Source: Ascidiella aspersa | Lineage: Eukaryota | Direction of reading: 5' to 3' | Length of the DNA: 64,000 bases | Assembly: GCA_963924565.1 (NCBI GenBank) | Contig: OZ004609.1 | Coordinates: 6,448,001-6,512,000 of the forward strand | Shown here: positions 1 to 64,000 of the stretch, in pieces | Layout of the letters: every line of letters begins with the position of its first letter | Numbering within the stretch: the first letter of the stretch is position 1 | Notes under the pieces: generated by a model | Databases searched by the model: none | What the model was told of the DNA's origin: nothing | The model's input: only the letters and a program-made list of their open reading frames with translations | Program-made: the position numbers and the translations under genes

Positions 1-175
1 GGTAAAACTTAAGTGTATGAATCATGAAAGGAAAAATTATGTTTTAAGCTAAGCTATATTTAAATAGTTTTCAACTGTGTTTCCCTATTTAAAATTGTTA
101 AATTACCCCAATGCGTGGTGATTTACTGTACTAATACACAGCAATAAAGTCAAGGTGGAGGAAACTTGGACTTAC

Positions 176-3100
176 CCGCTATCCTCGTAGGAAAGCTGTC
201 GCATCCGGAGTGGAAAATCCCCGGAATTTTCCACCGCGTTTGTCGCGGCCACGACGGAGGGGGGTACTTGCTGAGAAGAAACGTAGCCCCGCTGCTGGGT
301 CTTGTTTCTGTTGGGTTCCTTGTCCATCCCTCTCATTAGCAGTTGGCCGGCTGGTATTTTGATGGGCCCTGGCGGCGGCGGCGGCGGCGGATTGTTGGAG
401 TCTGTAGCAGTATGGCGGTTTGGCAACGGGTTGCCACCTAAGCGTGTTTATACAAATTTAGTTAAAGTATAGGCCTATCATATTTTATTCACCCCTTAAT
501 AAAACATTTTAAGTGCAATGCCAATTACTTTTTAATCTTACCGAAGTGCCATCTTTTTGCCTATCATAGCTTTAGGCTTGAATAGCAAACTTAACAGAAA
601 CAATGCACAAAAATATGGTAAATTTATTTTATGTGTACGCTTAAACATAATTTGAGTATTTTCAAAAAAACTAAAGCTTGGTGCTTTGTTAGCAAATTGC
701 CAGATCCTAGTAAATAGCATTTGTTTGTTTAAGGTTTGGTTAACCACCAACAAAGTTTAGGAGGGCGCAAATATTCCACTTAGGCACTAAATGCTAATTA
801 TCTGCAGTTGTTCCAGAGCTAGGCTTTTTTTACCACCTATGAATCAAAATTTATTGGATACCAAATACTACGTTTTGTAAAATAGCGGTAATCATCTCAA
901 AATATGAGGCCATGTGTTATCCCAAGTTAAAGGGTTTGTTGTTTTACGGAATGCGGTGGTGTGAGAATGACTGGCTTATATCAGGCTGCCAGTTTTGCTA
1001 TACAGCGACTTAATATATTTAGTGTTAGGCCACTCCGTGTTTAAAGTTGGCGACTTTCTACTTCTTTAAGCATAATCGGCTTTTAATCGCATACCTAAAT
1101 TAGCTATTGAGCGGGCGGCAAGAACAATTTGCAGTATTGTGATCCCTAACGTAGTGTTCATAATTATTTTAAGCTGAAACTATACTTTCTTTAACCAATG
1201 TTTGTAAGTTTATAAACATTTTGTACGGCCTTATTACTTTTTTAAAAAAAGCGAATACAAGAGTGAACAAGTTAAGTTCAAAATACTTTTGTCATGGAAC
1301 ATGGCGTCAGGCTGTCGTCTTTGTGTCCGGTTGAGGCTGGTTAAGCAAGTAAGAAAAGAGCTGCTGAATTGGATTTAAAGTGATATGTTTACCCAGGGTC
1401 AATATTGACATTTCACAACACTGCTTTGAAATCGTGTCGGTATACACTGAAATAACATTTTAATCTCAGGAATTCTATTGAACTGAAAACGGACTCGTTG
1501 GGAAAGCATAAATGTCAAATAGTTCGAACGTTTATTGAGAAAAGCATTCGAAAATGTGCGCTTTACCCTTGACTCCTCATCAAAAATCGCTAATAATTAC
1601 TCCGCCACCGGTATTGCTGTCTGATGCCTCTACTAGAGTACGAGACCACATAGCACTGCTCTAAACTGGTATTTTTCACGTTTGTATCTAAGATCACCGA
1701 TCGATACGTTTTGGTCTTATATCGATTTGTTTGATTGTTACAAGTTAACCAACAACTACTGCGAAACCTTCACTTTTTCCCTGCCAATTTTGACGGCTCT
1801 CACGCTTTTGCGCTTTTTCTGACAAATGACTGCAAAGCATCAGTCAACACTAAGCCGAGTGAATTTATACTTGCTTTACCGAAATTAAAGCAATAGAAAA
1901 TGTGACCCGTCAACATGATTCATATTGTGCAATCTAACTCATTAAACCTACGGTTTAGTCATTTCCAGAAACGACTAGTGTGTTAATGTTGAGTCAGTTT
2001 CCGTGTTTTATTTAGAAGTGAAAATCTCCCTGGCGAGATGTAAATTAGTGCTTACGTCTTTGGTTCTGAAATTTGTGTAACCTGGTAGGTCTGTTGCTTC
2101 CATTGAAGAACAATACAATTTATATATGTATTGATAATTAACAGAACAACACGATACAAGTATTATTCACGCATTTATACTGATGACTAAATACGAACTG
2201 CTTACTGTACACAATCTAATAAAAAAATAGTCTTATAAAACTCAATTACCAAAAGGTTATTATATTTATCAGTCAATTATTCTAAAACATTTGATGTGGA
2301 CACTTTTAAACCTCCTTACTGTCTGTCAGCGTCCCGATATCCGATATATCGAATCGTGGCCGATACCCGATGTTAAGTATATAGTTGTATTAAAACAGGG
2401 TTTGTTATCGGTACCGATCCAAAACACTAGTTATTCGTGTTTTCAGCAAAGTTTTGCGATTTAAAGCTACCTTTTCTTTAGCTAAAAGGAATTTAAAAAA
2501 AAGTTAAATAACAGACAAACTTGTGTTTTCAACGTTAAAGTAATTTTAGCTTAGATACGTCAAAACATGACATATCAGTGCCATTATTTAACATCGGATC
2601 GAGCTACCGTTCTAAATATAGGGTTTCAAATTTTTAAATATTATGCAATGTATATGACAGCACTATAGTCCGCTGACCCCTGTTATAGATCCATTGATTT
2701 AAATCTTCATAACCGCCGTAAACGTACATGGTTGAGTGATGCAAATACGACATACAATTGTAACCATTAACGACTAAGTACATCTACAATGCTCACCGTG
2801 ATGCAAAGGAACGTTCCTGATGTCCGTAAACGTGACGAACTCACAGTCGTTCCCGTGCCATCCTATGTGCTTCGGGTCGTCGTGCAACTCCCAGTTTTCA
2901 ACCGTCGCACCGCAACTGAACATGAAATAGGAATTGCTGATTTCTTGGGACATTTTGGGATTTGCGCTCTATACAGATATACAGCTCTCCTATAAGAATT
3001 TTCACTTGGGAGAAGGCTATACAATGAAATGTAGACGGCTGGAGCAATGTTAAGGTGAACTTCTATCACTTTTCATATTGAACAGTGCTAGACCAGTTTT

Positions 3101-6100
3101 TACTAATGCGGCAGACTTACAAGCAGGGTTGCGGAATATGACTCGAAACTCGGCGCTCGTCAAAGTCGGTTTGTTTTGCTGGAGTCGGACTCGAGACTCG
3201 GGAGTCCAGTAAGACTACGTAAGGCCACCTGATTCCCGATTGCGAAATGCGCATTACGCCATTTAAAAATAAATAAGTCCGCAAACTATAAATTGTAAAA
3301 GTGAAACAGAAACAGAGGAATATTTTCCACCCACATATTGTAGGTGGATAAAATAAATGACACACCTATGAGTGGATTGCTGAATAATTACTTTATATTA
3401 GTTACGCAACTAGGTTAAATACAAGATGTAGAGTCAGAGACGGACTCAACGAAATCGCAAATTTGACCGGAGTCGAACTCTTTTTTATTCGGAGTCGGGT
3501 ATTTTAATTTAAACCCCAGCCTTGCTTACAAGGTTAAAAAAGAATTCGGTTGCACACAAATAAACGAATAGTTATATGTTTTCAACTGCGAATTCCTTAA
3601 AAAATAATTAAATATTCATAATATTACAGTTGAATTGGACGAATTGAAATATATTGTTCTGAATCTTCCATATTTGTAGTTTTACGAGCTTCTTAAAACG
3701 TAACAGGCCCCTTGACTATACATTCCCCCGGGGTGGTCTCACAGCACACAGGGTCTATTATTACTAATACTACTTTTGGTTATCTTCACTTATGCTATGT
3801 TTTGTATTCCGTATGCCATTGCTATTTTTTATTAACACTTATGCAATTTTGAATTGCTAATTTGTTAGTTTTAGTATGCAAGATTAATAACATGGCGAAA
3901 AAGCTGGTTTTTAAACTAGCACTAAGTTAGTTTAAGTAACCATATTTTGTAAATAATGCCAATAATGAAGTAAATGGTTATATTAGTTTATAGAATCGAT
4001 TGGCCTGAAAACAGCAGTATTTTTTTCATCTTAGGGAGCAATGTATTTGTTGAAGGTGAGCTAATGTAACACTATTAAAGGCGTGAGGCTGCAATATGGC
4101 ATGTTTACCAGATAACCCACACCCGTATCGCCAACTTCGGTGTTGGCCTACCTGTAAATGATTAAGAAAATCCCCTGGCTCGGCCCTTGGGCAAAACTAA
4201 AGGATAGAACGACCAATTGAAAATGTTTTTTCTTAAGTTACTGTGATTAGAAAGTCTTTAGGTCAAAAGCCCTAATTAAATTTTCGTCGCTGTATATTTG
4301 CGTTTCTATCGACGCACATAATATTAAATGAAACTTAGCCACATAGCGCAGAGACAATGCAAATCGCATGTAAATCGTCCAGTGATTCGCGAAAAGCCAA
4401 TCGATTCCTTTGGGTATTCAAACCTATGTACATCAATGACCCTAACACTGACACAATTATACATTAGCATATAGATGCAAACGCGGAAGCAAATCAGTTG
4501 ATTAAAGCTTAACGTTCTTTGTAGGCTAATATCATATAAAATTGTAAAAGCGCTGACCCGAGGTGTTGGATTATTATGCTAGAGTGAAAGACTTACTTAA
4601 CTATTTTGTTGGTAAGTAATACGCATTAGTATACATATGACATCCTTAAATCTATATTATTAGAAACAACACGTTTGTTATGTTAATTTATACCTTTACT
4701 ATTTTTAAGGAAATTGTGAATCCCGTCTAAATTATACTTTTCTATACAACTTTTAATAAGTGAAAAACAAAAAAAGAGTTATGTTTACAATATACTTCAA
4801 AATCTCCCTACATCATAAGAGTATAATATAAAAGGTACTAACGCGTTTGAAATGATTCATAATTTGGAATGTATTGTAGCTTGTACCCTTTAATAATACC
4901 AACAATGATACTGTCAACGCGGCTGCGCATTCCGCAAATATTTGCGATACCCTTCACTTGTTTTGTCCAGATCGTGTAGCAGGATCGTATAGCGCGATTT
5001 GCGTAACCCGATAGCCAAAGTGCCCGTTATAGTCCGTCGTGTTGTGACCGGTGTATACCTGAAGCACTTGACGCGGTCCTTGAATCCCGTATAGAAGAAT
5101 CCGTGTTGTGCTAACACTGTAGGATTGACTGGGGCTGTTCGGGGAAATCGCTCGTATGTTGCCAGTCGATAGGTTTCCCGCTCAGAGTGACCTTGAAGGA
5201 AAAAAATAACTTAAAGTTTCTGGTTTTTCATGACACGTATATATCGCCGTTTCAGTATGCCAATGAATACAGTCAAACACTTGATTTTGATATGCTTTTT
5301 CGAAAATCCCCCATCTGGTGTCAGTCGGCCCCATTAAGTCAGTTACGTCACTACTATCGTCTTATGTCAAACACCGCAGGAGTCCAGCTTGTTGCTTAAA
5401 GGTTGTACACGGTGGTTTTCCATTTTGGGCTTGTGGGTTGTGGCACAGCAAAAAACGCAAAACAAATTTTGTGGCACACTTTTTATAGAACAAAATTTGT
5501 GACTTGACAATTACCCTAATAGGTGGACATCCAAGACGAAAATGTCTTAACACTAACGGTTTGTTATTGGAAAGTGTGCATTCAATTCTCACATGCTTGC
5601 ATATATGTGTGTTTCACATACAAATATTTGAATTGGTTATTTTCCAAAATAATTTTCTGGGTGCGTAATAAAACAGCCAACGCCAAGTTTCGTAGGCACA
5701 ATGAAAGAGTGCACACACGAGTTTCTGTGGGTGTATCAAAACAGCCGAGTCAGTTGCCTTTGAGTCACACCAAGATGTTTTGCAAGCATGCTATCAAATC
5801 GATTGCTTTAAACCAGAGGTTCTTAATATTTTGTTTACCGCGGACCCCTAAAATTTGTTTTGGCTTCGCGTGGACCACCATAGGCAAAAATCGTCAAAAG
5901 ATGACGTCATAAATTGACGTCACATTACAAATAAACTTCATAAATCTGTTGATTTTGGTCTAAAAACTGTGAAAGTGAAATGAAGTTTTAATACAGTCAG
6001 TGCAAAACCGTTTGGTTTTTAATTAAACTGTTTTCTTTGAAAAAATGATTACTTTTTAAAATTGTACTAATATTTCAATTTGGCCCTCATGGACCCCCTA

Positions 6101-6882
6101 AAACTAATTCACGGACCCCCAAGGGGTAAAAACATCCAGCCTAGTCAAAATGGTTTTAAGGGCACAAAAGAGAACCAATTTACCAGTTAAAACAAAACTA
6201 CAAACTGGGTGATTGCCTTACTTTAATACTAAGGACCACAATAAAACGCTCATGGCACCAATGCCGTTTACATTATACAGTTTATGCACACAAATCAAAA
6301 CAATCAAGGAGTTTCTGTGGATTAGACATATCAAAACAGTTGAAACTGTACACTAGTTTCGGGTGTAGGCGTATCAAAACTGTCGTATCGCTAGCTTCTG
6401 TAAGTTTAGCCTAGCATTCAAAACATGATGTTTGTACGCCGAACATATCGCTCTTCTTTAGGCCGACTTAAATTATTTATTGGTTGCATCTTGGGTTTCA
6501 ACGCTTTAAATCATCTATCCAATCAAAAATGCTTACAAAAGTGCAAAATGTAACCTTAGATATTCCAGTACGAAGCAGAAATACAAACTGGGCAACCTCC
6601 TTACTGTAAGTACGGCTACACAAAACGTTCATTGCATAAACGACGTTTACATAAAACAGAACTGCATTGGAAGGCAGCCGATCAATTATTCATCAGTGCA
6701 ACTTTTGGAAAGCCATGTAGCCGCAAAACAGTGCGTTTGGACTATTATCAAGCTATTATTAAAGCTCATGCTATTAAATTTTAAAGTTGAATCATACCAG
6801 ATACGATGTACGTGCTGTCTTGTCCCGGCGGATCCCGAGGAAACTTTATAATTCTTCCGTCAGATTGAGTTTGGCGAGACAT
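176..6882 (-). CDS. Inhibitor-of-apoptosis (BIR-domain, IAP/BIRC-like) protein, 5' part; gene continues beyond left edge
   Basis: Four phase-compatible GT-AG exons: 6882-6798 (MSRQTQSDGRIIKFPRDPPGQDSTYIVS), 5191-5059 (GHSERETYRLATYERFPRTAPVNPTVLAQHGFFYTGFKDRVKCFS), 2915-2797 (CGATVENWELHDDPKHIGWHGNDCEFVTFTDIRNVPLHHG), 437-176 (Pro-rich linker). BIR hallmarks: RLxTY/F, LAxxGFFYTG, DxVKCFxC, W, DDP, CxF. Confidence 0.9.
3124..3524. mobile_element. hAT-type MITE (GGAGTCGGACTCG-rich family), copy 1, in IAP intron
   Basis: Termini CAGGGTTGCGG…CCCCAGCCTTG; perfect 8-bp TSD CTTACAAG at 3116-3123 and 3525-3532; homologous to 20337-20752. Confidence 0.85.
5814..6125. mobile_element. hAT-type MITE fragment (GCGGACCCCTAAAA family)
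   Basis: CAG(A/G)GGTTCTTAA terminus and internal ATGACGTCATAAATTGACGTCAC. Related copies at ~17695-18010 (has the right end TTAAGAACCCCTG), ~37430-37590 and ~49771-49960. Confidence 0.75.
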
Positions 6883-6983
6883 TCCCAATTCTGATATGCT
6901 GCTGTGGCTGGCCGTTTCAACTATGCTGCTGCTGCGCTGCTGTAAGGCCAGGAATTCTGTTGCTGATCATACACACTACACAG

Positions 6984-7060
6984 CCTCTCTCTCTCACTCG
7001 ATTTCTTCCTTTCTTTCTCTTTCTTTCTCCCTTCCTCTTTTTCTTACTCTCTCTCTCTCT
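6984..7060. repeat. CT/GA-rich polypyrimidine microsatellite just upstream of the IAP start codon
   Basis: Nearly pure C/T tract with (CT)n runs about 100-180 bp 5' of the ATG at 6882. Confidence 0.85.
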
Positions 7061-8142
7061 CGGGTTGAGAAAAACACTTGGGGAATACCCTAACGGTGCC
7101 GCCTAATAAACGCACTTAGCCTACGTCTCTGGTTATTTCATGCGATCAACACCCGCTATAAAACCTGCTCGTAAGCTGTAAACATTGTGTGCCGACAAAA
7201 TGTTTACGGGTCAGTGCTTTTCTCACGGTTTGGACTTTTTTTAATCTTTATACCACTTTCGGCCGCAACCAATATTCTATGTGTACCGTGTTTCAAATTT
7301 AGATATGATGCAATTTTTTAGGGTATTATGTTACGGGCTAAAAATATTTTATTTGGTTACAATCACCTAATATAATAACCTTGCTGCGCAGTGTAGACTC
7401 TAAATGCAAAAACATACGTCCGTTTCTAATGTCAACTGAAGACAGACTGACTCACAAAGTTACCAAGACGTAAAATATTTACATAGGGTAAAAGAAGCTT
7501 TCGTTGTGAGAAATTAGAAATGTGCACGTTCCCGCAAACACTTACATGTTGCTTATTAGGAAGGTTTTAATTAACGCAGCAGAACATAACTACCGCCACA
7601 GCTTTATAGCTTTTATCATACATTTAAAGTACAAATACCAGAACGAAACCCGATAGGTAAGACCAGGGCTACTTAACTATTTTAGCAAGGGTCCAGTTAC
7701 AAAAGTTTAAAATTGGCTGAGGTCTGTTATATCTCCTATGAAATAATTTACAATCATGCAAAATGTAATACGGTATAATTTACATATGTCCTTCGCTTCA
7801 ACTGAGAATTCTGAAATGGACGTTAATATAGAAAGGGGTTTTAAAAAAACAGCAGCAGTTGTTGTACTAGAAAAAACTTATTAAATCTTATTTGTTAGGA
7901 ATTTAGGGGGGGGGGGGTTGAATAACGCAGCAAAACATAATTATCTTTATAACTTTTATCACACATTTAAAGTAGGAATGTCAGACCGAAACCCGATAGG
8001 TATAAACTTACGGACCAGTACCGAACTCTTGGCGGACTGGAACCGGCCCGCCGCTCTGTGACCCGCCACTGGTTTAAAAGATTAAGTTACTAAAGTGCAG
8101 ATTACTGATTTAGTTGTACTCGAAGAGCCAGCTAGGTCATTA

Positions 8143-8232
8143 AAAGGTGTAGTGACAACGTAGCATTGACCATTTCAAACTGATTAATTAAAACTCATAA
8201 AATGGTCAATGCTATGTTGTTACTACATCTTT
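8143..8232 (+). other. 33-bp stem-loop (pre-miRNA-like hairpin or tiny MITE)
   Basis: Arms 8143-8175 and 8200-8232 pair fully, with three G-T pairs; 24-nt loop. Confidence 0.6.
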
Positions 8233-9523
8233 AGTGCGAAAGCTTTCATAACAAACATCTTTTAACTCAATTTTTGCACGTATAGCGATTTGCTTCATAT
8301 GCTAATTTTTTTGGTAGTTCATTGTCTATAAATGGGACGAAATAAGCCAATTTAAAAATTAATTATTTACTTTGATGCCAATGACCTTGCTCGAAGTTTA
8401 TTGACATAAAAATTGCTTTGAAAATGACTTAAACTGGGACTTGACTTTTAATGACTTGGGCAACTGATGACTTGGGTTTGAATCATTTCAACATTACTTG
8501 ATTACCACACTGAATATTAAAAATACAAATTATTTAGTTAATCATTTTATTTACTACCGTCCTTACATTTAGTTAAAACTAACCACTACTGGTAACATCA
8601 CGTAAACTGTATAAAGTTAATTTGATTTAATTTAAGAAGGCTGGACAGAAACTTTTAGGAATTTAAAAGTTATACTCTCTCTCTTTAACATATTGAATAA
8701 ACCTATAATTTGAAATATCCCGCCATTACGGGGAATTCTTTTTTAATACTGTAGTTTTGATATACATAAGTAAATTAAGCTAACGTTAGGGTGAAAACTA
8801 TTTTACTTGAGTCATTGTTTCACGTTAGATCCTAGGATAGTGCTAGATTCGTTTAAAATTTTAAGCCAAGTTATGTTTTAAGAAACTTAAAGTGTATCGC
8901 CTTTCACCTTGTTGCATTTATTTGTCCAGTATTATATTTTGGTCAGTCAATATATCGCTATAAACCGGTTCCGAAGGCAAAGTTATCGCGATCATTACGG
9001 GTCTCCTGCTGGATGAGAAAACAAACAAAATGCGCTGAACAATTTGTTAGCGGCAGCTAAGCGTGACCAAATGGAAGAAAGCAAGCGGGGTAAAGTTCAA
9101 CCTTTGTTTGATTAATAAAGGCTATGAGCTCAAGTGCAGAGTATGCCCAACATGGCCGCATTTCACTGAAACTAGTAAAGGAATAAGTGTCGTAAGCCCT
9201 TTAACCTCACGGCATGGAAAACCAACAGAAATCCAGCGCCCTCTCTTTCAATGGCTTGCTTAGGTGAGGTACAAGTTTGTCTTTCTTAGGTAAGGGTTGT
9301 TTTAGATGAATTCGGAGTTTGGTTATTTAACCAGTTGTCGTTTAGTATGTACTGAGCATTCACTGCATTATAAATTTGATGAAAGTTGTATTTATTTTCG
9401 TAATTATGATACATCGAGGTAACTCTTAGAAGCTGATTCCCAAATTATAATAATTTTTTTTTTCATGGTCAATCTACTGCCAATTAAGTTAAGTGGGTAT
9501 TGCGCTTAGCCAAACGGTTAAAG

Positions 9524-9821
9524 CAGTGGTTCTCAACCGGGGGGAAGAGGCACTCTAAGCCCTAGATTCTAGGGTGCCGAGAGAATTCTTTAGGATTCCA
9601 ATTATTGCTCCATTGGTAAGCTCTGCTTCTTAATACAATGTTTTGTGTACGATAAAAGTGCCAAAAAATTTTTTCAACGTTCTTGCATATTTAGTGTGCT
9701 GTTTGAATCTTGTTATTGTAACGTTACAGTTCACCACTCGGCAAAAATACAAGCTAAGGTACCGCGAACTATTTATAATTCCTGTAGGGTGCCGAAAGCC
9801 GAAAAAGGTTGCGAATCGCTG
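9524..9821. mobile_element. hAT-type MITE
   Basis: TIRs CAGTGGTTCTCAACC…GGTTGCGAATCGCTG; degenerate 8-bp TSD (GGTTAAAG/AGTTAAAT); related inverted sequence at ~52830-53078. Confidence 0.7.
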
Positions 9822-10707
9822 AGTTAAATTTAACTCTCACTTAATAGCACAATGCCATGTAATACACCACTTTATAGTTGGTAAAGTTAGTGCTATTCGG
9901 GTCAAGGAGAGATCAAAGCATTGTCTAATTTATTTTATCCTATCACAGTTCTTTTTCCCCTAGACTACAGTTCGTGTTTACGTGTCTGTTGAATTGCAGG
10001 TTCTGTCACAAGAAAAAAAGCCGTTTTATCAGTACTTGCGAAATGAGATAATTTGACCTTGAACAGGTATAAGGATTTCTTAAAAGCTTTTATAATTAGG
10101 GAGGCACCAAAGATGGATTTAAACGAAAATGGCGTTCCGTAGCACTTTGACGTAATTTTCTGCCATATATACATTACAAGCTGTTTGTAGTGTAACCACT
10201 AAAAGTGTATCCCAGAAAAACTTTATTCGTATAGGTTTGACAAAAAAAAAATCCATAAATTGAAGAGATAATATCACCTAACTAACCTAAAATATACTAA
10301 CCTAACTAACTTAAAATATAAAATATATATTTTGTTTTTAACCGGCCCATTGTCGGCGTGTTAGCCTATCTTTAAACTGAGATACAACGACTGGCAATGC
10401 GAAAGAAGTTGATAGGTTTTCCGACATAATTCAGGAATTAACCCGTAAAGGTTTGTTTCCAATTTTCAACACCGGGTTTAATCCATAAAAACGGATATTT
10501 TCTGTATTTACATTTTAGCATCAAACAAGGGAAAATGGGAAATCTGGCCTAACATTTTAGCTAAATGTATGTGTTCATTAATTTGACGACGGTTGCACTT
10601 TGTATGACTGCTGTGCATACATAGGCGTGTAATGACGTTAGCAAAGGCTACACTGTAATTTGTTTCAGTTCTTCAAAACTTTCTTAGAAAATTAGGGCTG
10701 CCTCAAC

Positions 10708-13529
10708 ATGAAAGTTATAGGAAGCGGCTTCATGAAAACTGGTACAAAATCGTTGAGCAGTGCGCTAACGATTCTTGGCTACAAGACATACCACATAGAA
10801 GAGCAGATGTACTATTTGGGAGACCAGCTGCTGAAAGCGTTGAACGAAGGGTGTACTACCGAGGAGTTTCGCGAAATGTTCAGGGACGTCGACGCCATTA
10901 CTGATCTTCCTTCCGCTAAACTCTGGGAGCAAATTCACGAAGCTTTTCCCGATGCTAAGGTACGCTGAGTTGCATTCAACATCACTATTTGTCGTGACTT
11001 CGCCGAAAGTTATACAGCTAGACTAGAGTAACCGTTTTTCCGGAATGGCAAACGATACACATTTTTAAATATTAAAATTAATTAAAATTAAAAACTTTCC
11101 AAACTGGGGGTCGGTCAACAAGTTTTAGGGTTTGCCAGTAGGCTACATCCATTTAACCAAATTGTTAATTCTGTGTAATTTGTACTTGTTCTGACATTGT
11201 TTAATCAAAGGCAAAGCTAATCGAGTGCACATCTCGAGGTGAGTTGCACCTCACTGAAATAAATCCTTGTAAAATCAGACAACGATAAGTGTTGTGTTTA
11301 TCAACCTGCATTTGCGTCGGTATTAATTTGGCAAACTTATGTTGCTAGGGAGCATGGTTTCAAACAAAATTACCACATCGATGTTTCAAAAAAAAAAAAT
11401 TGTTTCCATGATGCACTAAGTGAGTTGAACTCACGAGAATGATTTTCAATGAGTTAAACCCATAAACTGAACGACGTACACTTACATCGAAATGCATGTA
11501 CGAATTAATTTAACTCGGGAATTGGAACACCACACAGTGTTTCGTGAAATGGGCGCTTTATTCAGCCACGACCGTGACATTTCCAGGAGCACAATTGGTT
11601 TCCTGGTGCATTGCAGATAATCCACAGCGAACGAAGCAGCGACGAGGAGTGGAAGAGGAGTTTCGAGCACCACGTGAACTCGATGAGCCAGCAGACGCTC
11701 GCCCGACTCTTTCCGATGATCACACCAACTGGAAGGAAAATGTTGGCCTTTATCGGCGCAACTTGTGAGTAGCTGAATAATTAACATTAAGAACGATTAT
11801 TATGGTGGCAAACAGGGGTTTATCCAGTGGGGTCAGCCCGTCCCTCGAAATGTATGTTTTATCTATTTCAACTACGTAGCTGCAAAAAATTAATCTGGAC
11901 TATGCTTCTAGTATTTCATATGCCAATTTGATCGATTGTGTTAACCTTAGGCATAGTGCGTCTCATCGCATGGAAGTTTTGCCCTTTCAAACAATATAAA
12001 GGCGCTTGTTTTGCTTTGAGCGAATTTATTACATCTTTGTAATTTAGCTTTTGTTTTAACAGCAACACTCCTTAAAAATAATTAAAAAAAAAAAAAAACT
12101 TAAAAATACTTAAAAATAATTTTGGAATAGGAAAACAAATTTATTTAAATTAATTACGTGGGTATGGGAAACAAGGATTTTTACCAAAAATGCTACTTTA
12201 TCCAACGGCATGTTCAGACTCTAAGTCAAAACAGAGAATTTGAATTAAAATTTAGGTAATTTTACAGTTGTATAGCTGTAGGCTACTATATATAAAGCAT
12301 AATTGGGACACACATATTTACCATTTACATTCTTTTTAGAATGATTTGTGATTTGAATTAAATGGATTGTGAATATTTAAATGTAATTCTTTGTGTTTTC
12401 AAGAATTCGGTAATTTGAATTCTAATCTAATTTGACAAAACTAAAGGGATCTATTTCCAATTTTGATCTAATTTGGAAAAACGGAAATGCTTTTATTTTA
12501 ATTCTAATCTAATTTTAAAAAGCTAACATAAATCTAGTTGTCCAAGTCTGCTGACAACTGTACCAACTTTTTTCCAGTGAGAGTTTCAGTTTCGGTGCCG
12601 GAACAAAGCTTTTTTGCAAAGCAATCTGTTAATCTCGAAGTTGCCACGATGCGTTACAGGGAACACAATACAAGAGTGCGAATGGTAGGTCTATGGAAAA
12701 ATATCTGATTGAGGTTTATGTGCAATGCAGTTTAGGGATTTCTAATAATATCTGATCCGATGCTATGTGGTAACATTAGTACCTGTCCGATACTAGGCTG
12801 GTATCGAAGCCATGCCTATACAAAATTAATATGAATATCCCAGTATTAGTTTGTGGTCTAACCCACTATTCAATCAAATATGAATTTCTGAGAAAATAGT
12901 AAGTTAACACAGTTAAGGTATAACTAAACTTCCTAACGAAAAAGCGAATTTTGTTCCAATAGTATGAAACAACATACTTTTAATCTTCTAATTTACTCAC
13001 GTGTGTTTATTCCATTATGTTATATTAATTATGTTGACGTCATTTATTATAGCACCGGACGACCGGACCTTATGTCCGAACACTTGAACTTTAATAGACT
13101 ACAAACAGACACAAGCATTTGCCACGTGGTCAAAGGGCCCTACATTGATTTAAAACATAAACTCAAAAAAACACAACAGAATGAAAAACTTAGTTTAGAG
13201 CAGTTGATTTTTCTTTTATAGTTTTCGGAAAATCGACAAAATTTATTTGTATTTTTAATTAAATATTCAGAATTATATTGCATTTTTTCTAGGTCGCACC
13301 TGAACACCAAACCCTATATTTTCACCCCAAAGACGGTTGGGAACCGCTGTGCAAGTTTTTAGGGGTTTCTGTGCCCAACGAACCTTTTCCCCACCTTAAC
13401 AAGAAGGGGTCGATTGTCAAAGAGATAGTAAAGGATTCTAAAATGTTCATTCAGATACGAAAAGAGTTGACGATTATCGTTCCATTTTTGATGGTGCTTT
13501 GTGCTTTTCTTCTTTACTATTTAATGTAA
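10708..13529 (+). CDS. Sulfotransferase-like P-loop protein (Sulfotransfer_4 type) with C-terminal transmembrane anchor, 247 aa
   Basis: Exons 10708-10959, 11617-11764, 12578-12684, 13293-13529 splice in frame (744 nt). Family motifs: KVIGSGFMKTGTKSLxxALxILGY, DAITDLP, FPDAKII, WKRS, YREHNxxVR, DGWEPLCKFLGVxVPxEPFPHLN. Hydrophobic tail LTIIVPFLMVLCAFLLYYLM*. Confidence 0.88.
12175..12550. mobile_element. 5'-truncated copy of the CAGACTTGGACAAC MITE
   Basis: Colinear with ~14345-14744 and ends in ATCTAGTTGTCCAAGTCTG. Confidence 0.8.
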
Positions 13530-14060
13530 TTTTTTTTAGATTTTATCTACTTTTCCACCAACTTAATATTCGCCCGAAAGGGCTAGAGAGGATCTTAACC
13601 TAATCCGCCCCCTAAAAATGTTAAACAGCAAAAATAATCCAAATAAAGGCAACAAATTCCTTATAACAGACTCAAGTTTGTCCATTTCCGGTTTCTGATT
13701 TCTATCCAAACAACGAATTGCCACTCAGTTGCCAATATTGAATGTTGCTATTCGTGCTCGTTACTGAATAACTTTCCAAAGGCTAATTAAAACGTTAAGT
13801 AAGGTAAAGTCTAGCAACATAGCTAACAAAAACTTTTTCTAAGTTTACAATCTTGGGTAAAACGAAGCGAGGATTTCTCGGTAAAAGCGAAGCGAATATT
13901 ACAACGTGTAAAAATTGTTTTGTAATATAGTACATTGTTATGATATTTGACGTAAATGCATTCAGCTGTTACCTTTTTCTGTGAAATTTTTCTGAGTGTT
14001 CTATTACCTTGACTGTTAGTAAAGTAATTACCTACTTTCTTCAATTAATATACCTATATG

Positions 14061-15071
14061 CAGTGGTGGGATTCAATTTTTTTGTCAGCCGATTCTATCA
14101 CAAAAGTCATACATTTCAGTGGGATCTGTTGCAAAAAGTCATATTTTCCGGGAAATAATTGAAGTAGTTGCAAGAACAGGATGAAACAGGTTTCAGCGAA
14201 TGTTGCGAACTACGAACCAGACTTGGACAACTAGATAATTCTAGTTTTCTAATTCATTGAATTAGAGCAAAATGCGGCTAATTCTACTTCTAATCTAATT
14301 TGTGAATTGCTTGTTTGCTCTAATTCTAGTTCTAATCTAATTTGGATTTTACCAAAAATGCTACTTTGTCCAACGGCATTTTTAGTCTCTCAGTTCAAAC
14401 ACAGAATTTCAATTAAAATTTTCTGGTTGGAACGACTTGTATGTAATTTTTACAGGCTAAAAAGCATAAAAATGCATATAAATTAGCACACACATATTTA
14501 CCATTCACGTTCTTATAAGAATAAATTGTGATTAAATTAAATTGGTTGTAAAAACTAAATGTGATTCTAGTTCAAATTCTAGTTGAAATTTGATTTTTTA
14601 GGAATTCGGTAATTCTAATTCTAGTCTAATTTCAGAAAACTTAAAACGATCTAATTCTAATTCTAATCTAATTTGGAAAAACTAAAATGCTCTAATTCTA
14701 ATCTAATTTTAAAAAGCTAAAATAAATCTAGTTGTCCAAGTCTGCTACGAACAGGCTCAATCCCATCACTGCTAACAGCCACACTAAAAAGCAGCAGTCG
14801 TATAATGGCTACTTATGACGCAACAATTAGACTTTCAGATAAACAATCACAAAGGAAAAATTACTACAATTATAACTGTTACGTGCGACCTTGACCATTG
14901 CACATTTTGAAAAAAAACACATGAGCTACTTGAATCTGAAAAGATCAATTTATTGAATAAAATGCAAAAGTCTATTGACAGTAGCCAGTAATGCTAACCG
15001 GTTCGCTGATCACATAAATTTTGTGAGACGGTTCTATAGAACCGGTGCGAACCGGCTGAATCCCACCACTG
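14061..15071. mobile_element. hAT-type element with CAGTGGTGGGATTCA TIRs, hosting a nested MITE
   Basis: TIR CAGTGGTGGGATTCA / TGAATCCCACCACTG; flank CCTATATG on the left and CCTATAT(G) on the right, interrupted by the next insertion; an extra TIR-like end at ~14757-14771. Confidence 0.7.
14218..14744. mobile_element. Nested hAT-type MITE with internal TCTAAT-like repeats
   Basis: Perfect TIR CAGACTTGGACAACTAGAT / ATCTAGTTGTCCAAGTCTG; perfect 8-bp TSD CTACGAAC (14210-14217, 14745-14752). Confidence 0.9.
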
Positions 15072-15078
15072 CCTATAT

Positions 15079-15575
15079 CAGTGGTTCTCAAACTGGGGTC
15101 CGCGAGACAATTTTTCGGGACCACAAGGCACCTAACAAAAATCAACACGACGTTCCTAAAAGAAGAAATTTTTCTGTGCATTAAAATTTTCAGGCAACTT
15201 ACTTTTCCAAGCAAGCTGATTGGTTGTTTATTCACGTTATTGTAGGCTTCGAGTTAAATTGTGCATTGTGACGTCATAGTGTTGCATTGTGCTAATGGGA
15301 ATTACGTTTTTACAGCTGCTGCGTTGCCACTGCGAGCTGTGCCTGTGCGGTAACGGTTTTAAAACTGTACATTGCTTTACTTTAATAAAGTGATTCGTTA
15401 GAGGTTAACAAAGGCGAGCTGATAGCAAAGAAGCAAGTGCACCGTCCCATTGATACCATTAAAAACAACGTGTTATTTTGTGTTAATTTTTTTATATTTT
15501 CAAGGGACCGTGAGCAATTTAAAAAATTGGGGGGGACCGTTGCGTAAGTTTTTTAAAAAAGTTTGAGAACCACTG
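15079..15575. mobile_element. hAT-type MITE
   Basis: TIR CAGTGGTTCTCAAACT / AGTTTGAGAACCACTG; perfect TSD GCCTATAT (15071-15078, 15576-15583). Confidence 0.9.
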
Positions 15576-16447
15576 GCCTATATGGTTGAGCTTTTCTTAC
15601 AATTTTATTTGTTCGATACATATTGCAATCAAAATTAACCCGAAACATAATTTGACCATTTTCTTTCAGACATCTTAATTTAAACTAGACGGGGTTGCGG
15701 TTGTTGTACTTTTTTCAAGGGGTTATTTTATTTAGGCCTGTATTGTCATTAGTGGTTCAATAATTGGGTCATTATAAATAGGGTAATTTACCAGGGTAAC
15801 TCATGAAATACTATATATTACCCGTTTGTTTGTTGATTTTAGGGCATTGTTGTACTTTTCCTTGACTTCCTGCAAGCAAAAACAGATAAGGGCCGAAAAA
15901 TGTTTTGCCATTAAAAATGAATTTTCAGATGCAAAAGGTAGTTAGCCAAGAAAAACATTTTCTGTGATCGTTTTTTTGAAAAGACTATGCAAAATTCATT
16001 TATTTAAGTTATACCAACCCCGCTCTCAAGAAACTCCTTTAGACAAATACACAACGCAAAACAGTTTTTTCATAAATCAATTTTTGTAATAATTTGCCAT
16101 AAAATCACCCGATTGTTGGGTGATGCAAACAGGGATATGCAGCATCATTTTTTGACGGCTTGCTAGCGAACAATTTTCTATAAATAGTATATTGACATTC
16201 TAAAAACGGAAATAACAAAAACATAACGAATTCTGTATTGCAGATATGGCAACCGCTAGATAGGGGAAGAGATCTTAAAGAAAGGTATGCGATGACGTCA
16301 CTTTATTAAACGTGGGGTGAAAAGGAAAAAAATTATGTGGGTGAAATGGAAAAAATTAAAGCGTTTATCACTCATGTGTTATCACGTTATAACACTCCTC
16401 TGAATCAAATGCTGTATATTGATTAGGTACGTGAATTCGCTTTAAAT

Positions 16448-16577
16448 AAATTCATCAAAAAGGTAAATTAATCAAAATTGGAATGGTCAATTCATCAAAA
16501 TTGAAAAGGTACATTTAATAAAATTAGAAAGGCTAATTCATCGAAATTGGAAAGGTAAATGCATCAAAATTGAAGTT
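16448..16577. repeat. ~23-bp minisatellite, about 6 degenerate units
   Basis: Unit close to AAATTCATCAAAATTGGAAAGGT, repeated in tandem. Confidence 0.85.
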
Positions 16578-19483
16578 TGTCTCGGAAAATGGTATTATAA
16601 TCATTTTAAGTTTTTTTTTTCTACTAAACTTAAATTAACTAACTTTGATTTTATTGTTCGTAATAATAAACTTTACGTGTCTAGAAAAATGGAACTTTAT
16701 TAGAGATCTATGCCCACAAATAGTTTCAATAATTCCTTGTTAATGTTGATCATGAACATTAAGTCACTGGATGTAACACACCTTGAAAAATACTAGGACG
16801 TCGAACGTATATCGGGTGTGGCAAATCACAATTATTGAAAAGTCTTTTGAAAAAACAAAAGGCGATTTACCATCAGTCAAGGTTATGTAAGCAAAAGTTT
16901 TGTATCGTGAATTTCATCCATTGTGCGATCATTGTTGTTTGCCAAACTGTATTGCAGAGGTTATCAAACTTTTTAGCGTGCGACACAACAAAATAATATT
17001 CACGGCACACTTTCTACAAAACTACAATTTCATAACTTGAAAATCACATCTTCATCGCAAGACAAGGGGTGAAAGACTTAACGTTATCAGTTAACTAATT
17101 GCGTGGTGCAGTCCCATGTATGCTCGATTGCTTGCATAACTGTTTGGAATAAACGGAGAGATTTTTGAATTAACAAAACGTTCCGCAGTTATCAAACGAG
17201 CACACTGGTGTGCCCAAGTTGTGAAAAACTCTTGGAACTTAAGCTTGTTATGACGTACAAGCATCCACACTCAATCTTGTTGCGTAATTGCATAACGGCG
17301 AACACAACTGTAAAATGTCCGTGTGGAAAGCATGGTTTGTAGTCCACGCCACCATTGCACGTGGTCTATGCAAACTTGTTGTCCGAAAAGAAACGTTAAA
17401 TGATAATCTGAGTGGCACAGACGATAATAATATATTTCGATGTTGCCGTAATTTTGACTTTTAACATTGAATATAATCAATGACATTTGTCCATAAATGT
17501 CCATTATGTTTTATTTGCATGCGAAACATTTTGCACTTTTGGTGTGATTGCATTTTTCAGTTAAAATTTAAAATTTTAAGTCTTCCTAATCCTTGCGAAT
17601 AATTTCGTTTTTCATGGCATTGTAGCAATAAATAAACGTTGCTGTGTAATCGCATAACCTTTCTATTCATATCGAGCGTAACCTAGTTCCTCTCCTCCGC
17701 GGACCCCTAAAATTTTTTTTGCTTTGCATGGACCCCGGTAGACAAGAAATACTCCAAAATGACGTCATAAATTGACGTCACAAAACAAATAGTTTTCATA
17801 ACTCTGTTATTTCGGTCCAAAAAATGTGAAAGTTAAATGGAGTCCAACTATACATTCAGTCCAAAACAGTTCAATTTTTAATTAAAGTATTTTCTTTTAA
17901 AAAATAATTACTTTAAGTATACACTAGTTTTTTAACTAGGCCTTTATGGACCCCCTAAAACTAGTTCACCGACCCCCAGGGGGTCCATGGACCCCAGTTT
18001 AAGAACCCCTGCTTTAGTATGTTTCACTTTTCTTTACGTCGTTTTCGTTCAATCAAATAACACTTCATCCCTCAGCAAAGCAGTAGAACCACCCCCAAAC
18101 TGCAGCTGTGATATAGAACGTTTGTGCGCCCAACTGTGCCATAATGGATAAACGACGTAGATAAATTGTATTTTTGTTTAAAAATTGACTTTCCTAAACC
18201 CACTCAATTGCAACTCTGAATCAGTAGTCGCACATCTGCGAATTTATATCTAAACGTTACACATGGTGACATAATGAAAAGTAACTGTATGGACACCACG
18301 CAATTCGTTTATTTGGTTAAAGTTTTATACTGGTGTTACTTTTAATACAAAAGCTATAACAATGTTATTGATTCGCGCATGGCGCAAAAACGCTATTTTA
18401 TTTGAATCGTCAAAGTTGCCAAAAGTTTTATTTTCGATGTTGCGATAGGATGTACTAAAAACAAATTTATCCAAATTGGCTGAGACATTCTTGGAACAAA
18501 ATTAGTTTCGTGTGAAATGCGAAAATTGAATTTACTTAGTTAAAATTGCCATAAATACAGTTTTGGGTGCGGCCACGTGCCCCCCGCCTCTGGATCCACC
18601 CCTGCCTAAAGCTAAGAGTTGGTCCACCTTTGCAATACATCGCGTGATTGTCAGGCGCTCGCGTGATTGCCCGGAAATGAGTGAATGCGTTGGGGTCCAA
18701 ACTGATGGATAAGGGCTTTAACGTAATTTCCTTTAGATCAAGGAACTATTTAGCCGTACGGCCTCAACAAAGAGCTTAGCGTTTTGTTGTTGCACGCAGT
18801 TTGATGTAAGCGCCTTACTGCTGGAACGAGATAAATTTGGAAATTTGTGTAGGTTTATGAACTGCAATATCAGGTTAGTTTATGACATACAAATTTTAAC
18901 CCGTGATTCTTAACCTTTTCCTACCGCCTATCAGTTTGTGGTGTTTTTACTGTCGCTATGTGCCACCTGCTTTCAGTATAAATCATTTTACTCAAGCTTA
19001 CGCAGCTTTAATACATATTCCTATGAGAATAAATTGCGATTTAAGCAAAAATACGAATATGTATAAATACGGGTAACGCCGTATAATTTTTGTTAGCGGG
19101 GTGTGCGTTTGGGCAAACCCCATACTTTTAAAAAACGTAATAGCTTTACATTTGGGTTTATTGTTTTGTTTTCCACTTGTGCCTGAAAGCTAATAGTTAA
19201 CCGTGTGCTGAAGGTTGAGAAGCACTGATTTAAACAAATCAAGTTTAAAAAGTTTGTTTAGAACCAGAAAAGAAGGTTTTAGGTATGATCAACTTGGTAT
19301 GAAAAATGACAAAAAAATGTACAATCAACAAGTTGAATACCGGTACTGATTAAATGATTTTGCAAAAATTGAGTTGTTTTGTCTGTTATTTTGAACATAC
19401 AAGCGTCAGGTTAAAAAAACATGAATAAGCCAAGTTTACATGATTAACTTTTTTTTTGAGCAGGCTTGTGTAAAGTTGAACTT

Positions 19484-22400
19484 ATGCGAGTGAAAATGGA
19501 CGAAGCGTTAGAGGAACTTAGTGAAAATGTCCAAGATATTAACTTGGTGAGTGTTTGTGTTCAACTCGGGGGTGAAGGTACATGTATTTGCATCGTAACC
19601 CATTAAAAATTTGAAATATGACGTCACAGAGTTACGTCATAACGAGTGACTAAAACAAGCAACCTTTAGGAAACGTGAGGTGGTCGTTCAGTCTAATGCA
19701 CAAACATGAAATTTATCTTAGCTTTAAATACATTTAGGAACAAAAAATACTTTATCGGAACGCCGTTCCGAACCGTTTTAGCACAGGTTCAACCTGTAAC
19801 AAACTATTTCACGGCAATATTGCGGGAACATACAGTGAGAGCTAAAAAACAACTACATCGTATTTCGTTTTGATACCTTGTTCAACTCTCAGCTATTGAT
19901 CCTACTTTTGGTCTCATTCCGAACTGTGTTTTGTTCCGATGTTGATGTTACTTAAATTTAGGTCTTATCGCTGGAACGCCAACTTACCTTTATTATGTGA
20001 ACAGAACAACGCAATTGTTATCCCTGGAGGAGAAGTTCACCTGACAGAAGTCACCCAAGTGACACAAAATATCAACGTCACAGAAGTTGTCTACATCGGT
20101 AACCTGGGCAACGTTGTTGGAGCAGATGACGTCATTGCCTCAGGTGAGGCTATTTTCTTTTATGGATATTTTTTTGAAGTTACGGATCCGATAGGTGCAC
20201 ATTTTAGTTTACCACAGCGAGTGTAGGTAAATTGGGTTTAGCGTCAGATGGGTAAAGAACGAATATGTGTTGAAATGATGTCGGCAGTTTTTCGCTTCTG
20301 GTTTGTTACTTGTATTCTATAACTATTGGTGGAAACCAGGGCTGCGGAGTCGGAGTCGGACCCGGGCTCGGGACTTGAGGAATCAGTTTGTTTTTGCTAG
20401 AGTCGGATGGACTCGGGACTCTAGTAAGACCTTCTAAAACTACCCGAGTCCCGAGTCCGACATGCGCATGCGCAGTACCAAATTTTAAAACCGATATGGC
20501 CGCCAAATAGAAATTTTAAAGATGGAATATTATATGGTGGAATATTTTCCGACCATGTATTCTAAGTGAATAAATTATACGACACCCCTATAAGTTGGTT
20601 GCTGAATATCCACGTTATTTTAGTTGCGTAAAAGGGTGAAACACAGGTTGTAGAGTCCGGGCCGGACTCGGGACTCGAGAAAATCGAACATTTGGCAGGA
20701 GTCGGACTCGGGAGTCGGACTCGGGTTATTTTTAACCGACTCCACAGCCCTGGTGGAAACTATGATAAAGAATTTTTGGAGAATGTCGGTTTTAGATTAA
20801 CAGGTGTGCCGCAAAACGTTTTGTAATTTTGGGAAAATAAGTTATTTGTACTACCAAATGGCATACACGCATGTATTTTGACCTAAACACGCACCACCCT
20901 TTACAAATTAGTAATATTGATTTACATATAGCTTGTCGTGTGTTACGGGCGATTGTAACATTGCTCTATTGTTGTTTTGTTAAACGTGAGTGTCGCGAGC
21001 TAAAAAAGGATAGGAAACCACTGGTTTTAAGGCTTCACTTGTCCAACCAATTTAGAGTAATGGCCGATTGTCACTGCATGCAATGATTTATTTCGTGATT
21101 TTTGTTGCAAACGTGCAGGTTCTCGCATCGCCTCGCTTGAACAACGAGTTGAAAAGAAAGGTAAGTTCGACATATTTCTTTTTAATAAATCTTTAAAAAA
21201 AATTAATAATCCAACAAATAGAAATAAGTTTAGTTGTGTTTTACCCTGAGACCACAAGACCTAACGTTCACATGCGTCGGTGTGACTTTTCCTGGGTAGG
21301 TTTGTACGACTGCAAAACCCAGCCCTTAATTTGATTTTGTCTAATGGAGAACTGTTTGAATCTGTATGAACATATTAAAGCGCTACTATGACGTAAATTA
21401 TTTTTGAACAATTTTAATTGAATTTCAAACTTCGTTTTAATTTACTCTTAACACGAGGAAGCTCCCGGGCGTTATTTACCAGGCTCTCTCGGGTACACTT
21501 ACACCAATTGGCAACTTTATATCTATTTAACTACTTTGCTGTCCCGTGTAAATAGCCTCTTCCAAATTTGAAGCTATGTTGAATTTATGTGCATAATACT
21601 CAGAAAAAAGAGTTTTAAAATAATAGTTTGCGTCATACCGTCACAAAGTGCATCCTAAAATTTCGTTATTTAAAAATAAATAATAAACAATGGCCATAGT
21701 CGTTGAAGTAAAAGCACATTTAGCCTTTCCACATGGCCGCTTCAAAGGTGGCTTTAAAGGTGGCCTGGCCACCTTGCCTCCCAAAAAGCCACTTTTCCGC
21801 CAAAAAGGTGGCTTTTCGCTGGCCCTACTCCAGAGTAGGTCCAGGCCACTGTGGCTTTTGCGAAAGGTGGCTTTTGGGTGTGCGTATCGTAAGGTTTTCG
21901 GTTTGCCCAGTTCACCTTCTACCTAATTTCGGTTTATGTGTTGTTAAGTGACGATTTTTACGCAGCCATGTGTTCCATAGCGAAGGCAAGGTACATTTTA
22001 GTGCCAAAAGGTGTATTGTAATTAAAATTTAGGCGCTCGTCTAGAATCCTACCACAACGAACATTATTTGGGTTAGGGTGCCGGTTTGGGTTTGGGTGAG
22101 TCCAGTAATAGTGTTAAACAATATTACTTGACCTACCCACACCCAAACACTAACCGACACCCTAACCCACATATTATGCATTGCTTAATAATCATTTCAA
22201 CGTTGTGGTAGGATTCTAGCAGCGCCAAAATTTATTGTATAGTTAACGGTTTTAGAATACTGTGTGCTAGGTTCACCTTATTTTGTACTTTGCAACACAC
22301 GTTGCTGTGATTTAAACGATCAGTTTTTTTGCGTGACAAAGCTATTTGCAGCTGCCACAACGTGTTTGGAGAGGTCAGCAGCACATGCCTTGTTATGGAA

Positions 22401-25400
22401 AAAATAATTTTGCTGAGGAACCAGCAGTGGCTTTAGAGCTAAATTGCAGTATGTTTATCTGTTTTTGGGGGGGTATTGTATATTTTCTAAATCACTTCGG
22501 TGAGTGTGTGATGCTATATTTTGCTAACAACTTACCAACAATATTTTTTGGTTGTTTTAGCAACTGTTCTGTATTTTAATTATCTTGTTACAAAACAAAA
22601 GTGTTATTTCCTAACTTTAATTCTCTTTAATAGCTTGCCATGAATTCTAGGGCAAAATGGTCAGAACAAGCAACCTGTAATCTTATAATTGTATTCAATA
22701 GAATAATTTGTTGGAAAAATGAATTTGAAAAATGTCCGATTTTTTGTTTGACGCAATTACAAAGGATATTCCTCCTCAAAGTAAGTGCATGAAGATTTTT
22801 CAATTTGTTTGCTTATTTTTAATGACAATTCATCAAACAGTTTACGAACAAAATAACAAATGGAAACAAAATCAAGAAACTTGCAATGACCTTTGTGGTG
22901 GTTTAAATAACTTTGTCCTCATCAACCAAAGCAATGTCTCGACCATATTTCCAACTATTAAACAGAATATTAGCATCCTGTCCTAGCAGTATGGTACGTT
23001 TTATTGCAATTTTAATTATCAGGTAATATATTGCTAAATTATTTTCATCCTGCTGTTTTTTTTGACAACTTTTGGGTATTTAAATATGTTCTATAATGTG
23101 AAAAGTTTAGCAGTGTCTTGCTGTCTTTAGGCATCCGCCAGTGAGGGTGTTGAATTGATACCAATTCAAACTCAGGAACATCAATTCTCATCTCAAGCTG
23201 TTGACAACTGATGAACCAGCACACCACAGCAGTCGCTGAGTCAGTTGGGGTAACAGGTAAAATTTGAGTTTTATTTTGTTTATTTAGTAAAACTTTTAGT
23301 TTTGTCCGCAACGACAAATTTACTTACTACTGAACTTCAAATCATTGTTTTTATATTGTATAGAAAATGAATCAGAAAAGTCTTTGGACGAAATGATAAA
23401 CTTAATTGCTGATGAGGGTGAAAGGGATAGAGCAAAGATTTCACAAGAAAATGGAAAGATGATCAATGCAATGGGAGAATAAAAACATTATTGATGCCCT
23501 CCCTTAAAGTAAATAACTTCCCATACTTTGGTAGCTTTAACTGAATTTGTTTATACCTTTCTTTTTAAATGGTTTTTTAAAATCACTGTTTGTCAACATA
23601 TTAAAGAAATGTTTTTTCTTGTTCGTTTTTGTCATTCTGTTTTTTAAATGCACTGTACACGTTTTTTTTTTGTAATTTATTATCTTGCTATAACATTTTT
23701 GTTATTAACATTTGCTATACATTCTTGAGTTTTTATTTGAATAAACATTTAAAAATATCAAAATTGATAACTTGTTATCTTTGCACAATTGTCAGCAAGA
23801 TATTGACAGATGATGTTCCTCACTAAACTATTCTCTGTTGAGCCTGTACCTTGTGGTATAATGGCAGGTAACCTTGTGGTATAATGGCAGGCTTAGATAT
23901 ATCTCTATAAAATATGGAAGGTCTGGGGTTCTTTTATGTTAACAAATATTATGCAAAATACAACAAATTGTGAAAATCCTTGGTGCATCTGAAACTTTGA
24001 CAGCAATCCGCTTTTGCAAAATCATCTTTAATAGGAAAAAATGAGGATATAACAATTTGTAGTCAGCAACCGCGGTCTCTTTCTTACTTTTGGTTTCCAA
24101 ATAAACTTGTCTCTTTTAGCTACTATTTCATATATCTCCAAAATACTACATCTTGGCAATAATTTTTCGGTCTGTTATCGCTTGTATACCCAAAGACAAC
24201 CGTACGAATGATAGAAAACTCTGGCACAAACAGCGTTCACTTTATCTAAACGGCCATGTGAATTGACCGCTAAAAGTGGCCAAAAAAGCCACCTTTTTCA
24301 GCCGGCCACCTTTGAAAAAGCCACCTTTCAAGTTGGCCATGTGGAAAGGCTAATTGTAATGTTATTCTAGCTTGTAAGCGAGCAATTTAACCGACGGCTT
24401 TTAGAAGCCATTGCTTTTGGAAAAAAATATTGGTGCTGGTCTAGAATCCTCCCACAACCAACATTATTTAGGATAGGGTTTGGGAATATTATTACTAAGT
24501 GATAACTGATAATACTTGACCCATCCTAACCTAAATATTGTGCGTTGCATTAGTAATTGCTTAAACGCTGTGGTAGGATTGTAGACCAGCACAAATTGTT
24601 TTATGTAATTTGCGTGGCTAACACCAACGTATTTTTTCACTTGTTTTAGCCATGTATTATTCTTATTGTGGATTGTTTGCATTGGCTGCCATGACCAATA
24701 TTATTTATTTTTAAATTTCACAATTATTTTTTTAGCGTTGGTAGAATCCTACCACTTAGTCTTACCAAAATGAGTAGTTGAAATTGCAAGAATAAATATG
24801 CATATATTGTTTCTGCCAGGCATTTCTTCAATTGTAAAATTGCTCTTATGGAATTTTTTAACGAAACACCTGCGTTTTTCACTAGCGGCTTCAGAAAGCC
24901 TTGTTTTTCATATTGTCCGGGTATTGGGTGTTATTCTTGTTTTTTTCACACCTTGTGGTTTAGATCGTGGTCCATAGTGTTTTTCCTTTTTTTGTTTGTC
25001 TTGTGTATTTTGCACCTATATTGTTGCAAAATTATATTACCCTGAAGAAAACTGCCTGTATATAGGTGGTCGAAACATGGGTAACTTTAATTTACTACAA
25101 TTAAGGACAAAATATTTATGGGAGAATAAATATAATATTGATATTGTACCCACCACTTTCTAGTACCACTTGTCGACCCTGTTAAAACTAAGCTTTTAGT
25201 TCTCTTATTTCGGTGCTGGTCTAGAATCCTACCACAATTATTAAAGTGTTGTTATATGAATCATTATATAATAATAATACTTGACCCACCCTAACCCAAA
25301 CGACAACTCGCACCCTAACCTAAATAATGTGTGTTGTGGTAGGATTTTAGACCAGCGCTCTTATTTCTTATGAATTATATTTTTGTCAAATACTACACCG

Positions 25401-28400
25401 CGACCCCCCAGTTAACCCCTTGTGAGGTTGGGAACCACTGTAATAGATAATATGCGCAAATCCCCGACCCCACCATGCCACTGTGCAGTGTGTTACCATT
25501 ATCGTTGTATTTCTTTGTGAACATTTGCTTCAATGAACATGTATTTTGCTAAATATTCCACAAACACTCGAATTATGTGAAATGTTTTATGTTCTCAGTC
25601 TCTCAGATTGTTATGTAAATATGTGTTCTTGTATATTTGGACAATGGATATAGGCTACCAACTTTTTTACTGGTTAGTTTAGTTGACATAGCAGATAGCA
25701 ACAGTTCTGATACTGTTCTAACAGTTATTGTTGTGTTAAAGTGGACCTCAAGCCTTAAGACATAGGCCTAATATTAAGTGCATTGTTGTGGTTGTCCGTA
25801 GTGAAGTTATTTTGATGAATTGTTTATTGAATTGCATAATAGCCATTAATTATAATGTATGACCCTGTGGCCAGTTTTGAAAAGAGTTAGGCCGGATGAT
25901 TTGCATTTGGCAGTACGGAGGTCAATTTTGCCAGCTAGGGATTTTCAAAGTAAAATATGGGTATAAAAGAGAAAAACTCTTAGATATTTTAAATACTGCC
26001 AGTTATTCATGTTTTTGGAGAGTCAAATTTTTTTTAAATCGTTTTATTGCAGAAGTTGTTTGTAATTTGAATATAACAAGAAAGTGTCAAGTTTTGATGC
26101 GTCTATCTCTGTGGTATTATTTTCCCTAACATCCCCCAAGATGAACTTTCCTTGATATTACCTATCAGTTGGTAGTATGTAGAAGTGTCTTCCAAGTTTG
26201 TTGAAAAAGAAAAAGATTATTTAAACAAGGTGTATTGCAATAGACTTGTTTATTTCATTTAGGTGTAGGCTACTGGTAAGTAGGTGCCGGCTCCCGCTGC
26301 ATAAGTCTTTTAAGCGTTCCTTTTCAGTACAGACTCCAAAAAGCAGACCACTGAAATACCTGTCCTTAACTTCTTTAACTCTAGACCAAGTCACTTCACT
26401 CAGTTGATGTTGCTCGCAAAGTCGCAATGTTCGGTGCTGATCACACCTTAGTGAACACCGGTTAAATGTAGAGTGGTGTCAAATTAATGCTTGATAAAGG
26501 CACCAATAGGTAAATGTGGCCTCAAACTTGGTAATGTAAAGTATAGATGGATAGAGCTTTAATTGCTGGTTAATGTTTGTAATTTTCATCGTAGCTTTGT
26601 TTCTTTATTTTGTGTTGTTCCTTCAAGGTGTGTCTTTGTAGACTTTTGTTTGGTTATGTGAGGCTTAAAGTTCAGTTTGTTTGATATTATCTTCTTTTCA
26701 ACTGTTTGGTTTATTTTAAATTTCCCAACTTTAGACAAGTCATTTTTAATTCTCAGATGCAGAGTTGCGAGCAAACCAGATAACCGTGGCCAACATTAAA
26801 GTCAAATCTCAAGAAACCATCTTGGTTGAACTCCTGGTAGTTAACAGGAAGAATGTTGAAGTAGAAGGTTTTCACGAAATATTGTTCTTAAGCGGCAATG
26901 AGAACAATGTTACTTGGCTTAAGGTGGATGAATTCTGTCTGGCTGCAAAAGAAAATGCAATTAAAGAAGCAGAATCTAAGTTCAGCGACCAGGCAACGAA
27001 AACTAATTACATTGCAAAATATGGCAACTTTATAGTTATTACTGGAGGAGCTGGCTATGGCAAAACCACTTTGGGGATACAAATTCTGCAATATGTGTGT
27101 GATACTGAACCTGAATGTGGCTACATTTTCTATGTAAACCTGCCATCGTTAGACAACAGCAAAGAAATGAGTGTTTTTGAGTTCCTGATAAAGCTATTCA
27201 ACTCAAACTGGCAATATCATTTGGAAACAGATAATAAAATTCTGGAAAGAATCTCCAAATCCAATAATGTGTGGATTATCATGGATTCAATGGATGAAAC
27301 CGGTTTCAATCTATCAATGAAAGCACCCGTCATTGGTTTGTATGATAGAGCAAAACCAGAAGTCATTCTCCAAAACCTTTTGCGATCTGACATTCTTCGC
27401 AATGCTTTCAAGTATCTTATAACACGACCAGAAGCATATCTACAGTTGGACCCGGATTGCAAGTCACACTTTCCACTTGAGGTACTTGGTCTGGGCAAAA
27501 ATTCACAGGATTTACTTTTTAAGGAAATTTGCCAAAGTCAAGAGAAATATGAAAAGGTGAAAGAGGTTCTCAACCAAAATCCAGCAGCCAATGTCTTAAA
27601 CTTCATCCCATTATTTGCCAAAGCAATTCCAAAATACATTCTGAAGTATGGATTGGATGGTGGTGCATTTACTACTACTGATGTGTTCACATCTTATCTG
27701 AACGACTATATTCGCTCAGCTCACTTCAAGAATCACCCAAGTGTTCTTCACAAGCTCTCTGAATTAGCTTTGTTTGGAATGCTCCAAGAGAAAGTCGTCT
27801 TTAAAGCACACGATTTGGCCAAAGTTGGACTTGAAACAAACGGTTTGGAAGATTTTCTCAAATTTCAAGTTCAGTCTAATGATATCGGCCTTAAAATTCT
27901 GGAAGGAGACAATTTAATTTTGTTCAATCACAAGCTCCTGCAAGAGTTCTTCTCAGCTCTCAAGATTATGCTTGACACCCCCATTGAACGGTTTACAAAG
28001 CTACTGGAAAACTTAAAAAGTGTCAAGTGGGAAATGGTTCTTCAATTTATCTTCGGTCTGCTCAATCCGAAACTCCAAAGAAAGCTAAATGCACTGTTTC
28101 CAATCTCCTCAGCTGATGTTTCTGCCAAGAGAGGTTTGCTTAAGAATCTGCTTGTTAACATGGCTAAAGATTTCGCCCAAACATCTGAGAATGATTTCCC
28201 AGTTTCACTCCCTTTGTTATTTGAGCTAAATTTTGAGACTCATGCAAAATGGCAAGAGTTCCAAGGTCGTCCAGATGACAAGAGGTTGTTCAAGCTGTGC
28301 AGTCTCGCCTACGAATCTATGCTTGATGGCATCACAAGATCGGTTGTGGAAGTTTTTCCGGACATGGTTTTGCTTTCGCTCACGATTCTTCCCAGCCACA

Positions 28401-31400
28401 TGGCGAGTCTCTGTCATGTGCTTCGCGCCTCCGACAAACCAATCACTATCAACGTTGGAGCTTTCGGGGAACTAGCCAAGTTCATTGGTGATGGATTAAA
28501 ATTGCTGATTGAGACCGTTGCTGAAACACCACACACGGTTAGTTATTTAATAAATATATAAAGTATAAAATAATACTAATGTAGTTATTGCTTTTTTGAT
28601 GTATTTTGCTTTTCAGTGCTAAATAAGGCAACTAATTTTAGTCATAATTTCCCTGTATTCAAGTTTGCCCTGGCTTGATGCAGTTACTGAAAGTGCTTTT
28701 TTGTAAGTACTTTTTTGCTTTATGCTTCCAACCTTCGCATGTTATCCAATTCAGCTATTGTACCAATACAAATAATAATTAATCAATACACAGGCGCATA
28801 ACTTTTGACATTCCTTGGCATTTTTTTAACTAATTGCAGAATTAGGGTTAGTGACTTTAACACCAAGAATGTTGATATTTTACGATGGTATATAAATTAT
28901 GAGGTTTTAAAAGAAAAGTTTTAAATACAAAGTTTTTTTCTAATTACATATTTGGTAGTCAGTTATTGTTTTCCAATTCGTTACCAGAGGGGGGTTAACT
29001 CCAAATGGTGAATTCATATCAGTTTAGTTTGTGGTTTGTATATATTTACAACTAGCAAGCAACTTTTAAACATTTCCAGGCGGTACATCCCCTATTTAAT
29101 GAGGTATTATAGCTCTGTGTTACATTACTTGGGGACAAACAATTAATTCAGGTTGTTGAATATCTAGTTGGGTTTAGCGCGCTGTTTTTCACACATCGCT
29201 ATATTTTAGATACGCAAGTTCTACGTAGATGAGACCGCCATCAGCATTGCAACTCTTGCGCCACTGATTCCACACATGGAAGAATTGACGATCTGGCATG
29301 GCAACCTTTCTGTCGACGACATCAAACTTATCTGCGAAAGTCTGCAAAGGAAAACACAACCGGTAATAAATTAACGGCAATCATATTAAGTTTATAACAA
29401 ATTACATTATAAAGTTCAGTATATTATGACAGTGCAGAAAATTTCCTCCCTAAAGTAAAATAAAAAAATATATAGATGCTTTTCTATACAAAAGCACAGA
29501 AGTTTTACGATTGAAGTCATTTACTCTGTGTTATATTAGATTACATGCAGGTTGTCAATGTTGATGTGTGACACCTGAATTGTTTACATAAAACCTGTAA
29601 TTCCATTAAAGTCACTTGCATAATATGGCATAAGATATAGTCAAACCAGGCAAGGAACTGGTACAACTTCATCTACTTTGTTGCATTTAGTTAAAGTTTC
29701 TTAACCTGAGCTACAACAATCTCGATGAAGCTGGGGTGAAGCTGCTATCCGGGTGCATCCCCTACGTTGAGAGGCTAAGTATCAAGCAATGTGGACTCAC
29801 ATCGGACCATCTCCTGGTGTTGGTGAGCAGCATCGAACAACGACAACATCGTGTGAGTTTCTACAAGGTGTAGTAGTATTGTGTGATATTTTCGACACCC
29901 ATCCAATACAAGGCAATATGCAACTAACAAAAATTGGCTTTGTGGTTTAATCCAATGGTTTTAAACTGATCAAATTTGCGTAAAACTAAAATTGCATGTT
30001 TAGCTGCGAACACACAATAGACTTTTTTGCAAACCAGCACTATATGAACCCGAATTTTCTGTAAGCATCATTTTTTTGACCACAATACAGTAATAATATC
30101 TGTGACGGAACGAGACCTAAACATGTTTGAGAAGTCCTAAAATATTTGAAATAAGATCTAAATGCAAAAATAACACTTTAAACTGTAGGGATACGGCCTT
30201 CTATCTATTGATATGTTGCCTGGTGGAGCTAACTCTACTACTACTTGTATATATTTATTAATCATTTAACTCCTATTTTGTTTGGGGACAATGTTGATCA
30301 TAATATACACTACATGGCCTACAGTGATGGCAATTAATCACCAAACACTTTGCTAACATTTGTATATTCTAAATAAAAATAATCTCCTAAATGTTTAAAA
30401 CAAAAGCATGAAAACGTGATACATATACCAGTGTTTTGCCAAACTTTAATATTTAGCCCATTGAGTACAATGCAACACAATAAACTCCTTAAGAAATTCA
30501 ATCCCGTTTTATAAAGCATTTTTGTGTGTCAGTTCTCACTTAACTACAAACGTGATCTGTTATACAATCAAATAATGTGGTTCAAAAAATGCAAAGTTAT
30601 CATTGCCAGTAATGCATAACCCATACTCAAATAATTACACCGTGCATATAACCTCGACGAATATCTGCCTGAAGTTGACCTTAAGTAACCTCGTAGCGCA
30701 ATTTTGCCAACGCCAGCACATTTTAGATGGAATGTTACTTATCTCGCTTTAAGGAAAATGCAAACTCTGCACCAGGCATAACACGTTGCTCGCTCGCCCA
30801 ATAACGCTTGATTGGCACTTAATTATTAGGCTAAAGTTATCACGAGACGTGGAGTAATTGGTCGCCCGGAAACACGATGACGCTGCACTACCTAGAAACT
30901 TTTAAAGTAAGCAGATGTCTTTATCTCGACTTGCCACCCTCGTTTACACAATCAGGCGCAACCATCCGCAGTAAAACGAAGTATTCAGTATTGTTCTTTG
31001 AACATCCATAAATGAAACCCTACGATAAATGAATTTAAAAAACACTCCACGATTTGACGCAAAACTAGCAATTTAATGTGTATTTGAATGTGTCACTATT
31101 TGTTGGTCTTGCCATCATCAGTGTAAAATACAACTTGTATGTTTACACTAATGATGGCATTGGGTATTCTCGAAACGTTCGTTAACAGAATATGATGGAT
31201 TTAGTATTTTTATTGAAATTATTTTTGTGCTGCAAAGTTTGTTGGTCTTACTTAATAATAGTTTGAGTATTGAGTCCCCAGGAAGCCTTTTATAGCTGTC
31301 TGATGTTGTAGCTGTTATACACTTGGCATCAGTTTAGTGTTTTTGTTCTTGTGTGCTCCACTACGGGAGGTATATGTTAGTGTACGTCAGTGCTTCTCAA

Positions 31401-34400
31401 CCTATGGGTCGCCACCCAAAATTTTCGCTGTTCGATTTGGTTGGGACGCCGACCGCAGTAGATCATATGTTTATATACTAATTGAGATTGGTTCTGAGAA
31501 AGATTTCTTAATTAGGAAAATTAAGGAAGCAATACAAATAATGTCAAATTCGGAATTCTTTATGCTAATGCCTATTTTTTGTTCGCTTACAAGAAAAACA
31601 ATTGAGTCGCCAAAGCCTACTCGTCATACTTACGCTTAATGTTTGGGTCGCCGAGAAAAAAGGTTGAGAAGCACTAGTGTACGTAAAGGCTTATAATAGC
31701 AGTTACCTCACCTGCATACTATTACCTAACATACGGTAACGCCCAGGCAACCAACTAGTAGAACTTTGTATATTTTTTTTCATATAGATTGAGTTTCTTA
31801 ACTTGAGCTTCAACAATCTGGATGAAGGGCTGAATTTGCTACCCGAGTGCATTCCCTACATTGAGAGGCTCAGTATCATGCAATGTGGACTCACATCTGA
31901 CCAACTTATGGTGTTGGCGAGCAGCATCAAACAACGACAACATCCCGTAAGTTTTAACAAAGCAAAACGAGACTTAGAAACTCTTGATTGCCGAACCCGA
32001 CATTTCCATGCAATGATCGCCCTCAGTCAGACCAGGGACGAATAGAATGTGGTTCCAGATAATTAATTAACCCAATCCACAATTTACAGTTCCATACTTT
32101 TGGTGAAATATCATTGAACTTTGTGTCATTGTGTTTATTTTATACAAATCCACAATTTGTTTACAATAACTTATTTTCCACCCTTGTTAAAATGTGCCTG
32201 CCCATGTTTTGGGACGTTTGCCGCTTTTAACAACACAAACCATTTACAGAAATTTGATCAACATATTAAAAAGTAAAAGAATTCCAGACAGGAAATAATT
32301 TTGCCCCTTGTTTATTTCTGTTGTCTAAACCTCCTTGTATTTATGCAAATGGATTTGTTGCCCTTGTTTATTTCTGTTGCCTAAACATCCTTATGTTTAT
32401 GCAAATGGATTTGTAGCGAATGTAGGTATGCAGTTACGAGTAAGAAGGCGCTGGTTCTTAAGGAGAGGGCCGACAGCTGCCAAAGTCGCTTACACGTACT
32501 TTTATCTAACACCAAAGGAGCAGGCCACTAAAATAGCTGTCCTTAACTTCTTGAACTCTCGACAAAGTCACTTCACTAAGTGAATATTGCTCGTTGAGTT
32601 TCACAAATCTCAAAAACACACGGTATAACGAAGCGTTGATTCAGGCCGCACATAAGTAAGACGTATTTAAAAAGAATGAATGCGAAACGCTAAAAGCACC
32701 CAGTTCGGCGCTTGGTCTCGCGTCAGTGAATAACGGTCACGTGTATAGTGACGTCAAATTAGACAAAATCGAGTAATTTTGCATGTTAAATACTTCAGTT
32801 GCCCTTGTTTATTTCGGTTATCTAAACCTCCTTGTGTTTATGCCAATGGTTTGTTGCCCCTGGTTTATTTCTGTAGTCTCAACCCCCTTGTGTTTATACA
32901 GATGGATTGGTTGAACCTGAGTGGAAACAAGATCGGGTCACGTGGTGCTGGTTGCCTGGCAACTAGTGCGCACAAATTGAACAAGCTGTCGATGGAAGAT
33001 TGTGGAATCGATGAAGTTGAAGAACTGACTGAAGCAATCGCACGCAGGGAGCATCCAGTAAGTTGCCTTATCTAAACTCGATCGTGGCTTCCAGGGCGCT
33101 ACCACAAGGATTTATATATATCTTTAGATTTACCAAATTTCATTAGAAAAAGAGTGGCTTATATAAATGATAAATAACGAATTCGCGGTTTTCTCAACCT
33201 CATTTTGCCGCACTGAAGATGGCATAAGTACTTGCCGACACGTATGCAAATAAAAGAATGAATATTTTATCATTTATTTCCGCTACTCTTTTTGTACAGA
33301 ATATGAACAGATCCGTGTTTAGTGTTCCCAAATTTCATTATTGTGTCAAAATATGACGCAAGAAATTCCCGCAAATTGTGGCTAATCATCAAGGGTGGAT
33401 AAAAGAGTGATCGCCACCAAAGCTAATTTAATTTTTTTTTATTTATTTCGAATCATTCCCTGAGTAACCATAATGTTGAACTCAAAACTACAAAATTTAG
33501 AAGAAATTATTAAAAAAAAATATTTTGGTTCGTATTGAGGTCAAATAAATGTCTTTTCAGCAGCGTCGTTGAAGTGTCTGACCTGAATTAGTTTCTATTT
33601 TAATCGCAGCCTCGGATTGCATAAGAGAGTAAATGTATGAAGAGAAATTATTGGAATTATGAAGAGTCTGTCGTTAGTTTTTCATTGCGATAAATATTTC
33701 GTTTCAGTTCGGTTTGGTTATATATTCTTCGTCATACAGCGGTGAACACAATTAGTGGCGAAATACACCTGGCATATTGTCACCCCTTTTCGTTTTTTAA
33801 TGTGCAGGAATTGTAGACCGTCGTAGAATTATTCCCAGTATTAAAGTCTAATCTAAACACTAAATCGAATCGGAGCCCATACTTGGGTGATATCATGGGC
33901 GCCTTTCCTATCAATACCAATTTAATATGGGAAATTCAGCCATGATTTGCGGTCTCCGCAATTATTCTACCTTCAAAGGTGAAATTATCAACAAAACATT
34001 GGTAGGTTAACAAGGGATGTTTAAAGTAGTATATCGGATTATTAGATTGGAATCCATTTCATATCGGGTAACTGGAACCAAGATAGTTTACTGTTTTACC
34101 GTGTAAGGATGTGCCTAATTGTACATACGCGTGGCAATTTTGGATAATGACCTGTAGCTGTGGCAACACTTTTATCGTGCTTGCTTTAAATCAAGCCATG
34201 TCGTGCTTGCTCTAAATATAGCCAGTCAGCGTTTTTTCATGTAGTCAGCGTTTTCCCCCCACGGCTTCAGCGTTTACCGCCGCCTAATAGCAACTAAAAG
34301 TGTCAAACTAGCGATATTGGGTGAGCGACTAAAGTGTAATGCCAATGCAGGGAATTCGCAATTTCCTTAAATGCGAGAGTGGCAAAAGTAACATTTCATC

Positions 34401-36154
34401 GTATAACGTGCTGACCTATAGGCAATAAAGAATAGTAAACGCATTACTGGCAGTAGTAACTTTGTATTCTTTGCAGCAAATTATTTGGCAGGCGTAATAA
34501 CCGAATACGTTTGTAGTAAACTAAAACACAACAACATCTTATAAAACGAACTGAATTGTAAAGAGTTAAAAGGAGAAGGTAACTAATAAATAGTTTAAAA
34601 TATACTAGGATTCAATATTCTGGATCCGTTATTCTAGATACGAAACCTAATTTTTGTAGAATACCTTGGGATTACTTTAAATCCCTATTAACAAATGATG
34701 GTAGCCAAACTTCTCGGGCTTTAAGCAACTTTTAACCTGGAAAAATCATTTTTTAACGTTTATTTTCATCTTGTTTGACCATAGCAATGACGTCATTTGG
34801 TATATACTATTGGTATCGGAATAAAATGTTATGTATCTAGATCTTAAGACTGTTTATTTATTAAAACAGATAAAACATAAAATCATTTCTTAAAATCGAA
34901 TGATTCATTCGAATTAAGAAACTGATGATGCCTTATAGGCGTAATATCTGTTTTAATAAATAAACAGTCTTAAGATCTTTGGAAACAAAGACAAGAATCT
35001 TTCTTTTACATTTTATTGTCCGCGGGAGATCCTTACTTTCTAAAGTGTTTCAGCGTTATGTATCTAGATTTGAAATATACTATTATATGAGCCTCCATTT
35101 GTTATGAACATTCACGAGTGTAAGTTTGTTGTTTACCTCCACTTGTAATTTTTGGCAGATGGAGGTTCTCAATATCCGAAACAATCCACTTGGCGACCGC
35201 GGGGCCAGTGCGTTGGCAAGATGTCGTGGTAAGATTGATAGGTTGTTCAGTGACGATTGCGACTTTACATCAGCTGGAAAGCAAGAGTTGGAATCGGCCC
35301 AACGACGCCACCAAGTGAGAACTTGTTTCAACTATTCGCTGTTCAACCGAGCCGTTAGAAATTAGTGCAGATCTAAGCAAAACGGTCTACGACAATTAGG
35401 GCATTTAAGGGCAAAAAAGACTTTGAGGTCGTGGTAATTCACTAATTTGTAGACCTTTGTGAGGTCGTGGTAATGCACTAATTGGACCTTTAGGTAAACT
35501 CCCGGCAGAGATAAAATGAAAATATTGGCTGAAAACTCACAAAAAATAAGAATAAAACTGTGAGAAAGAATTAAAAATACTTTACACACGCTAACCTGAA
35601 CCCTAATCCATATAATGTGCGTTGATTAAATAATTATTTGAACGCTGGGAAAAATCCCAAACTCGGGTGGGCATCAGATAATTTCTCGTCCATTGTATAG
35701 GATTGTTATGTCACACATTGTTGTATTGGGGCCTAAAGCGTTTATTCTTATTAAATCAATTCAAAGTCTAAAAGTCAGACTTTTCCCTCATTTGAATGCC
35801 GTAATTGTCGTAGACTTTTTTGCCTAAAACAGCACTATTTTCTGACGGTTCTAGTGCGCTGTTTGATAAATTTGCATATTGCTGATAGTTGAACAACTGA
35901 CTGATGGTTGCTTTACGAGTAGAAACAACAGAATCGTGATTGTTCTTCGATAATTTTATTATATCCTGGTGTTAAAATAAAGCAACACAGCACGAGGAAA
36001 CTTTTGCCAATCAGCTATCGATACAGGATCTTGATAACCGTATTTAAAGGATTGAGACCACATTTTCAACGTGTCTGTCTTGTTTTTAACATCCTTTTCC
36101 CCCTAGGAAAGTCAACCAATCAAAAGAGGTTCGAAACAATGTCACGTGATGTGA
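19484..36154 (+). CDS. NLR (NACHT-LRR) immune receptor, ~952 aa, with RHIM-like N-terminus and CaaX C-terminus
   Basis: Phase-compatible exons: 19484-19546, 20005-20143, 21119-21160, 26757-28537 (NACHT: Walker A GGAGYGKTT, Walker B VWIIMDSMDE, sensor-1 LITRP, IPL, winged-helix FNHKLLQEFFSA), LRR exons 29210-29362, 29691-29852, 31788-31946, 32902-33057, 35159-35314 (LxxLNLSxNxL-type), and terminal exon 36107-36154 followed by AATAAA at 36172. The NACHT-LRR core is secure; the first three exons and the last exon are less certain. Confidence 0.88.
20337..20752. mobile_element. hAT-type MITE (GGAGTCGGACTCG-rich family), copy 2, in NLR intron 2
   Basis: TIR CAGGGCTGCGGAGTCGG-like / CCGACTCCACAGCCCTG; perfect TSD GTGGAAAC (20329-20336, 20753-20760). 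Confidence 0.9.
21721..24352 (+). mobile_element. Non-autonomous PIF/Harbinger-class DNA transposon with decayed Myb/SANT-like ORF, in NLR intron 3
   Basis: TIR TAGCCTTTCCACATGGCC / GGCCATGTGGAAAGGCTA; 3-bp TSD ATT; subterminal AAAGGTGGC repeats at both ends. Disrupted reading frame from ATG 22640 (MNSRAKWSEQATCNLII…FDAITKDI…NKWK) resembles Myb/SANT. Confidence 0.75.
22032..22226. mobile_element. Palindromic MITE with GG…CC ends (Merlin/Mutator-like), nested in the Harbinger-class element
   Basis: TIR GGCGCT(C/G)GTCTAGAATCCTACCACA; 8-bp TSD AAAATTTA. Further copies at 24432-24592, 25212-25359 (TSD CTTATTTC) and ~54975-55123. Confidence 0.8.
31388..31676. mobile_element. hAT-type MITE in NLR intron
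   Basis: TIR CAGTGCTTCTCAACCT / AGGTTGAGAAGCACTA; perfect TSD GTGTACGT. Explains the spurious ORF 31337-31639. Confidence 0.88.
32301..32910 (+). repeat. Four ~56-bp copies of an LRR exon acceptor region, split by an interspersed repeat
   Basis: Units start at 32301, 32358, 32799 and 32854. The insert at ~32415-32790 shares sequence with ~26270-26410. Confidence 0.8.
33210..33247 (+). ncRNA. Degenerate minimal type I hammerhead motif (Penelope-like element terminus)
   Basis: GCA-CTGAAGA-T-GGCA(loop)TGCC-GACA-C-GTA-TGC, followed by AATAAA. One core mismatch (GAAA>GACA). Confidence 0.5.
34839..34978. repeat. Perfect 34-bp inverted repeat around a hammerhead-like remnant
   Basis: 34839-34872 is the reverse complement of 34945-34978. 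Confidence 0.85.
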
Positions 36155-36171
36155 AGCAATGAGGCGTGACC

Positions 36172-36177
36172 AATAAA
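36172..36177 (+). promoter_or_regulatory. Candidate polyadenylation signal of the NLR CaaX exon
   Basis: AATAAA 17 nt after the TGA at 36152-36154. Confidence 0.5.
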
Positions 36178-51700: not shown

Positions 51701-53948
51701 CTCCATTAGTATATCAAAGTTACGATACTTCGTTAGATATTTCGTTACATACCTAAACAATAGAATTAAATATATACAATGTAAAATACTGTATATGCCC
51801 ATTAGACCTACGTTGATTCACTAAAAACGGGAAAAAGTTATTTATATAATTAAACTAGCCTACATACCCGATTTTATATATATTTTATTATTTTTTATTC
51901 TGACTTTTTAGATGGGTTAATAGTGCGATTAGTGCTCTTATAGTGTATGATTTTTAATTGTTGAGCTACATTATATTTGTAGAACACCACGAAAGCATAT
52001 TTACAATTCAATATTATAAGTTGGTCATTCATTGTGTTACGTCATTCAGGTTCGTGACGTGTTCAACTTTCCCGAATTGAAGGACGAACTGTACACTCGG
52101 CTGGGCTTGGTAGATGGTGACCCCTTTCCAGACATGCCAAGGGTTTATATCGACGGGGTTTATATGGGGGTAAAAAACGCCTGGACTGATATCATGATTA
52201 TTTATAGCATTTTCTACAGAATAAGTTTAAGAGCACGAATGTAATCCGTGTTTAGCAAAGTAAATATATCGTAAGCTTCATTTTCCTCAAAGCTTTCCCA
52301 AAAGAAATATTGCATGCTTACATGCTAATTTGACGCCGTATAATTTTAAAAGCTTTTGTATGTAGACTTCGCTATCACTAAATGTATATTTTTTTAAAGG
52401 CGAGACAGAAAAAGTCACAGAAATGTTGCTTTCTAGTGTCTAGTGTTTAACGGTGTCAGTTTAAAACAGTTGTTTGTTGCTTGTTTTTGGCTTTTAGATT
52501 GGAGATTGTTCTATAGCTTATGTTTGTAATTTTCACTTTCAGGGTGGTCACGAGCTGCAAGAAATGAGCGACTGCGGCGATCTGAGGATACGACTGCGCG
52601 AATACCCGGTAAGTGACCGTTTGAAATTAGTGATTCTCAAGTTTTTCAGCTTGCGGCAGACTAAAACTATTAACACACACGCAAATACTATCCACCTGAA
52701 AGCAATATCTACTTACAAAGAATATCCCAACTTGACAATCGCACTCAATATGCGACAAGAAAATAGCTAAAAACCTTTATATTACTGTGGGCCTATCAGT
52801 TTTCTAATGAATAGTAAAAGCCTCGCATGTGTATCTTTAGTTCGCGACACCCTTGCTCTTATTTTTGCTGAGTAGTTAACTGTAACGTTACAATAAACGA
52901 GATTGAAACAGCACATTAACTGTGCACCAAGGCTGAAAAAAAAAAAAAAAAATTGTGTCAAGAAGCTTACCAATAGAGTAAAAATTTGAATCCGAAAGAA
53001 TTTGAAATATTTCTTAGCACCCTTAAGCGTTTAAAATGGCAGCCGAGAGTGCCGCAGCGCCCCATTAGAGAACCACTGGTATACATACCGAGATAAGGAT
53101 GCGTCTGTGTGTTTGCTATTAATTTGATCTCCCAGTCGTAAAATTTGGCAGTAAATCTGTCAGTTTTAGAATACTGTCACGAGGTGACGTTCCTTAAAGT
53201 TGTGCCGATGTTCTCCAAATCATCGTTTGCCCCATAAAAAATTCGAATACGTTTACACTTTGTGGGTAAAATGACAGAATAGAATTGCCGCAACTGCATT
53301 TAGTTGCCTAAAAGCGCTAAGTGCTGCTGGAAACAGTGCGAGTGCGATTTATACCATCCTACAAAAAACTTCACAAAAAAACTCTGAAATTGGCATCAAC
53401 ATACGTAGATTTATCACATTAGTTAATAAAGAAAACTTCGGAGGCATTGTCATTGGCTTTTTCGTATATACGTATATCTAGTCCCTAGATTATCCCTGAA
53501 TAATAGTATGTTTGTAAAATCAAAGTGTAGAAATATCAAAATTTTATAGCTGTCGAAACTGTTTTCAGAATTAGAAGAAGCATCACCTAAGGTTTGGAAA
53601 ATTATAAGTCTATTAGGAAAATAACATAATTCTAAATAAATAGTTGGATCATTGAGAATGTCTCTGTGGCCGAACACTGGGCAATGACCTACATTCCTAC
53701 AATTTGAAAGCCGTTCATCCATGTCAAATTAATATCACGCTTATATATTTTTCGTAGAAAATACAACTTATTTATTTTCCTAGAAATACAACATACGCTC
53801 AAAGTGCCCGACTTGTCGAGGTACGGGAATGCTGGTGTGCCACTCATGCAAGGGCAAAGCGTTCCGCAGAAAAAATCGATTCGCCTTGCTCAAGTGCGCC
53901 ACCTGCCGACAAAAAGGAACCTTGGACTGCACCGACTGCAGAGAATAG
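45799..53948 (+). CDS. GRXCR1: PDZ + glutaredoxin-like + cysteine-rich protein (GRXCR1-like with N-terminal PDZ), 389 aa
   Basis: Ten in-frame exons: 45799-45894, 46969-47099, 47903-47998, 48198-48293, 49601-49734, 50503-50645, 51111-51233, 52050-52169, 52543-52608, 53784-53948 (1170 nt). PDZ: WGIQVSG…DSPAALAGVREGDCIFGVNG…HEEVVDLI. GRXCR motifs: VRGVRARVKAG, KIIVYTTSL…CEQVRKIL, PRVYIDGVYMGG, GDL. Four CxxC pairs: CPTCRGTG, CHSCKG, CATC, CTDC. Confidence 0.88.
46175..46900. repeat. Tandemly duplicated CCGATAC/ATCGGTATCG-family MITE segments
   Basis: ~46178-46432 is similar to ~46472-46670. The same family occurs at ~2330-2420, ~12750-12810 and ~60400-60660. Confidence 0.65.
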
Positions 53949-55679
53949 TGTTTAAACATGAGCTTGCTTTTTATTTTTGTATCCGCTATTCTTCTTGATT
54001 TTCCTCGGAGAGCAGCGAAAATCATATCTCATTGTGTTTTCCCATTGGTATATTTATTTTTTTATTCTTAATGGTTTGATGCTGTGAATGTTGCAATGTG
54101 GCGAAAAAATTGTATCACCAAGATGTGCTGTTCATATGTATTTTAAATATTGCGCCTATTTAATCTGTGAAATTTTTGGTCTGTTTTACGTGCATTTCTT
54201 ATCAAAAGTTAAATAAAATAAAGTGATTTACATCTGGGATAAAAACTAGATTATTTTCCACTAACTAATCACGTTGTAGATGACCTAAAGATAAATCTAC
54301 AGTTTTTTTTACACTCTGTTCAAAAGAATCTGTGGCTTTGGGATGATATCCTCTGACTAAGATAACTCTTGGCTGCATTAAAATAAAAAAAGAAAATATT
54401 TTGTTAGTCAGCCAAGCATACTATCTTACCAATTTTGACGACATACAGATACGGCATATCTGCATTAGTAGCACAAGTGGACCTATAGATTAATTGTAAC
54501 TGGAAATTTTAGCTATTATAACTGATGTACCAAGCATACAATTTTTCTGTGACAGTATCTGTCAAAGCAAGTTTGTAGCTCGCCAGCTCACGTAGCAGTT
54601 AAACAAAAATAGTGTTTGATACGCATTTATGAGATCGTCGCTAACGCAATAGCGTAAAATAATCATAGAAATCTTAAAATATTTTTTTACTTCTCGAGGA
54701 GATTTTGGTTTGTCTTACGTCTACAACTCTGACTCGTAATTGTTTGGTTAAGGTCTGCAGACCAACGAGAAATCAGGGCACTCATTAAGTGAAGAAGATA
54801 AGCGGCCTTTATTATTATAGCAGCAGAAAATTTTGCTGATTTTCAGTGTGCAGACGCTTTGTTACGTCATCAAGATTACGAACGAAGCGTTTTGCTATAA
54901 TGCAAGCATGACACAGTGCAGCTTGTCAATTTGCCAGCTTTGTCTGTCTATTTGCTTCGTATAATGCAATTCTAGGCGCTGGTATTTCGGATAGGTGCGA
55001 GTTAGCGTTTGGGTGGGTCAAGTATTAATAATGTATTTGTTCTTACGCAGATATATTTATGCTTTTCTTGCAATTTTAACTTTGATATACTCTTAAATGT
55101 GATAGGATTCTAGACCAGCGCCCAAGATTGTTGTAAAAATATTTGTGTGCCAACATTATTATATTGGAGATCTAAATTTTGTAAAAATGTTCAGTTGTGG
55201 TATAAAGTCAAACTTCAGGTGTGCATAAAACCTATTACACACCTTCACATCTCAAAATTGGGGTCCGCATACCCCAGATATCTGTGTAAAGTGCCATGAA
55301 ATGCAAACTGACCTGACACTCACCCACAAAATATTATCAGGATCTTATTTCTTCTGACTTTTGCAACAAAAAACAGCATCGATCGAAATGAAGTCAATAT
55401 ATTTCAAAAATTTAAATCTTACATGAGCCAGATCTACTGAGAATATTTATATAGATTAAAAGTTATATCAACAAAATTAAAAAAAAAGTATTCAAATTCG
55501 TAGAATTGTTTCTAGATTTACAAACTTTCCAGACTGCATCATAACTGACCTAAAATCATGTGATTCTCATTGATTTTACTATTTTGTTAACCAGGGAAAA
55601 AGTGATATATTAGATCCTTATCTAATCAGTGAAGCCTTTTAATTGCTTTTTGAACCAATAACCTCTATACCAGTTTCGC

Positions 55680-55718
<39 letters not shown>

Positions 55719-56128
55719 AAATTAAGTGACATTGTTATACCAAATGTAGTATATATACTCTCTTCAGTGATGTAATGAAATATTATAAAATGAACTATTT
55801 TACAAGTTACATACTAAAAGAATGTCCTTGGTCTAACTTAACATTACTTTTTTTTTTTTATAGGGTTAACTGTTTTTTTATTTATTACACGCAACACAAA
55901 TATGATAGATTAAGCCGATAAAAAGATACAAATTTTTGTAACTATTTATGCATCTATGAATACCTATGCCACACTCTTATCATCTAAAATAGTTATTATA
56001 AAATATTATAGTTTATGCCTCAGCCTCATACAGGGTATTAATACATGATATCTCTTTTTCTTTATTTATATGTATTTCGCTAGATTTTTTTTTGGTGAAA
56101 TATTGTCACATGTGATCCTAAGTTTATA

Positions 56129-59100
56129 ATGGAAGCAATAACTGGAGTGCTCGGCAGTTTGTTTACCAACCCTGTAAACGTAGTACTTCTCTCGATATGT
56201 GGATATTTGGTCTATAAAATCTTCAAAGGCAATACCGTTGAGGTTAGTATTGAAACATAAAGCATAGTAAAATATGATTGGAATATGATGGCACATGTCA
56301 TATGTTTTGTTTTTTAAAATGTTTGTGGTAATTTTTCAACATTGAAATTACATCGTTGATCAATACTTTTAAGCTATTTTTCAGTATTAATTTTCAAAAT
56401 TTTAGATGTGTATTGTATAATAGGGTGGAGTGAAAAATCATTTTTCTTCCAAATCAAAATTGATGGGGTCTAAAATGCTGACAAAACATCTAAAACAGAC
56501 AAAAAATTGGATTTGGGAAATTACCTCCTTAACCGACTTGACTACCTGCCCCCAAAGGTCATGCAGGGGTCAAAATAGCTAAATCAGCCATAACTATTAT
56601 ATTTGATGTGCTAGAGAGTTAGTTGGTGGCTCAAAAGATGCAGGACATACATGTTTCTATTCAATATAATATAATTTCTTCTTCTAAAAGGAGCAGAAAT
56701 CCATGAAATTTACAAAAAACTAAATTTTGTCAAAAATTTCAAAATTTTTTATTTTTATCTAAAATTTTTTTAAAATGATGAAGAAATGTGGCATTAAAAA
56801 TCTAAATATACTGCATACATACCACCCAATCACAATACTGATATTGGACACTATATTGTTCTTAAACAAATTGGTTCTTTGTATGGAAATATGGCATGAG
56901 TATTCTCTATTTAAGCTTTTGCCGATTCAGCCTCGTCTTGCAAATCCAGCAACAGATGATGGAGCTTGACATGACGCTTGAATGCTTGATTGAGACAAGG
57001 GTGGCCTAACCTGAGAGATGTTTTTGTTATTGCTTTAATATCAAAGTCATAGAGAGTTTTGATGACAGGAGGTTGCTGTATATCCATTGAACTCCATGAA
57101 ATCGTCTGTTGGTATGACTTCTTCACGTTTATTTTGCAATGACAAAACGTGGAAGATCACGACCAGTGTTAGTGTCATGTGATTTGGACTCATTTTCTGG
57201 TTCTATAACATTACCTGTACCTTCAAAATCCTCATTGACAGTCATCTTGAAACTGCCTGAACTACCCCGAATAACTTGTATTTGGCTGACACCAAAGTGA
57301 CGACTGTCTTCCTGTCCATCCGTAACATAACTTCAATTTCGTTGAATTACTTTTATTCTTTCTTAAGTTTTTTTCTTAAGTTGAAAAACAATAAAATAGA
57401 GGGTCACACAACACTTCATATTTGTGAGAGAGAAAAAACGTAACAACTCTCACAAGCCCGGTGTGCCGTGGTGCTCAGTTTAGGAATCGCTGATACTATA
57501 TGTCAATCCACTCAAAATATTTATTATTTATACTTATTTTTCTTTTAAATTGATAGGATATGGGACCACCACCTGAGCCAGGCCTTCCTAAACTTCCGCA
57601 AAGAGACATGACGATTGCAGAATTGAAAGAGTATGACGGTGTAAAGAATGAAGGAAGGATTTTGATGGCTGTTAATGGAAAGGTCTTTGATGTTACAAGG
57701 GGAAAATCATTTTACGGCCCAGGTATGTAATTCCTTTAGGACCTGTTTCCACAAAGTCTTTGAGTCTCTAAATGTCTTAATTAATTTGCATATTTAGTCT
57801 TAGAAAAACCCTGTGTTTTCGAAAAGCCTTTCAAATGAATTTATTTTATGTGAACTTAAGTCATGTGTTTTAAAGTGCCTTTAAAACATTAAAACATTTT
57901 TTTGACTATTTGTTATTTGGTGAGGAACGACATGACATTTCTAAATCACTGTCCAATTTTAAGTGGAGTTGCCTAAATCAAAAAGAGAAAGCTTGTGTTC
58001 AATAGTGCCATACAATGCTTATTTAAAGAAAGTATTTTTTTATTTAAAGCATTACTAAAAAGTCTGGTTTGTGTGCTCAATGTACTTTGAACTTGCAATG
58101 AGTATAGCCATTCTCCATACTATACACCACCATCTCCATTCTCTGTTCAAATATTTAACTTCATTTGCTGAAAAAATCAGAAGTTACCCTTTAAGCTGTT
58201 GATGGAACAAATGCCTGGAACATTATTTGCTATGTCAAATTTTCAAACCATGTAGAGGTTTTGCTTACTTATTTAGAATAAAGAAGTCTTGCAAATTACC
58301 GAAAGAACAACAAATTTTTCAGAATGGTCTCAAAACCAGTAATATAACTATTCAAACATGTAAGTTCTGGTTGTAATGATGTTCAGCAAAAAACAGCCTG
58401 TTTACAAAAAGAAGACTTATTCTGAATAATTTTTGGATGCTAGTTCTAAAAATTACTTCAAGATTTTTTTTGTTTGGTTGTTCAATTCATTGCATCATCA
58501 TAAATGGTCACAGATTAGCAATTAAGTAGAGACAAGAGATGACTGTTTTGGCCTGGTTGGGGACCAAGAAGTTCCCATAAATAGAGTAAAGACAAAGAAT
58601 ATATGCGTAATTAAAAAAGACAATTGATACAACACAATGGGATTTTGATCAAGCCAGTAAAGCCACCACCAAATAAAGAAGTTCTAACTGCACCAAGGTC
58701 ATAGCCTTATAGGAACAATAATTACTGAATACTCTTGGTATCTTATAGGGAAGATCTAATGAACATTATCTAAATTTAAAAAGAGAAACAATTTTCTGTA
58801 TAATAGTGATAATTCCAATATTGCCATCTAGATACATATTTGCTGTTGATAATTTAATTGCTTTTCGCACATAGGCATATTTACATAATTATATTATATT
58901 TGGAAAAAAAAAATATATATATGAGGGTCATTTGTCATAGCAAATAGAAAAAATACGAGGTCATTTTTGGAATCAGCAACCAAAAATTAACCAAAAACAC
59001 TATCTTACTTTTTAGTTTCCAAAATTCATGCAGACATGTTCCCATTTTAACTTAGTTTTAACATGACACTTAAGCCAAGTAGAATTGGTTGAAGCATAGA

Positions 59101-61754
59101 AACTAACAAACATAAAGGAATGAAAGTATAAAACAATCAGTGCGAAAACTGCACACTTAAACACATGCAAGCCTAAAAATGCCAACCACAATATATATCT
59201 CAAAATGGAAAAAATAAGCCATTTTTTGGCATGATGTTGGTTGCTCATGTTTATGTGTTTTTTAAATGGGTAATAAAAGTTATTAGCATCCCTTATATAT
59301 CAAGTAGGTTTTAAATTGCTTCTTGGTTTCAGTAGGTTTGACTCAATTCTTTATTGTGAGTTTCAGAAAGCACATTAACTGAAGGTGATATAAGCTTGTA
59401 TCGATACATCTTAATCAAGATAATGTCGATCTACTCGACCTTTTAGGCTTTGTAATTTATTGACAAGTTTTAAAAAGATTTGAAAATTTCCCCTTCTATT
59501 GTTTGCAGATGGTCCCTATGGAGTTTTTACCGAAAATGCCTACCACAATATATATATATATATCTTAAATTAGAAAAAATGAGGAATTTTTATGGACATA
59601 GTGTTGGTTGCTCATTATATGGGCCGAATTTTTATGTGTTTTTAATGGATGCTTCTTGGTTTCAGGGGGTTTGACTTCTTTATTGTCAGTTAGGAAAGAT
59701 TTTAAACTTCCCCTACTATTGTTTGCAGAGGGTCCCTATGGAGTTTTTGCCGGAAGAGATGCATCACGTGGCTTGGCTCAGTTTCGCCTCGACAAAGAAG
59801 CAATAAAGGAAGAGTATGATGATATTAGCGACCTCAATGCCATGGAAATGGAAAGTGTGCGAGAATGGGAAATGCAGTTTTCCGGTAAGTAATGTTGTTA
59901 AAAAAGTACCAAAAATGATGATTATATATATATATATATATATGGACATAGGCGCTGCTGAATTTTCAAAATTCAAGAGCATGATTTTCTAAATGGTGCA
60001 AAAATGCTTAAAAAAAAATGTTGTACATATTTCAAAAAAAAAAATTACATATTTATTGAAACATTTTGCTGTTTTTATAACTTTTTTATAGGTTTAAAAA
60101 AGTTTCCTTGGAAATGGCCAAACATCACATTAAATCGGCTACATTTTATAATTAAAAAATATAGATTTCATGTCGTTGTTTCGGTACATGGTAATTCAGG
60201 AATAGTTTTAACACTTAAGGTAAAGTAAGACCGTGTTGCAAGAATTAATGGACCATGTAACTTGGTCAAATCCCAAGCGCTCTGTCGCCCTGTTAGAAAT
60301 TCAGAGTGTATAAAACGCTTTGCACAACAGCGTTCGGTGCCCATATATAAGCTTGTCTGATAATATAGGATCAGAGCTCCTACCTAAATGGTGCCTAGTG
60401 GGACAGTATCAGTACTTATCCGATACTAGGGTGGCATCAGTGCCGATCTGATACGAAATTAATACAGCAATATTAGGCAAGATTTTTGATCATCCCTAAT
60501 TTAAAATGTAGATAGAAGGCTAACAAACTAAGATAATTTAACTTGTCATTGGTAAAGCAAATTTTAGTCTAATAACATGGGAAAATTGGCTTTAAGTTTT
60601 AACATTTCAATTATATCTATTTTGCCGGTTTGAACTTAGTAATGAATGATGTATCAGACACCACAATAACTAGGACTGGTCGGAGCATTGTGCTTTAAGA
60701 CATCTTGGAAAAGCATAAATTAAAAATGCTCTTAAATTGGCAGACTGATTATCCTCAGTTTTGTATATTATGTCATTTTTTTTCAGTTTTGTTTATTATG
60801 TCATCTTTTAGGAGTGTTTTAGCATTTTTAAGTTTAACCAAAAAAAGTTATTATATATATAAATATAAATTCTAACTTTTATTTTCAAAATGCATTAAAC
60901 AAATTTCAAGTTTACATGATAAAAACTATTTAGTTAATATATATACATATTATGTATATATTTGGTTGAAGAACATACTGCTGTTCTTAAAATGTCCCAA
61001 TGTACCATCACTAGCAGTCCAATCCGTTTGCACCATCTTTTTGGTGTTACTTGTGCACCGCAAGCTATTATAGGTTAAAAGAACAACTTTGTTTATTTGG
61101 GAACAAGCAATTAAACTTACAAAGCAACAATTTATCTAAAGCAGAATAAACTATAATTTACCCATTTATTAAGACTAACAACATAATAAAGCCAAATACA
61201 CAATAGTATCCACAACAGAAGTCGTCTGAACAAGTCTAAATAAGTTAAATTAAGAAGCAAGGCCTAAATGGACAATATAGCCTTTCAAAGATATAAGGGC
61301 CATAGGCCAGGCAGTGGACACATTGGTTCAGATGTTTGAGCACCCTAGTTTGAATTGAACCGTTGGGGCCCCGTTGTATTGGCGTTGGATTGTTTGCTTC
61401 TATTGGTAGTGGTTAAAAATTGGGTTGTGGTTGACATTATTGGTCGAGTTAGGGGTGGAGTTGATGTTAGGTAAAAAGTTGTATAGGCCCTAGTGTGGCA
61501 TTTTAGGTTTATGACTTATACCGATTTAGATGTTATTAAGACTATTCGGTACTAGTTCACTTTTGGTTTTCTTCCTAATGCAATGTTGTTCTAATTTTGG
61601 TTTATGGCTGGAGTTTGTTTGTTTATTTTTAACAATTATTTTTTCGGCAGAAAAATATGACTTTGTTGGAAAACTGCTGAAACCCGGTGAAGTGCCCACC
61701 GACTACTCAGATATGAGCGACAATGAAGCAGAAAAGGACAAGAAAAAAGATTAA
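56129..61754 (+). CDS. PGRMC1: Membrane-associated progesterone receptor component (PGRMC1/2 pro-orthologue; cytochrome b5-like haem-binding), 179 aa
   Basis: Exons 56129-56242 (TM: [24 protein letters not shown]), 57557-57722 ([13 protein letters not shown]…[22 protein letters not shown]), 59729-59884 ([17 protein letters not shown]…EYDDISDL…VREWEMQF), 61651-61754 ([21 protein letters not shown]). Confidence 0.95.
56421..57330 (-). mobile_element. Decayed hAT (hATm-like) transposon remnant in PGRMC intron 1
   Basis: TAGGGTG terminus at 56421. The minus-strand peptide [14 protein letters not shown] resembles the transposase C-terminal motif PCHxQAVERxVKL. Frame is disrupted. Confidence 0.55.
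59176..59756 (+). repeat. Tandem duplication including the PGRMC exon 3 acceptor and first ~25 coding nt
   Basis: ~59176-59535 is similar to ~59533-59756; CTATTGTTTGCAG|A(T/G)GGTCCCTATGGAGTTTTT occurs twice (exon starts 59509 and 59729). Confidence 0.85.
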
Positions 61755-64000
61755 GCAGTTGAACGTCCGGATAAGTTTGACTTTTGGCAAAACTGCCCTT
61801 ATTGTAATTGTGTTGGGGTTCATTTGGATTGACTGAATGCCAGCAAGTTGTACTGAAGCTTTTCAATTTAATGTGTAAATACATATCTATGGTACATGCA
61901 CAGTTACACACCAAAATGAATACTAGTTCACCATAACGTTATTCCCACTGCTCTTTTTTTTGTGTCCCATAACATTTCAGCTTGATTAGATATATGTAGT
62001 GCTATTACACTCCTATAATAGTTGCATAGACAAATGAATTCATAAGCATTCGGATTTCTTTGTAAAAATTAATTGTTTTATATTGCCAAATTTTTTTTCC
62101 ATTTTTCATCATTATTCATAATCTTGTTTGTAGTACCTAAAGTTTAATACCCACATCCCTAAGCTTTACGAACTGGAATAGGCGTGGTTATCAATGTTAA
62201 TTTATTGTAACTGTTTTGTATATATTTATTAGATATGTTTATCTGTATGTTATATACCAGACTAATTGTGGGGCTTGGCAGTATTTGCTGATTTTGATAA
62301 TTGAAACGAAAACACTGCTTTATCATATAAACTTCCTGTGTGCGTATCTTTACCAATTTTAGATCGAATACCCAAACAATACAGAAGCCCGTAGATTTTT
62401 CTAAAAATTTGGTGGTAAATTAATTTTTAAATCCCATAAAGAAAAGGAAAATATTATGTGAATATTTAAAATTAGTATTTTTTTTTTATTTTTTATGTAA
62501 AGCGTAATTGAAAAAAAAACTCACAATATATTCTACTTCTTTTTGGCATTTCTACTACTAATTACAACGTCCAATCATTTTATATAAAGCATCAATGTAT
62601 TAAAATGTTTTAAAACTTTAATGCACTGTCCCTAACTGGTTGTAACGCTTGAAAGCAATCATATCGTTTATATAAGTTGTGTGTTATATAATTTATGATA
62701 ATTGCTCTTTACAATTTATGAAGTTTCAGATTTTCGGAAATGCTAGATTTGTGTGGAATTTGGTTGTGTACTTGTAATAGGACATGACTTATTTCGTGTT
62801 GTTTAAATCACTGTGAGGTTTTTCAATCCAACATCTCCCCATTTTTAATTGTACCATACTTGGTTTTCCACAGAAGCTAGCACGTATATCCAACCGGTTT
62901 AACTATTTAAACTATAGAAATTGAAAACTGTCATTTAAAAACTTAATTTATTTAAATTGGCCCCTTGCTAAATATTAAAAGGTTTATTACATTTTGGAAT
63001 TTGTTTTTAGCAAACCTTGTTGTGCTTTGTGTGACAACCAAATTCCGTAGTATTGCCACGCCTATATGTTGCATTTATCCCGGAGTAGAATGATTTTTAG
63101 CGCCATTTAAAAGTGTGCGTGATTGCGGGCGCCGCGAGAGTATTTTTCTGGTCTTTTGTACCAATTTTGGGCTGCGTGCATTGCCCTGATTTCAATATTG
63201 CAACTCGTTTGCGCTATTAGTTCCTATAATTGCTCAATTTTAAAGTAAATCTCTTGCAAACATGTGTCGAAGGACGACGTTTATTTGTACAAAACCCGCT
63301 TACATCAGGATTAACGGCAATTAACCGTCATATATTTGCGTGTGATGAGTGGCACTTTTACGTAAAGTAGTAATTCATTCAAAATAAAAACGAGGCGTTG
63401 CAATAACCGCTTTCTACCTATTGCAAAAACATACCCAATACTCTTTGTAATGCGATAATTATGAAATACCAGCATTTGCGAACGTTTATTTTTCTCGACC
63501 GTTTGGTCAAGGATACAGTAGCAAATGTCATATCTCACCAAGATGGTAATGTCATAAAAACAAACTTGCTTATAAGTTTAAGCGCCGTAATGTTTGTTTG
63601 CATTGCATATAAAATTTGCCACCGAATTTGCATATTAAGGTTTTTGCAGAAGGGCGTAACATGGGCATGAGAAATCACCACGTCGGATCAAAAAATTATT
63701 TACTTAGCTTTTTGACTAAGGCAATGTTTTTGTGCCGGACAGGCTAAAGACCGCTTGCGGCGTTAATGTGCATTCTACATAAACCAACGAACGCCATTAA
63801 ATCGTTAGCCATCGCTGCTTTGGGTAAACATCCGGTTTCGCCTTTGCAACGCTCGCCGTCAGAAATCTGACTAGCCGAGAGATTTGTTCCTCCAGAGATC
63901 GCACGACCAGCGTTTTGCCGTGGCTTGTTCACAGGAAGTCTAAACCGACTCGGCAGTTCTCAATCTACATTCTATATTTGTCGATTTTTGGGCGAAGAGT

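Follow-up and report, generated by a model that had tools for sequence, protein, structure and literature searches.

Three small exons on the + strand of the window, the whole 64,000-nucleotide stretch of DNA that was analysed (C3:6448001-6512000), form, with a probability of roughly 55%, the true 5' coding part of a lineage-specific NACHT-LRR gene in a probable tunicate genome and would encode a non-globular leader. Such a leader would be well suited to studying how invertebrate NLRs that have no death fold signal: as an N-terminal module it is well delimited, conserved and very short, and at least 50 receptors of a single genome have it. Its value lies in the family-wide exon design, not in the degenerate copy found in the window. 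The splice joins were inferred solely from paralogue comparison, and the searches and structure predictions were run exon by exon.

The receptor itself was identified from its NACHT exon (26757-28537, + strand), which comprises pre-NACHT helices, the nucleotide-binding domain, a winged helix and HD2. This exon matched Pfam NACHT (2e-15), NOD2_WH and NLRC4_HD2, and its Walker A motif reads GGAGYGKTT. AF2 gave a pLDDT of 84 for residues 1-300, and the best Foldseek matches of the exon were NOD2 and NLRP3 (E ~1e-11); the only matches in a protein homologue search were at 27-29% identity. RI-type LRR cassette exons and a putative terminal exon of the NACHT gene follow at 29210-36177 (+ strand) as open frames with LxxLxLxxN, the pattern being present in four downstream cassette exons. 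Single cassette exons scored E 5e-4 to 6e-3 against LRR_6; these scores miss the curated cut-off, since an exon contains just a single repeat. The predicted product combines a NACHT NTPase with winged helix and HD2 and C-terminal LRRs, the two features by which an NLR is recognized. Ascidian NLRs without an N-terminal effector domain have been published from Ciona (PMC11508797), and the gene described here, from a probable tunicate genome, resembles them in that its N-terminus apparently bears neither a CARD nor a PYD or Death domain. It differs in belonging to a large family, with at least 283 NACHT candidates in internal and chromosome-end arrays; short N-terminal exons, anchor motifs and a coding minisatellite are absent from the description in PMC11508797.

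Exon structure upstream of the NACHT exon

The reading frame enters the NACHT exon in phase 1, an in-frame TAA lies three codons 5' of the acceptor of this exon, and the acceptor is conserved in 20 paralogues; the probable donor, ACG/GTTAGT, was read from the sequence. No in-frame ATG is present 5' of the P-loop in this exon, and therefore upstream coding exons are needed.

Exon 1 lies behind a conserved acceptor AG at 19462-19463. Its upstream part (19464-19495, + strand) is a probable 5'UTR, and its coding part (19496-19546, + strand) begins with a conserved ATG, encodes an acidic peptide ending in ENVQDINL and stops at a phase-0 GT donor, read from the sequence as GTGAGT. The acceptor (gagcag) is kept in the C8 paralogues, and exon 1 is retained in about 37 paralogues. 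The pattern formed by the 3' end of exon 1 and its donor was found at 37 genomic places, compared with 0 for the reversed control. The sequence-only reading had placed this exon at 19484-19546. The exon and its donor proved to be conserved, but the ATG at 19484 did not: it is GTG in all C8 paralogues, and in the paralogue alignment L003 carries a 1-nt deletion in the same region. In an alignment of 10 paralogues the conserved start was the ATG at 19496 (context aaaATGg), and L048, a paralogue at 47% identity, has an in-frame TGA immediately 5' of its ATG. These comparisons indicated that translation most likely starts at 19496.

Exon 2 (20005-20143, + strand) runs from phase 0 to phase 1 between an AACAG acceptor and a GTGAGG donor, both read from the sequence. 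Only with exon 2 is the frame kept between the phase-0 end of exon 1 and the phase-1 start of the NACHT exon. Exon 3 (21119-21160, + strand; SRIASLEQRVEKK) is 42 nt long and symmetric in phase 1, and the exon with its AG and GTAAG borders is kept in L041, L042 and the C1 paralogue L045. AF2 predicted a helix at residues 2-17 of the NACHT exon, and exon 3 is probably the start of a helix that runs on into that exon.

Across the paralogues, exons 1-3 and their splice sites are kept, well beyond what chance would give, and the flanking introns are less conserved. Homologues of exon 2 were compared in 20 copies; they measured 103-340 nt, were always 3n+1 in length, kept the AG/GT borders and were free of stops. 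An exon of 3n+1 length with AG/GT borders is also present in more distant NLR subfamilies. In a whole-genome search, 44/44 exon-2 matches lay upstream of NACHT exons. A profile of the C-terminal anchor of exon 2 matched at least 51 genomic places, nearly all of them followed 1-15 kb downstream by a NACHT exon in the same orientation; one orphan match was located at C5:15257010-15257057 (+). The letters and translations matched those of the sequence-only reading, and AG/GT borders, phases and paralogue conservation all agreed with the earlier proposal that three small exons are joined in phase to the NACHT exon, which supports these predicted joins.

Anchors and coding minisatellite of exon 2

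By paralogue alignment, exon 2 is a pair of conserved anchors bracketing an in-frame coding minisatellite, a type common to at least 50 NLR genes. The N-anchor has the consensus N-[LAT]-[FI]-x-G-[AG]-[EQ]-V-[HQ], and the C-anchor, of about 25 residues, the consensus G-D-h-[YH]-h-...-G-N-V-x-A-D-D-...-G. In the window copy these elements correspond to the N-anchor NNA-IVIPGGEVH, the repeat remnant TEVTQVTQNINVTEV and the C-anchor VYIGNLGNVVGADDVIASG. The repeat block is almost wholly missing from this copy, and part of the C-anchor is lost too. The C8 array has TQNINVTEV/RNVTEV as its repeat units, other subfamilies have HETKEFHT or HETHEHH, and both unit and copy number turn over fast between paralogues. 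By TRF, paralogue L014 contains arrays of 27-nt and 18-nt units, and the window copy contains no array. The dN/dS of the exon-2 flanks was 0.46 within C8 and 0.74 between the window and C8, the latter over 34 codons only, and that of the NACHT exon was 0.28. In the window copy, constraint on exon 2 may be relaxed.

Among 1.84 billion protein representatives, only unrelated low-complexity repeat proteins were recovered, and the ESM Atlas search gave no usable match. For a long paralogue exon 2, AF2 predicted extended strands without a fold (pLDDT 39.7), and a four-copy complex prediction of exon 2 scored 0.02, a value that speaks neither for nor against self-association. Exon 2 does not correspond to RHIM or to any other named domain. 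The broader part of the earlier description, a beta-prone peptide packaged on its own exon at the usual position of an effector domain, was borne out. The exon resembles protein VNTR regions in its in-frame 27-nt/18-nt arrays, in the copy-number differences between paralogues and in having unrelated repeat proteins as its best matches. It differs from them in that two motifs flank the array and are conserved across NLR subfamilies, and in that the array sits on a single phase 0-to-1 exon at a receptor N-terminus.

Searches for RHIM and death-fold domains

The sequence-only reading had also regarded exon 2 as a RHIM-like peptide that nucleates amyloid. Scored against Pfam RHIM (PF12721), neither exon 2, at E up to 10, nor 18 paralogue exons gave a match, and a whole-genome RHIM scan yielded only E values of at least 0.2, in short frames that are unrelated and lie away from these loci. 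The RHIM core (I/V)-Q-(I/V/L)-G is not found, as the window reads VYIG and the canonical Q is missing. Nor is VYIG conserved among paralogues: it aligns with AYFG, VHIH, VHQY or IHIH, the segment is absent in L016 and L020, and GNPGN is found in half of the C8 copies. A relaxed pattern, [IV]x[IVL]G, arose in 46% of composition-matched shuffles, or in 7.6% if a trailing N was required; the RHIM-like tetrad is at chance level for the composition of exon 2. PDB sequence and profile searches at E up to 10 recovered no HET-s or RIPK chain. The proposed search for signalling partners, carried out with peptide and profile over the whole genome, found no non-NLR gene with the motif among the loci that were read, at a sensitivity that is limited for short motifs. 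With no Pfam match, no Q, a variable VYIG and a chance-level tetrad, the RHIM-like assignment is not supported, and the searches of Pfam and PDB for HET-s and RIPK leave the role of amyloid nucleator unsupported.

Innate-immune proteins of Branchiostoma have been reported with RHIMs where effector domains sit, and the domains shown in Fig. 1B of that paper include NACHT (Kajava et al. 2014, PMC4262963); according to the same paper, RHIMs seem to be missing from tunicates. The leader shares with these Branchiostoma proteins a short non-globular motif where a death-fold domain usually sits. In contrast to RHIM and cRHIM, an (I/V)Q(I/V)G core is here neither present nor conserved, and the RHIM model did not match.

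A second element of the earlier reading, that the receptor has no death-fold N-terminus, held up. Six-frame whole-genome scans with the Death, CARD and DED models gave 0 matches in the window or the C8 array. The totals for the whole genome were 15 Death, 3 CARD and 3 DED matches, against the at least 283 NACHT candidates, and a TRADD_N scan gave no match. Within ~6 kb 5' of exon 1, tblastx detected no coding exon conserved between subfamilies, and no exon preceding the conserved acceptor at 19463 was found. A hidden exon in intron 3 was considered and rejected, as no long open frame occurs in this intron, its conserved block at 25441-26206 included. A death-fold exon upstream or within the intron 21161-26756, either of which would have contradicted the earlier reading, was accordingly not seen by tblastx or as a long open frame.

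Possible roles of the leader

The leader would consist of exons 1-3 and the first ~17 residues of the NACHT exon and would be short and non-globular, with an acidic peptide from exon 1, a beta-prone low-complexity segment from exon 2 and a helix extending from exon 3 into the NACHT exon. We infer that the conserved anchors may serve as short docking or self-association motifs. Oligomerisation of NACHT would gather these anchors and so substitute for the death-fold adaptors that are largely missing from the genome, and the repeat would act as a variable spacer between them.

A leader without any specific function is possible, though doubtful. It would supply a start codon and a flexible tail, and its repeats would be tolerated minisatellite slippage in a fast-duplicating array. 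The free variation of copy number and unit type, the copies without a C-anchor and the window copy without a repeat are all consistent with this, as are flanks less constrained than the NACHT exon (dN/dS 0.46-0.74 compared with 0.28), a predicted structure of low confidence and the finding that only unrelated repeat proteins match outside the genome. However, both anchors and the exon design persist between NACHT subfamilies at ~47% identity, the frame is intact in every copy examined, and dN/dS is below 1 within C8.

Amyloid signalling would give the leader a more specific task. Templating of a downstream effector by amyloid is the mechanism of NWD2/HET-S and of RIPK1/RIPK3, and the amyloid motifs of fungal and bacterial NLRs are recognised by their counterpart on an adjacent effector gene. 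Under this explanation, which we consider unlikely, the C-anchor, with or without the repeats, would be an amyloid or prion-like motif, and NACHT oligomerisation would nucleate a cross-beta assembly that templates a downstream effector. At least 51 NLR 5' exons do carry a short N-terminal motif where these STAND NTPases would otherwise have an effector domain; it is G/N-containing, spans ~25 residues with alternating hydrophobics and occupies the death-fold position in a genome poor in Death (15), CARD (3) and DED (3) matches relative to its at least 283 NACHT candidates. AF2 assigned extended strand to the repeats. The sequences QLGNVV and LIGNEY of the HET-s repeats resemble IGNLGNVV. A precedent exists in the amphioxus RHIMs that sit at effector-domain positions, where the domains shown include NACHT (PMC4262963). 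Yet neither Pfam, the whole-genome scan nor the PDB profile search produced a RHIM or HET-s match, no non-NLR gene with the motif was found, and the relaxed tetrad occurs at chance level. The core itself varies (VYIG, AYFG, VHIH, VHQY), proline enters it as GNPGN in half of C8, and two copies are without the segment. The repeats also speak against amyloid, with unpaired acidic residues in every unit and charged His/Glu/Lys units in other subfamilies. Like HET-s/HRAM, sigma, PP and BASS, the motif of the leader is short and precedes a STAND NTPase in rapidly duplicating receptors, but here no matching effector copy was found, there is no sequence match, and the tandem repeats are charged, variable in number and 6-9 residues per unit. 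In a related proposal, which we regard as quite unlikely, tunicates, with their few death-fold domains, would have exchanged the effector domain for a lineage-specific assembly tag on one exon, built of two beta-prone anchors around a hypervariable coding minisatellite. The tag would polymerise in an amyloid- or beta-solenoid-like manner upon NACHT oligomerisation, with repeat number tuning threshold or specificity. If true, at least 50 genes would carry a signalling module of a class new to animal NLRs.

The reading of exons 1-3 as 5' coding exons also has to be weighed against their lying outside the NLR transcript, either as part of another gene or as chance open frames. We consider this very improbable. 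Order, strand and spacing upstream of NACHT exons are fixed in dozens of paralogues, without exon 2 the phases do not fit, and the NACHT exon has no start codon of its own. In its favour, RNA-seq gave no junction reads in the one run that was consulted, of which 6% was read; over 15400-21400, exon depth was at most 0.37 and all signal fell on repeats. NLR genes are usually weakly expressed, and the low depth is no sign that this gene is silent. A MITE-like repeat with 19-nt terminal inverted repeats, located by an inverted-repeat search at 20335-20754 in intron 2 (no strand assigned), lies outside the gene product. The RNA reads on this repeat fit it only partially and continue into unlike sequence, and therefore derive from other copies of the repeat.

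Exons 1-3 and the NACHT-LRR gene

The sequence was read directly, and the three small exons proposed by the sequence-only reading were recovered exactly, in both coordinates and sequence. All features of the gene lie on the + strand. Exon 1 (19484-19546) is followed by GTGAGT and ends in phase 0; exon 2 (20005-20143), which runs from phase 0 to phase 1, is bordered by AACAG before and GTGAGG after; and exon 3 (21119-21160, 42 nt) both starts and ends in phase 1. The large NACHT exon, preceded by TTCTCAG, begins at 26757 in phase 1. Only with exon 2 included is the frame kept between the phase-0 end of exon 1 and the phase-1 start of the large exon. An in-frame TAA lies three codons 5' of the large-exon acceptor, and the absence of any in-frame ATG 5' of the P-loop means that upstream coding exons are needed. 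The large exon matched the Pfam models NACHT (2e-15), NOD2_WH and NLRC4_HD2, and the predicted fold of its residues 1-300 (pLDDT 84) was a NOD2/NLRP3-like NACHT (Foldseek E ~1e-11). The open frames 3' of the NACHT exon are RI-type LRR cassettes, with sub-threshold LRR_6 matches of single downstream exons. These results indicated that the window gene is a NACHT-LRR receptor.

In one RNA-seq run sampled at ~6%, the depth on exons 1-3 was at most 0.37, with 0 junction reads; the signal of the run lay on repeated sequence, at 17.6-18.2 kb and in a MITE-like element of intron 2. As such sparse RNA could not settle the joins, the case rests on comparison within the genome (308.6 Mb), where the window occupies C3:6448001-6512000. 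A GH6 domain match fits a sea-squirt origin. It was observed that an array on C8 at 0.3-1.75 Mb contains about 32 paralogues, whose NACHT exons show 80-83% identity, and that more are located on C3, C1, C6, C4 and C7 (C1-C8 being sequences of this genome). Between the window gene region and the paralogue loci only five blocks were conserved: the three small exons (exon 2 together with its flanks), one stretch of intron 3 and the NACHT exon. Exon-2 homologues and NACHT exons formed nearly one-to-one pairs, in which the NACHT exon followed 8-14 kb downstream in the same orientation. The length of exon 2 varied from 103 to 340 nt among 20 copies and was always 3n+1, with canonical AG and GT borders and 0 stops. 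The pattern of the exon-1 end plus donor was found at 37 places in the genome, compared with 0 for the reversed control, and both the 42-nt exon 3 and the NACHT acceptor were kept in paralogues. From this comparison, the gene model joining exons 1-3 to the NACHT exon appeared well supported.

Several repeats were observed around these exons. The MITE-like element (20335-20754) is ~420 bp long with 19-nt terminal inverted repeats, and RNA reads that derive from other copies overlap it in part. The repeat at 17611-18212, situated ~1.5 kb 5' of exon 1, had an RNA depth of 6-13 and showed many joints of the "opposite strands" type (17697/17996), as an expressed inverted-repeat element would. The stretch 15073-15582, which is 75-80% similar to the region upstream of an NLR paralogue on C4 (L047 5508-6104), is probably a repeat; RNA depth was ~2.4 on both strands at 15400-15600.

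Start codon and upstream exon

The start codon had been placed at ATG 19484, a position that reads GTG in all C8 paralogues; the paralogue alignment instead revealed a conserved start at ATG 19496 (context aaaATGg). The acceptor at 19463 is conserved in paralogues, so a further exon 5' of exon 1 probably exists. One paralogue carries a 1-nt deletion between this acceptor and the ATG, a paralogue of 47% identity has an in-frame TGA directly 5' of its ATG, and tblastx of 6 kb upstream of a C8 copy against 19 kb upstream in the window found no conserved coding exon. Together, these sequence observations suggested that the upstream exon is untranslated.

Exon 2 design across the family

In the C8 copies, exon 2 opens with an N-anchor, NNAT[IV]F[PA]G[AG]EVH[VL]TEV, followed by TQN[IT]NVTEV units and then by RNVTEV or TEV units, both variable in number, and by a C-anchor, NVQNMV[AM]GDAYFGN[LP]GNVV[EQ]ADDVTA[RS]G. 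TRF detected arrays of 27 nt and 18 nt in exon 2 of paralogue L014, indicating that the repeat is a coding minisatellite. The window exon 2 (139 nt) is among the shortest, only those of paralogues L016 and L020 being shorter; about one and a half repeat units remain in it, the NVQNMV-GDA part is missing, and TRF detected no tandem array. A like design was found in more distant subfamilies, including a C3 gene of 47% identity and highly similar copies (91-96% over ~3 kb) mostly near the ends of C1-C5. In each of them exon 2 has a length of 3n+1, starts in phase 0, ends in phase 1 and carries both anchors; the repeat units differ (HETHEHH or HETKEFHT). The C-anchor profile matched 51 places in the genome, nearly all of them followed 1-15 kb downstream by a NACHT exon of the same orientation. 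The shared anchors, phases and NACHT-linked placement therefore demonstrated that exon 2 is a family-wide N-terminal exon, in which two conserved anchors surround a rapidly turning-over repeat. The anchors are more weakly constrained (dN/dS 0.46 within C8; 0.74 for the window against C8, on 34 codons only) than the NACHT exon (0.28). The new element is an exon design common to at least 50 genes, which the window copy shows in reduced form.

HETKEFHT repeats were observed in exon-2-type exons of eight loci, L051-L058, mostly near chromosome ends (C2:0.46, 0.99, 39.69 Mb; C3:0.34, 39.33 Mb; C5:32.47, 33.17 Mb; C7:24.08 Mb). Six of the eight are mutually 91-96% identical over ~3 kb, including non-coding flanks, and at several loci a NACHT exon follows after 1-9 kb; they look like a chromosome-end NLR family exchanging sequence between chromosomes. 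In a C1 paralogue of 66% identity (L045, C1:8531500-8541499), one TAA lies within the NACHT exon, and the exon-2 analogue at ~4598-4685 of the locus encodes 30 residues without repeats; it may represent the state before repeat expansion or a decaying copy.

Death folds, RHIM and amyloid motifs

Six-frame profile scans of the whole genome with the Death, CARD and DED models returned 15 Death, 3 CARD and 3 DED matches, none of them in the window or the C8 array. Intron 3 contains no long open frame. Its block at 25441-26206, which is 70-78% conserved in ~20 paralogues and likewise lacks a long open frame, does not look coding; it may have a regulatory role, or be an old repeat copied together with the gene in the duplications. 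In the AF2 model, the segment of the large exon that precedes NACHT contains a helix at residues 2-17, two short strands and two further helices that pack against the nucleotide-binding domain, a predicted arrangement with no room for a six-helix bundle. Ascidian NLRs without an N-terminal domain have been reported (PMC11508797). With at least 283 NACHT candidates in the genome against these few death-fold matches, NLR expansion appears uncoupled from death-fold adaptors in Ascidiella aspersa.

The sequence-only reading had described an NLR without a death-fold domain, carrying on its own exon a RHIM-like motif with a VYIG core. The first two parts agreed with our results, and the RHIM assignment failed. 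The Pfam RHIM model matched neither exon 2 nor any of 18 paralogue exons, and gave only noise genome-wide. VYIG is not conserved, aligning with AYFG, VHIH, VHQY and IHIH, and the segment is absent in two copies; half of the C8 copies have GNPGN. In composition-matched shuffles, [IV]x[IVL]G occurred in 46%, and with a trailing N in 7.6%. These results indicated that exon 2 is not a RHIM. Kajava et al. described innate-immune proteins of amphioxus that carry RHIMs in the position of an effector domain; NACHT is one of the domains shown in Fig. 1B of that paper, according to which tunicates appear to lack RHIMs (PMC4262963). Catalogued NLR-associated amyloid motifs are confined to fungi, bacteria and archaea (PMC12261475).

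An amyloid signalling motif of another kind would fit the N-terminal placement of a short, beta-prone motif containing G and N, conserved on many NLRs of a death-fold-poor genome; we nevertheless consider it improbable, as each test run came out negative or uninformative. Exon 2 had no match to any further Pfam family, nor in particular to the HET-s prion domain, and PDB sequence and profile searches found no HET-s or RIPK chains at E up to 10, the best matches being chance ones, such as thymidylate synthase. AF2 modelled a long exon-2 copy as extended strands at pLDDT 39.7. IGNLGNVV of exon 2 resembles QLGNVV of the HET-s repeat, a resemblance picked up by no search.

The explanation we favour is a non-globular leader in which a repeat spacer of variable size accompanies two short conserved motifs, and whose role is probably oligomerisation-dependent docking or self-association.

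Peptide and profile searches of the whole genome detected no non-NLR gene with the exon-2 motif and left one orphan match on C5. This partial match to the C-anchor profile (C5:15257010-15257057, + strand; E 7e-5) has none of the listed NACHT exons in its vicinity and may belong to a gene other than an NLR that carries the motif.

What the first reader, a model, noticed from the sequence alone, without database searches (positions are those of the whole stretch)
36107..36177. NLR terminal exon encodes a polybasic CaaX prenylation signal
Seen: a strong acceptor (…ATCCTTTTCCCCCTAG) opens a phase-0 exon in frame with the last LRR exon, reading ESQPIKRGSKQCHVM-TGA, with AATAAA 17 nt later. Established: C-a-a-M at the extreme C-terminus preceded by basic residues is a farnesylation and membrane-targeting signal (K-Ras4B type). 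NOD1/2 reach membranes by S-palmitoylation, and I know of no characterised prenylated animal NLR. Inference: the LRR sensor end is tethered to a membrane, which would concentrate the RHIM-like N-termini for nucleation.
Basis: partly seen in the sequence, partly recalled or inferred. Interest (0 to 1): 0.75.

Follow-up and report, generated by a model that had tools for sequence, protein, structure and literature searches.

The report
Possible lipid-anchor tail on NLR gene
A sea-squirt-type immune receptor gene (NACHT-LRR) is followed by a tiny conserved last exon that would end the protein in a basic stretch plus a farnesylation-type signal (CHVM), but only about four in ten sister genes keep it in frame and no RNA read yet shows that it is spliced on.

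Summary
The last LRR exon (35159-35314) ends at a GTGAG donor. A strong acceptor at 36106 opens a phase-0 reading ESQPIKRGSKQCHVM-stop, and AATAAA lies 17 nt after the stop.

It is not a chance ORF or a dispersed repeat. The acceptor plus exon recurs only behind the last LRR exon of sister NLR genes, mostly in an array of 32 copies on another contig.

Tail states in 33 loci:
- 13 have a strong acceptor and an in-frame C-x-x-M/I end.
- 3 keep the end behind a weak acceptor.
- 10 are stopped or frameshifted.
- 6 lack the block.
- 1 older copy keeps the basic part but no cysteine.

Evidence for function:
- The block is an island of similarity inside an intron that otherwise cannot be aligned.
- Its indels against the nearest paralogue type are 39 and 3 nt, whereas intron indels are 1, 1, 1, 7 and 2 nt.

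Evidence against:
- The array copies are too young for ORF retention to mean much.
- The CHVM codons are no better conserved than the flanking non-coding DNA.
- This locus gave no locus-specific RNA reads and no splice joints in the one RNA run.

Prenylation remains a prediction. I found no report of a prenylated NLR. This scan earlier noted a CLLL tail on another NLR family of the same genome; I could not verify it.

The parts
26750..28558 (+). Large NACHT exon of the NLR gene (open frame of 603 codons)
   Evidence: Pfam NACHT E 2.2e-15, NOD2_WH E 1.3e-07, NLRC4_HD2 30 bits (below its cut-off of 33.1). There are 32 copies at 80-83% identity on contig C8.
29691..33057 (+). Three phase-0/phase-0 LRR cassette exons (29691-29852, 31788-31946, 32902-33057) with their introns
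   Evidence: Boundaries. Single exons give weak LRR_6/LRR_1 matches below the cut-offs.
35159..35314 (+). Last LRR exon (52 codons, ends ...ESAQRRHQ), followed by the donor GTGAGA at 35315
   Evidence: LRR_6 21.6 bits. 63 matches in the genome, and all 30 fetched loci have a GT(G/A)AG donor.
35315..36106 (+). Putative last intron (792 nt). It is collinear with paralogue introns of 278-551 nt apart from an inserted MITE
   Evidence: Alignment to L053/L048: 83% identity, gaps of 1, 1, 1, 7 and 2 nt.
35345..35856 (.). Window-specific MITE-like insertion in that intron, with ~60-nt terminal inverted repeats and an 8-bp target duplication CGCTGTT(C/T) at 35337-35344 and 35857-35864
   Evidence: Inverted repeat I1, 60 nt, 82% complementary. 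Absent from the three paralogues aligned. Boundaries. DNA word depth is far above the single-copy level.
36086..36106 (+). Polypyrimidine tract and AG acceptor (ttaacatccttttccccctag)
   Evidence: Homologous in the A-type, L053-type and L071 paralogue tails.
36107..36154 (+). Candidate terminal coding exon: ESQPIKRGSKQCHVM plus TGA. The Cys-His-Val-Met codons are at 36140-36151
   Evidence: An island of similarity with the older paralogue L071.
36172..36177 (+). AATAAA, created where paralogues read CCAAGAAG. Homology with all paralogues ends here
   Evidence: identity 0.49 beyond 36176.

Best explanation
The 48-nt piece at 36107-36154 is the 3'-terminal coding exon of a young NACHT-LRR (NLR) gene family of an ascidian-type genome. 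It is spliced in phase 0 to the last LRR cassette exon. Where intact, it ends the protein in a short basic stretch followed by Cys-His-Val-Met.

By the recalled rules for CaaX processing, such an end would be farnesylated on the Cys, trimmed of the last three residues and carboxymethylated. Together with the basic residues this would give weak, reversible binding of the LRR end to acidic membrane leaflets.

Shown here: the sequence features, their homology and position across the family, and that the homologous tail region of paralogues is present in sense-strand RNA. Inferred: use of the acceptor, prenylation, and membrane binding. The window's own copy is a dispersed member (contig C3; the array is on C8) with a MITE in the last intron and no detectable expression in the one RNA sample.
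For: 1. Position and specificity.
- The block 36086-36176 matches 26 places on C8 at 75-83% identity.
- All 26 exact copies of the 15-mer covering Cys-His-Val-Met-stop are the window plus 25 places in C8:0.34-1.74 Mb.
- Each lies 278-551 nt (792 nt in the window) behind a last LRR exon with a GT(G/A)AG donor. It is therefore a family-specific gene part, not a dispersed repeat.

2. Acceptor. The same pyrimidine tract plus AG stands directly before the homologous first codon in the window, in 18 A-type copies and in the older paralogue L071. In the L053 type a 39-nt in-frame insertion follows it.

3. Frame.
- Against L053/L048 the exon differs by gaps of 39 and 3 nt, whereas the intron has gaps of 1, 1, 1, 7 and 2 nt.
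- The variants KKRPKCHVM (-15 nt) and KNLQIRRRLKICHVM (+3 nt) also stay in frame.
- Their changes inside the last four codons are synonymous (TGT>TGC, GTG>GTT).

4. Conservation island. Between L071 (NACHT exon 74% identical) and the window, L053 and L036, only the last LRR exon with about 22 nt of intron and the acceptor-plus-exon block (49-72 nt, 75-86% identity) align. The intron does not.

5. RNA. About 30 reads of the stranded run X3 cover 36140-36173 with the paralogue letter at 36163 (29 of 32 reads with the first mate on -, 2 of 2 on +). They have the same polarity as the reads on LRR exons. Their loose-end consensus equals the paralogues' second ('B') copy of the tail.

6. Prenyltransferase beta-type exons lie at 3 loci.

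7. Two RefSeq models of ascidian NACHT proteins among the relatives end in ...CCLLQ (Clavelina lepadiformis XP_076802100.1) and ...CCIIV (Ciona intestinalis XP_078490682.1).
Against: - No read shows the junction. X3 gave no joints at all on 31650-37600. 344 of its 358 laid reads were only partly on the stretch. Depth on 35829-36027 and 36227-37022 was 0. Only about 6% of one run was read.
- The sense RNA over the paralogues' B copy fits a long unspliced 3' end as well as a spliced terminal exon.
- Only 13 of 33 loci have a strong acceptor plus in-frame CaaX. The others are 7 KN-stop, 2 frameshift, 1 ES-stop, 3 weak acceptor, 6 without the block, and 1 (L071) reading ENRPIKKRVNVT-stop without a Cys.
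- 31 of 32 C8 NACHT exons are open, so tail loss does not track gene decay.
- Array copies differ by only a few percent, so a 14-codon ORF staying open in about half of them is roughly what I would expect without selection (my rough estimate, not a computation).
- In 18 A-type copies the basic part is the most variable stretch, and the CHVM codons are no better conserved than the intron and 3' flank.
- The core GTCACGTGATGTG is intact even in out-of-frame copies, in non-coding B copies and in L071. This could mean a constraint at the DNA or RNA level.
- Window-versus-L053 identity is 0.84 in the tail against 0.83 in the intron.
- More distant relatives (L061-L064) have a donor but no such exon within 4.5-5 kb.
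Confidence: 0.5

Rival explanations
1. The donor after the last LRR exon is a leftover of cassette-exon duplication and is not used. Transcripts would run on, so the protein ends ...RRHQ plus VRTCFNYSLFNRAVRN in the window (VRTCFN in the array). The conserved block would then be part of a long 3' UTR, or a regulatory DNA/RNA element containing a palindromic E-box-like TCACGTGA between CCAAT-type motifs (motif names recalled), whose CaaX reading is accidental.
For: - The read-through frames and stops are in the sequence.
- The first ~20 nt of the intron are highly conserved.
- The core GTCACGTGATGTG is intact in copies where it cannot code for CHVM: the KN-stop, frameshifted and B copies, and L071.
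- CHVM is no better conserved than its flanks.
- B copies without an in-frame acceptor are present in sense RNA.
- No joints were seen in the RNA run.
Against: - The donor is the same GT(G/A)AG as at the internal cassette exons and is kept even in relatives with 44-65% identity in the last exon.
- A strong pyrimidine tract plus AG is kept directly before the block in four lineages.
- Indels in the block are multiples of three, while those in the intron are not.
- Being transcribed argues against a pure promoter element.
Confidence: 0.22
2. The exon is used, but the CaaX end has no selected function. The ancestral role of the tail would be just to terminate the protein with a short basic peptide, as in the older copy that ends ENRPIKKRVNVT. 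CHVM would have arisen by a 1-nt shift and now drifts, being lost freely among paralogues. Any prenylation would be incidental.
For: - L071 keeps the acceptor and ENRPIKKR but has no Cys.
- 10 of 33 loci carry stops or shifts while their NACHT exons are open.
- The basic part is a hot spot of A-run slippage.
- The window's basic stretch is weak.
Against: - The window and the array diverged by about 17-19% in this region yet both keep C-H-V-M-stop in frame through two in-frame indels.
- Substitutions in the last four codons of in-frame copies are synonymous or Met>Ile.
- CaaX-type ends also appear in two other ascidians' NACHT gene models.
Confidence: 0.18
3. The window's copy is a silent or decaying dispersed duplicate. 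It was copied to contig C3 with a breakpoint about 20 nt after the stop codon and later hit by a MITE in the last intron, so its intact-looking tail has no present function whatever the array genes do.
For: - Homology to all paralogues ends at about 36175.
- The MITE carries a target-site duplication and is absent from the three paralogues aligned (L053, L048, L034).
- No locus-specific RNA reads were seen.
Against: - The NACHT exon and all four LRR exons are open with intact splice sites.
- An AATAAA sits exactly at the breakpoint.
- One RNA sample read at about 6% cannot show silence for an inducible immune gene.
Confidence: 0.1

Closest known systems
K-Ras4B / Rac1-type C-terminal 'polybasic + CaaX' membrane-targeting signal
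   Same: A Cys at the fourth position from the end, followed by a small aliphatic a2 residue and Met as in CVIM, at the extreme C-terminus, preceded by Lys/Arg. The two-signal logic (lipid plus charge) is described in PMC11392533 (passages read), citing Hancock et al. 1990 and 1991.
   Different: The carrier is a ~1000-residue NACHT-LRR receptor, not a small GTPase. The basic stretch is much weaker: 3 K/R in this copy and 5 in most sisters, against a net +8 in the K-Ras-type probes named in that paper. The a1 residue is His. No lipid modification has been shown.
Vertebrate NLR membrane attachment: NLRP3 polybasic region plus S-acylated Cys-130; NOD1/NOD2 S-palmitoylation
   Same: These are innate NACHT-LRR receptors whose function needs a lipid anchor combined with a basic patch. 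An artificial NLRP3 polybasic region plus CVIM goes to the plasma membrane (PMC11392533, abstract and passages).
   Different: There the lipid is a reversible thioester acyl group near the N-terminal side of the NACHT domain. Here it would be an irreversible prenyl thioether at the far LRR end, on its own exon. The NOD1/2 palmitoylation statement is recalled and was not read here.
Prenylated guanylate-binding proteins (GBP1, GBP2, GBP5)
   Same: Cell-autonomous immune proteins with a C-terminal CaaX box, and in GBP1 an adjacent basic patch, which let them coat membranes and pathogens. I saw only the listing and abstract start of PMC9005921; the details are recalled.
   Different: They belong to an unrelated fold (dynamin-like GTPase) and are not STAND/NACHT proteins. 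Prenylation of GBPs has been shown experimentally.
RefSeq gene models of other ascidians' NACHT proteins with CaaX-like ends (Clavelina lepadiformis XP_076802100.1 ...CCLLQ; Ciona intestinalis XP_078490682.1 ...CCIIV)
   Same: NACHT proteins of ascidians, related to the window's NACHT exon (E 7.5e-52 and 1.3e-33, 32% and 28% identity), that end in Cys-aliphatic-aliphatic-X.
   Different: Their tails are unrelated in sequence to this one. They have an extra upstream Cys (Ras-like second signal by acylation, inferred) instead of a basic run.

Membership tests
NLR (NACHT-LRR STAND receptor) | NACHT NTPase domain with its helical and winged-helix extensions | tested here: met
   Pfam NACHT 57.4 bits (cut-off 26.7), NOD2_WH 32 bits (cut-off 23.1), NLRC4_HD2 30 bits (below its cut-off of 33.1) on 26750-28558.
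NLR (NACHT-LRR STAND receptor) | C-terminal ribonuclease-inhibitor-type leucine-rich repeats | tested here: inconclusive
   Searched exon by exon. LRR_6 scored 17.6, 23.0 and 21.6 bits on three of the four exons, just under the cut-off of 23.4; the fourth exon gave only LRR_1 at 12.1 bits. The pattern and the 52-54-codon phase-0 cassettes fit. The joined LRR region was not searched, by rule.
CaaX prenylation substrate (farnesyltransferase type) | Cys exactly four residues from the C-terminus, aliphatic a2, and X = Met/Ser/Gln/Ala for farnesyltransferase (rules recalled) | tested here: met
   The frame ends TGT CAC GTG ATG TGA = C-H-V-M-stop. The a1 = His is unusual but, from recall, that position is tolerant. 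No predictor such as PrePS was available.
CaaX prenylation substrate (farnesyltransferase type) | The motif really is the protein's C-terminus, i.e. the exon is spliced on and translated | tested here: inconclusive
   One RNA run, about 6% read: no joints and no locus-specific reads on 31650-37600. Paralogue tail sequence is present in sense RNA.
CaaX prenylation substrate (farnesyltransferase type) | The host has protein prenyltransferases | tested here: met
   PF00432 gave 9 exon matches over the cut-off at 3 loci (C1:12.42 Mb, C1:27.57 Mb, C9:14.65 Mb). Which locus is the farnesyltransferase beta subunit was not resolved.
CaaX prenylation substrate (farnesyltransferase type) | Covalent isoprenoid on the Cys | not testable with these tools
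   Needs metabolic labelling or mass spectrometry.
K-Ras4B-type polybasic second signal | A dense run of Lys/Arg (about six or more) directly upstream of the CaaX box | tested here: not met
   The window has K, R, K and one E in the 11 residues before the Cys. Sister copies have 5 K/R in 10. It is basic, but not a K-Ras-grade polybasic domain.
Conserved functional exon | Better conserved than the neighbouring intron, and frame kept across paralogues | tested here: inconclusive
   For: an island of similarity with L071 and 39-nt and 3-nt gaps against 1, 1, 1, 7 and 2 nt in the intron. Against: identity 0.84 versus 0.83 in the intron, only 13 of 33 loci intact, and no extra conservation of the CHVM codons within the array.

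The most novel reading that the evidence does not exclude
Ascidian NLRs repeatedly carry C-terminal lipid-anchor tails on their own small last exons. Examples are CHVM in this family, a CLLL tail reported by this scan for another family of the same genome (unverified), and CCLLQ and CCIIV in Clavelina and Ciona gene models. These receptors would then survey membranes with the LRR end tethered, much as prenylated GBPs do. Within the array, copies with an intact CaaX, a two-residue KN end or no tail at all would form membrane-bound and soluble receptor pools, a new way to diversify an NLR repertoire.
Probability: 0.3. Interest if true: 0.75.

Novelty: new variant of a known kind. Interest (0 to 1): 0.5.

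Why it matters
Known animal NLRs reach membranes by S-acylation and basic patches near the NACHT domain. A genetically encoded prenyl anchor at the LRR end would be a different geometry for receptor activation: ligand-sensing end on the membrane, signalling end free. It would parallel the GBP system.

It is directly testable with a 15-residue tail fused to GFP and a Cys-to-Ser control. The family also offers natural controls, namely sister genes with and without the signal. If the exon is not used, the case is a useful warning: short CaaX-like ORFs behind cassette-exon donors can be conserved for other reasons.

Tried and rejected
Dispersed repeat or transposon fragment. The raised DNA depth and the loose-ended RNA reads at 36140-36173 first suggested this. 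I rejected it because all 26 exact copies of the core 15-mer are the window plus 25 places inside the C8 NLR array, each behind a last LRR exon.

The paralogues' second ('B') copy as an alternative CaaX exon. Rejected: no in-frame acceptor exists. The nearby TTAG acceptor gives GIPRKIDQSKND-stop. It is most simply a duplicated piece inside the 3' UTR.

Tail state as a marker of pseudogenes. Rejected: 31 of 32 C8 NACHT exons are open.

A tree to count independent losses. The array is too young and the tree too unresolved (9 of 27 inner branches starred) to count events. The window and L057 sit on long branches because their flanks are not homologous.

More distant paralogues L061-L064 and the six tail-less array copies L065-L070. 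No tail block within 4.5-6 kb. The scan for basic CaaX mini-exons found none there; its only candidate, a far-downstream one in L071, looks spurious.

The scan's lead on a CLLL-tailed NLR family. I sampled one C7 gene (18 kb, L072 and L073) and found no such exon. I could not locate their 'NLR-A'. The lead remains unverified.

Word search with the NACHT exon. None of the 8000 scored candidates reached E <= 1e-20. The full search found 540 relatives at E <= 0.001, the best at 38% identity, so there is no close species in which to test tail conservation.

The literature search for 'CHVM' was mis-set (any one of two terms) and tells nothing. Supplementary files were not consulted.
Full report
WHAT IS THERE

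The window carries a complete-looking NACHT-LRR gene on the + strand.
- A single 603-codon open exon (26750-28558) gives Pfam NACHT (E 2.2e-15), NOD2_WH and a sub-threshold NLRC4_HD2 match.
- Downstream lie four LRR cassette exons of 52-54 codons: 29691-29852, 31788-31946, 32902-33057 and 35159-35314.
- All four are phase 0 at both ends, all start after a yAG, and all end ...R(Q/E/R)H(R/P/Q)|GT(G/A)AG. Singly they give weak LRR_6 or LRR_1 matches.
- After the last one the sequence reads CAC CAA|GTGAGA. 792 nt later, atccttttccccctag|GAA AGT ... TGT CAC GTG ATG TGA occupies 36107-36154, with AATAAA at 36172-36177.

If the donor were ignored, the frame would run on for 16 codons (VRTCFNYSLFNRAVRN) to a TAG.

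THE INTRON HOLDS A PRIVATE TRANSPOSON

A 60-nt inverted repeat, 82% complementary, brackets 35349-35851. Alignment with three paralogues shows that 35345-35856 is an insertion absent from them. It is flanked by an 8-bp duplication CGCTGTT(C/T). DNA word depth over it is hundreds of times the single-copy level. Without it the intron would be about 280 nt, like the 278 nt of the most similar paralogues.

NOT A DISPERSED REPEAT BUT A FAMILY-SPECIFIC GENE PART

Reads of the RNA run and raised DNA depth at 36140-36173 first suggested a repeat.
- Searching the organism's own 308.6-Mb assembly with 36060-36260 gave 26 further matches, all on contig C8 between 0.34 and 1.74 Mb. They are 75-83% identical and cover 36086-36176, that is the pyrimidine tract, the exon and about 20 nt after the stop.
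- The 15-mer spanning Cys-His-Val-Met-stop occurs exactly 26 times: the window and 25 places in that C8 interval. With one mismatch there are 68 places in the genome, against 23 for the reversed control.
- The C8 interval is a tandem array of sister NLR genes. It holds 32 NACHT exons 80-83% identical to the window's, 31 of them without a stop. Each is followed by LRR cassettes and a last LRR exon ending ...ESA(E/K)RRHQ|GTGAG.
- The tail block lies 278-551 nt behind that donor.

CENSUS OF TAILS

I examined 33 loci: the 30 best last-LRR-exon loci, including the window, plus three further loci known only (L003, L009, L014). Two of those three have a last LRR exon listed but not fetched. L003's last exon is fragmentary with two stops.

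| Tail state | Loci |
|---|---|
| Strong acceptor, phase-0 reading ending C-x-x-M/I-stop | 13 |
| Same end behind a weak AAAAAG acceptor (LSNCHVM) | 3 |
| KN-stop (CGA>TGA in the third codon) | 7 |
| Frameshift in the A-run | 2 |
| ES-stop | 1 |
| No block within ~6 kb downstream | 6 |
| Older paralogue L057/L071: ENRPIKKRVNVT-stop, no Cys | 1 |

- The 13 intact tails are the window (ESQPIKRGSKQCHVM); six copies of KNRPIKK(R/K)SNCHVM or KNRPINKRSNCHVM; KNQPIKKRSNCHVM; KNRPIKKISHCHVI; KKRPKCHVM; KNLQIRRRLKICHVM twice; and ESSVSVP(A/T)SGDSTKNRPIKKRSNCHVM twice.
- L057/L071 lies at C3:32.42 Mb and its NACHT exon is 74% identical to the window's. A 1-nt difference puts the stop inside CACGTGA.
- Sources.
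- Many array genes carry a second copy of the block 245 nt further on ('B'). It has no in-frame acceptor.

IS THE BLOCK UNDER CONSTRAINT? THE EVIDENCE IS MIXED

For constraint:
- Between L071 and the window, L053 and L036, sensitive BLAST aligns only the last LRR exon with about 22 nt of intron, and the acceptor-plus-exon block (49-72 nt, 75-86% identity). The introns do not align.
- The same pyrimidine tract and AG precede the homologous first codon in the window, the A-type copies and L071. In the L053 type a 39-nt insertion follows the AG and stays in frame.
- Against L053/L048 the exon's gaps are 39 and 3 nt, while the intron's five gaps are 1, 1, 1, 7 and 2 nt.
- The two length variants (-15 nt, +3 nt) remain in frame. 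The substitutions seen inside the last four codons of in-frame copies are TGT>TGC, GTG>GTT and ATG>ATT.

Against constraint:
- The array copies differ by only a few percent (end branches of median 0.019). A 14-codon ORF remaining open in roughly half of them is about what I would expect without selection (my rough estimate, not a computation).
- In 18 aligned A-type copies the basic part is the most variable stretch. The CHVM codons are no better conserved than the intron upstream or the 60 nt downstream.
- Window-versus-L053 identity is 0.84 in the tail, 0.83 in the intron and 0.81 in the last LRR exon.
- The 13-mer GTCACGTGATGTG is untouched even where it cannot encode CHVM: the KN-stop and shifted copies, the B copies and L071.
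- More distant relatives (last exon 44-65% identical) keep a GT donor but show no tail block and no basic CaaX mini-exon within 4.5-5 kb.

RNA

One RNA run of the same species label was offered (X3, stranded, paired). About 6% of it was read (7.79 million records).
- On 31650-37600 it laid 358 reads, 344 of them only partly on the stretch. There were no joints and no clusters of molecule ends.
- Reads on the LRR exons carry paralogue letters, for example 31907 T>C in 7 of 7 reads.
- At 36140-36173 about 30 reads match for 34 nt only. They carry T instead of G at 36163 (29 of 32 reads with the first mate on -, 2 of 2 on +). Their loose ends have a consensus equal to the paralogues' B copy.
- A-type tails differ at two of these 34 positions, so they fall below the 95% threshold and could not be seen.
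- Polarity is the same as for the LRR-exon reads.

The paralogues' tail region is therefore in sense RNA. This fits a terminal exon with a 3' UTR of at least 330 nt, but it equally fits an unspliced read-through. The window's own copy gave nothing that is clearly its own, and depth is 0 on both sides of the 34-nt patch. The junction remains unobserved.

RELATIVES ELSEWHERE
- The word search found nothing at E <= 1e-20.
- The full search found 540 relatives at E <= 0.001, the best only 38% identical.
- All seven representatives that carry a name (of the nine I looked up) are ascidian: Phallusia mammillata, Clavelina lepadiformis and Ciona intestinalis. This agrees with the scan's earlier 'sea squirt' note.
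- Of the 154 proteins held at that point, 7 have Cys at the fourth-last position. Two of these are canonical and sit in RefSeq models: Clavelina XP_076802100.1 ending ...NICRCCLLQ (its isoform X1 ends differently) and Ciona XP_078490682.1 ending ...KQILICCIIV.
- Many of the 154 are bare NACHT-exon ORFs from unannotated contigs whose ends mean nothing, so this is a hint and not a rate.

HOW IT WOULD WORK

The following rests on recalled knowledge of CaaX processing and on passages of PMC11392533 about two-signal membrane binding.
- A C-terminal C-H-V-M would be farnesylated, since Met at X and Val at a2 favour farnesyltransferase. With a basic upstream stretch, geranylgeranylation is a possible alternative.
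- It would then be cleaved after the Cys and methylated.
- The lipid gives weak affinity for any membrane, and the neighbouring Lys/Arg bias it to acidic leaflets.
- Here the basic stretch is modest (3 K/R in this copy, 5 in most sisters). Avidity in an oligomerised NLR would probably be needed for stable binding. That last step is inference.
- The genome encodes prenyltransferase beta-type proteins at three loci.
I did not test it.

COMPARISON AND NOVELTY

The design is that of Ras/Rho tails and of prenylated GBPs, placed on an NLR. Vertebrate NLRs use S-acylation plus basic patches instead (PMC11392533).
- Three literature searches and a term search in one review of metazoan NLR evolution (PMC11508797; 0 occurrences of 'prenyl' or 'CaaX') turned up no described prenylated NLR. 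Subscription journals and supplements were not covered.
- This scan has already reported a similar idea on other DNA of the same genome: s1-790850, a CLLL tail on another NLR family. It also reported CaaX tails on a GBP-like and a cathepsin-like gene. I treat these as leads only.

VERDICT

I put about 0.5 on 'real terminal exon giving a prenylatable end in the intact members'. The main rival is read-through with a conserved non-coding block. One well-aimed RNA experiment on the array genes would settle it.

Noticed in passing
window 35345-35856: MITE-like element (512 nt, ~60-nt terminal inverted repeats, 8-bp target duplication CGCTGTT[C/T]) inserted in the last intron of this copy only. It is very high-copy in the genome, judged by DNA word depth.
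   Followed up: partly
window 34839-34978: Perfect 34-nt inverted repeat with a 72-nt spacer, lying in the bin with extreme DNA word depth (about 40,000-51,000 against ~40-90 for single copy) and RNA reads on both strands. Probably another high-copy hairpin element, just upstream of the last LRR exon.
   Followed up: no
window 37421-37600: The highest DNA word depth of the laid stretch (about 100,000-150,000), with RNA reads on both strands and many loose ends at 37428-37476. A very abundant repeat boundary.
   Followed up: no
window 32270-32900 and paralogue loci (e.g. L028, L012): The intron before the LRR exon at 32902 contains tandemly repeated copies of the exon's own acceptor region. The repeated open-frame motif is of the type ...LVYFC.LN.LVF.QMD.L, with DNA depth in the thousands. 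It is a stack of pseudo-acceptors in front of a cassette exon.
   Followed up: no
G000 C8:0.33-1.75 Mb: Tandem array of 32 sister NLR genes (NACHT exons 80-83% identical to the window's, 31 open). Most are on the - strand, with a small + strand group at 0.33-0.45 Mb. The window's gene on C3 is a dispersed member whose homology ends ~20 nt after the stop codon.
   Followed up: partly
paralogue loci such as L002 1259-1327 (- strand) and L036: A second, non-coding duplicate of the tail block ('B' copy) lies 245 nt downstream of the coding one. It carries ATTAAA where the coding copy has ATCAAA, and it is the version seen in the RNA reads.
   Followed up: partly
window 36140-36176 and all copies: The tail block contains a palindromic E-box-like TCACGTGA flanked by CCAAT-type motifs (motif names recalled). 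The core is intact even in copies where it cannot be coding.
   Followed up: partly
G000 C7:0.3-6.6 Mb: A second, much larger NLR array (dozens of NACHT exons 47-50% identical to the window's). In the one gene sampled, the LRR exons are spread over more than 13 kb (L072, L073).
   Followed up: partly
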